Positions 1 to 63,244 of a DNA stretch of 63,244 nt are shown one piece after another. Within the stretch, counting starts at the first letter, position 1. Each line of letters begins with the position of its first letter. The position numbers and the translations under genes were made by a program. Source of the DNA: an uncultured Alphaproteobacteria bacterium (GTDB taxonomy: Bacteria; Pseudomonadota; Alphaproteobacteria; Methylaequorales; Methylaequoraceae); the NCBI GenBank assembly GCA_902526865.1, contig CABZMK010000005.1:1-63244 (forward strand). The letters run 5' to 3'. The notes below the pieces were generated by a model. The model ran no database searches and was not told where the DNA came from. It was given only the letters and a program-made list of their open reading frames with translations.

Positions 1-1
1 T

Positions 2-1237
2 GAATGCTTTGAAATAAGTGAGAAGTCAAATAAATCAAAATGTATCAATCTGTTAAAAGAAGTTGGTATTGAAAATCCAGAACAAAGACTTTCTCATTAT
101 CCACATCAGTTATCTGGAGGACAAAAACAAAGAGTTATGATTGCAATGGCAATAGCTAATAACCCTGACCTATTAATTGCTGATGAACCAACAACTGCGC
201 TTGACGTTACCATACAAAAACAAATTTTGGATTTATTGGATAAATTAAGAAAGAAATATAACATGTCACTTTTGCTAATCACTCATGACTTAGGAATTGT
301 TAAAGATATCTCTGACAGGGTTTGCGTTATGAGACAAGGAGAAATTGTTGAACAAAACAACACTAATAAATTATTTAATCAACCTAATCATAGCTATACA
401 AAAAAACTAATTAACTCAAAACCAAGAGAGAAAAAATTTCAAAAAAAGAAAAGTGGGGTTATTTTATCTGTAAAAAATCTTAATGTTTTCTACAAAAATA
501 AAAATAGTTTTCTTTTCAAAAATAAAGATGATTATTTTCAAGCTGTAAAAAATTTAAGTTTTGAAATCATTAAAGGAGAAACTTTAGGAATTGTGGGTGA
601 AAGTGGATCAGGAAAAAGTTCTATTGCCCAAGCTTTGATAAAATTAGTATCTTCAGAAGGAAGTGTTTTCTTTAAAAATAAAAATATTTCAGATTTAAGT
701 GAAAAAAAATTTAGACCTTTTCGAAAAGATATTCAGATAATTTTTCAGGATCCATTTGCTTCTTTAAGTCCCAGATTAACAATTCAAGATATAGTTAGCG
801 AGGGTTTGGAAGTTCATTATAAAGAAAAATCAAAAAAAGAAATCATAGATTTAACAAAACAAATGATTATTGATGTTGGACTTGATTCTTCCATGCTTTC
901 ACGATACCCACATGAGTTTTCTGGAGGACAAAGGCAAAGAATTGCGATTGCGAGGGCTCTTATTCTCAATCCAGAATTAATAATTCTTGACGAACCTACT
1001 AGTGCTCTAGATATGACTGTTCAATCGCAAATTGTGGATTTACTTTTGAATCTTCAAGAAAAGAAAAAGTTAACCTACATATTCATTAGTCACGACTTAA
1101 AAATTATTAAAGCATTGTCTGATAAAATCATGGTAATGAAATCTGGAAATATTGTAGAATTTGAGGAGAAAAAGAAAATTTTTTCTAGACCTAAAGATCA
1201 ATATACTAGGCGTCTACTAAATTCTGCATATTTTTAA
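2..1237 (+). CDS. Peptide/oligopeptide ABC transporter ATP-binding protein with two ABC domains (YejF-like), 5'-truncated by the window
   Basis: The frame is open back to base 2 ([18 protein letters not shown]). LLIADEPT Walker B, then a second domain with [20 protein letters not shown] and ILDEPT. Confidence 0.9.
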
Positions 1238-2580
1238 AACTTTTTGAAAAAATCTAAAAGTGCTCTTATACCCATAGCTTCACCACCTTCATATGAACTA
1301 TATTTATTGGCTCTTGTCCAAGCCATAAGATCAATATGAATCCAAGGAGTGTTCTTAACAAATTTTTGTAAAAATAAAGCTGCTGTGATCGCTCCTCCAA
1401 ACACACTATTTCCAATGTTCTTAAAATCTGCATGTTCCGAATTTAATTGATTAAGATAATTATCCCATAAAGGAAGTTGCCAAAGAGGATCTCCTGTTTT
1501 CTCAGAAGAATCAATTAATTTCATAGCTATATCGTCATCATTACAAAAAAAACTCGGTACCTCTAATCCCATAGCAACTCTCGATGCACCAGTCAATGTT
1601 GCCATATCAACTATCAAATCAGGCTTACTTTCAGATGCATAAGTAATGGCATCAGCAAGTATTAGTCTTCCTTCCGCATCCGTATCACCAATTTCGACAA
1701 AACTTCCTTCTCTACTTTTTACAATATCAGACGGTCTCATCGATTTTTTTGATATTGAATTTTCAACTAAGCATAACAACAAATGTAAATCTATTTTAAT
1801 TTCAAAATCACTTAACAGCTTGGCAAGACCAATACAATTAGCTGCACCTCCCATATCCTTTTTCATCAAAGACATACCAGTACCTGTTTTGATATTTAAA
1901 CCACCCGTATCAAAGGAGACTCCTTTTCCAATAAGAAAAATTTTTTTCTTATATTTTGTTTTTGATTTGAATTCGCAAAAAATTGGTTGTCTATTGGCGC
2001 TTGCTCCAATACCAACAGCTGAAATCAGTGGAAAATTATTTTCTAAACTCTTACCAAATTTCAAATTAACCACATCAAATTTTTTTAGATACTTTTTAGC
2101 TGAATTATAAATTTCCCTAGGACCTAAGATATTTGCTGGTGTATTTATTAAATCTCGTACATAAGAATATGATTCACTAATTGATTTAATTTCTGACGAT
2201 GATTCAAAATAAATCTTTGCATTATTTTTTTTAGTTTTCTTTTTAGACTTAAATTTATCGAAAGAATATTCAGCTAAGTGCCATCCGATAAAAAAATTTT
2301 TTATATCTGTTTTCTTACTACCAAAATACTCAATAAAAAAGTTTCCAGATTTTACAGATTTTCTAATCGCCAATCCAACTAACAACAATCTATGATTTTT
2401 TTGAAGTGTGTTAAGATTTGATATTTTTGTCAAATTGATTAATACCCTCTCTTCAGTCTTTGAAACCGAATAAGAATAAAATTCTTCAAAACATGTGTCC
2501 TTAAATTTTTTGGGAACCTGATCATTAGAAAAAAAAATAGAAATTGGGGTTTTTGCAAATTGTTTTCTTTTACTTGTCAT
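1234..2580 (-). CDS. M17 family leucyl aminopeptidase
   Basis: GKGVSFDTGG, MKKDMGGAA, DTDAEGRLILAD and DMATLTGA metal-binding motifs. Confidence 0.95.
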   Translation of the reverse strand: MTSKRKQFAKTPISIFFSNDQVPKKFKDTCFEEFYSYSVSKTEERVLINLTKISNLNTLQKNHRLLLVGLAIRKSVKSGNFFIEYFGSKKTDIKNFFIGWHLAEYSFDKFKSKKKTKKNNAKIYFESSSEIKSISESYSYVRDLINTPANILGPREIYNSAKKYLKKFDVVNLKFGKSLENNFPLISAVGIGASANRQPIFCEFKSKTKYKKKIFLIGKGVSFDTGGLNIKTGTGMSLMKKDMGGAANCIGLAKLLSDFEIKIDLHLLLCLVENSISKKSMRPSDIVKSREGSFVEIGDTDAEGRLILADAITYASESKPDLIVDMATLTGASRVAMGLEVPSFFCNDDDIAMKLIDSSEKTGDPLWQLPLWDNYLNQLNSEHADFKNIGNSVFGGAITAALFLQKFVKNTPWIHIDLMAWTRANKYSSYEGGEAMGIRALLDFFKKF

Positions 2581-2633
2581 TATTTTCTTTGGAATATATA
2601 TTTGTTTTTTTTAAGCAATGAAAAAGGGGATAC

Positions 2634-4049
2634 ATGAACATTTCACTTAAACTTAACATTTTTTTATTAACATTTCTTTCATTTAATTTTCTTCCTGAGC
2701 TTAGTTTGGCAGCAAGTGCATCTGAAGGACCAACCTCACTAAACATGATTTTTAGTCCGATTGGTATTTTTAGTATACTAATTTTTATCATTGCTTATGG
2801 ATTTGTAATGGCGGAAGAATTTACTCACTTTCGAAAATCCAAACCAGTAATTATAGCTGCCACTTTCATTTGGGTTCTAATTGCATACGTGGCTTCCCAA
2901 GATCCGTCTATTTCTCCAAAATGGGCTGAAACGCAGTTTAGACACGTGGTTCTAGAATTTGCAGAACTATTCTTTTTCCTTTTCGTTGCAATGGCTTATG
3001 TAAATTCCTTAACTGAAAGAAGAATGTTTGATGCACTATGTTCGTGGTTATCAAATAATAATTTTAGCTATAAAAAGATCTTTTTAATTTCAGGGGTCAT
3101 TGCTTTTTTTCTATCTCCTATTGCTGATAATTTAACCACTGCACTAATTCTTGGAACAGTTGTAATGGTTGCTGGAAGAGGTAATAAAGCCTTTATAGTT
3201 CCTGGGCTTATAAACATTGTTGTTGCTGCAAATGCAGGTGGAGCTTTTTCACCCTTTGGTGATATTACAACCTTGATGGTATGGCAACGTGGATTTGTCT
3301 CATTCTTTGATTTCTTTAATATTTTCGTTCCATCAGTTGTTAATTATGTTGTTCCAGCTGCTATAATGTATTTTGCAATACCTAATGAAATTCCAAAGGG
3401 TGATGGAAAAAAAGTACAAATCCTTCCAGGAGGCAATGTTATAGCCTTCTTGGGGATTTTAACAATCACGCTAACTGTTACCGGTCATAATGTTCTTCAT
3501 ATGCCGCCAATCCTTGGCATGATGTTTGGATTAGGAATGTTAGGAACATACGGTTATTTTCTTAAAATTAAAAATCCTGATAAAAATAAATTTGATATTT
3601 TTGTTATAACAGGAAGAGCTGAGTGGGATACCCTTTTATTCTTTTATGGAATATTGGTTGCAGTTGGTGGTCTCGCGTCTCTTGGGTATTTACAATTAAT
3701 CTCTGGACCCATGTATGAAACGCTCGGTGCTACTAATGCAAATATTTTGGTAGGTATTCTTTCAGCTATAATCGATAATATCCCTATCGTTTATGCTGTA
3801 TTAACTGCTCATCCTGAAATGGATATGGGGCAATGGTTGTTAATTACTTTAACTGCAGGAACTGGTGGGTCTTTATTGTCGATTGGTTCTGCAGCAGGAG
3901 TTGCTTTAATGGGCCAAGCCAGAGGTGTGTACACTTTCTTTGCACATTTAAAATGGGCATGGGCTATCTTACTTGGATATGCTGCTTGTATCATTGTTCA
4001 TCTTTTGATCAATCAACATCTATTTGATTTGATACCGCTAGAAAGATAA
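2634..4049 (+). CDS. nhaD: Na+/H+ antiporter, NhaD family
   Basis: Multi-TM protein with EEFTHFRKSKP, SPIADNLTTAL, AANAGGAFSPFGDITTLMVW and GGSLLSIGSAAGVALMG. Confidence 0.9.
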   Translation: MNISLKLNIFLLTFLSFNFLPELSLAASASEGPTSLNMIFSPIGIFSILIFIIAYGFVMAEEFTHFRKSKPVIIAATFIWVLIAYVASQDPSISPKWAETQFRHVVLEFAELFFFLFVAMAYVNSLTERRMFDALCSWLSNNNFSYKKIFLISGVIAFFLSPIADNLTTALILGTVVMVAGRGNKAFIVPGLINIVVAANAGGAFSPFGDITTLMVWQRGFVSFFDFFNIFVPSVVNYVVPAAIMYFAIPNEIPKGDGKKVQILPGGNVIAFLGILTITLTVTGHNVLHMPPILGMMFGLGMLGTYGYFLKIKNPDKNKFDIFVITGRAEWDTLLFFYGILVAVGGLASLGYLQLISGPMYETLGATNANILVGILSAIIDNIPIVYAVLTAHPEMDMGQWLLITLTAGTGGSLLSIGSAAGVALMGQARGVYTFFAHLKWAWAILLGYAACIIVHLLINQHLFDLIPLER

Positions 4050-4210
4050 TTGTAATTAATAAAGGTAAGAAGATTTTTTAATTTTTGTTTCTAAAAAGTA
4101 AAAGAGTGACTGATGTCAAATTTGTAATTTGAGGTCGGAACCTTTTCAAAGTTAAATCTAATGTGTGTTGTGAATAAAATTGTAATGATTAGCTATCTAT
4201 ATAAACCAAT

Positions 4211-4774
4211 TTATTCTTTTTCAATTCCAATTTCATAAAGTTCGAAATTAGCTTCTTCGATTTTTCCAGTAACTGCATCAACATCAACTTTTATTTCGTA
4301 ACCAGTGTTAGTTTGAATATCAAATTCGTAGGTAAGTGTTCCGTCCATACCAATTTCTCTTTCTTCAGCAACAACTCTTCCGGGATGAATTTTTAATGCA
4401 TAATCTTTGGCTTGTTGCAGTGTAACCTTGGCTCCACTTTTGAAAATAGGATTATTCTCGTCAACTTCCCTTTCAACTTCTATGATGAATCCCTCTTCTG
4501 CATTACATTCGACGTTATAAGTTGAACCATCTTTAGAAGATTCAATATCAAACTCATAAATAGGGTCGTCTCCTTCGATTTTAAATTCTAATTTTCTGGC
4601 ATGACCTGGAACTGTGTCGTAGGCTTGATCAAGACATTGTTCGACTTTAACGATATCATATAACTTAATATCATCGAGATCAAAATTATCATTAGCTTTT
4701 ACAGCACTGTCAATTGCTAGAAACGGGATAAGTGCTAAAGTGCAAAGAAATTTTTTGATTATCATAAGTCTCAT
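4211..4774 (-). CDS. Secreted acidic protein with two PepSY domains, lanpepsy (LanP)-like
   Basis: Signal peptide from ATG 4774 (or 4765). Two repeats of YEFDI...V(E/D)xxAxxGxIxE, a Cys pair in repeat 1, and about 40 Asp/Glu in about 160 mature residues. The ORF-track start at 4816 overlaps the receptor gene and is unlikely. Confidence 0.8.
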   Translation of the reverse strand: MRLMIIKKFLCTLALIPFLAIDSAVKANDNFDLDDIKLYDIVKVEQCLDQAYDTVPGHARKLEFKIEGDDPIYEFDIESSKDGSTYNVECNAEEGFIIEVEREVDENNPIFKSGAKVTLQQAKDYALKIHPGRVVAEEREIGMDGTLTYEFDIQTNTGYEIKVDVDAVTGKIEEANFELYEIGIEKE

Positions 4775-4809
4775 ATAGTCAAAATTTAATCTATAACAAC
4801 ATATTAATT

Positions 4810-7320
4810 CTACCATGTAAATTTCATACCGCCAAAGACTGTGAGTGGTTGACCTGGCGTAACAAAAGTTCCACTGCCTCCTGTTCCGTCAACCTCATTT
4901 TCAGCTAAAATTCCACCACTCTCAAAATTTGTATCTAGAAGATTTCTTCCTTCAAAAAATACTGAAGTACTGAATCCGCCTGCATCAGCATTCGCTCTTG
5001 GAACTGTGTATTCCAAAGAAGCGTTTAGAAGAAAATAGCCAGGAACTTGTTTTCCTTCCGCGTTATTTTCGTCTCCTCTATAGAACTGTCTTGAATTATA
5101 TTCTGCATCTACAAATAATCCTAAACCATCAAAAGGAATAAAACCAATGCCGACCCTACCAATGTGGGGAGATACTCCAGGTATAGCGTCACCTGGTCCA
5201 ACTTGAATTTGATATGATTCTCTGGCTTCACAGGAATTTTTATCAGCTGTAGCTGCAGCATCACCACCAGCACCATATGCTTCGGGACCTGAACATGGAT
5301 GAGGGTTTTCTGAGTGTCCGGCACTTGCAATCTTTTGATGAGTTTCAAATGAAGCCCTAACATATGAATAATTACCATACCAAGTAATGTTTTTTCCTAG
5401 TTTACCATTTATGGCTAACTCAGTCCCCATTCTTTGAGTATTACCAACATTTCTAAAATAACCTGTCCCAACTCTGTTTCCACCAATAAAAATGATGTCG
5501 TTGTAGTTTCGTCCAGCAAAAGCTGTTGCATTCCAATTAACACTGTGATCTGAACCAAATAAATTAAGACCTTCTTTTAAGCCCCTTGCTCCAAACTCAA
5601 AGCTTCTATTTTTTACTTCATCTAAAGGAGGGTCAGCTTGAAATGAGTTTGGAAGTCTGCACGGTTGAGCGGGGTCAGCACAACCAAGCTCTGCAACTGA
5701 AGGGTTGCGACTCGACTCTTTGTATGTTACATATACTGTGGTATTGCCAAACGCGAACATGTCGCCTAACTTTCTGGTTATTCCAACTCCAGGATTAAAT
5801 TCATTGAAAAAATGGTGACCTTCAAGTGCCGAGGAGAATTGGTCTTCCATTTTAAGAGAAGCCCAATTCCATCTTCCAGACAAATTCAAAGAAGTAACAT
5901 CATCCAAATCAATTGTGTTACTTCCATATAAAGCTAAGTTATGTGTTGTTGCTTCGAGATTAGTTATAAAAATATTTTCACCCTCGGAATCTTGACTGAG
6001 AAGAACACCAGTACCTTGAACGCCTCTGTCAGACTGAATTATGCCAAGTTCTGTTGAAGAAGCAAAACTATTATGCGAGAATTCATAAGCAAGGCCTGTA
6101 ATGAGTGTGTTATTTTTATCATATAAATTATGATCAAGTGTTGACTGAAAGTTTAAACCCATTTGATTTTGCTTCGTGTTAGATCTATTAATTGCACCAA
6201 TACTTTCAACTTCGTTTTCATCACTTTCAAGCTCCAAGCCGAGGTTAACGTAATTAATTGCAGCTCCTGATACATCAAGATATTGTTCGGTGGATCCTCC
6301 AGTAATTTCCAACTCTGAGCAAAGAATGCCATCAGCTGCTCCTTTGGTAAAATTGTATCCTTTTCCACAATCACCTGCTTCAAACTCATCGCCATTATAA
6401 TTTCTTCTTTCCATATGACGGTAGAAGATATTGCCCTGAACTGACAACTTATCATTGACAAAATGATTCCCACCAAAATTAGCATAATAATTTTTATTAT
6501 GCGTGTTGTCAGGATAAGTATAGACAGCGTCTCTTCCCTCTAAATCCATTAATGTTAAAGGTACGGCACCGTTACCTCTTAAATCTGTATAAGCTTGGCC
6601 AAAATTTACAAAAAGTTCTGTGTCTTCATTTGGTCTGTACCTTACATCTCCATAAACAGTGTTTAAATATGATTCAGAATGTTCTCTATACCCATTGTCG
6701 TAATTGAAATTTGCTCCTAAATATACACCAAGGTTTCCAAATTCTTGTCCATATTCAAGAATCTCATTTGTTCTTCCATGACTACCTCCAGAGGTGGTTA
6801 CGCTTGCATCTTGAAAATTAAAACCGTTCTTCATTTCCATTGTGATCGCTCCTCCAAGTGCATTTTGACCAAAAATCGGATCTCCGCCTGTAAAAATTTG
6901 CATGCTGTGAGTTGCAAAATCAGGAACTAAGTCCCATTGAACAACTTCTCCAAAAGATTCGTTTATTCTCATACCATTCTGATAAACAGCTATAGATTGG
7001 GCTGTGCCTAAAAGAGGACCACCAACGTAACCTCTAAAATTAATGTCATTCTGCATAGGGGAACTGTTTAAATTAAACAATGAAATCCCTGTTGTTTCTC
7101 TGTTTAATGTTTCTGTAATTGATAAATTCTTTTTTTTGCCAAGTTGGGCTCTGTTAATTGTCTGAATTTTACCTGGAACCCTGTCGATGTCTAAGCCCGA
7201 ACCTTGAACTGGTGTTACCGATATTATGTTTACATCAGGCGCAACGTAAGTTCTGTCTTGGGCCATTGAAATAGTCGAGGTTGACAATAAAATTATAATT
7301 AATGAGCAACCTTTTTTCAT
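4810..7320 (-). CDS. TonB-dependent outer-membrane receptor (LutH/LanA-like by recalled motifs)
   Basis: Signal peptide, TonB-box-like PDVNIIS, plug motif NGMRINESFGEVVQWDLVP...FGQNALGGA, ELGCADPAQPCRLPN...DPPL, and C-terminal GMKFTW beta-signal. TBDR call is firm; subfamily call is moderate. Confidence 0.92.
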   Translation of the reverse strand: MKKGCSLIIILLSTSTISMAQDRTYVAPDVNIISVTPVQGSGLDIDRVPGKIQTINRAQLGKKKNLSITETLNRETTGISLFNLNSSPMQNDINFRGYVGGPLLGTAQSIAVYQNGMRINESFGEVVQWDLVPDFATHSMQIFTGGDPIFGQNALGGAITMEMKNGFNFQDASVTTSGGSHGRTNEILEYGQEFGNLGVYLGANFNYDNGYREHSESYLNTVYGDVRYRPNEDTELFVNFGQAYTDLRGNGAVPLTLMDLEGRDAVYTYPDNTHNKNYYANFGGNHFVNDKLSVQGNIFYRHMERRNYNGDEFEAGDCGKGYNFTKGAADGILCSELEITGGSTEQYLDVSGAAINYVNLGLELESDENEVESIGAINRSNTKQNQMGLNFQSTLDHNLYDKNNTLITGLAYEFSHNSFASSTELGIIQSDRGVQGTGVLLSQDSEGENIFITNLEATTHNLALYGSNTIDLDDVTSLNLSGRWNWASLKMEDQFSSALEGHHFFNEFNPGVGITRKLGDMFAFGNTTVYVTYKESSRNPSVAELGCADPAQPCRLPNSFQADPPLDEVKNRSFEFGARGLKEGLNLFGSDHSVNWNATAFAGRNYNDIIFIGGNRVGTGYFRNVGNTQRMGTELAINGKLGKNITWYGNYSYVRASFETHQKIASAGHSENPHPCSGPEAYGAGGDAAATADKNSCEARESYQIQVGPGDAIPGVSPHIGRVGIGFIPFDGLGLFVDAEYNSRQFYRGDENNAEGKQVPGYFLLNASLEYTVPRANADAGGFSTSVFFEGRNLLDTNFESGGILAENEVDGTGGSGTFVTPGQPLTVFGGMKFTW

Positions 7321-7338
7321 ACTTCCAACAAAACTTTA

Positions 7339-7356
7339 GATCTATGTTGATCTATG
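7339..7356. repeat. Tandem direct repeat GATCTATG x2 (10-bp period) just upstream of the receptor start
   Basis: GATCTATG at 7339-7346 and 7349-7356, read directly. Function is inferred. Confidence 0.5.
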
Positions 7357-7381
7357 CTATAAATATATTTGACCTTGTCAA
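7354..7381 (-). promoter_or_regulatory. Candidate sigma70 promoter for the receptor operon, overlapping the palindrome TTGAC-N3-GTCAA
   Basis: Minus strand TTGACA (7381-7376), 16-nt spacer, TAGCAT (7359-7354). Palindrome at 7369-7381. Confidence 0.35.
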
Positions 7382-7408
7382 TATTGTTTTAAAACTTATG
7401 TTAATAAC

Positions 7409-7858
7409 ATGTTCGCTATATTTGAAAAACTAAAAAAAGAAAATATTAAAACTCAAGAACTCTCATCCATTGACAAAGCTATTTTAATATCGACCCTTTT
7501 AGTTGAATGTGCTAGAAGCGATGATAATTTTACTGATACAGAAAAAGTGCAAATAAAAAAAATTTTAAAGAATAAGTTACATCTCGATGATTCTGAGGTT
7601 GAAAAATGTTTTGAAACAGCTAACGAAAGCTCTGAAAAAAGCATTGAAATTTATTCTTTAACCAAAGAAATCAGAGATAATTTTGATAAAGACGAAATAC
7701 TCTTCATTTTTGAGTTGCTCTGGAAAATAATTTTATCAGACGGTATCATCGATGATTTTGAGTCTTCAATGATGACAAAACTCACTGGATTATTTCATTT
7801 AACAGGAAAAGAAAACGCAGATGCAAAAAAAAATGCGCAAATTGCACTTAATCTTTAA
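7409..7858 (+). CDS. TerB family (tellurite-resistance-like) protein
   Basis: LLVECARSDDNFTDTE and IILSDGIIDDFE match the TerB-fold pattern. Confidence 0.8.
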   Translation: MFAIFEKLKKENIKTQELSSIDKAILISTLLVECARSDDNFTDTEKVQIKKILKNKLHLDDSEVEKCFETANESSEKSIEIYSLTKEIRDNFDKDEILFIFELLWKIILSDGIIDDFESSMMTKLTGLFHLTGKENADAKKNAQIALNL

Positions 7859-8141
7859 AATAATCAGATTTACGCATTTTTATTTTTTTTCTAGAGACTT
7901 CAAACCTTTTTCTGTTCTTGATAGATTTAGAATGGACCCTCTCTCTCCATAATCTAAAGCTTTTTGTTTTTAAAGTCCTTCGCATTATTTTAATTACATC
8001 AGATTCAGATTTTCCAGTTTTTTCAAATATTTCCTCAAATGTAATTCTATCAGCCCATGCGGCCCAAATTATCCAATCTGGGTCTGAAATATTAGGTTCT
8101 TTATTCTTAACTTTTGTTTCTGGTCTATTTGATTTTTTCAC
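7848..8141 (-). CDS. TIGR03643/DUF2805 family protein
   Basis: IWAAWADRITFEEI...ESDVIKIMRRTLKTKSFRLWRERV. Confidence 0.85.
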   Translation of the reverse strand: MKKSNRPETKVKNKEPNISDPDWIIWAAWADRITFEEIFEKTGKSESDVIKIMRRTLKTKSFRLWRERVHSKSIKNRKRFEVSRKKIKMRKSDYFKD

Positions 8142-8144
8142 AAC

Positions 8145-8687
8145 TTAGAATAGTTCGCCTTCTAAAATATCCAATTGTGCTTCAAAATTCTTTCCAAAAG
8201 CGACAAATCCAATACTTTTTATATCTGACGAGTTAAAGAGTGATGGTTGATAAAAATTAGATTTTTTAAAATCCTTAAATAAAATTTCATGATCTTTCCA
8301 AGCTTCTGTAACGACAAATTTTCCGGAATAATATTGCCATGGCAACAAGAGAAAAGATGTCCTAATGTGAATAAAATATTCACTTGGCAAACCTCTTGCC
8401 TTTATTCTAATTCCATTTAAGTTTTCTTCATCAATTTCAAAGTTACACCTTATTTGAATAAAACCCCCATTATTTTCAGTACTAACAACACCACTAAGTC
8501 TTAAAAAATTATTTTTTTTATCTTTTAATATTTCAAATTTACCCTCAGATATTCCTCCCATTACTTTATCTGAAACAAATTCCCATTTTTTTGAAGAATT
8601 TTCTGATTCAATGTTTTGAAGTAAATCCATTGCATTTATTTTGTTAACTAATATAAAAAAAAATATTAAAAAGAAATGAAATTTCAT
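8145..8687 (-). CDS. CIA30/NDUFAF1-like protein
   Basis: WEFVSDKVMGGISEG, LSGVVSTENNGGFIQIR, and an N-terminal hydrophobic leader. Confidence 0.88.
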   Translation of the reverse strand: MKFHFFLIFFFILVNKINAMDLLQNIESENSSKKWEFVSDKVMGGISEGKFEILKDKKNNFLRLSGVVSTENNGGFIQIRCNFEIDEENLNGIRIKARGLPSEYFIHIRTSFLLLPWQYYSGKFVVTEAWKDHEILFKDFKKSNFYQPSLFNSSDIKSIGFVAFGKNFEAQLDILEGELF

Positions 8688-8799
8688 TTTATAATCGTAT
8701 CATTAGAGACAATTAAAATCTAACCAATGATTAAAAAATTATATTTAAAATTTATTAAAAAAGTGAGGTTTAGAATGTTTATTAAATATGTGAATTGGA

Positions 8800-9270
8800 A
8801 TGATTAAAAAAGAAATGGTAAATTTAGTTACTCAAATGCAAAAAAGATGGGCAAACATTGTTATTGAAATTGGACAAGAACATAAAAAAAAAAATAATCT
8901 AGATAATTTAACATCAGAATTGATGCAAAAAATATATGCTTTTGATTATTGTGATGTTTTGTTCAAACCTACTATGGCCAAGCTAGATCAATTTAGATCA
9001 TCAAAGGAAGAATTTTTGTCATATTTTTTAGCCCAAAATGATGCATGCAAAGAAGACAGTGGATTTGCAGTTAAAAACTGGAAATCGATAGAATTTAAGA
9101 ACTATAAGATAACAGAGTACAATAATTACATACTTTCCATGGGAAATTATTTTTTTAAAGATCAGGAAAATAAAATACTTAAAGTTGAATATACTTTTGG
9201 ATTTATAAAGATAAATAATAATGAGTTAAGAATCAACCTTCATCACTCATCTATACCTTACGCAGGATGA
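8800..9270 (+). CDS. Iota-class carbonic anhydrase homologue (COG4337/LCIP63-type domain)
   Basis: VLFKPT, QFR, LSYF, EDSGFA, MGNYFF, KVEYTFG and C-terminal LHHSSIPY, all in the family order. Confidence 0.75.
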   Translation: MIKKEMVNLVTQMQKRWANIVIEIGQEHKKKNNLDNLTSELMQKIYAFDYCDVLFKPTMAKLDQFRSSKEEFLSYFLAQNDACKEDSGFAVKNWKSIEFKNYKITEYNNYILSMGNYFFKDQENKILKVEYTFGFIKINNNELRINLHHSSIPYAG

Positions 9271-9331
9271 CCTACTTAATAAAAAATTCAACAAATTTTA
9301 AATTTTACTAGAACACAATTAATTTTTAAAA

Positions 9332-10009
9332 ATGAATAAAGGACTTGTTACAAATATCACTACGCTGTTAATAACTATATATGGAACAGTATCTCCATTC
9401 TATTCTGCAGAAATTTTTATGGCGGGTTTATTCGGATTATCAGGTGGATTGACAAACTGGCTTGCTGTTCATATGCTTTTTGAGAAAGTTCCACTTCTTA
9501 TTGGTTCTGGTGTTATTCCGTTAAGGTTTAAAGAGTTCAAAGAAGGAATAAAAAACTTAATTATGCATGAGTTTTTTTCTTCCAAAGCTTTAGAAAATTT
9601 TTCATCAACAAAGAGTCTTCCTGTAGATGAAATTTTAAATAAAATTAACTATGACGAGATCTATATTAAGCTGATTGAAGCAATAAAAGAATCATCATTA
9701 GGATCTATGCTTCAAATGGTTGGAGGTGAAAAAGCTTTAGAACCTCTAAAGGAACCATTAAAAACAAAAATTAAAGAAACAATCGATGAATTAAAAAATA
9801 AAAATTTTAACAATGGTTCGCTTTCTGATGATTTTAAAAATGAAGTTGAGTTAATTATTGACTCAAGATTGAATGAATTGAGTCCAGAACAGGTAAAGTT
9901 TATAATAAAAGATATTATTCACAAACATCTTGGATGGCTAGTTGTATGGGGAGGTGTTTTTGGGTTTTTAATTGGTCTTTTATTAGGTTTTCTTGGAGGT
10001 TTAAGTTGA
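9332..10009 (+). CDS. DUF445 family membrane protein
   Basis: GGLTNWLAVHMLFEKVPLLIGSGVIP and C-terminal HLGWLVVWGGVFGFLIG. Confidence 0.85.
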   Translation: MNKGLVTNITTLLITIYGTVSPFYSAEIFMAGLFGLSGGLTNWLAVHMLFEKVPLLIGSGVIPLRFKEFKEGIKNLIMHEFFSSKALENFSSTKSLPVDEILNKINYDEIYIKLIEAIKESSLGSMLQMVGGEKALEPLKEPLKTKIKETIDELKNKNFNNGSLSDDFKNEVELIIDSRLNELSPEQVKFIIKDIIHKHLGWLVVWGGVFGFLIGLLLGFLGGLS

Positions 10010-11481
10010 AAAAGACATTTTTTAATTTTAATAATACATATCATAAATTACCAAAAACTTTTTATCAAGAAATCAAACCAAAACCAGTATCGAATCCAAA
10101 ACTAATAGAATACAATTTTGAACTTTCAAAATTTTTGAACGTTAATAATTGCGTTGCAGACCAAGATCAAGGCAAATTAATTTTCTCTGGAAATAATTTA
10201 CCCGAGGGAGCTAAACCAATCGCTATGGTCTACGCTGGACATCAGTTTGGAAATTTTGTGCCACAACTTGGTGATGGGAGAGCAATTTTAATTGGGGAAC
10301 AGATTGCAAAAAATGGAGAAAGATTTGATATACAACTTAAAGGATCAGGAAGGACTGCTTTTTCTAGACAAGGAGATGGAAGATCTCCACTTGGGCCTGT
10401 TATAAGAGAGTATATTCTTAGTGAGTCATTGCATTATCTTGGAATAAAGAGTACACGCTCATTAGCAATGGTAAGCACTGGTGAAACGGTTCTAAGAGAA
10501 GTGCCTCTTCAAGGCGGAATTTTAACCAGAGTTGCTTCCAGTCACATAAGAATTGGAACATTTGAATTTTTCTTTTTTAAAGAGGATTTTTCTTCACTTA
10601 AAAGATTAGCTGATTATTCAATCACAAGACACTTTGCAAATAAAAATAAAAATAAGCCTTACGAATATCTTTTACAAAGTGTTATTAAGTTACAAGCCGA
10701 ATTAGTTGCAAAATGGATGAGTGTTGGCTTTATTCATGGAGTAATGAATACAGATAATACTTCTATAAGTGGAGAAACCATAGACTTTGGCCCATGCGCC
10801 TTCATGGATGAATACCATCCAAATAGAGTCTTCAGTTATATTGATCAAGGTGGAAGATATTCTTACATTAATCAAGGTAAAATAATGTTGTGGAACCTAT
10901 CTAAGTTTGCAGAATGCCTTATACCTCTTTTAGACAATAACTTTGAAACTGCGAAAAAAAAAGCTATTAACTGTTTATCAATCTATCCAAAATATTTTGA
11001 AGAGATTTGGTTAGATGAAATGAGAAAAAAATTAGGATTAAAAAAAAAAATGAAAGATGATCATATTTTAATAAACGATTTTTTTAAAATAATGCAAACA
11101 AATAATATGGATTTTACATTATCTTTCAGAAATCTCTCAAAAATCACATCCTCCAAAACAAACAGTTTTTTTGAAAAAGAATTGAAGGCATCAAATGAAG
11201 CAAAAAATTGGTTTGAAAAATGGAATAAAAGGCTTGAGACTGAAAATTCATCACGGTTAATTATTTCAAAGAATATGTTAAATATTAATCCCATTTATAT
11301 TCCAAGAAATCACTTGGTAGATTCCGCAATACATCAAGCTATTCAAGAAAATGATTTTTCAAAGATGAAAGAACTTTTGGAATTAGTTCGAGAACCATTC
11401 AAAGAAAAAAAATCAAAAAAATCTTACGGCCTTCCTCCAAAACCAGATGAGGTAATTACAAATACTTTCTGTGGAACTTAA
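10006..11481 (+). CDS. selO: Protein adenylyltransferase SelO (YdiU family)
   Basis: YAGHQFG...LGDGRA, QLKGSGRTAFSRQGDGR, GFIHGVMNTDN and DFGP. TTG start at 10006 follows GGAGGT and overlaps the DUF445 stop (TTGA). Confidence 0.93.
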   Translation: MKKTFFNFNNTYHKLPKTFYQEIKPKPVSNPKLIEYNFELSKFLNVNNCVADQDQGKLIFSGNNLPEGAKPIAMVYAGHQFGNFVPQLGDGRAILIGEQIAKNGERFDIQLKGSGRTAFSRQGDGRSPLGPVIREYILSESLHYLGIKSTRSLAMVSTGETVLREVPLQGGILTRVASSHIRIGTFEFFFFKEDFSSLKRLADYSITRHFANKNKNKPYEYLLQSVIKLQAELVAKWMSVGFIHGVMNTDNTSISGETIDFGPCAFMDEYHPNRVFSYIDQGGRYSYINQGKIMLWNLSKFAECLIPLLDNNFETAKKKAINCLSIYPKYFEEIWLDEMRKKLGLKKKMKDDHILINDFFKIMQTNNMDFTLSFRNLSKITSSKTNSFFEKELKASNEAKNWFEKWNKRLETENSSRLIISKNMLNINPIYIPRNHLVDSAIHQAIQENDFSKMKELLELVREPFKEKKSKKSYGLPPKPDEVITNTFCGT

Positions 11482-11885
11482 ATTACTGAGAATCCAAATT
11501 TTTTGCTTTGAATTAAAATTTGGTCTTCTGCTTCAAGCCAAAGTGGAATAGCTTCATCTAAAGTTTTAAACCCTTTTTCAGTTAATTTCATTACTTTTTT
11601 TCTTGAGTCCTTTGATTTTATTTGTTTAATAAATCCATCTTTAAGCAGAATATTTAACCCTCTAGTTAGAGTTGTTCTATCCATAAATAGTTCCTCTGAA
11701 AGTGAAATCAAAGTCTTATTTTCACTTGTTGCTATAAATGATAGTATAGTGAACTGAGTTATTCTAATGCCTACAGATTTTAATTTTTTATCGTAAAACT
11801 GAGTAGTTAATCGTGAAGCCTTTCTCATTTTAAAGCATTTACAACTAGTTAGTTGTCTATATTTAAATGATTTAGTTCTTTCCAT
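11478..11885 (-). CDS. MarR family transcriptional regulator
   Basis: CKCFKMRKASRLTTQFYD...ITQFTIL...MDRTTLTRGL...DSRKKVMKLTEKG winged helix. Confidence 0.9.
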   Translation of the reverse strand: MERTKSFKYRQLTSCKCFKMRKASRLTTQFYDKKLKSVGIRITQFTILSFIATSENKTLISLSEELFMDRTTLTRGLNILLKDGFIKQIKSKDSRKKVMKLTEKGFKTLDEAIPLWLEAEDQILIQSKKFGFSVI

Positions 11886-11936
11886 ATATTCTTTTAAATT
11901 TTAGTTATAAATAATTCATAATGTAGCATTCATTAT

Positions 11937-12305
11937 CTAATGAGAATCTAAATCTTTTTTGATATCCTCATGGTCCCCAATTACAATATGATTTTTACTT
12001 TTTGTTACAAATCTCTCAAGAAGTGGAATAAAGGCAAGAGGGATTAAACCGCCAATAACAATTCCTAAAATCATGCTTCTAATATGCGGATCAAGATAAC
12101 TAGCAATTACATCAGCAATTATATGAGATAGTGCAGCTCCAAATATGCCAGCAACATAACCGTTAGAAATAATTTTTAGAAACCTATTTATACTGAAAGC
12201 TGAATAATATCCAACCAACATAATACTTACATGCACAAATCCAAATACTAGACCCCTAAGGTTTGCATTAGTTTCTCTGAGTAAATTTTCTACCAAATGT
12301 TCCAT
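11937..12305 (-). CDS. Small three-TM hypothetical membrane protein (TMEM65-like motifs)
   Basis: Three Gly/Ala-rich hydrophobic segments; FGFVHVSIMLVG and GAALSHIIAD. Confidence 0.65.
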   Translation of the reverse strand: MEHLVENLLRETNANLRGLVFGFVHVSIMLVGYYSAFSINRFLKIISNGYVAGIFGAALSHIIADVIASYLDPHIRSMILGIVIGGLIPLAFIPLLERFVTKSKNHIVIGDHEDIKKDLDSH

Positions 12306-12473
12306 TAACTCTATTTTGTAATACCAAATTAATAAGTGTATTTAACTAGTTTTACTTTTTTAAGTAAATATATTAATAATTAAATAATAAATAAAATTTT
12401 TAGTGGTAATGATTAGGGGTAAAAAGTCAATTTTAAGCTCGCAGTAGCACAGAAATTAAAAGGTTATAGTTTA

Positions 12474-12563
12474 TGGCGGAGAGAGAGGGATTCGAACCCT
12501 CGAAACAGTTACCTGTTTACACGCTTTCCAAGCGTGCGCCTTCAGCCACTCGGCCACCTCTCC
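12474..12563 (-). tRNA. tRNA-Ser(GGA)
   Basis: 90 nt GGAGAGGTGGCCGAGTGG...CACGC-TTGGAAA-GCGTG, long variable arm, GGTTCGAATCC, encoded CCA. Confidence 0.97.
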
Positions 12564-12564
12564 G

Positions 12565-14364
12565 TTAATTATTTGAAGTTTTGAGAACATTTATAAAAGC
12601 TGATTGAGGAATTTCTACTTTACCAAATTGCCTCATTCTTTTTTTTCCTTTTTTCTGCTTGTCCAATAATTTATTTTTTCTTGTAACATCACCCCCATAC
12701 AACTTTGCTGTTACGTCTTTTCTATAACTATTGATTGTTTCTCTAGCTATTATTTTACCACCTATTGCAGCTTGAAGCGGTATTTTGAATTGTTGTTTAG
12801 GAATCAATTTGCATAATTTTTCGCAATACACTTTTCCTCTTGAAACTGACTTTGATCTGTGACAAATAAAAGAAAGAGCATCAACTGATTCAGAATTTAC
12901 AAGAATTTGAACTCTGACCAAGTCACTTTCAACATATTCCTTGAACTCATAATCAAAACTTGCATACCCACTGGTGATAGATTTTAGTCTATCATAAAAA
13001 TCAAAAACTACTTCTGAAAGGGGTAATAGGTACTCTATCAAAGCTCTTTTTCCAACGTAACTAAGGTTTTTCTGTATTCCTCTTCTTTCTGTACAAAGTT
13101 GTATCACTGATCCAAGATATTCATCAGGAAGCAAAATCGTTGCTTTAATTATCGGTTCAGATATTTTTTTTATTTTCATTATGTCAGGTAGTTCAGAAGG
13201 ATTATGAATATCAAAAGTTTTTCCATCCGTTAGTTCGATCTTATATACTACTGAAGGAGACGTTGTAATTAAGTTCAAATCAAACTCTCTACTCAGTCTT
13301 TCCTGAATTATTTCTAAATGCAACAAACCCAAGAATCCGCATCTGAAACCAAGACCAAGTGCAGCAGATGTTTCTGGTTCAAATGAAAAACTAGCGTCAT
13401 TCAAACCAAGTTTTAAAAGACTATCTCTTAATAGATCGTAGTCGTCAGCATCAATAGGATACAAACCACAAAAGACAACTGGTCTACTAGGTTTAAATCC
13501 TGAAAGGGGTTGATTCGTAGGTTTTAATGAGTCTGTAATTGTATCTCCAACTTTGCAGTCGCTCACATGTTTAATGCCTGCTGTAATAAACCCTATTTCT
13601 CCTTTCTCTAGAACTTCAGAATATTTTATTTTAGGAGTAAAAAATCCGCATCTCTCAACAATGTATGAGGCTTCGGTCCCCATCATTTTAAGTTTCATTC
13701 CTTTTTTAAGTTGTCCAGCATGAACTCTCACTAAAATAATTACCCCTAGATAAGGATCATACCAACTGTCAATTAACATTGCTAAAAGCGAAGTATCTTC
13801 CACTGTTTTAGGGCAAGGAAGCCTCTCAACTATTGCTTCTAGTAGTTCATCTATACCATTACCTGTTTTTGCAGAAACAAGAATAGCGTTTGATGCATCC
13901 AAGCCTATTACATCTTCTATTTGTTTTTTTATTCTCTCTGGTTCAGAAGAAGGTAAATCTATTTTGTTCAAAACAGGAATTATTTCATGATTATTTTCTA
14001 TAGCCTGATAAACATTTGCTAAAGTTTGAGCTTCAACGCCTTGAGAAGAATCAACAACCAGAAGTGAGCCTTCACAAGATGCCAAAGATCTACTCACCTC
14101 ATAAGAAAAGTCAACGTGACCAGGCGTATCCATTAAGTTAAAGTTATAAATTTCTTTATTTTTTGCTTTATATTTGAGATAAACAGTTTGGGCTTTTATC
14201 GTAATTCCTCTCTCTCGCTCTATTTCCATTGAATCCAAAACTTGTTCTTTCATTTCTCTCTCAGGCAATCCTCCACACCTTTGAATTATTCTGTCAGCAA
14301 GGGTCGACTTTCCATGATCTATGTGTGCGATAATTGAAAAATTTCTAATTCTTTCAATTAACAT
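12565..14364 (-). CDS. lepA: Elongation factor 4
   Basis: [27 protein letters not shown] and the C-terminal [11 protein letters not shown] domain. Confidence 0.98.
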
Positions 14365-16751
14365 TATCTTAACTTCGCATTAAATTGTGTCTTAGCTTGA
14401 GAAATTATTTTAGTGGATAACTCGTTAATTTCATTTTCGCTTAGAGTTTTTGAGTCCGATTGGATAATCACTTCCAAAGCAATTGCTCGCAAATTTTCGT
14501 TCTCATAATTATCAAAAACTTTTACCTCGGAGATGATGTCTCTATCAATGTTTTTAATATAATTAACAAGATCAATTGACTTAAGCTTTTTATCCACTTC
14601 AAAAGAAAAGTCCCTTACTGAGTGTTGAAAATTAGATTCAAAAAATTTATTTTTTGTTTGAATACTTTTTTTTATATTTTCTAATATCTCTGAAATATAT
14701 ACCTCAAGAACAATAACCGTATTTTTAATCTTAAAACTTTTTGACACATTAGGATGAATCTCACCAAAACTAGCAATTTTTAATTCAGAAAAATATATAT
14801 AACAACTTTTTCCTGGATGAAAAAAATTATTATTTTCGTTTTTAATTTTGATCTTATCTAATGGAATTTTCAATAATCTAAGCAGACTCACTAAATCGGA
14901 TTTTATATCGAAAACATCGTAATTTCTGTTATCGTCAGTCCAATTTTTGTCTATTGCTTTCCCCGACCTAATTATTGTTAGACGGTCTTTTTGCTCGCCT
15001 GGGTAAATACCAGTGAAAACTGGTCCTATTTCAAATATTGATATATTTTGGCGATCTTTATTATTATTTTTTTTTACAATATTTAATAGTCCGCCTAATA
15101 GAGTCTGTCGTAAACATGATAGTTCTTCACTGATAGGATTTTGAATTTCTATATTATCTGAATCTCCTGTTATATTTTCCTCCCATTTTTTATTTGAAAA
15201 AGACCAAGAAATAGTTTCCATGATATTGCGACTCACAAGAAGTTCTTTTATTTGTCTTTTTATTTTTTGAGTTTCAGAAGTAACACTCGCTTCATTATTT
15301 TTTTTTAAATCGAAAGGTTTGTTTGGTATCTTTTCGTAACCTAAAAGTCTACCAACCTCTTCTACCAAGTCCTCTTTAATTTTTAAATCTTGTCTCCAAG
15401 ATGGCGGGATTATTAAAAATTTATCTTTTAAGTCTGTTATTTGACAACCTAAGTTAGCTAATTTTTCACAAATTAAATCTTCTTCTATTTCGCGACCCAA
15501 TATCTTTTCGAAAAACTTTTTCTCAACGCTTATTTTAGAAAAAGATTTAGTTAGGTTAGAATCAGAAACGATTGAACCAACTTTTCCCCCACAAAGTTTA
15601 AGTATCATCTCTGTAGAAAGTTCAATTCCATCAAATGTAGATTCTGGGTCGATACCTCTTTCAAATCTATATCTTGCATCGCTGACAATATTTAATTTAC
15701 GACCTGTTGATGCAACATTTTCTGGCATAAAATATGCTGACTCAATTAGAATATTTTTAGTATTTTCATCACAAGACGAATTTAATCCACCCATAACACC
15801 AGCTAAACTTATTATTTTTTTTTCATCGCAGATTACTATCATATCCTTGTCCAACGTATATTCTTTTTCGTCTAATCCAATAAATTTTTCACCTCTTTCT
15901 GAATTTCTTATAGTTATATTTCCTTCAATTTTATCTAAGTCAAATACGTGTAATGGTCTGCAATAATCAACAGTTAAATAATTCGTTACATCTACCAATG
16001 CGGATATAACTTTTAATCCTGACCCTTCAAATCGCTTGATAATCTTCTCTGGAGACTTACGATTCTTTACGCCCATCATTTGTCGAAGTGAAAACTGAGG
16101 GCATGAATTAGATTTAAGTGTATTATTAATTTTTATTGAGCTTTTGAAATCATTTTCAATTTTTTTTATTTTTTTTTGTTTTAACTTCCCAAACCCAGAA
16201 GCACTCAGATCTCTTGCAATACCAAAAACACTTGCACAATCAACTCTATTCGGGGTAATAGCAATCTCAATTTCTATAATTTCATCATCTATATATTTGT
16301 TGAAGTCTTCCCCAACTTTGGCGTTTTCATTTAATTCAATAATACCCTCTGATTCCTCAGATAAATTTAATTCTTCTTCAGAACACAACATCCCTTGAGA
16401 CTCAACACCCCTAATCTTACTTTTTTTGATTTTAAATTGATCTTCCTTATTAGGTTTAACTATGCATCCAACACTCGCTAGAACTGTTTTCATATTCTTT
16501 TTTACATTTGAAGCGCCGCAAACAATTTTTAAAATTTCTTTTCCATTATTTACGTCACAAATTTTCAATTTGTCTGCATTTGGATGTGAATTGACTTCAA
16601 TTACTTCTGAAACCAAAAATTCATTAAGATCATTTGTTGGATTTTTTACTTCTTCAACTTCAAGACCAATAGAAGTTAATTTTTGGCATAATAAATCTAT
16701 AGATGAATCAAACTCAAGGTATTCTTTTAACCATGCTAACGTGAATCTCAC
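14364..16751 (-). CDS. pheT: Phenylalanine-tRNA ligase beta subunit
   Basis: GTG start. HPNADKL tRNA-binding domain, [17 protein letters not shown]; follows pheS. Confidence 0.97.
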
Positions 16752-16752
16752 C

Positions 16753-17817
16753 TTACCTCCAACTCAAGTCAGTTTTCTCAAAAAAACTAAATCCATAATG
16801 CTCTAACCACTTCAAATCACTATCAAAAAAATCTCGAAGATCAGGCATTCCATATTTTAGCATAGCAAGCCTTTCAATGCCCATCCCAAATGCAAAACCA
16901 GTTACATCTTGTTTAACTTCTGACATCCTAAAAACTTCAGGGTGAACAAGACCACAACCTAAGATTTCCATCCACTTGTCACCTTCCCCAATAATGATTT
17001 GTCCAGACTCTTTCTTAAAATTTATATCGACCTCAGCTGATGGTTCGGTGAACGGAAAATATGAAGGTCTAAATCTGAGTTTAAGGTCATTTTTTTCAAA
17101 AAAAGTTTTACAAAAAGATTCTACAAACCATTTTAAATTTGCAAATGTTATATCCTTGTCTACCACCAAACCCTCAACTTGATGAAACATAGGCGTGTGT
17201 GTCATATCTGAATCACATCGATATGTTCTTCCGGGTGCAAAAATTTTCAATGGAAGTTTATTTTTTTTTAGAGAACGAATTTGCACTGGCGATGTATGAG
17301 TTCTTAAAACGAATTTTTCATGAGTTTTACATTTAATGTAGAATGTATCATGCATTTGTCTTGCTGGGTGATTTTCCGGAATATTCAGCGCCGAAAAATT
17401 ATGAAAATCATCTTCTATATCTGGTCCCTCTTCATAGGATAAACCCATGTCACCTAAAATATTGACTATTTCGTTGGTAGTGTGACTTATTGGATGAACT
17501 TTTGCTTCAATAAAATTAACTTCACGAGCTGGTAATGATAAATCTATAAAATCATTTTCTAATTTTTTATTTATTTCTAAATTTTCAATCTGGTTTTTCT
17601 TTCTAGAAAAGCTAGAAAAGAAAAGATTTTTAAAACCATTTAACTTCTCACCCACGCTTTTTTTCTCTTCAATAGACAATGTTGATAAAGATTTAAGTGC
17701 ATTAGTAAAAGTACCATTTTTACCAAAATATTTAATTCTTACTTGTTCAAGCTTTTCACTTGCGTTGGAATCTTCAACCTCTTTCAAGGCTGATTGAATT
17801 ATTTCATCGTAATTCAT
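16753..17817 (-). CDS. pheS: Phenylalanine-tRNA ligase alpha subunit
   Basis: HPARQMHDTF, LRTHTSPVQ, FRPSYFPFTEPSAE and GFAFGMGIERLAM. Confidence 0.98.
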   Translation of the reverse strand: MNYDEIIQSALKEVEDSNASEKLEQVRIKYFGKNGTFTNALKSLSTLSIEEKKSVGEKLNGFKNLFFSSFSRKKNQIENLEINKKLENDFIDLSLPAREVNFIEAKVHPISHTTNEIVNILGDMGLSYEEGPDIEDDFHNFSALNIPENHPARQMHDTFYIKCKTHEKFVLRTHTSPVQIRSLKKNKLPLKIFAPGRTYRCDSDMTHTPMFHQVEGLVVDKDITFANLKWFVESFCKTFFEKNDLKLRFRPSYFPFTEPSAEVDINFKKESGQIIIGEGDKWMEILGCGLVHPEVFRMSEVKQDVTGFAFGMGIERLAMLKYGMPDLRDFFDSDLKWLEHYGFSFFEKTDLSWR

Positions 17818-17829
17818 TCTAGGATTGCT

Positions 17830-18180
17830 TTAGGCAGCTTTTACTTTTGCCACTATTTCTTTAAACGAATCTGGTTCGAGCGCAGCAATGTCAGCTAGGA
17901 CTTTTCTGTTAAAATTAAGATTAACTTTTTTCAATCCATTCATAAAAGTTGAGTATCTTATTCCATTTAATCTACACCCTGCGTTTATCCTCTGAATCCA
18001 AAGTCTTCTAAACTCTCTTTTTTTTACTTTTCTATCTCTGTAAGCGTACTGCCCTGCTTTTTCAACAGCCTGGTTGGCCACTTTAAAAGTATTTTTTCTT
18101 CTTCCAAAATAACCTTTAGCTCTCTTTAAAATTTTTTTGTGTCTTGACCTTGTTACACTGCCTGCTTTGACTCGTGACAT
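17830..18180 (-). CDS. rplT: 50S ribosomal protein L20
   Basis: MSRVK...AKGYFGRR...[22 protein letters not shown]. Confidence 0.98.
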
Positions 18181-18185
18181 TTAGA

Positions 18186-18389
18186 TTACCTTAGTTTCGC
18201 ATTAATATATTTTTTTACAATTTTTGTATCTTGTTTGGACATCACAGTTGGACCTCTTGACGACCTTTTCATGGTTTTAGTTCTTTTTGATAGATTATGT
18301 CTTTTTCCGCTTGCAAACATCAACACTTTACCAGTTGCTGTTACTTTGAATCTTTTTTTTGTTCCACTTTTTGTTTTTATTTTAGGCAT
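18186..18389 (-). CDS. rpmI: 50S ribosomal protein L35
   Basis: [21 protein letters not shown]; start at ATG 18389. Confidence 0.97.
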
Positions 18390-18443
18390 AATAAAATTAT
18401 TTATAGCGTTTTTTTTTGTCAAAGCAAGGTTGTTTTTTTAAAG

Positions 18444-18977
18444 CTATCTCGGTGCTACAACCATAATCATATGTTTGCCTTCGAGTGTTGGTACCTGCTC
18501 AATTTTTGCCAAAGGTTCTATCTGACTTTCTAATTTTTTAAGAACATCCATGCCTCTTTGATGATGCGCCATTTCTCTTCCTTTAAATCTTAATGTAATC
18601 TTGACTTTATCACCTCCATTTAAAAAACGTTGAATAGACTTTAGCTTTACAACATAGTCATGGTCTTCGATGCCAGGTCTAAGTTTCACTTCTTTCACCT
18701 CAAAGGTTTTTTGTTTTTTTTTAGCTTCAGCCTGCTTTTTTTGTATTTGATACTTATATTTTCCATAATCTATGATTTTACAGACAGGAGGTGACGCATT
18801 GGGTGAAACTTCAACAAGATCCAAGCCCTGTTCGAATGCAAGTTTTACTGCGTCCTGAACGTCATAAACTCCTAACATTTCGCCTTTTTCTGAGATTACT
18901 CTAACAGATGTAGATTTGATTCTTTCGTTAATAGCTGGACCTTTCAGCTTTGGTGAGTGAAATCGACCTTTATTCAT
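18444..18977 (-). CDS. infC: Translation initiation factor IF-3
   Basis: INERI, GLDLVEVSPNASPPVCKIIDYGKYKY and KEVKLRPGIEDHD. Confidence 0.98.
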   Translation of the reverse strand: MNKGRFHSPKLKGPAINERIKSTSVRVISEKGEMLGVYDVQDAVKLAFEQGLDLVEVSPNASPPVCKIIDYGKYKYQIQKKQAEAKKKQKTFEVKEVKLRPGIEDHDYVVKLKSIQRFLNGGDKVKITLRFKGREMAHHQRGMDVLKKLESQIEPLAKIEQVPTLEGKHMIMVVAPR

Positions 18978-19051
18978 ATTTAACTAATTGCATATTTTAA
19001 AAAAATTCCTTTCATCTTGCAATTTACATTATTCCTTCAAATATTCACACT

Positions 19052-20965
19052 TTAAGCAATTCTGCAAGAAATTTTTATTTTTTTTATGAAGTCTTCAACA
19101 CTTAACAAATCCTGATTTTTAGTTCCCAAAGTTCTAAGAACGACTTGCTTATTCTTAACTTCCTTGTCTCCGATGATACCAATAAAGTTTATTTTTTGGT
19201 TTGAGAGCTCTCTTATTTTATAATTCAATTTCTCGTTTCTAATGTCTGTGATACACTTTATATTTATTTTTTTTAAATCATTTGCTAATTCTTCTGCGTA
19301 ATTTATACAATCTGAATTAATTGTTGCTAGGGCAACTTGAATTGGACTTAACCATGCTGGGAGTCTTCCTGAGTAATTTTCAATCAAAATACCAATAAAT
19401 CTCTCAAATGAACCAAGGATTGCTCTATGTAACATCACAGGCCTATATTTTTTTCCATCTTCACCAATGTAAGAGGCATCCAATCTTTCTGGTAAGACAA
19501 AATCAACCTGAAGAGTTCCACACTGCCAATCTCTTCCAATTGCATCTCTCAAAACAAACTCGAGTTTTGGACCATAAAAAGCCCCTTCCCCTGGATTGAG
19601 TTCATAGTTATAGCCAGCCATTTTAACTGCATTTGTTAGGGATGTCTCAGCTCGATCCCAAACTTTATCGCTGCCTGCTCTATTAACCGGACGATCAGAA
19701 AACTTTATAACTACATCTTTAAAACCAAAATCTTCATACACTTCCATTAGTAGCTTACAAAATTCTGACGTCTCGGAAATTATTTGTTCCTCAGTACAGA
19801 AAATATGAGCATCATCTTGAACAAATGATCTTAATCTCATTAAACCATGTAATGCACCTGACGGTTCGTTTCTATGACAACAACCAAATTCAGACATTCT
19901 TAAAGGTAGCTGCTTATAACTTTTAATACCTTGTCTGAATATTTGAACATGACAAGGACAGTTCATTGGCTTGATTGCTAAAGTCTTATCTTCAGATTCA
20001 GACGTGAACATTTGTTCTCTAAATTTGTCCCAATGGCCTGAGTCTTTCCATAAAGAACTTTCAACAAGCTGTGGGGTATTCACTTCTTTATATCCTGCTT
20101 TTTCAAGTTTTTTTCTAATATAAATCATTATATTTTGGTATATTGTCCAACCTTTAGGATGCCAAAAAACTGATCCCGCTGCTTGCTCTTGAAAATGAAA
20201 TAAGCCTAGCTCTTTTCCAAGTTTTCTGTGGTCTCTTTTTTCAGCTTCCTCTATTTGGTTTAAATAATTTGCGAGATCTTTTTCATTTGTCCATGCAGTA
20301 CCATAAATTCTTTGAAGCATTTCGTTTTTCGAGTCTCCTTTCCAGTAAGCACCAGAGAGCTTTGTCAGTTTAAACGGACCAATAAACTTTAAACTTGGAA
20401 GATGTGGTCCTCTGCACAAATCAAAAAAATTCGAATCTTTCTGTTCATAAATTTGGAAATCTTTTTCTTGCTCTGACTCATTAATAATTTTTACCTTATA
20501 AATTTCTTGTTTCGAGTCAAAAAGCTCTTTTACTTGCTTTTTGTCTTTATAGGATTTTTCAATTTGACTACCTGTTTTTAAGATATTATTCATTTCTTTT
20601 TCAATTGCAGGAAAATCGTCAATAGAAATTGGTTTTTCAAATAAAACATCGTAATAAAACCCATTTTCAATTGTTGGACCAATTGCTAATTTGGCTTTTG
20701 GGTATATTGTTTTAATTGCTTTAGCAAGAACTTGTGCAGTCAAAGTATGCCTCATAATCTCAAGACCTTCATCTGAATCTTTAGTAATGATATTTATTTC
20801 GGCATCCTCAGTTATAATATCGCATAAATCTTTTTGTTTTCCGTTAACAGAAATTGCTACTGCTTTCTTTAGTAAAGATTTGGAAATGCTCTCTGCTATA
20901 ACAAATCCATTGATTTCTTTTTCAAAACTCTGCGTTCTTCCGTCTGGAAATAAAATTTTTGGCAT
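19052..20965 (-). CDS. thrS: Threonine-tRNA ligase
   Basis: TGS domain, [20 protein letters not shown] and [13 protein letters not shown]. Confidence 0.98.
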
Positions 20966-21000
20966 ATACTATTCTTATTTTGTTTAATTTTAATTTTTGA

Positions 21001-21939
21001 TCATAAACGTAAATTACTTTTTATATTGAAAATAATTTTTTTATAAAATTTATCATCATCATTTAAATAAATAAAGGTTGAGACATTTTTTCCAACAGGT
21101 TTGCAAAGTTGTGGATCGGAAAATTCTGTGAACAATACCATGGTTTTTTTACCTCCCCTTGATATCAAGTGCATTGGGCCTGTGTCATTTCCAATAGATA
21201 GTGATGATTTTAAAGATAATTTTCCGATATCAAAAAAATCGGTTTTGTTACAATAATTTATTACATTGGGATAAGAAGATTCAATAAAGTTACACACTTT
21301 AAAATCGTCTGCAGACCCAACTATCAAAACTTTAAAACCAGATTTTAATAAAAAGTCTGTAATTTTCAAAAAGATTTCTTTTGGTATTCTTTTGTTTATT
21401 CTTTTTTTTGAGCCACCAGGAACAATAATTACAAATTTAGCTTTTGGAACTGTAAATTTTGATTTGAATAACCATTGGGTATCAATTTTTGATTGATAGT
21501 CCACTTCACTCATCTCAATCTGACTTTTTTGTCTTTCTAAAGTATGCATTTTATTTCTGTTCTTATCTAAATGAGGAATTTTTGCGTATTTTCCAATACC
21601 ATTTGTGATAGCATTAGTTTTATAAAAAATCTTTAAATATGATGATGATCTTTTTGAGGTTTGAAGGTCATACACAAAATCAAACTCATTAGGATCAATT
21701 ACATTTTTTATTTTTAATAAATCTAAGAAATAAAAAAAACTTCTTTTAATTGTGAAAATTTTTTCAAACCAATTCGAACTTACAAGCAACTTGTTGTAAG
21801 GTTCTTCTGTTAAAAGAATCAATTTGCTCTTATTATGATGATTAAATATTGAATAGATTGCGTTTAACGAAAGGATAACATCGCCAAGTCCACCAAACTT
21901 AATGATTAAAATTTTTTTTTGTAGAGAGCAAATCTTCAT
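21001..21939 (-). CDS. Glycosyltransferase family 9 (heptosyltransferase-like)
   Basis: ILIIKFGGLGDVIL and IGNDTGPMHL. Confidence 0.88.
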   Translation of the reverse strand: MKICSLQKKILIIKFGGLGDVILSLNAIYSIFNHHNKSKLILLTEEPYNKLLVSSNWFEKIFTIKRSFFYFLDLLKIKNVIDPNEFDFVYDLQTSKRSSSYLKIFYKTNAITNGIGKYAKIPHLDKNRNKMHTLERQKSQIEMSEVDYQSKIDTQWLFKSKFTVPKAKFVIIVPGGSKKRINKRIPKEIFLKITDFLLKSGFKVLIVGSADDFKVCNFIESSYPNVINYCNKTDFFDIGKLSLKSSLSIGNDTGPMHLISRGGKKTMVLFTEFSDPQLCKPVGKNVSTFIYLNDDDKFYKKIIFNIKSNLRL

Positions 21940-23065
21940 AAACTGCTAAAGTTTTTTTTAACATATCATTCAAACTAAATTTTTCTTTAACTCTTCTTCT
22001 TGCAGAAAGTCCAATCGAATCTTTTTTCGCTTGCGAAAGATTAAGAACGTCCAAAATTTTCTCGGCAAGTTGTTCTGGGTTTGATGGTTCCACCAACCAA
22101 CCAGTTATACTATTTTCAATAATTTCTCTAGACCCTCCGTGATTTGATGAAATAATAGGTTTAGTCATAGAAGAAGCTTCAGCGCTTATCCTCCCGAAGG
22201 CCTCTGGTTCTGTAGAAGTAGATAATACAATATCAGCAATTGAATAAACAGCAGGCATATCACCTAAATTTCCACAAAAAATAAATTTGTTTTCTAAATC
22301 ATTTTTTTGTATTTTTTTTTTCAAAATTTTTGAAAATTTCTTTTTGCCATCTTCACTTCCTACAAATAAAATTACAAAGTTTAACTCTGGTTCTCTCTGT
22401 TTTATAAATTTAGCAGCATCTAAGGCAACTAAGTGACCTTTCCAAGAAGTAATTCTTGCAGGAAGTAAAATTACATGAACATTTTCTGATAAAGTAAGTT
22501 TTGATAGTAAATTTTCTTTTCTTAGTTCAGTCACAGCATTTAAGTCAAAATATTGTGTATCGATACCCCTATTGATTTGAATAAGTTTCGATTTAGTCGA
22601 TGGAAAGTTGAACCTAACATGATCATCTATAAATTTTGATATTGTTATTACTTTATCTCCTTCTGTCATAACACTATTATATTTTTTTTTTGGATAAAAA
22701 TTAGTTCCGGAATATGTTCCATGATATGTTGTAACGAGAGGAATTCTATGTTGCTTAACAATTTTATTAAAACAAAATGCGGGCCAACGGCTTCTGATAT
22801 GAACAATATCAGGTTTAACTTCGTTTAATATTTTTCTCATTTTATTTTTTAATATGAAGTAACTAAATACTCCTTTTTTTTTAATATTAAGTTTGTGATG
22901 TTCTACTCCTCTATATTTATACTTTTCGGCCATTTCTCCACCAGAAGAGAGCAAAGACGATTGAAACCCAACTTTTATTAATTCTTTTGCAATGTCAAGT
23001 GTTCCTCTTTCAACTCCCCCATTTATTTGGTCAAGAGAGGGGATTATTTGCAGTATTTTTGCCAT
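21899..23065 (-). CDS. Glycosyltransferase family 4
   Basis: GGVERGT, HIRSRWPA, ARITSWKGH and EPEAFGRISAEA. Confidence 0.9.
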   Translation of the reverse strand: MAKILQIIPSLDQINGGVERGTLDIAKELIKVGFQSSLLSSGGEMAEKYKYRGVEHHKLNIKKKGVFSYFILKNKMRKILNEVKPDIVHIRSRWPAFCFNKIVKQHRIPLVTTYHGTYSGTNFYPKKKYNSVMTEGDKVITISKFIDDHVRFNFPSTKSKLIQINRGIDTQYFDLNAVTELRKENLLSKLTLSENVHVILLPARITSWKGHLVALDAAKFIKQREPELNFVILFVGSEDGKKKFSKILKKKIQKNDLENKFIFCGNLGDMPAVYSIADIVLSTSTEPEAFGRISAEASSMTKPIISSNHGGSREIIENSITGWLVEPSNPEQLAEKILDVLNLSQAKKDSIGLSARRRVKEKFSLNDMLKKTLAVYEDLLSTKKNFNH

Positions 23066-23924
23066 TTATGATATTTAAAATTTGTTTTAAACCTAACTTA
23101 TAGTTTTCAAATTTGGGTGTCCAACCTAATATTTTTTTTATTTTCTTATTGGATACTCTTTTGTTGTCTCTATAAAAATCTTTTGTAATTTTATTAATTC
23201 TAGGTGAGTTAATGTCTATGAAGGTCAAGTTTTTAATTTTTAGTAATTTTGCAGCATAAATTGTTACTTCCTCAGACGAGCAAGGATTATTATCTGTAAC
23301 ATTAAAAATTTCTCCTGGTGTCGGATTTTTCATACTTTTAATTATTGCAGAGGAAATATCTTCTACATAAATTCTTGAGAAAAATTGATTGGGTTTTTTT
23401 ATTACGAAATTTTTGCCATTTATTAGTTTTTCAATTATAGATCTCCCAGGTCCATATATTCCTGGTAATCTAAAAATATGGATTGGAATATTTCTTTCTC
23501 TAAATAATTTAAAGTAAGAATCTTCTACGTTTTTTCTTATTATTCCTCTCATAGTTTTTGGGTTCACTTTTGTGTATTCATCCACCCATTTGCCTAGATG
23601 ATCTCCATATACACTTGTTGAAGACAAATATCCCAGCCACTTTAATTCTTTAAAATTTGTATTTTTTGTTTTTTTAAATAAATCGAATACCATGTCTCTC
23701 TCTTTAATAGGTGGAATAGAATTCAACAAATGAGTCACTCCAGAAAAAAGAGAATTATGGTTTTTAGAGAATTCTGAAAAAGTCATTCTTTTTATTTTTA
23801 ATTTTTTATCAAAAGGTTGAGAAGTTAATTCTAAATTATGTGTGCAAATTATTTCATCAAAGCCTTCCAGACTCTCTAGAATGAACTTTGAACAAAAACC
23901 TGCCCCAAAAAAAATTAATTTCAT
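23031..23924 (-). CDS. NAD-dependent epimerase/atypical SDR family oxidoreductase
   Basis: FFGAGFC, YLSSTSVYGD and FRLPGIYGPGRS. Confidence 0.88.
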   Translation of the reverse strand: MKLIFFGAGFCSKFILESLEGFDEIICTHNLELTSQPFDKKLKIKRMTFSEFSKNHNSLFSGVTHLLNSIPPIKERDMVFDLFKKTKNTNFKELKWLGYLSSTSVYGDHLGKWVDEYTKVNPKTMRGIIRKNVEDSYFKLFRERNIPIHIFRLPGIYGPGRSIIEKLINGKNFVIKKPNQFFSRIYVEDISSAIIKSMKNPTPGEIFNVTDNNPCSSEEVTIYAAKLLKIKNLTFIDINSPRINKITKDFYRDNKRVSNKKIKKILGWTPKFENYKLGLKQILNIINGKNTANNPLS

Positions 23925-23925
23925 T

Positions 23926-24819
23926 TTAAATTGTTAGAATCTGACTCTTTATCCAATCGAAAGTTGGATGATTTGTAAGTTCTTTGTGCCAAACCATTTT
24001 TGTCTTTCTTTTTTCAAGATCAATAGGGAGTTCAGTAATAACGAAATCATAATTTTTCGCCATTCTTTGAGCTGTTCTTGATGGGAGAGTTAAAATCAAA
24101 TCTGTCTTCTTAATTATAACAGGTGCAAGTGTTATAAGATCTATTCTCACAGATATCTCTCTTTCAAAATTTAGTTGACTCAATTCTCTATCTATGGGGT
24201 GAGTTGGAGCATCCATTGGAGCAACTCTGAGATGCTTTGAAGAAAGATACTGATCTATGGATAACTTTTTCTCTAGTGCCAAAGGATGAGACTTTCTTAA
24301 AATACAAACGTATTGTTCCGTAAATAGATCTGAAGAACCAAATCTATTACTTATTGTTTCAAAACGACCTACTGCAAAATCAATTTCATTATTGTCCAGA
24401 AGCTTAAGGGCCTCGTTTCCTTGTTCTGATCTAACACACAAAGATGAAGAGGGAGAGTTTTTTTCAATAAAATTTACCAAATTAGGAAGTATAATTGGAG
24501 CAACGTCGTCAGACATGGAAATTCGAAAAAGTTTTTTAGTTGTCTTTGGATTAAAGTTTATTGATGATAAGGAAATCTCTAGGTTATTTAATGCAGTTTG
24601 TATTGGAAGAGAAAGGTCATTAGCTCTCGGAGTGGGTCTCATTCCTCTTGGTCCTCTTATAAAAAGATCATCTTTCACAAGATATCTTAATCTATTTAAT
24701 GCGTTACTCATAGCAGGCTGAGTTATTCCCATTTTTTTACTAGCTCTAGTAACGTTTTTCTCTTCAAAAAGTGTTTTAAAAACTAAAAGTAAGTTAAGGT
24801 CAAAATTTTTTATATTCAT
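23926..24819 (-). CDS. LysR family transcriptional regulator (NodD/LeuO-like)
   Basis: DLNLLLVF...NVTRAS...TQPAMSNALNRLR...DDLFIR...MRPTPRA. Confidence 0.93.
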   Translation of the reverse strand: MNIKNFDLNLLLVFKTLFEEKNVTRASKKMGITQPAMSNALNRLRYLVKDDLFIRGPRGMRPTPRANDLSLPIQTALNNLEISLSSINFNPKTTKKLFRISMSDDVAPIILPNLVNFIEKNSPSSSLCVRSEQGNEALKLLDNNEIDFAVGRFETISNRFGSSDLFTEQYVCILRKSHPLALEKKLSIDQYLSSKHLRVAPMDAPTHPIDRELSQLNFEREISVRIDLITLAPVIIKKTDLILTLPSRTAQRMAKNYDFVITELPIDLEKRKTKMVWHKELTNHPTFDWIKSQILTI

Positions 24820-24910
24820 AACGTGAATTTTTATTTATTAATATATTTTTATAATAAATCATTTTAATTTTATATTATAGTATTATTATTTATTTAAGAG
24901 GTGTAAAAGT

Positions 24911-25720
24911 TTGCTTGCTCTTGTCTTATTTTGTCTGATTCAGGGATTTACAGAATTTCTTCCAATTAGTTCTCAAGGACATTTGATAATTTTTAATTCA
25001 ATTTATCCTATCGATAATTACGCAGGCATTACTATTCACGAAGCCACAATAATTGCACATTTTGGTTCACTTTTAGCCATTATAACTTTTTATCGAAGAG
25101 CTCTCCTAGGTTTTTTGTTTTCAATTAAAATGATTGATAGACCAGATATTGATAAAAACTCTTTTATTTTAATAAATCTAGTCATTTCAACGATTCCAAT
25201 TATAGTGGCTGGGTATGTAATTTTTAAAATATTGGATTATGACTGGGACGGACTTTTACTCATAATTGCAATATCAAGTATTTTTTTTGGAATAATGTTG
25301 TTCTTAGCAGACAAATTTTGTTTGAGAATTAAAAATCAAAATTCACTTAATTATTTGATGTCATTTCTTATTGGCGTCTTTCAGTGTCTTGCGCTTATAC
25401 CAGGGGTTAGTAGATCTGGTGCAATTTTAACCGTAATGAGATTCTTTGGGTTCCAAAGGCAATTTTCGGTAGAATACTCAAATCTTTTAAGTATTCCTGT
25501 AATTATAGGAGCAATGATCTTTATGATTGTTAATTCCTCACTCGATAGCTCTTTTAGTTCATTGATAAATTATTACACTTCAATAATTTTTTTTCTAAGT
25601 TTTTTCTTTTCAATAATATTTGTATATTTTTTAGTAATGTGGGTAAAAAGATTCTCTCTATTTATTTTTGTTGTATATAGAGTAAGTTTTGGCTTGTGGA
25701 TTTTACTGGCCTTAAATTGA
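24911..25720 (+). CDS. uppP: Undecaprenyl-diphosphate phosphatase
   Basis: QGFTEFLPISSQGHL, HFGS and ALIPGVSRSG. Confidence 0.93.
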   Translation: MLALVLFCLIQGFTEFLPISSQGHLIIFNSIYPIDNYAGITIHEATIIAHFGSLLAIITFYRRALLGFLFSIKMIDRPDIDKNSFILINLVISTIPIIVAGYVIFKILDYDWDGLLLIIAISSIFFGIMLFLADKFCLRIKNQNSLNYLMSFLIGVFQCLALIPGVSRSGAILTVMRFFGFQRQFSVEYSNLLSIPVIIGAMIFMIVNSSLDSSFSSLINYYTSIIFFLSFFFSIIFVYFLVMWVKRFSLFIFVVYRVSFGLWILLALN

Positions 25721-25724
25721 ATTT

Positions 25725-26678
25725 TTACAAATAAGTTTCTGCTATTGTCTTCAATGAAGAAGGGTTCTTAACAAATTGCTTTAAATTTTCGAATCCTTTT
25801 GAAGAAACGTTATCATACTCTAACAACCTTACTTGATCGCGCGTAAGTAAAGGTTTTGGCATTATTTCCGTAAACAAAGCCAAGATTCTTGCCAAAAAAA
25901 AAGGAACAGGCAAATAAATTCTTTTTCTTTTTTTACAATGAAGAATTATATCAAAAATTTCATCAAAAGATTGGACTGTTGGACCTGAAAGGTCAAAAAT
26001 TTTTTTCTTCAACAGGCAGGTATTAATCATAAAAGAAACGAGATCCCCAACATAAATAGGTTGAAATCTTACTTTTTTTGTAAAGTTCAATATGGGAATT
26101 AAACCTTTTTTTTTTATTTCGGGTGTACCAATAATAGGCAAGAAAGGACTAAAATTAGACATGCTTAAAAAGAAATTTGTGAAACTGTCTCTCTTTCCAA
26201 AAACCACGCTTGGTCTATGTATAACACAATTTGGAAATTTTTCTTTAACAACCTCCTCACCTAAAAGTTTTGAATTTGAATACAAAGATGAAATTGATTT
26301 TTCAATATTCAAAGCAGAAAGATGAATGAAATTTCTTACACCATTTCTTTTGGCAGCACTAGCTATCTGTCTAGGAATATTGACATGCACTTCAGAAAAA
26401 GTTTTTTTCTTTTTTTCATAGAGAATTCCTATTAAGTTAAAAACTAAATCAGCATTTTTGACTAAATAATCTAGTTGATTCTCAGAAAATTTATCTATTT
26501 TTTTTACACTTACTTGCCCGGGTTCACTGCCTAAAAAAAAATCAAGTTTTTTATTGTCACTTCTAGTTACAATATCAACTTGACATGAATTCTTGCATAA
26601 AAGATTTACCAAATGAGAGCCGATGAATCCTCTTCCGCCGAAGACAACTACTTTTTTTCCACTTATTTTTTCATTCAT
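25725..26678 (-). CDS. Complex I NDUFA9-like NAD-dependent epimerase family protein
   Basis: VFGGRGFIGSHLV, FNLIGIL, RPSVVFG and FQPIYVGD. Confidence 0.85.
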   Translation of the reverse strand: MNEKISGKKVVVFGGRGFIGSHLVNLLCKNSCQVDIVTRSDNKKLDFFLGSEPGQVSVKKIDKFSENQLDYLVKNADLVFNLIGILYEKKKKTFSEVHVNIPRQIASAAKRNGVRNFIHLSALNIEKSISSLYSNSKLLGEEVVKEKFPNCVIHRPSVVFGKRDSFTNFFLSMSNFSPFLPIIGTPEIKKKGLIPILNFTKKVRFQPIYVGDLVSFMINTCLLKKKIFDLSGPTVQSFDEIFDIILHCKKRKRIYLPVPFFLARILALFTEIMPKPLLTRDQVRLLEYDNVSSKGFENLKQFVKNPSSLKTIAETYL

Positions 26679-26741
26679 ATTTTTTTTTACTGTTTATCTT
26701 ATAACTTTGGTATTAATATCATAATTAAAAAATATCAAAAA

Positions 26742-27389
26742 ATGAAAACTTTTAAATTCGGCGAATCAAAAATTTTCTTGCACCAGGACGACCTTCCAGC
26801 AAAAATCAAAACTCCAAAGATTGTAGCAATTGATACCGAAACAACAGGCTTAAGTTTAATAAGAGACAGACTTTGCCTTATACAGTTTGCTTTCTCCAAA
26901 GAAGAATGTCATTTAGTACAATTTAGCAAAAAAAATTCAAAATTTAGTAATAAAAACTTAACAGTGCTTAAAATATTAAATGACAATAAGATTCAAAAAA
27001 TATTTCACTACGCAAGGTTTGACGTTGCAATTTTAAGAAAAACCTTTGAAGCTAACATTGAAAATATATTCTGCACAAAATTAGCGTCAAAACTCGTAAG
27101 AACCTACACAGACAAACATGGACTAAAAGAATTATGCAAAGAACTTTTGGCTGTCGATTTAAATAAATCCCAGCAATCATCAGACTGGTCCTCAGAAAAC
27201 TTATCTGAAAATCAAATAAGATATGCTTCTTATGATGTAATTCATCTATTTGAATTAAAAGAAAGACTTGAGAAAATGCTTGAAAGAGAAAAAAGGCTAG
27301 ATATTGCAAAATCATTATTTTCTTTCCTGCCAACAAGAATAAAACTTGATCTATTAGATTTCACTGATACGGACATTTTTTCACACTGA
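26742..27389 (+). CDS. rnd: Ribonuclease D / 3'-5' exonuclease
   Basis: AIDTETTGL...RDRLCLIQ, FHYARFDV, TDKHGLK and QQSSDWS; start at ATG 26742. Confidence 0.9.
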   Translation: MKTFKFGESKIFLHQDDLPAKIKTPKIVAIDTETTGLSLIRDRLCLIQFAFSKEECHLVQFSKKNSKFSNKNLTVLKILNDNKIQKIFHYARFDVAILRKTFEANIENIFCTKLASKLVRTYTDKHGLKELCKELLAVDLNKSQQSSDWSSENLSENQIRYASYDVIHLFELKERLEKMLEREKRLDIAKSLFSFLPTRIKLDLLDFTDTDIFSH

Positions 27390-27398
27390 AAGAAAGAA

Positions 27399-28334
27399 AT
27401 GGAAATTAAAACAGGAAGACAAGTTATAGATATTGAAATTAAAGCACTAAATTTGCTCAAAAATTACATTTCAAAGGATTTTGTAAAAGTTGTAAATTTA
27501 CTATTAAAAAATAAAGGAAAAATAATTGTCTCAGGTATTGGAAAAAGTGGTCATATTGCTTCAAAAATTGCATCTACACTCTCTTCAGTGGGCTCACCTT
27601 CTTTTTATATACATCCATCAGAAGCAAATCACGGAGATCTAGGTATGCTAGAAAAGAAAGATGTAGTAATTTTAATTTCAAACTCAGGAGAAACCTCAGA
27701 ATTAATTAATTTGATTTTATACTGCAAGAAATTAGGTATTTCAATAATATCAATAACAAGTGAGCCAAACAGCACTCTTTCAAGAGAGTCAAACCTCAAT
27801 CTTTTAATACCCAAAAATATTGAGGCTTGTCCACTTGAATTGGCACCAACTAGTTCTACAACATGTACCCTAGCCTTAGGCGATGCCCTTGCTGTAACAT
27901 TATTGAAAAAAAAAAAATTCACAGAAAGTGATTTCAGGGAACTCCATCCAGGAGGAAAGTTGGGACAAATGTTATCTGAAGTAAAGGATGTAATGAAAAT
28001 TAATCTTGATATCCCATTGATAGTTGAATCAAAAAAAATGAGTTATGCTATCTTAGAAATGACTTCAAAAGGTGAGGGTTGCGTAGGAGTTGTATCAAAA
28101 AAAAATGAATTGATCGGAATCATAACTGACGGAGATATTAGGAGAAATATGAATCCCGAGTTACTTGATAAGAATGTTAAAGAAATAATGACGACAAAAC
28201 CTAAGACTTTATCACCCAATACTCTTATTTCAAAGGCATTAAAAATTATGAACGAAGAATCAATTACAAATATTTTTATTACTAAACAAAAAAAACCTAT
28301 TGGTATTATTCATATGCATGACATATTAAAATAA
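27399..28334 (+). CDS. kdsD: Arabinose-5-phosphate isomerase (KpsF/GutQ; SIS plus CBS domains)
   Basis: GIGKSGHI, HPSEANHGDLG, HPGGKLG and GIITDGDIRR. Confidence 0.93.
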   Translation: MEIKTGRQVIDIEIKALNLLKNYISKDFVKVVNLLLKNKGKIIVSGIGKSGHIASKIASTLSSVGSPSFYIHPSEANHGDLGMLEKKDVVILISNSGETSELINLILYCKKLGISIISITSEPNSTLSRESNLNLLIPKNIEACPLELAPTSSTTCTLALGDALAVTLLKKKKFTESDFRELHPGGKLGQMLSEVKDVMKINLDIPLIVESKKMSYAILEMTSKGEGCVGVVSKKNELIGIITDGDIRRNMNPELLDKNVKEIMTTKPKTLSPNTLISKALKIMNEESITNIFITKQKKPIGIIHMHDILK

Positions 28335-28342
28335 CTAAATTA

Positions 28343-28924
28343 ATGAATTATTCCGTTTTTATAAAAAGCCTTAAATATATTCTTCTCTTTTTCTCAATTT
28401 CGATTTTAATTCTTGTAGTTTATAACAACAATCCTGTTGAAAAAGCATCAGTCTATAATGATTTTTCATACGATGAAAGCGATTTTAAGTCATTTAAGCA
28501 AGTTTTACACAAACCTACATTCATGGGGATAGATAAAAGAAATCAACCTTTCAAAGTAATGGCTAATAGGGCAATAAGATTAAAGCAGGAACCAAATATC
28601 TTTGATCTTGAAAAACCAACTGGAGAGATTAATTCAGGAAAAGAGAAGTTCTTCTTGAGTGGTGATAAAGGAATATTTTATAAAAATGTTGATCAACTTA
28701 AAGTAGAAGGCAATGTAAAATTTAACGACGGAGAAAACATGGTTTTTACAACATCTGAAATGTATTTTGATTTTAAAAAAGAAGTTCTCTCAGGAAATAA
28801 AAGAGTAAATGGGAAAAAAAATAATTCAGTTATTGTTTCTGAGGGATTTAAAATTTTTAATAATGGAAAACAAATATTCTTTACAGGAAAAACAAAGTTA
28901 AAATTAATCAATGAAAAAAATTAG
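28343..28924 (+). CDS. lptC: LPS export periplasmic protein LptC
   Basis: N-terminal TM anchor, beta-rich domain, and position between kdsD and lptA. Confidence 0.82.
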   Translation: MNYSVFIKSLKYILLFFSISILILVVYNNNPVEKASVYNDFSYDESDFKSFKQVLHKPTFMGIDKRNQPFKVMANRAIRLKQEPNIFDLEKPTGEINSGKEKFFLSGDKGIFYKNVDQLKVEGNVKFNDGENMVFTTSEMYFDFKKEVLSGNKRVNGKKNNSVIVSEGFKIFNNGKQIFFTGKTKLKLINEKN

Positions 28925-29744
28925 TAAAAGTTTTTATTTTGCAGTCATTTTAATCTTCTTAAACTTGAAGCATTCTGAGTCACAACAGCTCACTAATTTA
29001 GATAACAATAATCAACCTATTGAAATTTTCGCTGACAATGGAATTGAATGGCACAAGAATAAAAATAAATACGTCGCATTGGGAAATGCTAAAGCTTTGA
29101 GCGGTACATTATCTTTAGAATCTGACAGAATAGAAGCTTTTTACCAAGAAAACGACTCATCCAGTATGAATATTACTGAAGTGAGAGCAAAAAGAAATGT
29201 TGTTGTCCAAGATAAAAAAATGAAAATTACTGGTGGAGAGTACGCAGAGTATAAAATTCTTAAAGATTATTTTCTTATTAATGGAAGGAATATAATTCTT
29301 ACATCAGAAAAGAATACTCTAAAATCAAATAAAAAGTTAGAATACTGGAGAACTAAAAATATCGCTATTGCAACAGGCAAGGCAGAAGCAAAAAAAGACA
29401 ATGAATTTGTAGTTTTGGCGGATAAGTTGGTCTGGTATCTTCAAGAAAAGAATCAAAAAACTACAGTAAAAAAACTTCTAGGATTTAAAAATGTTTCGAT
29501 TAAAACTAATAATGAAGTAGCATTTAGTGATAAAGCTATTTATAATAATGAAACTGAGATTTGTAAATTATATGGGAATGTAAAACTTCAAAGAGGAGAA
29601 AGTTTTTTGATAGGCGAATACGCTGAGGTTGACCTACGAAGTGGGATAAGTAAGTTACTACCAGCCCCAGGAAATAAATTAAATGAAAACAAAGTGAAAG
29701 CTCTTATTAATAAAGGAGGAATTGATCCTGATGAGTCAAATTGA
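28911..29744 (+). CDS. lptA: LptA/OstA family protein
   Basis: Signal peptide, QPIEIFAD, repeated OstA-type beta-jellyroll; lies before lptB. Confidence 0.82.
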   Translation: MKKISKSFYFAVILIFLNLKHSESQQLTNLDNNNQPIEIFADNGIEWHKNKNKYVALGNAKALSGTLSLESDRIEAFYQENDSSSMNITEVRAKRNVVVQDKKMKITGGEYAEYKILKDYFLINGRNIILTSEKNTLKSNKKLEYWRTKNIAIATGKAEAKKDNEFVVLADKLVWYLQEKNQKTTVKKLLGFKNVSIKTNNEVAFSDKAIYNNETEICKLYGNVKLQRGESFLIGEYAEVDLRSGISKLLPAPGNKLNENKVKALINKGGIDPDESN

Positions 29745-30483
29745 TATTCCCTTTATTGCAGTAAACAATAAAGGGTTAGAAGTTAAAAATGTTACAAAAT
29801 CATACGAAAATAAAAGAATTTTGGATAATGTTTCACTCGACCTTAATAGGGGAGAGTCTGTAGCTTTACTGGGTCCAAACGGAGCTGGCAAGACATCATT
29901 ATTTTACATTACTATGGGTCTAATTAAAGCTGATAGTGGATCTATAAATCTTGATAAGAGAGAAATATCAGAATTCCCAATGTATAGGCGTTCAAAATTA
30001 GGATTAGGTTATCTCCCTCAAGAATCTTCAATTTTCAGGGGAATGAATGTAGAAGAAAATATTCTTTCAATATTAGAGAAGACTGAGCAGTCAGCTGAAG
30101 CAAAACAAAGAAAACTTGAAGACTTATTAGCAGAATTTGGAATCGAACATCTCAGATATGCCCCATCTTTATCTTTATCTGGAGGTGAAAGAAGACGACT
30201 TGAAATAGCTAGATGTTTAGCGTCTAACCCTAACTTTATCCTACTGGACGAACCGTTAGCTGGGATTGATCCAATAGCCATACAAGATGTAAAAAAACTA
30301 ATTCAAAATCTGAAAAATAGAAACATTGGTGTTTTGATGACTGACCACAATGTAAAAAGCACCCTAGAAATTGTGGATAGGGCCTACATTATTTTTGAAG
30401 GCAAAGTTCTTTTTAAAGGGAGACCTGATGAAATAATAAAAAATAAAAATGTAAGAACGTTCTATCTGGGTAACGATTTTTGA
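29731..30483 (+). CDS. lptB: LPS export ABC transporter ATPase
   Basis: GPNGAGKT, GYLPQESSIFR, LSGGERRRLEIAR and LLDEPLAGIDP; ATG at 29731. Confidence 0.95.
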   Translation: MSQIDIPFIAVNNKGLEVKNVTKSYENKRILDNVSLDLNRGESVALLGPNGAGKTSLFYITMGLIKADSGSINLDKREISEFPMYRRSKLGLGYLPQESSIFRGMNVEENILSILEKTEQSAEAKQRKLEDLLAEFGIEHLRYAPSLSLSGGERRRLEIARCLASNPNFILLDEPLAGIDPIAIQDVKKLIQNLKNRNIGVLMTDHNVKSTLEIVDRAYIIFEGKVLFKGRPDEIIKNKNVRTFYLGNDF

Positions 30484-31058
30484 TCGATTCAAACAATATA
30501 TCTGTTTCAGGAAAACAAACAAAAGTAGGTAAGTCTCTAACCCATTATGTGAAAAATTCTTTGGTACAAACCCTAAAAAAATATTTTGATAATTTTATAA
30601 GTGGAAATATTCTTTTTTCTAAGGACACATTCAACTTTAGATGTGAAATTAATATTCACATTGATAGTGCGATATTTATTCAAAGTAACGCTGGTAGTAA
30701 TGACGCATATGGCGCATTCAATGTTGCAAACGAGAAAATAAAAAAAAGACTTAGAAGATATCATAGGAAACTGACTGATCACAGATTTAAGAATAGAAAA
30801 CCACTAAAATATCTCAAAGCAAACCAATATATTATTGAAAACCCTGAACTAAAAAATATGAAAGAAAATCTCTATGATCCTGTTATAATTGCCGAATCAG
30901 ACGATGTTATCAAAACAGTCTCTGTTAGTGAGGCAATAATGCTTATGAATTTAAAAGATCAAAATGCTATTTTCTTTAAAAATGTTCAGTCAAAAAGGCT
31001 TAATATTCTTTATAGAAGACCTGATGGTAATATAGGCTGGGTGGATCCAAAAAAATGA
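30480..31058 (+). CDS. hpf: Ribosome hibernation promoting factor, long form
   Basis: DAYGAF...KKRLRRYHRKL plus C-terminal SVSEAIM...YRRPDGNIGWVDP. Confidence 0.93.
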   Translation: MIDSNNISVSGKQTKVGKSLTHYVKNSLVQTLKKYFDNFISGNILFSKDTFNFRCEINIHIDSAIFIQSNAGSNDAYGAFNVANEKIKKRLRRYHRKLTDHRFKNRKPLKYLKANQYIIENPELKNMKENLYDPVIIAESDDVIKTVSVSEAIMLMNLKDQNAIFFKNVQSKRLNILYRRPDGNIGWVDPKK

Positions 31059-31501
31059 AATTAGTTGAATTTATTGCTCTTGATTCAATACTCGTTGATG
31101 TTGAAGTAGATAGTAAAAAAAATCTTTTCAAGTTTGTATCAAATTTCTTCGCCAAAAATGATTTAGAAGAAAGTTCAAAGATTATTGAAAAATTAAATGA
31201 AAGAGAGCGATTAGGCTCAACTGGTGTAGGTAATGGAATAGCTATTCCTCATTCAAAAATAAGTCTTATAGATAAGACAAGGGTATTATTTCTTAAATTA
31301 AAATCTGCTGTTGATTTTTCTGCACCAGACAAAAAGTATGTAGACTTGGTTTTTGTCATTCTGGCACCAAACAATTGTCAATCTGAACATCTGCTTGTCT
31401 TGTCATCGATAGCTAGTTTCATTAAAAACAAGAACCTTGTTGAGAAATTAAGAAAATTAAAGAACTCAAAAGAAATTTATAACTTTTTTGGACAAACCTA
31501 A
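31055..31501 (+). CDS. ptsN: PTS nitrogen-regulatory EIIA-Ntr
   Basis: ERERLGSTGVGNGIAIPH (phospho-His) and VDLVFVILAP...EHL. Confidence 0.93.
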   Translation: MKLVEFIALDSILVDVEVDSKKNLFKFVSNFFAKNDLEESSKIIEKLNERERLGSTGVGNGIAIPHSKISLIDKTRVLFLKLKSAVDFSAPDKKYVDLVFVILAPNNCQSEHLLVLSSIASFIKNKNLVEKLRKLKNSKEIYNFFGQT

Positions 31502-31716
31502 TGGAGATTAATGTGTTCAAGGCCTGATTGTAGAATTGCAGCTATTGCAGATTCTTTACTATCGAAGGCTGCGAGAAGGGTTCCATCAGCGCAGTAAACA
31601 GAAAAAACGTCGGTAGTAAAATTTTCTTCTTTATGAATTTCTTTCTTTACAAAAGCGTGGGAAGCATTTCCGTATTCAAGGAAATCGAAGCTATTTGTGC
31701 TATTGAATTTAGTCAT
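31498..31716 (-). CDS. DUF1150 family protein
   Basis: FSVYCADGTLLA; lies directly downstream of hsp20, the usual alphaproteobacterial pairing. Confidence 0.75.
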   Translation of the reverse strand: MTKFNSTNSFDFLEYGNASHAFVKKEIHKEENFTTDVFSVYCADGTLLAAFDSKESAIAAILQSGLEHINLH

Positions 31717-32176
31717 TTTTGTTTTCTCTTCCAAAGCTAATTAACTTATCATTTATTTTATTATTTTTATCTTTAATTTCAATCTTTTTTGACTCTTCAC
31801 TACTAATTGGTTGAGACAAATCAATAAATAACAATCCATTATCCATTGAAGCTTCTTCAACTTCTATGCCATCAGCTAAAATAAAATTTCTTTGGAACTG
31901 TCTAGTTGCAATTCCTCTATGTATGTATATTTTCTCAGAATCATTATCTTCTTTACTTCCCCTTATTTGAAGTTGATTTCCTTCTAAACTTATGTCCAGG
32001 TCTTTTTTGTTGAAGCCAGCAACAGCTATAGTTATCCTAATACTGTTAGGTGATGTTTGTTCAATATTATAGGGTGGGTACGAGTCGCTTGAAAGTTTTG
32101 AAATTCTATCAACAGTTCTTTCAAATTGGTCGAATCCCAACAAAAAAGGGCTGTTAAATACTGACATTCTACTCAT
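31709..32176 (-). CDS. ibpA: Small heat-shock protein (Hsp20/IbpA)
   Basis: SPFLLGFD, YPPYNIE, AVAGF, HRGIATRQF and NGLLFIDL. Confidence 0.93.
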   Translation of the reverse strand: MSRMSVFNSPFLLGFDQFERTVDRISKLSSDSYPPYNIEQTSPNSIRITIAVAGFNKKDLDISLEGNQLQIRGSKEDNDSEKIYIHRGIATRQFQRNFILADGIEVEEASMDNGLLFIDLSQPISSEESKKIEIKDKNNKINDKLISFGRENKND

Positions 32177-32178
32177 AA

Positions 32179-32196
32179 ATCCTCTACTCGAGCGAT
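32179..32196 (-). promoter_or_regulatory. ROSE-like RNA thermometer hairpin in the ibpA 5' UTR
   Basis: Minus strand AUC-G-CUC-GAGUA-GAG-GAU: the UCGCU motif pairs with the AGAGGA Shine-Dalgarno, leaving one bulged G, 2 nt before the AUG. Confidence 0.75.
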
Positions 32197-32295
32197 AAAC
32201 ACGAACCTTAAAAAAGCGCTCAATTAATTGTTACAATAAATTATCATATAAATCAATTTAATATTCTTTGATATTGAAAATAAAAAATAGATTTT

Positions 32296-32371
32296 TGGTG
32301 GAGCTGGACGGGATCGAACCGACGACCTTCTGAATGCCATCCAGACGCTCTCCCAACTGAGCTACAGCCCC
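32296..32371 (-). tRNA. tRNA-Ala(GGC)
   Basis: 76 nt GGGGCTGTAGCTCAGTTGGGAGAGCG-TCTGG-ATGGCAT-TCAGA...GGTTCGATCCC...CTCCACCA, with the G3:U70 pair. Confidence 0.97.
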
Positions 32372-32422
32372 AAAAATATTTCCATTTTTAAAACTTCTTT
32401 CAATGAAAAATAAACCAAATGA

Positions 32423-32728
32423 CTAAGAATCAGTTTCTCTCTCAATTTCCACGATATCATCGACATTGGATTCCTCAGAATCTACTGCTTCGGGGTTTGG
32501 TGTATCTTCTACTTCAATTTCTTGAACTTCCATATCTTTTGTTTCTTGATTATCTTCAGGTTTTAAAATCTTTGGTGGTCTTCCTCGCCTAGAAACATTT
32601 GTTAGAAGAGAATTTACATCAGCTCCACAATTCGGACAAACAATTGGATACTTTCCAAAATCAAAAAAAAGGGTACTACATTTAGTGCATTTTCTCTTAG
32701 CACCTTTGTCAAAATTTTCCATAATCAA
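32423..32728 (-). CDS. TIGR02300 / FYDLN-acid family protein
   Basis: GAKRKCTKCSTLFFDF...PIVCPNCG plus an acidic tail; usual position between tRNA-Ala and aroA. Confidence 0.88.
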   Translation of the reverse strand: MIMENFDKGAKRKCTKCSTLFFDFGKYPIVCPNCGADVNSLLTNVSRRGRPPKILKPEDNQETKDMEVQEIEVEDTPNPEAVDSEESNVDDIVEIERETDS

Positions 32729-32770
32729 CTTTCATTAATAAAGTAAATAAATTATATATCATAAATAGGA

Positions 32771-34090
32771 ATGAAAAAAATTATTACTCTTAAATCTTCT
32801 AAAAGTAAATCATTAAATGGAATAATAACCGTTCCTTCAGATAAATCCATTTCCATAAGATCACTAATCATATCATCAACCTGCCTTGGAAACACTAAAA
32901 TTTTCAAGCTTTTAGAGTCCGAGGATGTTCTGAACACCTTGAAAGTTCTCAAAAATTTAAAGATTAAAATAATTAAAAATAATGATTACTATGAAATTTT
33001 TGGCCAAGGAGGGTTTTTCTCTGATCCTCAAAAAATTTTACATTTTGGCAACTCTGGAACAGGAGTAAGGTTAATGGCTGGTTTGCTGAGCACTAGTGCA
33101 ATCAATGCAACATTAACAGGTGACAAATCATTGTCATCCAGACCAATGAAAAGAATAATTGATCCTCTCCACGAAATGAATGTATCCATCACACACAATA
33201 ACGGTTTACTTCCAATTAAAGTCTTTAATCGAAATAATCAACACATTCCCATTAACCATACTTTAAATGTTGGTTCCGCCCAAGTAAAAAGTTGCATATT
33301 ACTTGCAGCTTTAAATACGAAAGGTACAACTAAAATTGTGGAAAAAATCCCATCTAGAGATCATACGGAGATAATGCTTAAATTTTTAGGAGCAAACTTA
33401 ATTAAGGAAAAAAATGTAATTAAATTAACATCACCAAACTTTCTTAAACCGAAGGAATTAAAAATTCCTGGAGATTTTAGTTCTGCTGCATTTGTTATTA
33501 TCGCAGTTCTTCTCTCTAAGAAAAGCAAAGTAACATTAAAAGATGTAGGTCTAAATTATTACAGGACTGGTCTTTTAGACGTTTTAAAAAAAATGAATGC
33601 TAATATAACCGTTAAAAATAAAAGAAAATTTAATGGCGAAATTGTTGGTGACATTGAAGTCGTGAGTTCAAATTTAGTAGCAACAGTTGTGAATAAGAGT
33701 ATAGTTCCAAGACTTATTGATGAGTATCCAATATTATTCGTTGCAGCTTCTTTTGCATCAGGAACTTCTGAATTTTATGGTTTAAAAGAATTAAAAGTAA
33801 AAGAAAGTAATAGACTAAGTTCTATGTCTAATGCACTTTCAAAGAATGGAGTGAAATTAGAGTTGGGTAATGATTCTATCAAAATCTACGGTGAAGAAAC
33901 TCAAGAAGGAGGAAGTCATGTTGAAACAGAAAATGATCATAGAGTAGCAATGTCGATGTTGATTTTTGGTTTTTTTTCAAACAAATCAATAGTTATTGAT
34001 GAGATGGAAATGATAAAGACATCTTTTCCCAGTTTCAGAGAACTCTTCCAGAAATTAGGCGCTAAAATTGAATATTTTCAAAAATTCTAA
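32771..34090 (+). CDS. aroA: 3-phosphoshikimate 1-carboxyvinyltransferase
   Basis: PSDKSISIR, GNSGTGVRL, SAQVKS, SRDHTE, ELKVKESNR and DHRVAM. Confidence 0.97.
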   Translation: MKKIITLKSSKSKSLNGIITVPSDKSISIRSLIISSTCLGNTKIFKLLESEDVLNTLKVLKNLKIKIIKNNDYYEIFGQGGFFSDPQKILHFGNSGTGVRLMAGLLSTSAINATLTGDKSLSSRPMKRIIDPLHEMNVSITHNNGLLPIKVFNRNNQHIPINHTLNVGSAQVKSCILLAALNTKGTTKIVEKIPSRDHTEIMLKFLGANLIKEKNVIKLTSPNFLKPKELKIPGDFSSAAFVIIAVLLSKKSKVTLKDVGLNYYRTGLLDVLKKMNANITVKNKRKFNGEIVGDIEVVSSNLVATVVNKSIVPRLIDEYPILFVAASFASGTSEFYGLKELKVKESNRLSSMSNALSKNGVKLELGNDSIKIYGEETQEGGSHVETENDHRVAMSMLIFGFFSNKSIVIDEMEMIKTSFPSFRELFQKLGAKIEYFQKF

Positions 34091-34715
34091 ACCAGTAATT
34101 GCAATTGACGGAACAGCAGGATCAGGAAAAGGTACACTTGCAAAAAATTTATCTAGAAAACTTAATTTTGATCACTTGGATACTGGACTTCTATATAGAA
34201 TATATGCGTTTGAAAGTATTAAAAAGAGTGGAAAGCAACTACCTGCAAAGATCAATTTTAACAAATGGTTTACAAATACTAGTAAACTAGATGGTTTAAG
34301 GTCAGAGAAAATTTCAAAGCTTGCATCTCAAATTTCGCAATCAACTGAAGTTAGGAAATCACTTGTTAATTTTCAAAGAAACTTTGCGAACAATCCTCCC
34401 AAAGGAAAAGGTTCCATTATTGATGGTAGAGACATTGGAACAATAATTATTCCTAATGCTGAAGTAAAATTTTTTATAGATGCAAATGTTGAAATCAGAG
34501 CGTCTAGACGAAATAAACAATTAAAACTAAGTTCGTTGGATCTTTCCAATACCATTGCAAATATGAAAAAAAGAGATATCCAAGATTCTGAAAGGGATGT
34601 TTCACCTCTTAAACCAGCTGTTGATAGCTTCAGGATTGATACATCAGAGATAAATGAAATACAAGTCCTTGACCTAGCATTAAGATATATAAGAAAAAGA
34701 ATTGATTTTATTTAA
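34068..34715 (+). CDS. cmk: Cytidylate kinase
   Basis: IAIDGTAGSGKGT, LDTGLLYR, DGRDIGT and RDIQDSER. Confidence 0.95.
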   Translation: MNIFKNSKPVIAIDGTAGSGKGTLAKNLSRKLNFDHLDTGLLYRIYAFESIKKSGKQLPAKINFNKWFTNTSKLDGLRSEKISKLASQISQSTEVRKSLVNFQRNFANNPPKGKGSIIDGRDIGTIIIPNAEVKFFIDANVEIRASRRNKQLKLSSLDLSNTIANMKKRDIQDSERDVSPLKPAVDSFRIDTSEINEIQVLDLALRYIRKRIDFI

Positions 34716-34774
34716 TAATTGCATATCACTTGAAAATTTTGTAATTGTATTCAATAAATTATATAGGAAATTAA

Positions 34775-36457
34775 TTGGTAGAAAATTTTAGTGAATTATT
34801 AGAAGAAAGCCTATCAGAATTTAAATACAAAGAAGGTCAAATAATTAAAGGCACAGTACTTTCAATCGTTAACGATACAGTTGTAGTTGATGTAGGGCTT
34901 AAAGCTGAAGGAAGAATCCCCATAAAAGAGTTCCATTCACCAGGAGAAGAACATAGCGTTAAAGTAGGAGATAAATACGATGTGTATCTTGAAAAACTAG
35001 AAAATAAAGAGGGTGAGGCTCTTTTGAGTCGAGAAAGAGCGAGAAAAGAAGAATCCTGGTCGAATCTTGAAAAGCAACAAAATCAAAAGGAACAAGTAAC
35101 GGGGGTAATCACAGGGAGAGTTAAAGGTGGATTTGCAGTCGACATTAATGGAGCAGTAGCTTTTCTTCCCGGAAGTCAAGTAGACCTTAAACCAATCAAA
35201 GATATTTCTCCTCTTCTAAATAAACCTCAACCAATGATAATTCTTAAAATGGATAAATTAAGAGGTAATATTGTTGTCTCTAGAAGAGTTCTGTTAGAGG
35301 AATCTAGAAAAGCTGACAGAAGTAAACTTTTATCAGATATAAATGAAGGGGATAAACTTAAAGGTGTAGTCAAAAATATTACAGATTACGGAGTTTTCGT
35401 CGACTTGGGAGGAATGGATGGATTAATTCACGTCACAGACATTTCGTGGGAAAGAGTAAATCATCCATCTGAAATGTTTAAGATTGGCGAAGAGATCGAA
35501 GTGATTGTGATAAAATATGACAAAGAAAATAATCGCATTAGTTTAGGTCTTAAACAATTAACGGACGATCCTTGGAAAAACGTTGAGAATATATACAAGG
35601 TTGGCGCTAAAATAAAATCACAAATATCAAGTATAGCAGATTACGGAGCGTTTATTGAGTTAGAAAAGGGAGTTGAAGGTCTTATCCACACTTCTGAGAT
35701 GAGCTGGGTAAACAAAAATATTAACCCAAATTCAATCCTCAAGGTTGGCGAAGAAGTGGAAGTAACGATTTTAGAAATTGATAATGCTAAAAGAAGAATA
35801 AGTTTGGGACTTAAACAATGCACCGAGAACCCATGGAAAATCTTTGCTTCGACAAAAAAAGTAGGTGATATTGCTGAAGGCGAAATAAAAAATATCACAG
35901 ATTTTGGAATCTTCGTTGGTTTAACAAAAGAACTTGACGGATTAATTCATGCTTCAGATGTTTCTTGGCAAGATAGCAGTTCGACAGCGATTGAAAAATA
36001 TAAGATAGGTGAAAAAGTTAAATTTAAAATTTTGGATATTGATGTCGAAAAAGAAAGAGTGTCTCTGGGTATTAAACAACTTACAAAAAGTTCAATTAAA
36101 GAAGATAAATTTGTGAATAAAACAATGACATGTATTATTGAAAAAATTGAAGAGGATAAAGTTTTTGTTAGTTTTGAAAAAGCTTCAAAGGGATTTGTAA
36201 AAAAATCTAACTTAGCAAAAGTTAAAACAGAACAAAATACATCCAGATTTGCTGTCGGTGAAAAAATTGATGCAAAGGTTTTAAAGAAAATTGCTAAAGA
36301 TGATAACTATGAGTTGTCAATTAAAGACCTAGAAATTCAGGAAGAAAAAGAAGCTCTTAAAGAATATGGTTCATCCTCTTCAGGAGCAAGTATAGGTGAT
36401 ATTATAGGTGCTGCATTAGAAGAAGATAAAAAGAAGTCAAAAGATGAAACCAAATGA
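34775..36457 (+). CDS. rpsA: 30S ribosomal protein S1
   Basis: TTG start; repeated S1 domains (NITDYGVFVDLGGMDGLIHVTD and similar). Confidence 0.98.
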   Translation: MVENFSELLEESLSEFKYKEGQIIKGTVLSIVNDTVVVDVGLKAEGRIPIKEFHSPGEEHSVKVGDKYDVYLEKLENKEGEALLSRERARKEESWSNLEKQQNQKEQVTGVITGRVKGGFAVDINGAVAFLPGSQVDLKPIKDISPLLNKPQPMIILKMDKLRGNIVVSRRVLLEESRKADRSKLLSDINEGDKLKGVVKNITDYGVFVDLGGMDGLIHVTDISWERVNHPSEMFKIGEEIEVIVIKYDKENNRISLGLKQLTDDPWKNVENIYKVGAKIKSQISSIADYGAFIELEKGVEGLIHTSEMSWVNKNINPNSILKVGEEVEVTILEIDNAKRRISLGLKQCTENPWKIFASTKKVGDIAEGEIKNITDFGIFVGLTKELDGLIHASDVSWQDSSSTAIEKYKIGEKVKFKILDIDVEKERVSLGIKQLTKSSIKEDKFVNKTMTCIIEKIEEDKVFVSFEKASKGFVKKSNLAKVKTEQNTSRFAVGEKIDAKVLKKIAKDDNYELSIKDLEIQEEKEALKEYGSSSSGASIGDIIGAALEEDKKKSKDETK

Positions 36458-37337
36458 CTTTTTAGAACAATTTTATACAAAAAGACAATCAATAATAAAA
36501 CGTTTACTAATCATTGTAATTGCGATTCTGTTAGTAGTTACTACCTCACTTCAATTTCAACAAAAAGAAAATTTTATAGCAAAAATAACTGTCGAAGGAA
36601 TCATAAAAGATAGAAACGATATACTTGAACAATTGAAGGACTTAGACAACGATCAAAACGTGAAAGGACTTATAACTATTATTAATAGTCCTGGAGGTAC
36701 ATATGTGGGAAGTAAAGAAATTCATGAATCAATTAAAAAATTAGGCAAAAAAATACCTACGGTTGCTTATATGAGAGAAATGGCTACGTCAGGTGGCTAT
36801 CTTGTATCTTTAAGTTCTGACAGAATTTTTGGGAATGAGGGTACTATTACAGGGTCAATAGGTGTAATACTTCAAACGGCAGATATCAGTCAACTTCTTA
36901 ATAAATTAGGCATTAATCCAGTAATCATTAAAAGTGGTGATTTCAAAGCGGTACCTAATCCTGCTGAAAAAATCGATGAAAAAAAATTAAATTACTTAAA
37001 AGATATTATAAAAAAAATGCAAACAGAATTTTTGAATTTAGTTAAGAAAAGTAGAGATATATCAAATTCCACAATAGATTTGGTTTCAGATGGAAGAATT
37101 GTAACAGGAAAACAAGCTAAAGATTTGAAGCTAATAGATGCTGTTGGAACTGAAAATGACGCATTATCGTGGTTAAAAAAGGAAGCTGGGTTGGATGATG
37201 ATGTAAGAGTGAAAGATTTGTCAATTCAAAGTGAAATTACAGAATTGTTGAATTTTAGTTTTTTGAAAAAAAAGATTAATTATTTAAATCAAAACATTTA
37301 TAATGGATTTATTGCTATTTGGACACCTGGAATATGA
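36444..37337 (+). CDS. sppA: Signal peptide peptidase SppA (36K type)
   Basis: INSPGG, MATSGGYLVS and TITGSIGVI. Confidence 0.92.
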   Translation: MKPNDFLEQFYTKRQSIIKRLLIIVIAILLVVTTSLQFQQKENFIAKITVEGIIKDRNDILEQLKDLDNDQNVKGLITIINSPGGTYVGSKEIHESIKKLGKKIPTVAYMREMATSGGYLVSLSSDRIFGNEGTITGSIGVILQTADISQLLNKLGINPVIIKSGDFKAVPNPAEKIDEKKLNYLKDIIKKMQTEFLNLVKKSRDISNSTIDLVSDGRIVTGKQAKDLKLIDAVGTENDALSWLKKEAGLDDDVRVKDLSIQSEITELLNFSFLKKKINYLNQNIYNGFIAIWTPGI

Positions 37338-37621
37338 AAAAGTCAGATATTTTGAAAGAACTTGAAAATAGATTCGATTATTTACCTAGAAGGGAAGTTG
37401 AAAGAACACTTGAAAAGATTCTGCAATTTCTTTCTTCAAATTTAGCCAAGGGTGCTAGAATTGAAATTAGAGATTTTGGGACTTTTTCAACAAAATCTCG
37501 AGAAAACAGAATAGGACGCAACCCTTCATCAGGAGAAAAGATAGAAATTAAAAAGAAGAATTTCGTACATTTTATACCTGGAAAAAAATTAAGAAAGGGA
37601 ATTAATGTCATCAAAGATTAA
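37334..37621 (+). CDS. ihfB: Integration host factor beta subunit
   Basis: MKKSDIL...RIEIRDFGTFS...GRNPSSGE...HFIPGKKLR; start at ATG 37334. Confidence 0.93.
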   Translation: MKKSDILKELENRFDYLPRREVERTLEKILQFLSSNLAKGARIEIRDFGTFSTKSRENRIGRNPSSGEKIEIKKKNFVHFIPGKKLRKGINVIKD

Positions 37622-37825
37622 AAAAATGATTGGATTCATTTTCTTTTTTTTTTTTTAACTTTTTTTTCCCTTTTTTCTTTAGGAAATAAATATCTGGTTA
37701 AGATAAATCTATTTCCATTTCCTTTTTTTTTTGAACTACCTTTATATATTCTTGTCTTAATACTTATATTTGCAGGATTCTTATTAGGTTTAATTTTTTC
37801 ATTTTTAAAAAAACTATTTGGTTAG
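37605..37825 (+). pseudogene. LapA/DUF1049-like small membrane protein, frameshifted in a T13 tract (absent from the ORF track)
   Basis: ATG 37605 reads MSSKIKKMIGFIFFFFF then TAA. Adding one T to 37644-37656 joins LTFFSLFSLGNKYLVKINLFPFPFFFELPLYILVLILIFAGFLLGLIFSFLKKLFG*. Occupies the ihfB-pyrF slot. Confidence 0.75.
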
Positions 37826-37829
37826 AAAT

Positions 37830-38537
37830 ATGAATTTTAAAGATTTTATTTTTTGTGCAATTGACTTTACAGATATAGAACAATCAAAAAGGTTTATATC
37901 AAAAATACAAAAACATGTTGGTGGAATCAAAATTGGTCTAGAGTTTTTTTCCAGGAATGGGCCTTCAGGATTTCTTGAAATTAAAAAACTTGGAATACCA
38001 GTCTTCCTAGATTTAAAGCTAAAAGATATACCCAACACGGTTAAAAAATCTGCTCAAAATCTAATTAATTTGAAGCCTGACTATTTGTCTATTCACCTTT
38101 CTGGTGGCTTCAAAATGGTTGAGGACGTGGTTTCAATTAAAAATAATACAAAAATTTTAGGCATTTCAATGCTCACAAGCTTAGATAACTTAGATTTAAA
38201 AAGTTTTGGTTATAATTTAAGTAATTTAGATTATGTAGAGAATTTAGCGAAAATTGGAGTAAAAGCTGGCATCGATGGTTTAGTTTCTTCAGCTGAAGAG
38301 GTTCCTCACTTAAAAAGACATTTAAATAACACCAATATGCTATTCGTTACACCTGGTATAAGACTTTATAAAAATAAGATGAATGATCAAAAAAGGATAA
38401 ATTCGCCTGGTCAGGCTATTAAAAATGGCTCAAGAATGTTAATTATTGGAAGATCAATTACACAATCTGGCAATCCAATTAATTCAATTAAGTGCATTTT
38501 AAAGGATATAGAAAAACACTATGAACATAAAAATTAA
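37830..38537 (+). CDS. pyrF: Orotidine-5'-phosphate decarboxylase
   Basis: AIDF, KIGLEFF, DLKLKDIPNTV, VTPGIR and DQKR...IIGRSIT. Confidence 0.96.
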   Translation: MNFKDFIFCAIDFTDIEQSKRFISKIQKHVGGIKIGLEFFSRNGPSGFLEIKKLGIPVFLDLKLKDIPNTVKKSAQNLINLKPDYLSIHLSGGFKMVEDVVSIKNNTKILGISMLTSLDNLDLKSFGYNLSNLDYVENLAKIGVKAGIDGLVSSAEEVPHLKRHLNNTNMLFVTPGIRLYKNKMNDQKRINSPGQAIKNGSRMLIIGRSITQSGNPINSIKCILKDIEKHYEHKN

Positions 38538-39159
38538 ATTGTGCGGACTTCGTGATAAAGAATCAATTTTAGCAAGTTCAGGTGCAAACTATATAGGTTT
38601 TGTTTTCTATCAAAAATCTCCTAGATTTATAAATGCTTTAGAAGCAAAAAAACTTAGACATTATATAAATGATAATCAAAAACTTGTTGGACTTTTTGTA
38701 GACGCTGATTTGCATTTGATTAATCATATTTCAGAAACTCTTTGTTTAGACGTCATTCAACTCCATGGAAGTGAGGATTTGAATTATATAAGTGAAATTA
38801 AGAAATTAAAAAAACCCATAATAAAAGCAATACCAATTAAAGAAGTTTCAGATATTAAAAGAGCACGTGAATATGAAAAATTATGCGATATGATATTGTT
38901 TGATACAAAAAGCGAATCTGATGTTAGTGGAGGAACAGGAATTTCATTTGATTGGAAACTCCTTAAAGGATATTATTCACAAAAAGAATGGATTCTAGCA
39001 GGCGGGTTAAACGAAGAAAATATTGAAGAGGCTTTAAAAATTACAAAGGCTAAATTTATTGATGTTTCGTCAGGAGTAGAAATGTCCAGAGGAGAAAAAT
39101 GTCAAAAAAAAATCAAAAGCTTTATTAAGCATGTCAAAAATTATGAAAAAAACAAATAA
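38521..39159 (+). CDS. trpF: Phosphoribosylanthranilate isomerase
   Basis: [40 protein letters not shown] and DVSSGVE. Confidence 0.96.
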
Positions 39160-40360
39160 AATTAACTATTATAAGTTTCCTGATAAACATGGAAGATTTG
39201 GAAAATTTGGAGGAAGATTTGTGGCAGAGACGCTGATGCCTTTGTTACTTGATGTTGAAAAAAAATACAAAGAAGTAAGAAGATCAAAGAAGTTTAAAAA
39301 TGAACTCAACTATTATTTTGAAAATTACGTCGGAAGACCAAGCCCACTCTATTATGCTAAAAGAATTTCTAAAGAGATTGGGGATGTAAAAGTCTATTTC
39401 AAAAGAGACGAACTAAATCATACCGGCGCTCACAAGATTAATAATTGTGTGGGGCAAGTACTTTTAGCAAAAAAGATGGGTAAAAAAAGAATTGTTGCAG
39501 AAACAGGAGCTGGGCAACATGGACTTGCAACAGCAACTGTCTGTGCACTTTTCAACCTAAAATGTGTTGTGTACATGGGTGCTTTAGATATTAAAAGACA
39601 AGCCCCAAATGTATTCAAAATGAAATTGCTTGGAGCTGAGATTATCCCAGTACAATCTGGGACATCCACATTAAAAGATGCCATGAATGAAGCATTAAGA
39701 GATTGGGTATCCAATGTTAAAGATACCTTTTATGTAATAGGAACCGTCGCTGGACCGCATCCTTATCCAATGATGGTAAGAGATTTTCAATCAATAATTG
39801 GGATAGAAGCAAAGAAGCAAATCCTTAAAGTTGAAAAAAGACTTCCTGATTATTTGGTTGCTTGTATAGGTGGAGGGTCAAACGCACTTGGTCTTTTTTA
39901 TCCATTTCTTAACAACGAAGATGTAAACATTATTGGAATTGAAGCAGGAGGAAAAGGTATAAACTCTAAAATGCATGCAGCTTCTTTATCAAAAGGAAAA
40001 CCAGGTTTTTTACATGGTAATTATACTTATTTACTACAAAACGAAGAAGGACAAATTACTGATGCACATTCAATTTCTGCAGGTTTAGATTATCCTGGCA
40101 TCGGGCCTGAACATTCATGGCTTAAGGAGACGGGAAGAGTGAATTATTTTAGTGCTACTGATAAAGAGGCACTAAGCGCATTCAAAATTTGTTCAAAACT
40201 GGAAGGTATTATTCCTGCTCTTGAACCATCCCATGCTTTATCATATCTTCTAAAAAACTCTAAAAAATTCAAAAAAAATCAAATCATAATAATGAATATG
40301 TGTGGTAGAGGGGACAAGGATATTTTTTCTATCTCTGACAACTTAGGTATAAAAATTTAG
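39131..40360 (+). CDS. trpB: Tryptophan synthase beta chain (alternative start 39143)
   Basis: [15 protein letters not shown] (PLP Lys), AETGAGQHG and [13 protein letters not shown]. Confidence 0.98.
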
Positions 40361-40367
40361 GATTTGA

Positions 40368-41172
40368 ATGCAAAACAGGATCGACAAAAAGTTTTCTGAA
40401 TTAAATGAAGTTAATAAAAAAGCCTTAGTTGCTTTTGTTACATCAGGGGATCCAAATCAAAAGATTTCAACAAATATATTAAAAGTCCTTAGAGACCAAA
40501 AAATTGATCTTATTGAAATAGGCTTTCCTTTCTCCGATCCTATGGCTGATGGGCCAACTATTCAAAAGTCAAGTCAAAGAGCAATTAAAGCTGGAGCGAA
40601 TATTGATAGTACTTTGCAATTAGTTAAAAATTTTAGAAAAAATGATAAAAATATCCCTATAGTTTTGATGGGATATTTCAATCCAATTTTTCAATATGGT
40701 CTTAGGGATTTTTTTTTAAATTGTAGTTCTGTTGGTGTAGATGGTCTTATAATTGTCGATTTACCCCCTGAAGAAGACCATTATATAAACCTATACACAA
40801 AAAAATATAATGTTCACAATATCAGATTACTTACACCAACTACACATAAAGAGAGATTAAAAAAAATTCTCAAGCACACAAGTGGGTTTTTATATTATGT
40901 CTCAGTTATGGGCATTACAGGAACAAAAAAAACCATCTATTAATGAAGTTAGAAAATCTTTAACAAAAATCAGAAAAATTTCCAACCTTCCTATTTGTGT
41001 TGGATTTGGTATTAAAAATAAAAATCAAATAGAGAGTTTAAATAAATTTTCAGATGGATGTGTAGTTGGATCAGCCATTGTAAGCTTTATTGAAGAGTTT
41101 GACAAAGGCAAGTATTCGGAAAATCAGATGTTAAAGAACATATCCGATTTCTTGGCAAATTTAAAAAAATAA
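40368..41172 (+). pseudogene. trpA: Tryptophan synthase alpha chain, split by one extra A in an A8 run (probably a sequence error)
   Basis: IEIGFPFSDPMADGPTIQ...YVSVMGITG stops at 40943. Removing one A from 40925-40932 continues KKPSINEV...VGFGI...GCVVGSAIV to 41172. Confidence 0.93.
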
Positions 41173-41187
41173 TGGTAAATTATTCAT

Positions 41188-42030
41188 ATGAACTGGATAA
41201 CTAATTTTGTAAGACCAAAACTTCAAGCCATTGTTGGAAAAAAAGAAGTTCCTGATAATTTGTGGGAAACTTGTCCAAAATGCTCTCAAATGTTACTGAG
41301 AAAAGAACTAGTATCAAATCAATATGTTTGTAAACATTGTGATTATCATTTTAGAATTAGTTCAAAAGAAAGATTAGAATTATTTTTGGGGAAAAGTTTC
41401 ATGATAATGGATACACCTAAAATTAAACCAGATCCACTTAACTTCAAAGATAGTAAAAAATATATAGATAGATTAAAAATTGCTCAAAAGAAAAATCAAA
41501 CCAATGATTCCGTTATTGTAGCATCAGGAACTATAAATGGGAAAAAGATTGTTACAGCAATTTTCGATTTTAATTTTATGGGAGGTTCGATGGGCATGGC
41601 TGCTGGTGAGGCAATAATTTCTGCATGCGATTTTGCAAAAAAAAATCACCTTCCATTAATTATATTTAGCTCGTCAGGGGGCGCACGGATGCAGGAAGGA
41701 ATCTTATCTTTAATGCAAATGCCGCGCACCGTTATTGCGATAAATGCATTCGGAAAGTTAAACTTGCCTTTTATTTCTGTTCTCACTGATCCGACAACTG
41801 GTGGCGTTTCAGCTTCATTTGCAATGCTAGGTGATATAATAATCGCTGAAAAAAATGCTACTATTGGTTTTGCAGGAAGTAGAGTTATTGAGGATACTAT
41901 TAAAGAAAAATTACCTCAAAATTTCCAAAAATCAGAGTATCTAATGGAGAGAGGGATGATCGATCTTGTTGTTCATAGAAAAGACTTAAAAAAAAAAATT
42001 GAAGATTTACTTGATTTCCTTATAGCTTGA
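41188..42030 (+). CDS. accD: Acetyl-CoA carboxylase carboxyltransferase beta subunit
   Basis: WETCPKC...CKHC zinc finger, FMGGSMG, SGGARMQEG and DPTTGGVSASFAM. Confidence 0.97.
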   Translation: MNWITNFVRPKLQAIVGKKEVPDNLWETCPKCSQMLLRKELVSNQYVCKHCDYHFRISSKERLELFLGKSFMIMDTPKIKPDPLNFKDSKKYIDRLKIAQKKNQTNDSVIVASGTINGKKIVTAIFDFNFMGGSMGMAAGEAIISACDFAKKNHLPLIIFSSSGGARMQEGILSLMQMPRTVIAINAFGKLNLPFISVLTDPTTGGVSASFAMLGDIIIAEKNATIGFAGSRVIEDTIKEKLPQNFQKSEYLMERGMIDLVVHRKDLKKKIEDLLDFLIA

Positions 42031-42031
42031 T

Positions 42032-43346
42032 TTGAAAGTGAACAAATCTACAAAAATTTTAAAAAGGCTCGAACTTTTACATCCAAAAAAGATTGACTTA
42101 TCTCTTAAACGTTTAAAACGGTTGCTTAATAATTTAGATAATCCTCATCTTAAATTGTCTCCAGTAATTCATGTGGCGGGAACAAATGGGAAAGGTTCTG
42201 TAACTTCCTTTCTAAGATCCATATTCGAATTTTCAAATTACAAAGTGCACACTTACACATCTCCCCATTTAATAAATTTCAACGAAAGAATAAGGATTAA
42301 TTCTAAACTAATAAGTAACAACCATCTAAATACACTTTTAGAAGAATGCGAATATTTCAATAAAGCAGAGGAAATTACTTTCTTTGAAATTACAACAGCT
42401 GCTGCATTTTTGGCATTTAGCAGGATTGAATCTGATATTATTCTTTTAGAAACAGGTCTTGGTGGTAGATTTGATGCTACAAATGTCGTTGAGAATAAAT
42501 TATGCAGTGTTATTACACCAATTTCAATGGATCATATGAACTTTCTTGGGTCAACAATAGAAAAAATTGCTAAAGAAAAATTAGGAATTTTAAACAATTC
42601 AAAAAAGATAGTTCTATCAAAGCAACATTCAATTGTAAGGAAGTTAGCAAGAGTTGAAGCAAAAAGATTGAAGATTGCGCTATTCGAAGAAGGATCGAAT
42701 TGGAAAATTAGAGAAAAAGATTTTATAAAAAAAACCTTTAGTATGTTTTTTTGAGAAGGCAAATTATAATTTTAACTTTCCTGAACTTTTTGGTGAACAT
42801 CAGATAGATAACGCTTCGACAGCTGTAGCAACTGTATTATCACTCGAAAGAAAAGACATTTTAAATAAAAATATTGATAAAGGTATTTTATCAGCAAAAT
42901 GGCCAGCTAGAATGCAAAATCTTAACAACGGAAATTTATCCTCGTACATGGGTAAAAATTTTGAGATTTGGTTAGATGGAGGTCATAACTTAGAAGCGTC
43001 GAACGTAATAAAAAACGTCATTGAAAAATGGAAAAAAGAAAATGTTTTTTTAGTTATGGGTATGATGATTGGGAAAGATCCGTATTCATTCATAAAAAAA
43101 CTAATAAAAAACCTTTCAGCTATTTTTCTTTTGCCAATACCAGATCATCAGTATATAAGACCATATGAGATAAAAAATAGTATTAAAAGAAATATTAGCT
43201 CGAAAATAAGCATTGAATGTTTATTAGATATCAAAGAGGTTTTAAAAATTATAAAGGAAAACTATCCAAGCGGAAAATTAGTAATTTGCGGTTCATTATA
43301 TCTGGCTGGGGAGGTTTTAAAACATGATGGCTTCAAGATCAACTAA
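42032..43346 (+). pseudogene. folC: Folylpolyglutamate synthase/dihydrofolate synthase, split by one extra T in a T7 run (probably a sequence error)
   Basis: HVAGTNGKGS and ETGLGGRFDATN, stop at 42754. Removing one T from 42746-42752 gives EKANYNFNFPELFGEHQIDNA...WPARMQ...DGGHN...CGSLYLAGE. Confidence 0.93.
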
Positions 43347-43666
43347 ATCTTTGATTTAAACCAAGTTACTATTTCGCTTTTTGGCAAAAGACCAATTTTC
43401 GTGTCGATTAAATTTCCTTCTTTGAATAATAACAATGTGGGTATACTCCTGATAGAGTATTTCATAGCTAAGTCTTGATTTTCATCAAGATTAACTTTTA
43501 CTACGTTAATTTCATCTTTCATTTCATTTGAGAGTTCCTCCAAAATTGGCGTTAGCATCTTACATGGTCCACACCATTCAGCCCAGAAATCGACTATTAC
43601 TGGAAGACTAGATTTAAGAACTTCGTTCTCGAAATCATTTTCATTACAATTTTTTATAGCAGTCAT
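43343..43666 (-). CDS. trxA: Thioredoxin
   Basis: DFWAEWCGPCK. Confidence 0.98.
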   Translation of the reverse strand: MTAIKNCNENDFENEVLKSSLPVIVDFWAEWCGPCKMLTPILEELSNEMKDEINVVKVNLDENQDLAMKYSIRSIPTLLLFKEGNLIDTKIGLLPKSEIVTWFKSKI

Positions 43667-43678
43667 TTTAGCACCCCA

Positions 43679-45154
43679 TTAATTTGCAAAAAGTTTATTT
43701 GATAAATTCTTATCGAATTGAATTGGATTTGCATTGGAATTATTATAGTAATCATTTAAAAAGTTAATGTAAATATTATACTGATCTATTTGTTCTTTTA
43801 AATCATTTCCTAAATCATTTTCCTCTATTTTTAAGGATAATGAGTCAGCCTCCTCCATAGCTGCCGGAATTGTTATAAATCTTTTTTTCTCTAAAGAACA
43901 AATCCTCTCCGAAATTTTTTTATGCAGCAATTTAAAAATTTTTCTAGGCAGTTCCTCTGGATAATTTCTATAAATATGACGCGCAGCAAAAAATCTTAGC
44001 CTCTGATCTTTAAATTTTTCAGCAAAACGCCACTTGTTGTCCCATTCCTCATTATGAAATCTATTCATGATTCTTGAATCGTTGTAATTGAGTTTTTGAG
44101 AATAAATTGTTTCCTCTTCTAATTTTATTTCCTGAGACTGATTTTCACTGTAATCCAATGATTCTTTTTCCAGTATTTTATTGAGTTTTATCAGAAATTC
44201 TTTTTTCTGAAGTTGTTCACATTTTAAATTTATTTCATGGTCCGTTAATTCACTATAAGGACTAAGATTTCTTGCATAAGATTTGTCCAAAATGGATGGC
44301 TGTTTATTTAATTTTATTTTCCTAAAAAATGATTTTGATCTGTATATTTCTTCCAATTCATCTATGCCATAATTAACAATTTCTGAGGTATCATATTTAA
44401 GATCAAATCCAATCATTTGGTTTTTATAAACTGGATGTTTCAAAAGATTTTTAACAAGATAAACTCTATGCTTGCTGAAAATGTAGTGGTGCATTGTGAA
44501 AATATTTTGTTCAATAATTTTATTTTCTAATTTAACAGGATACGAATTATTGATGAATATTTTAAAGAGGTCATAATTATTTTTTAAAAGCATTTCCAGA
44601 AGTTTCATTGTGGTTTCAACGTCTGCAATTGCTTCATGAGCGTTATCAGACTCAAAACAATTTGCTTTTGCCAAACTTTCCAACCTGAATGTTATTTTTC
44701 CTTCATCATTTACCTCAACATTTAAGGCATTTTTTCTGAAAGCATGAACTAATGTTACAAAATTAAGTACATCAAGTCTCGCGTTTCCTTTTGTATTTGT
44801 TAAGTAAGGAAAAGTAAAATGCTCCCAGAGTGTTTGTCTAAAAAATTCTTCATCAAAATTTATGGAGTTAAAACCAACAAAAAAGGAGTCTTGGAATTTT
44901 GATAAAAAACTATACATTTGCATTGTCATTTCATAGCAACTCATCTTTTCTGAAAGAATATCTGAGATCTTTAATTTATTGACTCTTAACGCATTGATTG
45001 ACGGAACAATATCTGGATTAATACGTGACTTTAAATTTAATTTTTTTAAAGCTTTAAGGTTTTGATCATAAATTATAATTCCCGCTTGAAGAATTTGGTC
45101 AAATCGTGAACTTCTTCCAGATGTTTCAAAATCATAAACTATAAAATTATTCAC
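43679..45154 (-). CDS. sbcB: Exodeoxyribonuclease I (SbcB-like DEDDh 3'-5' ssDNA exonuclease)
   Basis: YDFETSG (ExoI), GFNSINFDEEFFR (ExoII), AHEAIADV (ExoIII), and a C-terminal RHIYRNYPE region; 491 aa. Confidence 0.82.
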   Translation of the reverse strand: MNNFIVYDFETSGRSSRFDQILQAGIIIYDQNLKALKKLNLKSRINPDIVPSINALRVNKLKISDILSEKMSCYEMTMQMYSFLSKFQDSFFVGFNSINFDEEFFRQTLWEHFTFPYLTNTKGNARLDVLNFVTLVHAFRKNALNVEVNDEGKITFRLESLAKANCFESDNAHEAIADVETTMKLLEMLLKNNYDLFKIFINNSYPVKLENKIIEQNIFTMHHYIFSKHRVYLVKNLLKHPVYKNQMIGFDLKYDTSEIVNYGIDELEEIYRSKSFFRKIKLNKQPSILDKSYARNLSPYSELTDHEINLKCEQLQKKEFLIKLNKILEKESLDYSENQSQEIKLEEETIYSQKLNYNDSRIMNRFHNEEWDNKWRFAEKFKDQRLRFFAARHIYRNYPEELPRKIFKLLHKKISERICSLEKKRFITIPAAMEEADSLSLKIEENDLGNDLKEQIDQYNIYINFLNDYYNNSNANPIQFDKNLSNKLFAN

Positions 45155-45854
45155 AATAATTTTCCTTAAATTTTTTAAGATCCTCTGCCGTTCCTATGTG
45201 AAACCATTGATTTTCGTCTATATAGCCAAATAACTTATTTTTTTCTAGAGATTTTAGTATCTGTTCTTTTAATGAAAAACAATTTTTCTTAACATCCTTT
45301 ATAATATTCTGCTTGATGATTTGCAGCCCTGTATAGGCATACAAAGGATTTGTTTTTATTTCTAATTTTGATGACGAGAATTTGTCACTTTGAAGATCAA
45401 AATCTCCATCACCATTGTAACCAAAAAAATCTTCCTTTCTTTTTAAACATAACAACATATCCATTTTACGTGGGTTCCATAGGCTAATGATTTTATCAAT
45501 TGACTTATATTTCTTGTCATACCAAAAAATATCCCCGTTTAAAAGCACAACGGGAATGTTTTCTGTAAAGCATTTTTCGTTAATTGCATTTAATAAGCCA
45601 CCTCCTGTCTCAAGTCTTTCAGATTCAACAATAACTTTTACCGATTCGAACATTTTTGTTTCGTTAATAATTTTTTCTGAATGATGATAAGCATTTACGA
45701 CAATATTTTTGAATCTAGATTCAATCAATTTTTCAATATTATTTTTCAGGAGACTCTTTTTATTAATTTTTATAAGCGGCTTGGGTATGTTCTCTGTTAG
45801 TGGTAACATCCTTTTTCCAAGTCCAGCTGAAAATATCATTGCCTGCGAAATCAT
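45147..45854 (-). CDS. murU: Nucleotidyltransferase, MurNAc-alpha-1-P uridylyltransferase type
   Basis: AMIFSAGLGKRMLPLT...PKPL, LETGGG, LNGD and WFHIGT; adjacent to amgK. Confidence 0.8.
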   Translation of the reverse strand: MISQAMIFSAGLGKRMLPLTENIPKPLIKINKKSLLKNNIEKLIESRFKNIVVNAYHHSEKIINETKMFESVKVIVESERLETGGGLLNAINEKCFTENIPVVLLNGDIFWYDKKYKSIDKIISLWNPRKMDMLLCLKRKEDFFGYNGDGDFDLQSDKFSSSKLEIKTNPLYAYTGLQIIKQNIIKDVKKNCFSLKEQILKSLEKNKLFGYIDENQWFHIGTAEDLKKFKENYCE

Positions 45855-46795
45855 TACAAACCCAATGGTTTTTCTAAAATCTTAAATAAAGGGCTAAATT
45901 TATTTTTTTTTAAATTAGATTCAAGCAAACCTAAAACTCTTGGGATATGTTTGATATAATTTTTTTTATTATCTCGCATTTCAAGTCTCCTAAAAATTCC
46001 CAAAACTTTAAGGTGTCTTTGAATTGCTATAACAGTGTACGAAAATAAAAATAGATCTTTATCAATGGATTTACAATTTTCTAAATAATAATTAATCAAG
46101 AAATTCTCTGTTCTCTTTTCTACGTCTATTCTAGCATCTTGTGCAAGTGACACAACATCGTATACACATGGACCTACTAAAGCGTCCTGATAATCAATCC
46201 AGCCACATTTGAAATGCTTGTCTTTTTCCTTAAGATAAAATAAGTTATCGATATGATAATCTCTATGAATAAAGACGCTCGGTAATAAATAGACTTTATC
46301 TAAAAAGCCTGAAAAGATTGAGTTAAATTCATTTTTTAATAATTCGACTCTTCTTTTTGACAAATCTAAATACCAATCGAAAAATAAATTTGATTCATCA
46401 AAAAAGATTTTTTTACTGTAGTGAACAAGTTTTTTATCGATTTTTTTTTTATGAATGTACAGTAATGCATCCAAAGCAACTTTGTACAATTTTATTTTGT
46501 TAGATTTTTTTAATACTTCACTAAATTTGTTATTTCTAAAGTTTTCTATAATTAAAATATCATATTCTTTTAGATCTGTAATGATTTGAGGAATACTTAC
46601 ATGTTTTTTTAAAAGATAAGAAATTTTTATAAATCTTTCTAAACTTCTTGAATCGTTATCAAACATCAATACATTTGTATTACTTTCTTGTTTAATCAAA
46701 AAATATTTTCTGTCTGAAGCATCTCCAGCTAAAAATCGTAAATTATCGAATTTTATTTTTTTATAATCTAATTTTTTGATTATTTCGTCTATCAT
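45854..46795 (-). CDS. amgK: Aminoglycoside-phosphotransferase-fold anomeric MurNAc/GlcNAc kinase
   Basis: LAGDASDRKYF, IHRDYHIDNL, IDYQDALVGP and QRHLKVLGIF. Confidence 0.82.
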   Translation of the reverse strand: MIDEIIKKLDYKKIKFDNLRFLAGDASDRKYFLIKQESNTNVLMFDNDSRSLERFIKISYLLKKHVSIPQIITDLKEYDILIIENFRNNKFSEVLKKSNKIKLYKVALDALLYIHKKKIDKKLVHYSKKIFFDESNLFFDWYLDLSKRRVELLKNEFNSIFSGFLDKVYLLPSVFIHRDYHIDNLFYLKEKDKHFKCGWIDYQDALVGPCVYDVVSLAQDARIDVEKRTENFLINYYLENCKSIDKDLFLFSYTVIAIQRHLKVLGIFRRLEMRDNKKNYIKHIPRVLGLLESNLKKNKFSPLFKILEKPLGL

Positions 46796-47253
46796 TTCTC
46801 GGGATTATATTCACGAATTTTATTTTTATTTATCTTCCTTACAGTCGCATATCTTAATAAAGATTCATCTTCATCAAGATGTATTTCAATCCTTTTATGA
46901 GGTAAATACTCCGTTATAATTTCTGGCCATTCAACTATTACACAGTCTAAGAGGGCTAATTCAAAATCCAATTCAAAAATTTCTGTTTTATTTTTGAGCC
47001 TGAAAAGATCATAGTGCCAAACTTTTATGTTTTTCAAATCATAAATATTAACAAGTGAAAAGGTGGGGCTTAAGACTCTTATTTTTTTTTTGGATAGATT
47101 GTTAATTATTAAACTAGCCAAAGTAGTTTTTCCGACCCCCAGTTTTCCTCTCAAAGATATAAAACTTTTCGGTTTTATTCTTTTGGCAATTTTTTGCGCT
47201 AATTTCCCAGTTTCTCGAAGGTTATCCAAATTAATTTTAAATTCATCTTTCAT
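46792..47253 (-). CDS. tsaE: t6A biosynthesis ATPase
   Basis: GKLGVGKT, SPTFSLV, HYDLFRL and IVEWPE. Confidence 0.95.
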   Translation of the reverse strand: MKDEFKINLDNLRETGKLAQKIAKRIKPKSFISLRGKLGVGKTTLASLIINNLSKKKIRVLSPTFSLVNIYDLKNIKVWHYDLFRLKNKTEIFELDFELALLDCVIVEWPEIITEYLPHKRIEIHLDEDESLLRYATVRKINKNKIREYNPEK

Positions 47254-47287
47254 TTTTATTAATTATTCTAATATAAATATGTAATTA

Positions 47288-48325
47288 ATGTTTAAAAAAC
47301 AAAAAAAGATAATTATGAATAAAACTTTAACAGATGTATTAGTTATAGGAGCTGGTCCTATAGGACTGTTCTCAGTTTTTGAGCTTGGACAACTGGGGAT
47401 TAAATCATGTGTTGTTGATTCACTTGATATTATTGGTGGACAATGTTCATCTTTGTATCCGGAAAAACCAATATATGATATTCCTGCATACCCTGAAATA
47501 TCTGGTAAAAAACTTATTGATAACCTTTTCAGTCAGATCAAACCATTTTCACCAAAATTTATATTGGGCGAAAGAGTTGAAAAAATTACTAAACAAAACG
47601 ATGAATTTCTAGTTTTCACCTCAAATAACAAATCAATTGAATGTAAATGTATTTTAATAGCAGCCGGCAACGGAGCTTTTGGACCAAATAAACCACCTCT
47701 GAAAGACATTGAAGAATACGAAAATAAATCAATTTTTTATCATATAACTAACAAATCTATTTTTAAAAATAAAAAAATAGCAATTGCTGGTGGCGGTGAC
47801 TCAGCCGTAGATTGGGCTATTGAACTCTCTTCAGTTGCAGAGAAAGTATTTTTTATTCATAGAAGAAGAAAATTAAGAGCTGCACCTCATAGTGTTGAAA
47901 AACTTTTTTCACTTGAAAAGGAAGAAAAAATTAAAACAATAATACCTTTTCAAGTTCACTCTCTTCAAGGCTCTAAAGGAGAAATCAACACATTGACTGT
48001 TAGCAACCTTGATGAAGAAAAAATAGATCTTAAGGTAGATTATTTTCTTCCTTTTTTTGGCCTTTCCTCTGAATTAGGTCCTATTAAAGATTGGGAATTG
48101 GAAATTGAAAAAAATCTATTGAGCGTTGACCAATCAAGTCTTCAAACCTCCGCCAAAGGCATATTTGCAATTGGAGACATATGTGATTACCCCGGCAAGC
48201 TTAAACTAATTCTAACTGGCTTTTCAGAAGCTGCAATGGCTGCTCATAGTTGTTACAAAAAGATTTTTCCTGACAAAGTTCTTCATTTTGAATACTCAAC
48301 TACATCGGGTATTAAAAAACTATAG
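47288..48325 (+). CDS. Ferredoxin-NADP+ reductase, TrxR-like type (alternative start 47315)
   Basis: IGAGPIGLF, GGQC..LYPEKPIYDIP, GGGDSAVDWA and YPGKLKLILTGFSEAA. Confidence 0.88.
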   Translation: MFKKQKKIIMNKTLTDVLVIGAGPIGLFSVFELGQLGIKSCVVDSLDIIGGQCSSLYPEKPIYDIPAYPEISGKKLIDNLFSQIKPFSPKFILGERVEKITKQNDEFLVFTSNNKSIECKCILIAAGNGAFGPNKPPLKDIEEYENKSIFYHITNKSIFKNKKIAIAGGGDSAVDWAIELSSVAEKVFFIHRRRKLRAAPHSVEKLFSLEKEEKIKTIIPFQVHSLQGSKGEINTLTVSNLDEEKIDLKVDYFLPFFGLSSELGPIKDWELEIEKNLLSVDQSSLQTSAKGIFAIGDICDYPGKLKLILTGFSEAAMAAHSCYKKIFPDKVLHFEYSTTSGIKKL

Positions 48326-48330
48326 TTTTG

Positions 48331-49617
48331 TTAATATCTATATTCTTCACTTTTATAAGGCCCACCTACAGGAACATTTATATAATCTCCTTGATTTTTC
48401 GATAATTTGGTTAACTTAGCACCAATTTTATCAAGGTGTATCCTAGCTACTTTTTCATCTAGTTTTTTCGGAAGAACATAAACTTTATTTTTATATTTAC
48501 TATAATTTTTCCATAGCTCTATTTGAGCCAAAACCTGATTTGAAAAAGAAGCTGACATAACAAAGCTTGGATGACCGGTTGCGCATCCTAAATTTACTAA
48601 ACGACCCTCTGCAAGAACTATTATTTTCTTTCCATCAGGAAATTCAATTTCGTCAACTTGTGGTTTTATGTTATCCCACTTATAGTTTTTAAGAGCTTCA
48701 ATCTGAATTTCGGAATCGAAGTGTCCTATGTTACATACAATACTCCTGTCTTTCATTTTTCTCATATGATCTATAGTTATTACGTCAACATTTCCGGTGG
48801 CTGTCACAAAAATATCTGCTTTATCCGCAACATCATCCATAGTGTTGACTTCAAACCCATCCATAGCAGCTTGAAGAGCACAAATAGGGTCTATTTCAGT
48901 TACAACAACCCGACATCCTGCATTTCTTAGGCTTTCTGCTGAACCTTTGCCAACATCACCATATCCTGCAACAAGTGCGACTTTTCCAGCCATCATAACA
49001 TCGGTTGCCCTTCTTATTCCATCAACTAAGCTTTCTCTACAACCGTATTTATTATCAAACTTAGATTTTGTGACTGAATCGTTAACATTTATAGCAGGTA
49101 CTAAAAGTTGATTACTTTTTTCCATTTCTAAAAGCCTTAAAACACCTGTTGTTGTTTCTTCTGACAAACCTCTAACTCCATCGAGAAGATGGGGATATTT
49201 TTCATGCATAATTTTTGTAAGATCTCCTCCATCATCTAGTATAAGATTGGGTTTCCAGTCATTAGGCCCTGTAATTGTTTTTTCTATACACCACCAAAAT
49301 TCTTCTTCAGTTTCACCTTTCCAAGCAAAAACAGGAATTCTACTTTTGGCAACAGCCGCAGCTGCTTGATCTTGAGTAGAATAAATATTGCAAGAACTCC
49401 ACCTAACAGAAGCTCCTAAATCTATGAGCGTCTCAATTAAAACTGCAGTTTGTATCGTCATATGTAAGCATCCAACAATTCTTGCACCAGCAAGAGGTTT
49501 TTCATCTTTAAACTCTGATCTTAACTGCATAAGCCCAGGCATTTCCGTTTCAGCAATTTTAATCTCTTTTCTTCCCCAATTAGCTAAATCTATGTCTTTA
49601 ATTTTAAAATCATCCAT
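48331..49617 (-). CDS. ahcY: Adenosylhomocysteinase
   Basis: [37 protein letters not shown] and [14 protein letters not shown]. Confidence 0.98.
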
Positions 49618-51679
49618 ATTTTTTTTCTCTTATCCTTTTATTAATTTCTTGATTGTAGTTGTACAAAATATTTTTTACCACCACATTATCATCCTGTTTA
49701 AAAATATCATCTGAAATTTTTTTTACTTCATTTGAATTTACTTGACTTAAATATTGCTTTATTTTCAATATTCGAGATGTACTCATTGACAGTGTTCTTA
49801 TACCCATTCCAATAAGAATTGAAGTAAATAATGTATCTCCGGCCATCTCTCCGCAAATACTTACAGGAATTTTATTTCTGTTTGCCGAACTTGCAGTCAT
49901 GTGGATTAGTTTTAAAACAGACAAGTGTCCAGGATCGTATATTTTAGCAACTTCCTCATCACCCCTATCTATGGCTAAAGTGTACATTGTTAAATCATTC
50001 GTACCAATCGCAAAAAAATCACAATTTTTAGCTAACTCCTCAGAAATCAATGCCGCAGCCGGTGTTTCAATTAATACTCCAATCTTAGGAGCAGTAATCT
50101 TTAACCTTTTATTTTTTTTTAATAAATCCTTTTTAACTTCTGTTATTATTTTTTTTGTCTCAATTAACTCTGATACATTTGAAACCATTGGTAACATTAT
50201 CCTTATATTCCCATACGAGCTTGCCCTTAAGATAGCCGTAATTTGTCTTTTAAAAATTTTTGGAAAAGCTAATGTCAGCCTTATAGCTCTTAACCCCAAA
50301 GCAGGATTAGGTGATTTTGTTAAATATTTTTCTATAGATGGCACTTTTTTATCATTACCAACGTCTAATGTTCTAATTGTTAGTGGCTTTCCTTTCAAAT
50401 GCATAAGAGTTTTTTTAATTGAGTTAAATTGATCTTGTTCAGAAGGTATGGTTTTTTTATTCATAAAAAGATACTCAGTTCTGTATAAACCAATACCATC
50501 TATTCCTTTTTTCATTGATATTTTAACTTCATCAGAATCATCAACATTTGCCTCAATTCTTACTCTTTTTTTATCGTTAGTAACTGGAATGGTCTTAATA
50601 AATGAATTTAACTTTTGATCCTCATTTTTTTTTTCTTCGATTTTTTTTTTATATATTAATATTGTCTTTTTTGAAGGATTCTTGATCAACAATCCTTTAT
50701 CACCGTCTATTATAATTTTTTCACCGTTTTTGAGATATTTAATAGCGTTTTTTACGCCAACTACAGTTGGAATCGACAAAGACCGAGCTACTATTGCAAA
50801 ATGACCCTCAGGGCCTCCAAACATACTTGCTAGGCCCAAAAATTTAATTTTGGCATTAGCCAATAGATCAGATGGACTCAACTCCGACGAAAATAAAATC
50901 TGATTGTTTTTAACACTGGTCTGGACTTTTTTTTTTTGAAGGTTTTCAATTATTCTTGTACAAACATCTCTCACATCATCAAATCTGTCTTTTAAGTAAT
51001 TGTCCTTTATGCGTTTAAAAATTTTTGAATGCTTATTAAGGACTTCATCAACTGCATATTCTGCATTTATGAGATCTTCTCTTATTCTTTGTTTTGCGTC
51101 CTTCATAAGTGATGATGACCTAATAATTGAAATATTAGCCTCTAACATAAATTTCATCTCTTTATAGATATCATTTTTATGGTGAGTTATTTTCTTGATA
51201 ATCTTTTTGATGTCTAAAATAGAGACTTTAACTGCTTTTTCCAATCGTATTATTTCTTTTTGTACTGATGATATGGAAATGTTGTATCTCACGTTAGAAA
51301 GATTAGTTTTTTGTTTTACTAAGCAGTTTCCTATCGCATATCCACTTGAAACCCCAATTCCTTTTAAAACCAATTCTTTATCTGTATTTTCTGATAAAGG
51401 TTTTTCTTCACCAAAATTATTTTTTATTAAACTAATTAGTTTATTTAAATCCTTTTCTGAATTACTTCCAATACATTGAACTTTTATTTCCGTTCCTTTA
51501 GAGGCAGCCAAAGTCATTAAACCCAGAAGAGAGGAACCGTTTACAACCTTTGAACCTTTTTTGACAATAAACTTTGAGTCACATTTAGAAGTTACTTCCA
51601 CAAATTTTGCTGCAGCCCTTGCATGAATTCCTAGCTTATTAGTTATTAATATTTTTCTTTCTACTTTTTTTTGTTCCAA
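49610..51679 (-). CDS. ptsI: Fused HPr-Enzyme I (PEP-protein phosphotransferase)
   Basis: N-terminal about 90 aa is HPr ([10 protein letters not shown]; SLLGL), then EI ([34 protein letters not shown]). No GAF domain. Confidence 0.9.
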
Positions 51680-52083
51680 TCTTTTTTTTCCTCAAAAAAT
51701 GCTGAAGCGACATTAATATATTTTCGGCCTGATTCTTGTGAAATCGCTATTATCTCTTTAATTGACTTTTTATCCCTAATCGACATCATTTTGATCAACA
51801 TTGGTAAATTTACACCAGCTACAACTTCAATTTTCTCGCTATCCATAACGGAAATTGCAAGATTTGAAGGAGTTCCACCAAACATATCTGTTAAAACAAT
51901 TACACCTTTGCCTGCATCAACTTTTTTTACTGAGTCAAGAATTTGTAATCTTTTTTTCTCCATATCATCCTCAGGGAAGATAGATATTGCTATCAGGTTT
52001 TCTTGAGGACCAACAATGTGTTGAATGACACTTAGCATCTCTTTTGCAATATTTTCATGACTTACTAAAACTATACCAATCAT
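51661..52083 (-). CDS. PTS EIIA component, mannose/fructose family
   Basis: IGIVLVSHE, LTDMFGGTPSN and GVNLPML. Confidence 0.93.
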   Translation of the reverse strand: MIGIVLVSHENIAKEMLSVIQHIVGPQENLIAISIFPEDDMEKKRLQILDSVKKVDAGKGVIVLTDMFGGTPSNLAISVMDSEKIEVVAGVNLPMLIKMMSIRDKKSIKEIIAISQESGRKYINVASAFFEEKKDWNKKK

Positions 52084-52937
52084 TTTGCTATATCTCTATG
52101 TTCTATAAAAATTCTCAATTTTCTATTATTATTAATTAAATTAAGGAAATGGTCACTGGATACAACAGATCTATGGACCCCGCCTGTACAACCAAATGCT
52201 ATAGTGATATGTTCTTTTCCCTCTTTTTTATATCCCTCAAGAATATTATTAAACAGTAGCAAAAGACTATCAAAAAAAAAATCAAAATACTTCTGTTTTT
52301 TAACAAAATTTATAACTTTCAAGTTTTTACCATCAAATTTTTTTAGGTTTTTTTCATAAAATGGGTTCCTCAAAAACCTCATATCGAAAACAAGATCTGC
52401 TTCTCTTGGTAATCCAAATTTATATCCAAAAGAAATAATTCTTAAATTAATTTTTGAGTCGGAGTGTTTTTTAAACAAAATTTGCATCTCATTTTTTAGA
52501 AGGTTTAAAGTAAATTTTGATGTATCAATGTAGTAGTCATTAATATTTAATAAAGGTTTAAGCCAATTCCTCTCTGCTTCAATTTTTTCTACGATTGGTA
52601 AATCTAATTTTAAAGGGTGGACTCTTCTACTTTCTTTAAACCTATTCAATAAAGTTGTGTTGTCGCAATCAAAAAAAATGACTGAAAGAGTTAAATTCTT
52701 TTTTTTTTTGGAAATCTCTTTAGCTACTTTTTTTGGATCAAAGTCTCTTGTTCTAACATCAATTCCGACGGCAAGATTTCTTTTTATCTTCGTGTTTATT
52801 ATATTGCTCAAAAGGTAGGTTGGTAAATTATCGATTGCCTCAAAACCCATATCTTCAAAAATTTTTAATGCTGATGACCTACCAGCTCCTGACAATCCAG
52901 TAACTATGAAAACTTTATATTGTTTCTCTAATCTCAT
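52080..52937 (-). CDS. rapZ: RNase adapter RapZ (YhbJ/YvcJ family)
   Basis: TGLSGAGRS, IDNLP, SFGYKFG, FDMRFLRNPFY and GCTGGVHRSV. Confidence 0.93.
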   Translation of the reverse strand: MRLEKQYKVFIVTGLSGAGRSSALKIFEDMGFEAIDNLPTYLLSNIINTKIKRNLAVGIDVRTRDFDPKKVAKEISKKKKNLTLSVIFFDCDNTTLLNRFKESRRVHPLKLDLPIVEKIEAERNWLKPLLNINDYYIDTSKFTLNLLKNEMQILFKKHSDSKINLRIISFGYKFGLPREADLVFDMRFLRNPFYEKNLKKFDGKNLKVINFVKKQKYFDFFFDSLLLLFNNILEGYKKEGKEHITIAFGCTGGVHRSVVSSDHFLNLINNNRKLRIFIEHRDIAK

Positions 52938-53340
52938 TTAATTTTACTTTAATCTTTGCAACTGCCGATGAATTTTTTCCTTCAATATTGATGATAGGAA
53001 TGTTAATTCCCAGTATTCTATAAGAACTATCCTTTGGAAACCTTTCATTATTATTACTTTTCAAATTAACAACTAATCGTAATTTTATTCTCTCGACGAA
53101 AGGAACTGTAATTATTCCAATCTCTCTTACTTCAAGCAAACCCTTAATTTCTGGAGGACAATAAAGGTAAATATTATTTGAATTTTTTCTACAAATCGAA
53201 ATATCATCTGAAATTAAAGTTGCGCCATTGTCGATCAATCTCAATGCTAAATCTGATTTTCCAGAACCAGAATCACCTAAAATTAACACTCCGTTATCAT
53301 CTATTACTACAGACGTGCTGTGAATTGTCTTTAAATTCAT
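52915..53340 (-). CDS. hprK: Short alphaproteobacterial HPr kinase/phosphorylase
   Basis: HSTSV, GVLILGDSGSGKSDLALRL, LISDD and GLLEVREIGI. Confidence 0.88.
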   Translation of the reverse strand: MNLKTIHSTSVVIDDNGVLILGDSGSGKSDLALRLIDNGATLISDDISICRKNSNNIYLYCPPEIKGLLEVREIGIITVPFVERIKLRLVVNLKSNNNERFPKDSSYRILGINIPIINIEGKNSSAVAKIKVKLNEIRETI

Positions 53341-53341
53341 T

Positions 53342-53797
53342 TTACTCGATAAAGTTCTCTTTCAATTTTTCATTTAAAACCATAACAGGAACTTTCTTTT
53401 TACTTCCATCATTTAATGAAAACTCAACCTTAAAAGAAGATCCATCATCAAGTTTTTTTTTTAAACCCATTAACATTAAATGAGTTCCGCCAGGTTGAAA
53501 AAAAACTTGCTGTTTAGATTTTATTAAAAAATTTTCTTTCTTTTTCATTTTTATGATTTCGTTTTCGGTCTCAATTTCATGAATTTCAGCTTTTGAAGCC
53601 ACTTTAGTAGATATTGATTCAATTAAGAAATCCTTATTTGTATTATTGAAAATAGAAACATATACAGCACACGCTCTTTGACCATCAAAAGTCTCAAATG
53701 TGTAAGCTCCGTGAAAGACTATAGAATCTTGATTTGAATTTACTGAATTTGATAATATTAAGAGAAATATAAATTGTATGTATTTGAAATTTTTCAT
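53342..53797 (-). CDS. Periplasmic copper chaperone PCu(A)C
   Basis: Signal peptide, AEIHE...MKK and FQPGGTHLMLMGL. Confidence 0.88.
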   Translation of the reverse strand: MKNFKYIQFIFLLILSNSVNSNQDSIVFHGAYTFETFDGQRACAVYVSIFNNTNKDFLIESISTKVASKAEIHEIETENEIIKMKKKENFLIKSKQQVFFQPGGTHLMLMGLKKKLDDGSSFKVEFSLNDGSKKKVPVMVLNEKLKENFIE

Positions 53798-53845
53798 TTA
53801 AATTAAACCTTGAAGTTATTATACATAATATATTAAGAGAAAAGA

Positions 53846-54637
53846 ATGAAAATTAATTACGCCACAAGACAATTAATAAGGTCCTCTTCAAGAGGATATT
53901 TATCAACTAGTTTTGATCCAAGAAGCTTTGGAACTAAAAAAATTAACGTTAAGCAAATCTTTCCTTATTCAACTTTCACCCTTACGGCGTTTGATTACGA
54001 CTTAAGTCCTATTGTTCTACTTTCGAAGTTATCTGAACACACCACCAACATTTCTAAAGATAATTTGGTTTCACTGATGCTTTGTGAAGAACAAAAGCTG
54101 TATCCCTATTTTCCTAAATTCAGGAAAAACCCTTTTAATTATGAAGATCCAATGTCAAGACCAAGGGTAACACTAATAGGCAAATTAAAAATAACGAAAA
54201 ACTTAAATCACAAAACTAGATTTTTAAATAGACATCCTTCATCCAATTTATACGCCAACTTTTCCGACATGAATTTTTATAGATTAGATATAATAGGAGC
54301 ACATCTAATAGGCGGGTTTGCTAGTGTAAAGTGGTTTTCAAAAAAGGGCCTCATATGCAATGACTTCAAAAATTTTCAAGAATCTGAAAATAGTATCATA
54401 TCACATATGAACGACCATCATAAAGAATCAATTGATTTGTATGTTAAAAAGTTTATCAAAGGAATTTCTTTAAGCCTGAAAAAAAATTGGCAGCTTATCG
54501 GAGTTGATCCAGACGGATTTGATCTAAGAAAAAAAGACAAGGTAATAAGATATTGTTTTGAAAAGTCGATTGACAACGCGTCAAAATTAAGAGGCGTTTT
54601 TGTAAAGCTGCATAAGCAGGCATCAATTTCTCAATGA
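53846..54637 (+). CDS. HugZ-like split-barrel (PNPOx-like) protein with DUF2470 domain
   Basis: LLSKLSEHTTNI, PRVTLIG, IGGFA, ISHMNDHH and GVDPDGFDL. Confidence 0.82.
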   Translation: MKINYATRQLIRSSSRGYLSTSFDPRSFGTKKINVKQIFPYSTFTLTAFDYDLSPIVLLSKLSEHTTNISKDNLVSLMLCEEQKLYPYFPKFRKNPFNYEDPMSRPRVTLIGKLKITKNLNHKTRFLNRHPSSNLYANFSDMNFYRLDIIGAHLIGGFASVKWFSKKGLICNDFKNFQESENSIISHMNDHHKESIDLYVKKFIKGISLSLKKNWQLIGVDPDGFDLRKKDKVIRYCFEKSIDNASKLRGVFVKLHKQASISQ

Positions 54638-57414
54638 GCATCATCCCAACTATTTCCAACACCTATATCAACTTTGATTGGCACTTTTAGAGAGATAAAA
54701 TTTTTATGTGAACTTGTCATTATTTCAGGAATCTTGTTTTTGATTATATCTATTTCACTTTGAGGAGATTCGAATAATAATTCATCATGAACCTGTAGTA
54801 AGATCTTTGTCTGTAATTTCTCATCTACTAAAAATTTCTGAATCTTTGGCATAGCTAATTTTATCATATCTGCAGCTCCACCCTGAATAGGAGCATTAAT
54901 AGCAGATCTTTCAGCAAAATTTTTTCTTGTAACAACTTTATCATTTATAAATGGAATAAATATCCTTCTCCCGAATGGTGTTTTGACATAACCATTCGAT
55001 CTACATTCTTGAATCGTGTTTCTCATATAATCTTTAATACCGGGATATTTTTTAAAATATTGATCCATGTACATTTTTGCTTCACTATTTGGGATTTCTA
55101 GTTGTAAAGCTAAACCATAGGCAGAAATTCCATATATAATTCCAAAATTAATTATCTTTGCCTTTCGTCTAAATTCATAAGTAACTTTGTCTTTTGAAAT
55201 TTGAAAGACTTCCATAGCTGTAACAGTATGAATATCACTATCATTTTCAAAAGCATTTATTAAAGTTTTTATGTTTGCAACATGCGCTAAAATTCTTAAT
55301 TCAATTTGAGAGTAATCAATTGAGATGATTCGATTTTTTTCATCGCATATAAATACTTTTCTAATTTCCCTTCCTTCCTCTGTTTTAATTGGGATATTTT
55401 GTAAATTAGGATCATTTGATGAAAGTCTGCCAGTTAAAGTACTCGCCATACCAAACGATGTGTGAATTCTATTTGTTTTAACATTTTCTCTTGACAACAA
55501 ACCCTCACAATATGTACCCCGCAACTTTGAATATTGTCTCCAATCCAAAACTAAGGATGCAATATTAAAATTTTCAGATTTTAATTTTTCGAGAACTTTA
55601 ACATCGGTTTGGTAGTTGCCACTTTTACCTTTTTTACCATAAGGAAGTTTAAGCTTATCAAATAAAACTTCTCCCAATTGCTTTGGTGATCCTATGTTAA
55701 AATCTTCTTTGCTCAACTTAAAAATTTCCCTTTCTATCATTGACATCTTTTCTGAAAATTCTCCAGAAAGTTTGGTTAATTTGGGATTATCAACTTTACA
55801 TCCGGCAATCTCCATTTCTGCAATCACTTCTATCAATGGTTTTTCAACATAAAAATAAAAGTCATAAAGCCCTTCCTTGATTAATAAAATTTTAAGGATT
55901 TCCCACAATCTATAGGTAACATCTGCATCTTCAGCAGCATAATTTTTTGCTTTATCCGCAGAAACTTCTGAAAACAAAATTTTTTTTTTTTCAACTACGG
56001 TTACATCTGAATATTTAATAGTCTCATGAAATAAAAAATCAGATGACAGTTCGTCTAATCCGTGTCCTCTTTGACCAGTTCTCAAAACATATGACATAAG
56101 CATAGTATCGTCCATATTATTTATTCTGACTCCTAATCCCTTGAGAATTATGAAATCATACTTAATGTTTTGTCCGATTTTCAGTATTGAGTTGTCCTCT
56201 AAAATTATTTTAATTTTTTCAATAAAGACATTTAAATCTATTTGATTTTTCAATCCTTTATGACTTAAGGGAATATAACATGCTTGACTATTCTCCATAG
56301 ACATTGAAAAACCAACAATTTCTGCCTCAGTAGCATTCAGAGAAGTTGTTTCACAATCTATCGCTACAACTCCACTTTCAATAATTTTTTGAATCCACTT
56401 TGTTAAATCTTTTTCATTTAAAATTAATTCGTATATTCCGCGATTTACTTTTTCTCTTAAAGGAGTGAAATATTCATTATCTTTCTGTTGATTATTTTGT
56501 TCTCCCGTTTCAGAATGTGGCTGATTTTTTGAACCAAATTTATTGGTTACTAAAGATTTAATTCTATTGAACTCCATTTGATCTAAAAATTTAATAAGTT
56601 TTTGAACCTCTAATGGCTTAAAATTCAATTTTTCAATTGAAACAGGGAGGTCTACATCATCTTTCAAAGTTACTAGCTTCTTCGATATAATTAGAAGATC
56701 TTTGTTTTCTGAAATAGCCTCTTTTCTTTTTTCTTGTTTTATATTTTTGACATTCGCAATAAGATTTTCAATATTTCCATATTCATTTATTAATTGTGAA
56801 GCTGTTTTTGGACCAATTCCTGGGACACCTGGAACATTATCTGAGGTATCTCCAGCCAATGCCTGAACTTCAATAACTTTTTCAGGACCAACGCCAAACT
56901 TTTCAATTACATTTTCTGAAGTTATTTCCTTTTTTTTTAATGGATCTATCATCGAAACATTTTTACCTAAAAGTTGCATTAGATCTTTATCAGAAGAAAT
57001 AATCGTAATTTTTTTTCCTTCTGCTTTTGCTTTTTTTGAATAGGATGCGATTAAATCGTCAGCTTCGAAACCTAATGAATCAATTGATTGAAGGTTGAAG
57101 GCATCAGGAACTTTTTTTATTATATCAAATTGAGGTTTCAAGTCTTCAGGAGGATCAGATCTATTTGCTTTATAGTTTGGGTAAATGTCATTTCTAAATG
57201 TCTTTCGTGCAGCATCAAATATCACTGCGATTGCGACATTTCCCCCTTTCTCACTCTGAATTTCATCAATTAATTTAAGGAGCATATTGGTAAAACCAAA
57301 AACTGCGTTTACTGGTAGTCCGTCGGATCTAAACATTGGAGGAAGAGCATAGTAAGCTCTAAATATATAGCCAGAACCATCTACTAAAACTAATTCGTTT
57401 CCAACCAAATTCAT
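54631..57414 (-). CDS. polA: DNA polymerase I
   Basis: LVDGSGYIFRAYYA, FEADD, AIDCETTS, RLSSNDPNLQNIP, DYSQIELR and LQVHDEL. Confidence 0.98.
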   Translation of the reverse strand: MNLVGNELVLVDGSGYIFRAYYALPPMFRSDGLPVNAVFGFTNMLLKLIDEIQSEKGGNVAIAVIFDAARKTFRNDIYPNYKANRSDPPEDLKPQFDIIKKVPDAFNLQSIDSLGFEADDLIASYSKKAKAEGKKITIISSDKDLMQLLGKNVSMIDPLKKKEITSENVIEKFGVGPEKVIEVQALAGDTSDNVPGVPGIGPKTASQLINEYGNIENLIANVKNIKQEKRKEAISENKDLLIISKKLVTLKDDVDLPVSIEKLNFKPLEVQKLIKFLDQMEFNRIKSLVTNKFGSKNQPHSETGEQNNQQKDNEYFTPLREKVNRGIYELILNEKDLTKWIQKIIESGVVAIDCETTSLNATEAEIVGFSMSMENSQACYIPLSHKGLKNQIDLNVFIEKIKIILEDNSILKIGQNIKYDFIILKGLGVRINNMDDTMLMSYVLRTGQRGHGLDELSSDFLFHETIKYSDVTVVEKKKILFSEVSADKAKNYAAEDADVTYRLWEILKILLIKEGLYDFYFYVEKPLIEVIAEMEIAGCKVDNPKLTKLSGEFSEKMSMIEREIFKLSKEDFNIGSPKQLGEVLFDKLKLPYGKKGKSGNYQTDVKVLEKLKSENFNIASLVLDWRQYSKLRGTYCEGLLSRENVKTNRIHTSFGMASTLTGRLSSNDPNLQNIPIKTEEGREIRKVFICDEKNRIISIDYSQIELRILAHVANIKTLINAFENDSDIHTVTAMEVFQISKDKVTYEFRRKAKIINFGIIYGISAYGLALQLEIPNSEAKMYMDQYFKKYPGIKDYMRNTIQECRSNGYVKTPFGRRIFIPFINDKVVTRKNFAERSAINAPIQGGAADMIKLAMPKIQKFLVDEKLQTKILLQVHDELLFESPQSEIDIIKNKIPEIMTSSHKNFISLKVPIKVDIGVGNSWDDAH

Positions 57415-57575
57415 ATCTTCTTTTTGAATTTTGCACTACAATATGGGCATGTTGCAATTTTTCCAGATGATAGGTCAAGGTAGATTAACGGATGGGATTC
57501 TTTGAACCCATCTCCACTACAACTTACTGTTTCGCTATCAATATATTTTATTTCTGTTTGAAAATTTGAGTCCAT
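57411..57575 (-). CDS. 54-aa zinc-finger (zf-CHCC, NDUFS6-like) protein, below the ORF-track cutoff
   Basis: MDSNFQTEIKYIDSETVSCSGDGFKESHPLIYLDLSSGKIATCPYCSAKFKKKI*; its stop overlaps the polA start (ATGA). Confidence 0.88.
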   Translation of the reverse strand: MDSNFQTEIKYIDSETVSCSGDGFKESHPLIYLDLSSGKIATCPYCSAKFKKKI

Positions 57576-57639
57576 AACACTAAAGTTCAAAAAATATCAT
57601 ATTTTTAAAACGTCGAATACATATATAATATAAATAATC

Positions 57640-58554
57640 ATGAAAAGAAAAATAATTAGTGTTAAAAAATTAGCAAAAAAATATCTTACTACTTCTCAAT
57701 ACGCCCTCAATCACATTGATTTATCAATTAATGAAGGCTCTATTTTTGGTTTGTTAGGCCCAAATGGAGCTGGAAAAAGTACTTTTATAAATATTTTAGC
57801 TGGATTAGTCAATAAATCTAGTGGAGAAGTATTTGTGTGTGGGGTAAATCTAGATACTGATCCAAAAACTGTCAGAGGCAATCTAGGTGTTGTTCCACAA
57901 GAAATTATGATAGATCCATTTTTCACACCAATGGAAATTATGAACATACAGGCTGGGATGTATGCTGTAGAAAAAAAAAACATAAGGAATCAGGAAATTT
58001 TAAATACCCTTGGACTAGGAGAAAAAGCAGATGCATATGCCAGGAGTCTATCAGGAGGAATGAAAAGAAGATTGATGGTAGCTAAAGCGATGGTACATAA
58101 CCCTCCAGTTCTAATTCTTGACGAACCGACTGCTGGAGTAGATGTTGAACTTCGAGCAAAATTATGGAAGTCAATAAAAGAACTTAATAAAAAAGGTACC
58201 ACGATTATTTTGACTACACACTATCTTAAGGAAGCTGAATTGTTGTGTGACGAGATTGCAGTTATTAATAAAGGTAAAGTTATAGCAAATGATACCAAAA
58301 CAAATTTGCTAAAAATTCTTGAAGAAAAAGAAGTTAAAGTCGAGTTTTCAAAAAAAGTAAAAAACCTTCCCAAAAAAATTAAAGACTTTTGTATTTTGAA
58401 AGACGATCAATCAGCTACTCTTAAGTTTAATAAGAACGAAATTAATACTGCTGAATTGATAAAAGAATTTATTGACAGTAAGATAGACTTAAAAGATATA
58501 ACAACTAAGGAATCAGATTTAGAGGATATATTTATAAAATTACTCAAAAATTAG
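57640..58554 (+). CDS. ABC-2 type transporter ATP-binding protein (YadG-like)
   Basis: GPNGAGKST, GVVPQE, LSGGMKRR, LILDEPTAGVD and TTHYL. Confidence 0.9.
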   Translation: MKRKIISVKKLAKKYLTTSQYALNHIDLSINEGSIFGLLGPNGAGKSTFINILAGLVNKSSGEVFVCGVNLDTDPKTVRGNLGVVPQEIMIDPFFTPMEIMNIQAGMYAVEKKNIRNQEILNTLGLGEKADAYARSLSGGMKRRLMVAKAMVHNPPVLILDEPTAGVDVELRAKLWKSIKELNKKGTTIILTTHYLKEAELLCDEIAVINKGKVIANDTKTNLLKILEEKEVKVEFSKKVKNLPKKIKDFCILKDDQSATLKFNKNEINTAELIKEFIDSKIDLKDITTKESDLEDIFIKLLKN

Positions 58555-58571
58555 TTATTGCTTCTATTATT

Positions 58572-59522
58572 TTGTTAACATCATCATGTACTTCTACTTT
58601 GATCAAACATATAGATACCAATTCTTTTTCATATATGAGCATAAAACCAGATTCTGAATTTTCAAATGTCATACTGGCTATTCATGGATATAATGACTAT
58701 TCTAATTCTTTTAAAATTCCTGGAGAATACTTATCAAAAAATGACATAGCTTTGACCTCGTTTGATCTCAATGGCTTTGGTAAAAATAAGAATAAAGGTG
58801 AATGGTTTGATTTAAATCAACATATCAATGACATAGACTTTAACTTAAAAAAAATAAAAAATGAAAATCCCAATAAGAAAATCTTTTTGTTAGGAGAGAG
58901 TATGGGTGGCGCAATCACTTTAAGTTTTATTAATCGGTTCAGAAATCTTCCAATCGAAGGTGTAATATTAATTGCGCCTGCTATTTGGAATTTTACCGAA
59001 ACAAATTTTTGGAAAAGTATTCCTTTAAAATTTCTTGCAAAAATCCTTCCCTCTTTCAAGGTCAGTGGTAAAGGGATAGTAAAGGTCCAAGCAAGTGACA
59101 ATTTAAAAATGCTAAAAGAATTATCTATGGATGATTTATTTATTCATAAACCAACATTGCAAAGCCTTCAAGGTGTTGTAGATCTTATGGATGAAGCATA
59201 CAAAGATACAGAAGAATATTTTAAAAATCCATCATATAAAACACTAATAATGATTCCACTAAAAGATGAAATAGTTCCTAGAAAACCATTAATAAAATTA
59301 TTGAAGGATGAAAGGATTAAAAACAATTTTTCTGATAAAATAAAAATCTTAGCTTATATGGAAAGCTATCATATGATTCTTAGAGATTTGAATGGAGATC
59401 AAATTACGGAAGATTTAAAAAATTGGGTAATTGAGCAGAAATATGATTTAAGCAACTCATCTTTCAGTGATATTTTAAAACAAATTGAAAATACAGAATT
59501 TTACCATAGACTTGACTTATGA
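58572..59522 (+). CDS. Alpha/beta hydrolase, lysophospholipase-like; start uncertain
   Basis: AIHGYNDY, FDLNGFG, LGESMGG nucleophile elbow and YHMILRD. Confidence 0.88.
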   Translation: MLTSSCTSTLIKHIDTNSFSYMSIKPDSEFSNVILAIHGYNDYSNSFKIPGEYLSKNDIALTSFDLNGFGKNKNKGEWFDLNQHINDIDFNLKKIKNENPNKKIFLLGESMGGAITLSFINRFRNLPIEGVILIAPAIWNFTETNFWKSIPLKFLAKILPSFKVSGKGIVKVQASDNLKMLKELSMDDLFIHKPTLQSLQGVVDLMDEAYKDTEEYFKNPSYKTLIMIPLKDEIVPRKPLIKLLKDERIKNNFSDKIKILAYMESYHMILRDLNGDQITEDLKNWVIEQKYDLSNSSFSDILKQIENTEFYHRLDL

Positions 59523-59707
59523 AAAAAGAAATTATTTTAGCTGTGGGATCTAGCTCTTGGTGGAAAAACATTAAAATTAGAAGAGAAAGTGCTTTTAAAT
59601 TAAAGGTCATAAGAAAAAAATGGAAATTACGTCGAAAAGTATTTTTAACATCAAAAAAAAATTCAATTGATTCTAAAATTTATAAAAAATACTATTTGTA
59701 TAAATGA
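59519..59707 (+). CDS. Small basic hypothetical protein
   Basis: 62-aa ORF coupled to both neighbours by 4-nt overlaps; GSSSWW motif. Confidence 0.55.
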   Translation: MKKEIILAVGSSSWWKNIKIRRESAFKLKVIRKKWKLRRKVFLTSKKNSIDSKIYKKYYLYK

Positions 59708-59955
59708 TAAATATTTTAATTTTTCTTTCCATATTTTTTTTTCAAAATACTTTGTTTTCTGATGAAATCATTAGAGACGGAAATGGTAACTATATACTCA
59801 TAAAAAAAGATGGTACGTTTAAAAAACTTCCTCCACCAAAGCCTGGAAATAAGTATGTTATAAAAAAAAGGGTTATTCAAAAGAAAAGTAAAAATAAAAT
59901 TTTTCAAAGGCAGATAAAGAAATCTAGAGTGAGAACAAATCAAGGAATAAGATAA
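59704..59955 (+). CDS. Small secreted hypothetical protein
   Basis: Signal-peptide-like N-terminus, then IIRDGNGNYILIKKDGTFKKLPPPKPG. Confidence 0.6.
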   Translation: MINILIFLSIFFFQNTLFSDEIIRDGNGNYILIKKDGTFKKLPPPKPGNKYVIKKRVIQKKSKNKIFQRQIKKSRVRTNQGIR

Positions 59956-60174
59956 ATGAATGAAGCTAATAAGAAAATTGTTTGGAGATTCATTCAAAAG
60001 CACGGAGATTTTTTAAAAGATAGGCTTAAACCACACCCAAACCATCCAAACGGAAGAAACCCTTATGCTCATATTTGTTTCTTAGTTAATCAAAAATTTA
60101 GTTGTTCATACAAAGATGTTTGTGATGGCGAGGTAGAGCAATTAAAAAAATTTATTTTGAGTATTAATAAATGA
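59956..60174 (+). CDS. Small hypothetical protein (PHPNHPNGRNPYAH motif)
   Basis: Starts immediately after the previous stop; distinctive non-random motif. Confidence 0.65.
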   Translation: MNEANKKIVWRFIQKHGDFLKDRLKPHPNHPNGRNPYAHICFLVNQKFSCSYKDVCDGEVEQLKKFILSINK

Positions 60175-60181
60175 GATTAAA

Positions 60182-60248
60182 TTGAATTGGGAAGATCTTT
60201 TAATTTTAAGGGAGGAAATATTATATTTTGGATCTTCCCACAATTCAA
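60182..60248. repeat. Long imperfect inverted repeat (16-bp arms, 33-nt loop)
   Basis: TTGAATTGGGAAGATC (60182-60197) versus GATCTTCCCA(CA)ATTCAA (60231-60248). Confidence 0.7.
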
Positions 60249-60251
60249 ATT

Positions 60252-60273
60252 TCTGACACTTGTCAGATATAAT
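60252..60273 (+). promoter_or_regulatory. Perfect palindrome TCTGACA-CT-TGTCAGA abutting TATAAT: candidate operator and -10 of the peptide transporter gene
   Basis: Palindrome at 60252-60267, TATAAT at 60268-60273, ATG at 60305. Confidence 0.6.
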
Positions 60274-60304
60274 ATAAATAAGCAATGTTCATGCCAAAAT
60301 AAAA

Positions 60305-61612
60305 ATGGAAAATTTAAAAACTAATATATTATCAAGTCATCCAAGCGGACTAACAACTCTTTTTCTTACTGAGTTGTGGGAGAGATTTAGTTATTACGGA
60401 ATGCGTGCTATACTGGTTTTGTATTTAGTTTCTGAAACAAACTCGACAAATCCTGGGTTAGGTTGGTCTAATTATGATGCCATAAAGTTGTATGGCTGGT
60501 ATACAGCCTTCGTTTATCTAGCTTGTATTCCAGGAGGAATTATAGCTGACAAACTCATCACAAGTGAAAAGGCTGTTTTCTGGGGAGGAGCTTTATTATG
60601 TTTAGGTCATTTAGCACTTGCAATCGACAACATAAATTTTTTCTATATTGGTTTAATATTAATTGTGCTTGGAGTTGGCCTTTTAAAACCAAGCATTTCA
60701 ACTCTTGTGGGATCTTTATATACACAAAAAGACATAAGAAGAGATCAAGGCTTTACATTATTTTACATTGGAATCAATATTGGGGCCTTCCTTGCGAGTT
60801 TAATTGTAGGATATGTTGGCGAGACTTATGGCTGGCATTACGGTTTTTCTTTAGCAGGTTTAGGAATGATAATTGGACAGGTAACTTTCTTTTGCGGGAG
60901 AAAAAATTTTAAAAATGTTAAAAAAGAAAAAAAGGTATTTAAATACAAAAAGGTCAATAGATTTGAATTCGATAGAATAAAATTAATTGTTTTAGCCAGT
61001 TTTATACTTATTATTTTCTGGGCATCTTTTGAGCAAGCTGGAGGACTTATGAATATCTTTGCATATCAAAAAACAGATAGATTTATTGGATTCTTAAATT
61101 TTGAGGTACCAGCAAGTTGGTTTCAGTCAATCAATCCTTTGATGATAATTTTCCTAGGTTTTTCTGTAGCACAGTTTTGGTTTTTTATTGAGAAAAAAAA
61201 AATTATAATTTCTTCTATTTTTAAAATTTCTACAGGTTTAATAATTATGGGATTAGGATTTGTATTTATGTTTTTTGCTGCTCTTGAGTATGAAGTTTTG
61301 GGAAAATCCTCAATGTATTGGCTTGTATTAGCATACTTATTTCATACAGTTGGAGAGTTATGCGCATCTCCTGTTATATTGTCCTATATTACTAAGTTGT
61401 CGCCACAAAGACTCGTTTCGTCAATTATGGGTATTTATTTTGCTGCTATTGGAATAGGAAATAAATTAGCAGGGACCATTGGTCAAAATTCGGAGAAATT
61501 CGGAGAAAAATTTATTTTTATAAGTATCACTTTGGTATGTATTATAGTTGGATTCACTGTAATTTTATTTAGTAGAAAACTTTCTAAATTATCCCACGGT
61601 CTAGATAATTGA
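60305..61612 (+). CDS. Proton-dependent oligopeptide transporter (POT/PTR family MFS)
   Basis: FLTELWERFSYYGMRA (ExxERF motif), GVGLLKP, FYIGINIGA, FEQAGG and FQSINP. Confidence 0.95.
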   Translation: MENLKTNILSSHPSGLTTLFLTELWERFSYYGMRAILVLYLVSETNSTNPGLGWSNYDAIKLYGWYTAFVYLACIPGGIIADKLITSEKAVFWGGALLCLGHLALAIDNINFFYIGLILIVLGVGLLKPSISTLVGSLYTQKDIRRDQGFTLFYIGINIGAFLASLIVGYVGETYGWHYGFSLAGLGMIIGQVTFFCGRKNFKNVKKEKKVFKYKKVNRFEFDRIKLIVLASFILIIFWASFEQAGGLMNIFAYQKTDRFIGFLNFEVPASWFQSINPLMIIFLGFSVAQFWFFIEKKKIIISSIFKISTGLIIMGLGFVFMFFAALEYEVLGKSSMYWLVLAYLFHTVGELCASPVILSYITKLSPQRLVSSIMGIYFAAIGIGNKLAGTIGQNSEKFGEKFIFISITLVCIIVGFTVILFSRKLSKLSHGLDN

Positions 61613-61617
61613 TTTAT

Positions 61618-61694
61618 GCGCCCGTAGCTCAACTGGATAGAGCATTTGATTTCGGCTCAAAAGGTTAAGGGTTCGAATCCTTTCGGGCGCGCCA
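61618..61694 (+). tRNA. tRNA-Arg(UCG)
   Basis: 77 nt GCGCCCG-TA-GCTCAACTGGATAGAGC-A-TTTGA-TTTCGGC-TCAAA...GGGTTCGAATCC...CGGGCGC-G-CCA; A20 arginine identity element present. Confidence 0.92.
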
Positions 61695-61736
61695 CTTTAT
61701 TTTTGATTTGAAACTAATGTTCAATTTTATTAATTA

Positions 61737-61973
61737 TTGAATATGGAAATTTTAATAAAAAGTAATGACCAGATTTATATAAGTTGGATAAAAAGTATTT
61801 TAAAAGCTCACAATATTGAATACTTTACTTTTGATGAAGAGATGTCAATAACAGAGGGAAACATAACAGCGATACCAATAAGAATACTTGTCAACGAGAA
61901 CCAACTTTCCAGAGCATTGCAAATAATTAAGAATGAAGAAAAACTTAATTCAGCTGAACAAAATAAAAGATGA
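61737..61973 (+). CDS. DUF2007 (putative signal-transducing) protein
   Basis: ISWIKSILKAHNIEYFTFDEEMSITEG...IRILV. Confidence 0.8.
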   Translation: MNMEILIKSNDQIYISWIKSILKAHNIEYFTFDEEMSITEGNITAIPIRILVNENQLSRALQIIKNEEKLNSAEQNKR

Positions 61974-62699
61974 TCCATTATCTTTTAACCATCTTTTGTT
62001 TTTACAATAATTAGGATCTTTTTTTTTGACTAGCTCCCAAAATTCCCTTGAGTGGTTTGGAACATTAACATGAGCAAGTTCATGAATTAAAACGTAATCA
62101 ATAACACTCTCAGGTAACATAATTAATTTCCAATTTAAAAAAATATCCCCTTTAATATTACAACTCCCCCATCTAGCAGTGTATGATTTTATTATCAATG
62201 AGTTGAATTTAATACTAATACGTTTAGATAAAAATGACAATCTTGCTCTTAAAAAATTATTAGCATGTAATTTTAGCCACTCAATAATTAATTTCTTACT
62301 TTTTGATTCGTCTAAATAAAATATTTTTAATTCATTGTCCTCGACGGCAATTCCTTCAAAGTTAGATTTCTCGTAAACAAGCTTTAGGACAAGGCCCTTA
62401 AAGGTGATGAACCCATTTGAAATCTGATCAATTTTTTTGTGATTTTTCCTAGACCGATCAATATTTTTATTAATCCATTCCTTTTTTCTTTCAATCAAAT
62501 TCTTAAGAAAGATTTCGGAGGTATTGTACGGACAGGAAACTTCTAGCTCTCCATTTCTTATTTTCAAGGAAATTGATTTGGATCTTCTTGAAGTCCTTAT
62601 GATTTTTATGCCCTGGATTATTTGTATTTTTTTTTTAACTGCTTTTAGTTTTTGACTAAAAATATTCGTATAATTTAATGAAAACAAATTATTTCCCAA
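61950..62699 (-). CDS. M48/SprT-like zinc-dependent metalloprotease domain protein (DUF45, YgjP-like)
   Basis: RWGSC...LNWKL...IDYVLIHELAH...NHSREFW. Confidence 0.9.
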   Translation of the reverse strand: MGNNLFSLNYTNIFSQKLKAVKKKIQIIQGIKIIRTSRRSKSISLKIRNGELEVSCPYNTSEIFLKNLIERKKEWINKNIDRSRKNHKKIDQISNGFITFKGLVLKLVYEKSNFEGIAVEDNELKIFYLDESKSKKLIIEWLKLHANNFLRARLSFLSKRISIKFNSLIIKSYTARWGSCNIKGDIFLNWKLIMLPESVIDYVLIHELAHVNVPNHSREFWELVKKKDPNYCKNKRWLKDNGSSFILFS

Positions 62700-63243
62700 T
62701 TATTTTTGTTATTATTAATTCATTTTTTAACTCTATAAGAGATAGTGAACCATGCTTGATCAATTCCCAATAATTTTTAACCATTTTATCAAAAGGTTCT
62801 TTAGTTAATAAAGATAACATTCCATTAATTGAACCTGCATGACAAACAATTAAAGCATCTTCATTGAATTTAAATATATCTTCTAAGAAACTTTTCAGTC
62901 TTTTCAAAAACTCACTATTACTTTCACCATTAGGAATTTTAAAAGATAAAAGATTATTTTCCCAATCTAGTTTCTCTTTCTTTGAAATAGAACTCATTTT
63001 TTTCATTTCCCAATCACCCAAATTCATTTCCTTAATCCTTTCGTCAACTATGTAGTTTTTTGTCAACTTATTTGTCAATTTTATACATCTTTTCAATGGG
63101 CTGCTATAAACCTTTATGGAGTTAGTATCAATATTAAAATTCTTTATTTTCTTTTGAATTAATTTAACTTCTTCCTCAAACCTATCTGAAACATCTAGAT
63201 CGGTCTGACCATAGAAAACATCGATTTCTACATTTAATGACGT
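62689..63243 (-). CDS. Histidine phosphatase family protein (alpha-ribazole phosphatase CobC-like), 5'-truncated by the window
   Basis: The frame stays open to the window edge (TSLNVEIDVFYGQTDLDV...YSSPLKRC). EMNLGDWE, PNGES and IVCHAGSI present; the catalytic RH motif lies outside the window. Confidence 0.85.
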   Translation of the reverse strand, partial: TSLNVEIDVFYGQTDLDVSDRFEEEVKLIQKKIKNFNIDTNSIKVYSSPLKRCIKLTNKLTKNYIVDERIKEMNLGDWEMKKMSSISKKEKLDWENNLLSFKIPNGESNSEFLKRLKSFLEDIFKFNEDALIVCHAGSINGMLSLLTKEPFDKMVKNYWELIKHGSLSLIELKNELIITKIIGK

Positions 63244-63244
63244 A

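Follow-up and report, generated by a model that had tools for sequence, protein, structure and literature searches.

The methylotroph lineage TMED127 ('Methylaequorales') encodes a lanpepsy (LanP) homologue directly after the gene of a TonB-dependent receptor, and the two proteins are probably the outer-membrane and periplasmic parts of its lanthanide acquisition system. The receptor orthologue was already known as lutH; the presence of LanP in TMED127 and its position directly after the receptor are new. Among the lanthanide-dependent methanol dehydrogenases of oligotrophic surface seawater, that of TMED127 ('Clade X'), which is abundant in the open ocean, has the highest transcription, and how this group scavenges lanthanides at picomolar concentrations was stated as an open question by its describers (PMC12542740). 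No lanpepsy was reported in TMED127 (Glass et al., 2025; PMC12542740). Against this published absence, we find that most TMED127 genera have an intact homologue of lanpepsy. As the host is alphaproteobacterial, it is an exception to the published surveys, which confine LanP to Beta- and Gammaproteobacteria.

Organization of the Locus

The window analyzed here is a stretch of 63,244 nt (contig CABZMK010000005.1). The features of the locus are listed in Table 1. The ORFs agree with the initial annotation, in which a receptor gene is followed after 35 nt by a PepSY gene on the same strand. If the most upstream ATG is used, the PepSY ORF spans 4211–4816, while the ATG at 4774 (MRLMIIKKF...) gives the 187 aa protein and the 35-nt spacer. 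A terminator scan of the spacer between receptor and lanP found none. Same-strand spacing this short and without a terminator suggests one transcript, and the two genes are probably co-transcribed.

Table 1. Features of the receptor–lanP locus, in window coordinates.
Feature	Position	Strand	Remarks
TonB-dependent receptor, LutH/Mfla_1253-type	4810..7320	minus	836 aa; signal peptide, Plug and 22-strand barrel
Spacer, receptor stop to lanP start	4775..4809	minus	35 nt; no terminator-like site
Lanpepsy (LanP) homologue	4211..4774	minus	187 aa; predicted signal peptide and two PepSY domains
Sigma-70-like promoter candidate TTGACA-16-TAGCAT, upstream of receptor gene	7354..7381	minus	Promoter scan

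The gap between the receptor start and a divergent TerB gene (7409) is 88 nt, as initially described. It had been noted as lacking a cobalamin or TPP riboswitch, and Rfam indeed finds no riboswitch in the whole window, where three tRNAs are the only matches. The promoter candidate agrees with the consensus at 10 of 12 positions, and is a consensus match only. The promoter segment ATTGACAAGG...TATAGCAT is kept in same-genus loci (L004, L006, L007), and the TTGACA box is seen again in other genera. We also considered as an operator the inverted repeat TAGATC-N6-GATCTA, which lies after the promoter candidate and before the start codon, and rejected it because it is not conserved in the closest relatives; this leaves the gap without a candidate regulator site.

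The Small PepSY Protein

Judged by its sequence, the small PepSY protein is a true lanpepsy homologue. Pfam detects two PepSY stretches (PF03413, E 2e-16). A phmmer comparison with PDB 9VY3, the LanP of Methylobacillus flagellatus, gave an E-value of 4.1e-39 covering chain residues 10–153 of 153, with 52% identity over the whole mature chain, which substantiates the resemblance to lanpepsy that had been proposed from motifs. The PDB entries 9VY3 to 9VYA contain lanpepsy in the apo form and with six lanthanides bound (bioRxiv 10.1101/2025.10.21.683075). The match lies within the thresholds for functional homologues of Hemmann et al. (≥85% coverage, E ≤ 1e-20; PMC9988556).

The N-terminus, MRLMIIKKFLCTLALIPFLAIDSAVKA/ND, combines a basic n-region with a hydrophobic core and an AxA-like site, and approximately residues 1–27 (...SAVKA/ND) form a putative signal peptide. 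The putative mature protein (residues 24–187) contains 24.4% Asp+Glu, in line with the initial estimate of about a quarter, and has a pI of 4.27. An acidic stretch at the mature N-terminus is conserved (D29, D32, D34, D35). The AlphaFold2 model (pLDDT 82) predicts the topology 2 × (helix + 4 strands), an acidic 8-strand barrel. A Foldseek search with this model, of a PDB library that apparently lacks the 9VY entries, returned 4EXR as the best hit (TM 0.31–0.38), which is also the top HHpred match reported for LanP itself (PMC9988556); it does not go further than the sequence comparison. We found 422 metagenomic homologues of the window LanP.

The ligand mapping covers the named residues, out of 19 LanP ligands; within this set, five of the six metal-bridging carboxylates are kept when the E132 to D exchange is counted. 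E68, E106, E108 and E118 (LanP numbering) are identical, and D54 is replaced by Asn (N87 of the window protein). An Asn at this position can still donate oxygen. The site-5 ligand E104 is an Ala in the window protein. All three of the LanP lysines K29, K33 and K130 are kept, as are 24 of 34 acidic columns.

Like the LanP of M. flagellatus (Mfla_0908), the window protein is small and has two PepSY domains, an Asp+Glu content of ∼24% and a pI of ∼4.3. The acidic eight-strand barrel and the export by Sec of Mfla_0908 are predicted for the window protein. Unlike Mfla_0908, the window protein sits in a separate marine clade and has new acidic residues (E93, E94, E137, E173) in addition to the acidic N-terminal stretch. 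Its gene is directly downstream of the receptor gene, whereas the two are unlinked in M. flagellatus.

The Receptor and Its Metal

The receptor, one of four encoded by this genome according to a Pfam Plug search, contains a Plug domain (E 1.2e-11) and a TonB_dep_Rec_b-barrel domain (E 6.9e-31). Its best match in M. flagellatus is a receptor of 800 aa with a sigma-54 response regulator encoded directly after it; this is the Mfla_1253/1254 arrangement (PMC9988556). BLASTP aligns the two over the full length with 31% identity (E 6e-120), compared with E-values of 4e-69 to 6e-76 for the paralogues. In the reverse search of this genome with the M. flagellatus receptor, the window receptor was the sole match (E 1e-112). 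At the sequence level, the lanthanum-induced Mfla_1253-type receptor and the window receptor are therefore reciprocal best matches. Deletion of the Mfla_1253 member, which is induced by lanthanum, abolishes the lanthanum response (PMC9988556). In addition, a 93%-identical orthologue, AG-892-F10.CDS.109, is listed as lutH with the AM1 homologue META1p1785 (Table S5, PMC12542740). Together, the reciprocal match and this listing uphold the original placement of the receptor as LutH/LanA-like.

An alignment with the homologues of M. flagellatus, Methylotenera, Methylophaga and Alteromonas showed three groups of invariant residues: R118/N120/E121/F123/G124...P133, F150/G151/N153/G156/G157/A158 and E544/L545/C547/C554/P557/D563-P564-P565-L566. 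The receptor motifs named in the initial annotation are thus invariant among family homologues. The DPPL motif is limited to this subgroup: neither the E. coli receptors nor the Methylophilaceae paralogues have it, and it is also missing from the other three receptors that this genome encodes.

A phylogeny against siderophore and B12 receptors had been proposed as a check, and the receptor groups with neither; it falls into a 100%-supported clade that does not contain FepA, CirA, FhuA, FecA or BtuB. The TMED127 receptors branch outside the group formed by Mfla_1253 and its uncharacterised paralogues. Since Mfla_1253 groups with its own paralogues, the orthology of the TMED127 receptors is to the whole group.

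The window receptor has the Plug and barrel domains in common with LutH (META1p1785, Methylorubrum extorquens AM1) and Mfla_1253, shares the motifs CA[DN]P...C.LPN...DPPL with the Mfla_1253-type, and is 30–31% identical to the Methylophilaceae and Methylophaga members (BLASTP). It differs from Mfla_1253 in having no adjacent sigma-54 regulator and from LutH of AM1 in not being located beside the lut ABC genes, which are on another contig (C8, the receptor being on C5). In AG-892-F10, lutA and lutH are ∼40 kb apart (PMC12542740). Adjacency to lut ABC genes is a feature of the AM1 locus and not of the receptor family. The best large-genome candidate of a class-wide search (L114) was considered as the M. 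extorquens LutH locus and discarded; it has a lutA-like gene 5 kb from the receptor and no lut ABC genes.

Could the pair handle another metal, e.g., Fe3+ or another hard cation, with the receptor importing a siderophore-type chelate and the PepSY protein acting as a general cation binder like UipA of Microbacterium (PDB 7ATH)? We regard this as unlikely. The only NCBIfam match of the receptor is indeed the TonB-siderophore family TIGR01783, but its score of 46 bits is well under the cut-off of 223.5, and in the tree the receptor stands apart from FepA, CirA, FhuA and FecA. In favour of another metal, iron is scarce in the open ocean, and an iron role has not been assigned to any receptor of this genome. 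UipA, which binds uranyl and Fe3+ (PMC9988556), also uses acidic PepSY domains as a multi-ion metal binder. However, it is anchored in the membrane, its domain-swapped dimer has a concave sheet and no barrel (PMC9988556), and the PDB search with the window protein did not give it as a significant match, whereas the window protein is closely similar to a protein whose lanthanide complexes have been solved and retains most of the ligands. LanP is found beside other receptor types in TMED127 and in Luminiphilus, but in other taxa LanP homologues adjoin xoxF or MoxY-type regulators.

Co-occurrence also argues against another metal. In a phylogenetic profile of 397 other Alphaproteobacteria, XoxF was present in 14 of 25 receptor-positive genomes and in 13 of 372 receptor-negative ones (odds ratio 35, Fisher p 3e-12, kinship ignored). 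Lanthanides are the probable metals of both the receptor and LanP.

Distribution in TMED127 and Linkage in Other Taxa

LanP was found in 29 of 42 TMED127 genomes. Among the 27 genomes having both genes, LanP is directly after the receptor on the same strand in 18, which represent four genera. In two more the genes are 3–6 kb apart, and in seven they are on different contigs. Several TMED127 genomes, some of these seven included, have LanP near a different, unrelated receptor. The distribution is patchy: LanP is missing in 13 of 42 genomes (3 of 9 among those at least 90% complete), four same-genus genomes cleanly lack it between the receptor and nhaD, and three TMED127 genomes have in-frame stops in LanP. 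The reference single-cell genome of Glass et al. (AG-892-F10) has one TAA stop in lanP, at codon 78, and their negative lanpepsy result is best explained by this single stop codon. In the Sargasso Sea, transcription of lutH was ∼320 TPM, and two lanP fragments were at ∼168 and 123 TPM (Table S5, PMC12542740). TMED127 has no isolate.

Outside TMED127, linkage of receptor and LanP recurs in Alteromonadaceae and in an alphaproteobacterium (G232), so that it is seen in three unrelated gene orders. The Alteromonadaceae cluster consists of the receptor, a pentapeptide protein and a PQQ-dependent alcohol dehydrogenase (PQQ-ADH), with LanP divergent; Alteromonas alba strain 190 is a cultured carrier of a linked cluster. 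In G232, the order is histidine kinase, sigma-54 regulator, receptor, autotransporter-domain protein, LanP, ExbB, ExbD, ExbD and TonB. The recurrent coupling of LanP and receptor, once together with an ExbBD-TonB set, offers a testable role for LanP.

One may ask whether the adjacency in TMED127 is meaningless, LanP being a horizontally acquired, dispensable lanthanide store that landed beside the receptor in some lineages. In the LanP tree, TMED127 is nested in a clade of marine gammaproteobacteria, which would fit horizontal acquisition. Furthermore, the position of LanP varies among genera, the gene is often lost or broken, and in Methylophaga, as in M. flagellatus, receptor and LanP are unlinked. 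Nevertheless, we consider chance adjacency to be quite improbable, slightly more so than a different metal, given the three unrelated gene orders, one of them including a TonB system, and the spacing, which suggests one transcript. Full-length LanP occurs in 3 of the 397 other Alphaproteobacteria of the profile, and all three have the receptor too (p 2e-4, kinship ignored in this test as well).

The Lanthanide System Elsewhere in the Genome

The initial annotation had suggested that the pair could be a 'minimal' receptor-plus-chaperone system feeding a PQQ dehydrogenase encoded elsewhere. The latter was found: xoxF of this genome carries the Asp-x-Asp lanthanide motif (WDYDG) and is on another contig (C8). 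This contig encodes a lutA-like binding protein, a beta-propeller protein, an ABC ATPase and permease, pqqBCDE and xoxFGJ. Because the lut-like ABC cluster, pqqBCDE and xoxFGJ are present elsewhere in the genome, the pair is not a minimal system, and in this respect the original proposal does not stand. Its observation that the window lacks a lut ABC transporter and xoxF is correct, both being on the other contig. The search for pqq and tonB-exbBD that it had suggested yielded pqqBCDE, one TonB_C protein and one ExbD-family protein (contig C20), which may be TolR. The lut-like, pqq and xoxFGJ genes have been published for TMED127 already (PMC12542740). None of the computable outcomes that had been named as contrary to the lanthanide reading was encountered, i.e., neither a receptor grouping with siderophore or B12 receptors nor a genome without a lanthanide-dependent PQQ dehydrogenase.

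Least probable of the alternatives is that the receptor imports PQQ like E. coli PqqU (YncD; PDB 6V81, 9C4O) with the neighbouring LanP functionally unrelated: YncD/PqqU are the closest solved structures by the receptor-family profile (E 4.8e-34 and 1.3e-33), in the tree the family has PqqU as its sister, and the PQQ-ADH clustered with the Alteromonadaceae receptor is of the calcium type (AWDFSG, Ser at the diagnostic position), but in a direct comparison the receptor resembles PqqU only marginally (19% identity over 230 residues, not full-length, E 3.5e-4), a PDB search with the single receptor sequence gave no match, the genome makes its own PQQ via pqqBCDE, in the clusters of G232 and TMED127 the receptor comes together with LanP and not with PQQ genes, and the phenotype of the Mfla_1253 member concerns lanthanum. 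In a broad sense, PqqU serves periplasmic dehydrogenases that depend on PQQ, as the window receptor probably does. In contrast to the window receptor, PqqU has neither the family motifs nor ∼100–130 of its loop residues, and the window host synthesises its own PQQ.

Proposed Function

In the lanthanide acquisition system that we propose, the receptor would act as a TonB-dependent transporter that moves Ln3+, free or ligand-bound, across the outer membrane. LanP would be exported by Sec and bind several Ln3+ ions in its acidic eight-strand barrel. Made together with the receptor, it would most likely accept or buffer the imported metal in the periplasm and could keep the free metal concentration low at the picomolar supply of seawater. 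From LanP, the metal may go on to XoxF in the periplasm and/or to the LutA-type binding protein of the lut ABC importer, possibly by direct hand-off.

A more specific version, which we put forward only tentatively and hold to be clearly less probable than the general proposal, is that LanP serves LutH-type receptors as their dedicated partner in the periplasm. Docked at the periplasmic face of the receptor or close to it, LanP would remove Ln3+ from the transporter or from its ligand and stack several ions in its barrel. Horizontal transfer would have spread the module among marine methylotrophs, and also into Alphaproteobacteria, where this role had been ascribed to lanmodulin alone. If true, such a relay would let the most active methanol oxidiser of the ocean harvest picomolar lanthanides without a lanthanophore. 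It would also provide a physiological role for a protein without a known phenotype; in M. flagellatus, the one organism tested, deletion of lanP gave no growth or xoxF-switch phenotype (PMC9988556). Finally, the marine variants of LanP, whose ligand set is altered, are candidates for use in the separation of rare earths.

Locus layout and flanking sequences

The pair comprises a TonB-dependent receptor (Plug and TonB_dep_Rec_b-barrel domains) and a downstream protein with two PepSY stretches, as identified by Pfam. The predicted mature PepSY protein is strongly acidic (Asp+Glu 24.4%, pI 4.27). The initial annotation had described the ORFs, domains, composition and spacing of the pair and the absence of a riboswitch correctly throughout.

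Features of the receptor–LanP locus and of a related gene row in genome G232
Feature	Position	Strand	Remarks
Receptor ORF, 836 aa	4810-7320	minus	ORF calling
PepSY (LanP homologue) ORF	4211-4816	minus	in-frame ATG at 4774 (MRLMIIKKF...) gives 187 aa and a 35-nt spacer
NhaD antiporter gene			convergent flank; NCBIfam NF038006, 2.5e-143
TerB-domain gene	7409-7858	plus	divergent from receptor gene, 88 nt upstream of it
97-aa ORF	7848-8141	minus	
CIA30-domain gene	8145-8687	minus	
Nine-gene row of G232	L128 (G232:C13:35000-52000) 2392-13297	minus	unrelated high-GC alphaproteobacterium

No riboswitch was found in the window (Rfam), and a terminator scan gave no terminator-like site between the two genes. 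Upstream of the receptor gene, consensus matching identified a candidate promoter, TTGACA-16-TAGCAT, which is conserved within the same genus and whose TTGACA box recurs in other genera; no conserved operator or sigma-54 promoter was found for the pair. In every TMED127 locus examined, the block of CIA30, 97-aa ORF and TerB (7409-8687) lies upstream of the receptor gene, and is kept beside it even where LanP is located elsewhere. The TerB orthologue is transcribed at ∼467 TPM (Table S5, PMC12542740).

The receptor belongs to the LutH-type subfamily

The best match of the receptor in the Methylobacillus flagellatus A12 genome, a genome identified by its LanP locus, is an 800-aa receptor; next to it, downstream and co-oriented, is a sigma-54 response regulator. 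This arrangement, Mfla_1253/Mfla_1254, has been published for a lanthanum-induced receptor whose deletion removes the lanthanum response. In the reverse search the window receptor was the sole match in its genome (E 1e-112), which encodes four Plug-domain receptors (Pfam; contigs C5, C6, C17 and C30, the first being the window's). BLASTP E-values of the window receptor were 6e-120 against the Mfla_1253-type protein and 3e-123 against Methylophaga, compared with 4e-69 to 6e-76 for the Methylobacillus paralogues aligning over their full length; other paralogues were weaker still. It scored far below the cut-off of the siderophore-receptor model TIGR01783.

In a maximum-likelihood tree the receptor grouped, with 100% support, with proteins from Methylophilaceae, Methylophaga and Alteromonas; FepA, CirA, FhuA, FecA and BtuB lay outside. 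As the TMED127 branch lies outside the group formed by Mfla_1253 and its paralogues, the orthology is to that whole group. The subfamily assignment, proposed from sequence motifs, is thus borne out by the reciprocal match, the tree and the motifs themselves, which are invariant across the family alignment; DPPL marks the Mfla_1253-type subgroup only.

On contig C17 (locus at 508-4124) there is a receptor that clusters with E. coli FecA in the tree; a 108-aa ORF and then a 269-aa secreted, binding-protein-like ORF come after it. On C6 (locus at 45815-48525) a receptor precedes the only TonB_C-domain gene detected in the genome.

The PepSY protein is a homologue of lanpepsy

A phmmer search of all PDB chains returned one real match to the PepSY protein, 9VY3 (E 4.1e-39; residues 42-185 on chain residues 10-153 of 153); the other listed match, a cadherin chain, was not significant (E 0.88). 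Entries 9VY3 to 9VYA are M. flagellatus lanpepsy in its apo form and as La, Nd, Sm, Gd, Tb, Ho and Yb complexes (bioRxiv 10.1101/2025.10.21.683075). The two proteins are 52% identical, and the match passes the filter (coverage at least 85%, E <= 1e-20) applied by Hemmann et al. (2023; PMC9988556) for homologues "with potentially the same function". Of the six bridging ligands named for lanpepsy (D54, E68, E106, E108, E118 and E132; bioRxiv 10.1101/2025.10.21.683075), E68, E106, E108 and E118 are identical, E132 is replaced by Asp and D54 by Asn. The stabilising lysines K29, K33 and K130 are all retained, E104 of site 5 is Ala, and the two proteins share an acidic residue at 24 of 34 acidic positions.

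The AlphaFold2 model (pLDDT 82) predicts two repeats of a helix and four strands, recovering the eight-strand layout of LanP. Foldseek against the PDB returned 4EXR first and no 9VY entry; 4EXR is the best HHpred match published for LanP itself. The resemblance to LanP noted at first reading holds up.

Residues 28-45 (window 4640-4693) form an acidic stretch, D-x-x-D-L-D-D-I-K-L-Y-D-I-V-K-V-E-Q-C, that is invariant in the marine LanP clade. It lies just after the putative signal peptide, upstream of the part aligning with the crystallised M. flagellatus chain; model confidence within the stretch is low (pLDDT 51-56). It may serve as an additional metal site or as a docking segment.

The genome encodes a fuller lanthanide system

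In the same genome, xoxF (633 aa), xoxG and xoxJ lie on contig C8, along with pqqB, pqqC, pqqD and pqqE. Asp-x-Asp is the lanthanide signature of XoxF, and the WDYDG of this protein fits it. Genes for a lutA-like binding protein, a YVTN beta-propeller protein, an ABC ATPase and an ABC-2 permease are on this contig too. At 80% completeness, the assembly yielded a single TonB_C protein and a single ExbD-family member. The genome-wide search suggested in the initial annotation thus recovered xoxF and pqq genes, and the annotation's picture of a "minimal" receptor-plus-chaperone system has to be given up: with xoxFGJ, pqqBCDE and lut-like genes elsewhere, the pair is part of a fuller system.

Receptor and LanP are recurrently linked

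Among 42 TMED127 genomes, LanP is present in 29 (12 of 14 genera) and the receptor in 34, including 9/9 of those at least 90% complete. In the 27 genomes with both genes, LanP directly follows the receptor in 18, from four genera; the two are 3-6 kb apart in 2 and on different contigs in 7. In four genomes of the window's genus the interval from the receptor to nhaD cleanly lacks LanP. LanP is thus widespread and in most cases linked to the receptor, yet dispensable.

In one locus of this genus (L133, G032:C1:148300-153500) LanP is missing, ∼275 nt are left before nhaD, and the receptor gene (93% identical) has an in-frame TGA and has lost about its last 45 codons; this looks like one deletion that took the receptor 3′ end together with lanP. 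In several genomes from other TMED127 genera, LanP is away from the LutH-type receptor and close to a second, unrelated TonB-dependent receptor (655-675 aa), which is divergently adjacent in loci L025 (2833-6522) and L024 and 1.5-4 kb away in the others. Downstream of this second receptor come a 121-aa Cys-rich membrane ORF and a DUF1826 protein. The orthologue of that receptor in the window's genome is the C30 receptor (locus at 4712-7639), which lies downstream of genes resembling, by eye, cobalamin-synthesis genes.

Outside TMED127, the G232 row reads HAMP histidine kinase, sigma-54 response regulator, LutH-type receptor, 433-aa autotransporter beta-domain protein, LanP (52% identical to M. 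flagellatus LanP), ExbB, ExbD, ExbD and a 614-aa TonB. A cluster in Alteromonas alba (strain 190, L056) and an Alteromonadaceae MAG (UBA2620, L058 134-6453) consists of a receptor that is the genome's only strong match to the window receptor (sole match at E <= 1e-10), a pentapeptide-repeat protein and a PQQ alcohol dehydrogenase, with a divergent LanP adjoined by a DDE transposase. The dehydrogenase reads AWDFSG, and Ser at that position usually denotes the calcium type, so LanP and the LutH-type receptor are not restricted to loci with Asp-x-Asp enzymes. In at least 17 Methylophaga loci (L030-L059, about 1300-6000 of each) a histidine kinase with a LapD/MoxY periplasmic domain and a LuxR-type response regulator precede LanP on the same strand, which suggests that LanP there belongs to a methanol-oxidation and lanthanide-switch regulon; a malic enzyme gene is often present at such loci too. 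In three other loci xoxF adjoins LanP. Among 397 other Alphaproteobacteria sampled, the receptor family occurs in 25, XoxF in 27 and both in 14 (odds ratio 35, p 3e-12), and the receptor is likewise present in each of the three genomes that carry a full-length LanP (p 2e-4), both values being uncorrected for relatedness.

Probable function of the pair

The most likely function, which we consider probable, is that of a LutH-type importer of lanthanides co-produced with an acceptor or buffer for them in the periplasm. The proposed lanthanide receptor plus lanpepsy-like protein is thus supported, shorn of the word "minimal". Three alternatives are less likely. The first, that the pair handles another metal, is improbable; it has to be set against the mostly retained lanpepsy ligands. 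That the adjacency is meaningless, as the genomes with separated genes might suggest and the recurrent linkage speaks against, appears slightly more doubtful still. Import of PQQ by the receptor is the most remote: E. coli PqqU is its sister branch and YncD/PqqU are the nearest solved structures to the family profile, but the BLASTP match to PqqU is weak (E 3.5e-4).

The published TMED127 record and the origin of LanP

The nearest LanP and receptor loci are from single-cell genomes ("uncultured Alphaproteobacteria AG-...") and the MAGs MED657, MED652 and MED715, which are TMED127/"Methylaequorales", the "Clade X" marine methylotrophs of Glass et al. (2025; PMC12542740), the only paper we found discussing the TMED127 lanthanome. 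Its Table S5 lists the 836-aa receptor orthologue of the single-cell genome AG-892-F10 as lutH, homologue of M. extorquens META1p1785, with ∼320 TPM in the Sargasso Sea. The product is 93% identical to the window receptor, whose assignment is accordingly already known, though in a supplement only. Genome G030 of the order-level search has both genes at exactly the AG-892-F10 coordinates of Table S5. The main text reports no lanmodulin or lanpepsy homologues in TMED127, and what follows lutH in AG-892-F10 is annotated as a pair of hypothetical ORFs (74 aa at ∼168 TPM and 45 aa at ∼123 TPM; PMC12542740). We found that in AG-892-F10 lanP (L129, about 1658-2218) a single TAA replaces the invariant Glu78 (YEFDI*SS; GAA in the window), the frame being otherwise conserved. 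The published negative is best explained by this stop, which splits lanP in the reference genome; the TAA may be genuine, marking a recent pseudogene, or may have arisen in amplification or sequencing.

Both protein families are already known. According to published surveys, LanP belongs to the Beta- and Gammaproteobacteria and lanmodulin to the Alphaproteobacteria. New here are the occurrence of LanP in Alphaproteobacteria (TMED127 and others), an explanation for the lanpepsy negative, and the recurrent receptor–LanP(–TonB) linkage, which gives LanP a testable role. Tentatively, since the tree is short and midpoint-rooted, TMED127 LanP would go back to a single horizontal acquisition, after which the gene was inherited vertically and lost in places: the TMED127 sequences group together with 100% support inside a marine gammaproteobacterial clade (Methylophaga, Alteromonadaceae, Luminiphilus and MAGs), apart from the Methylophilaceae clade with the characterised protein.
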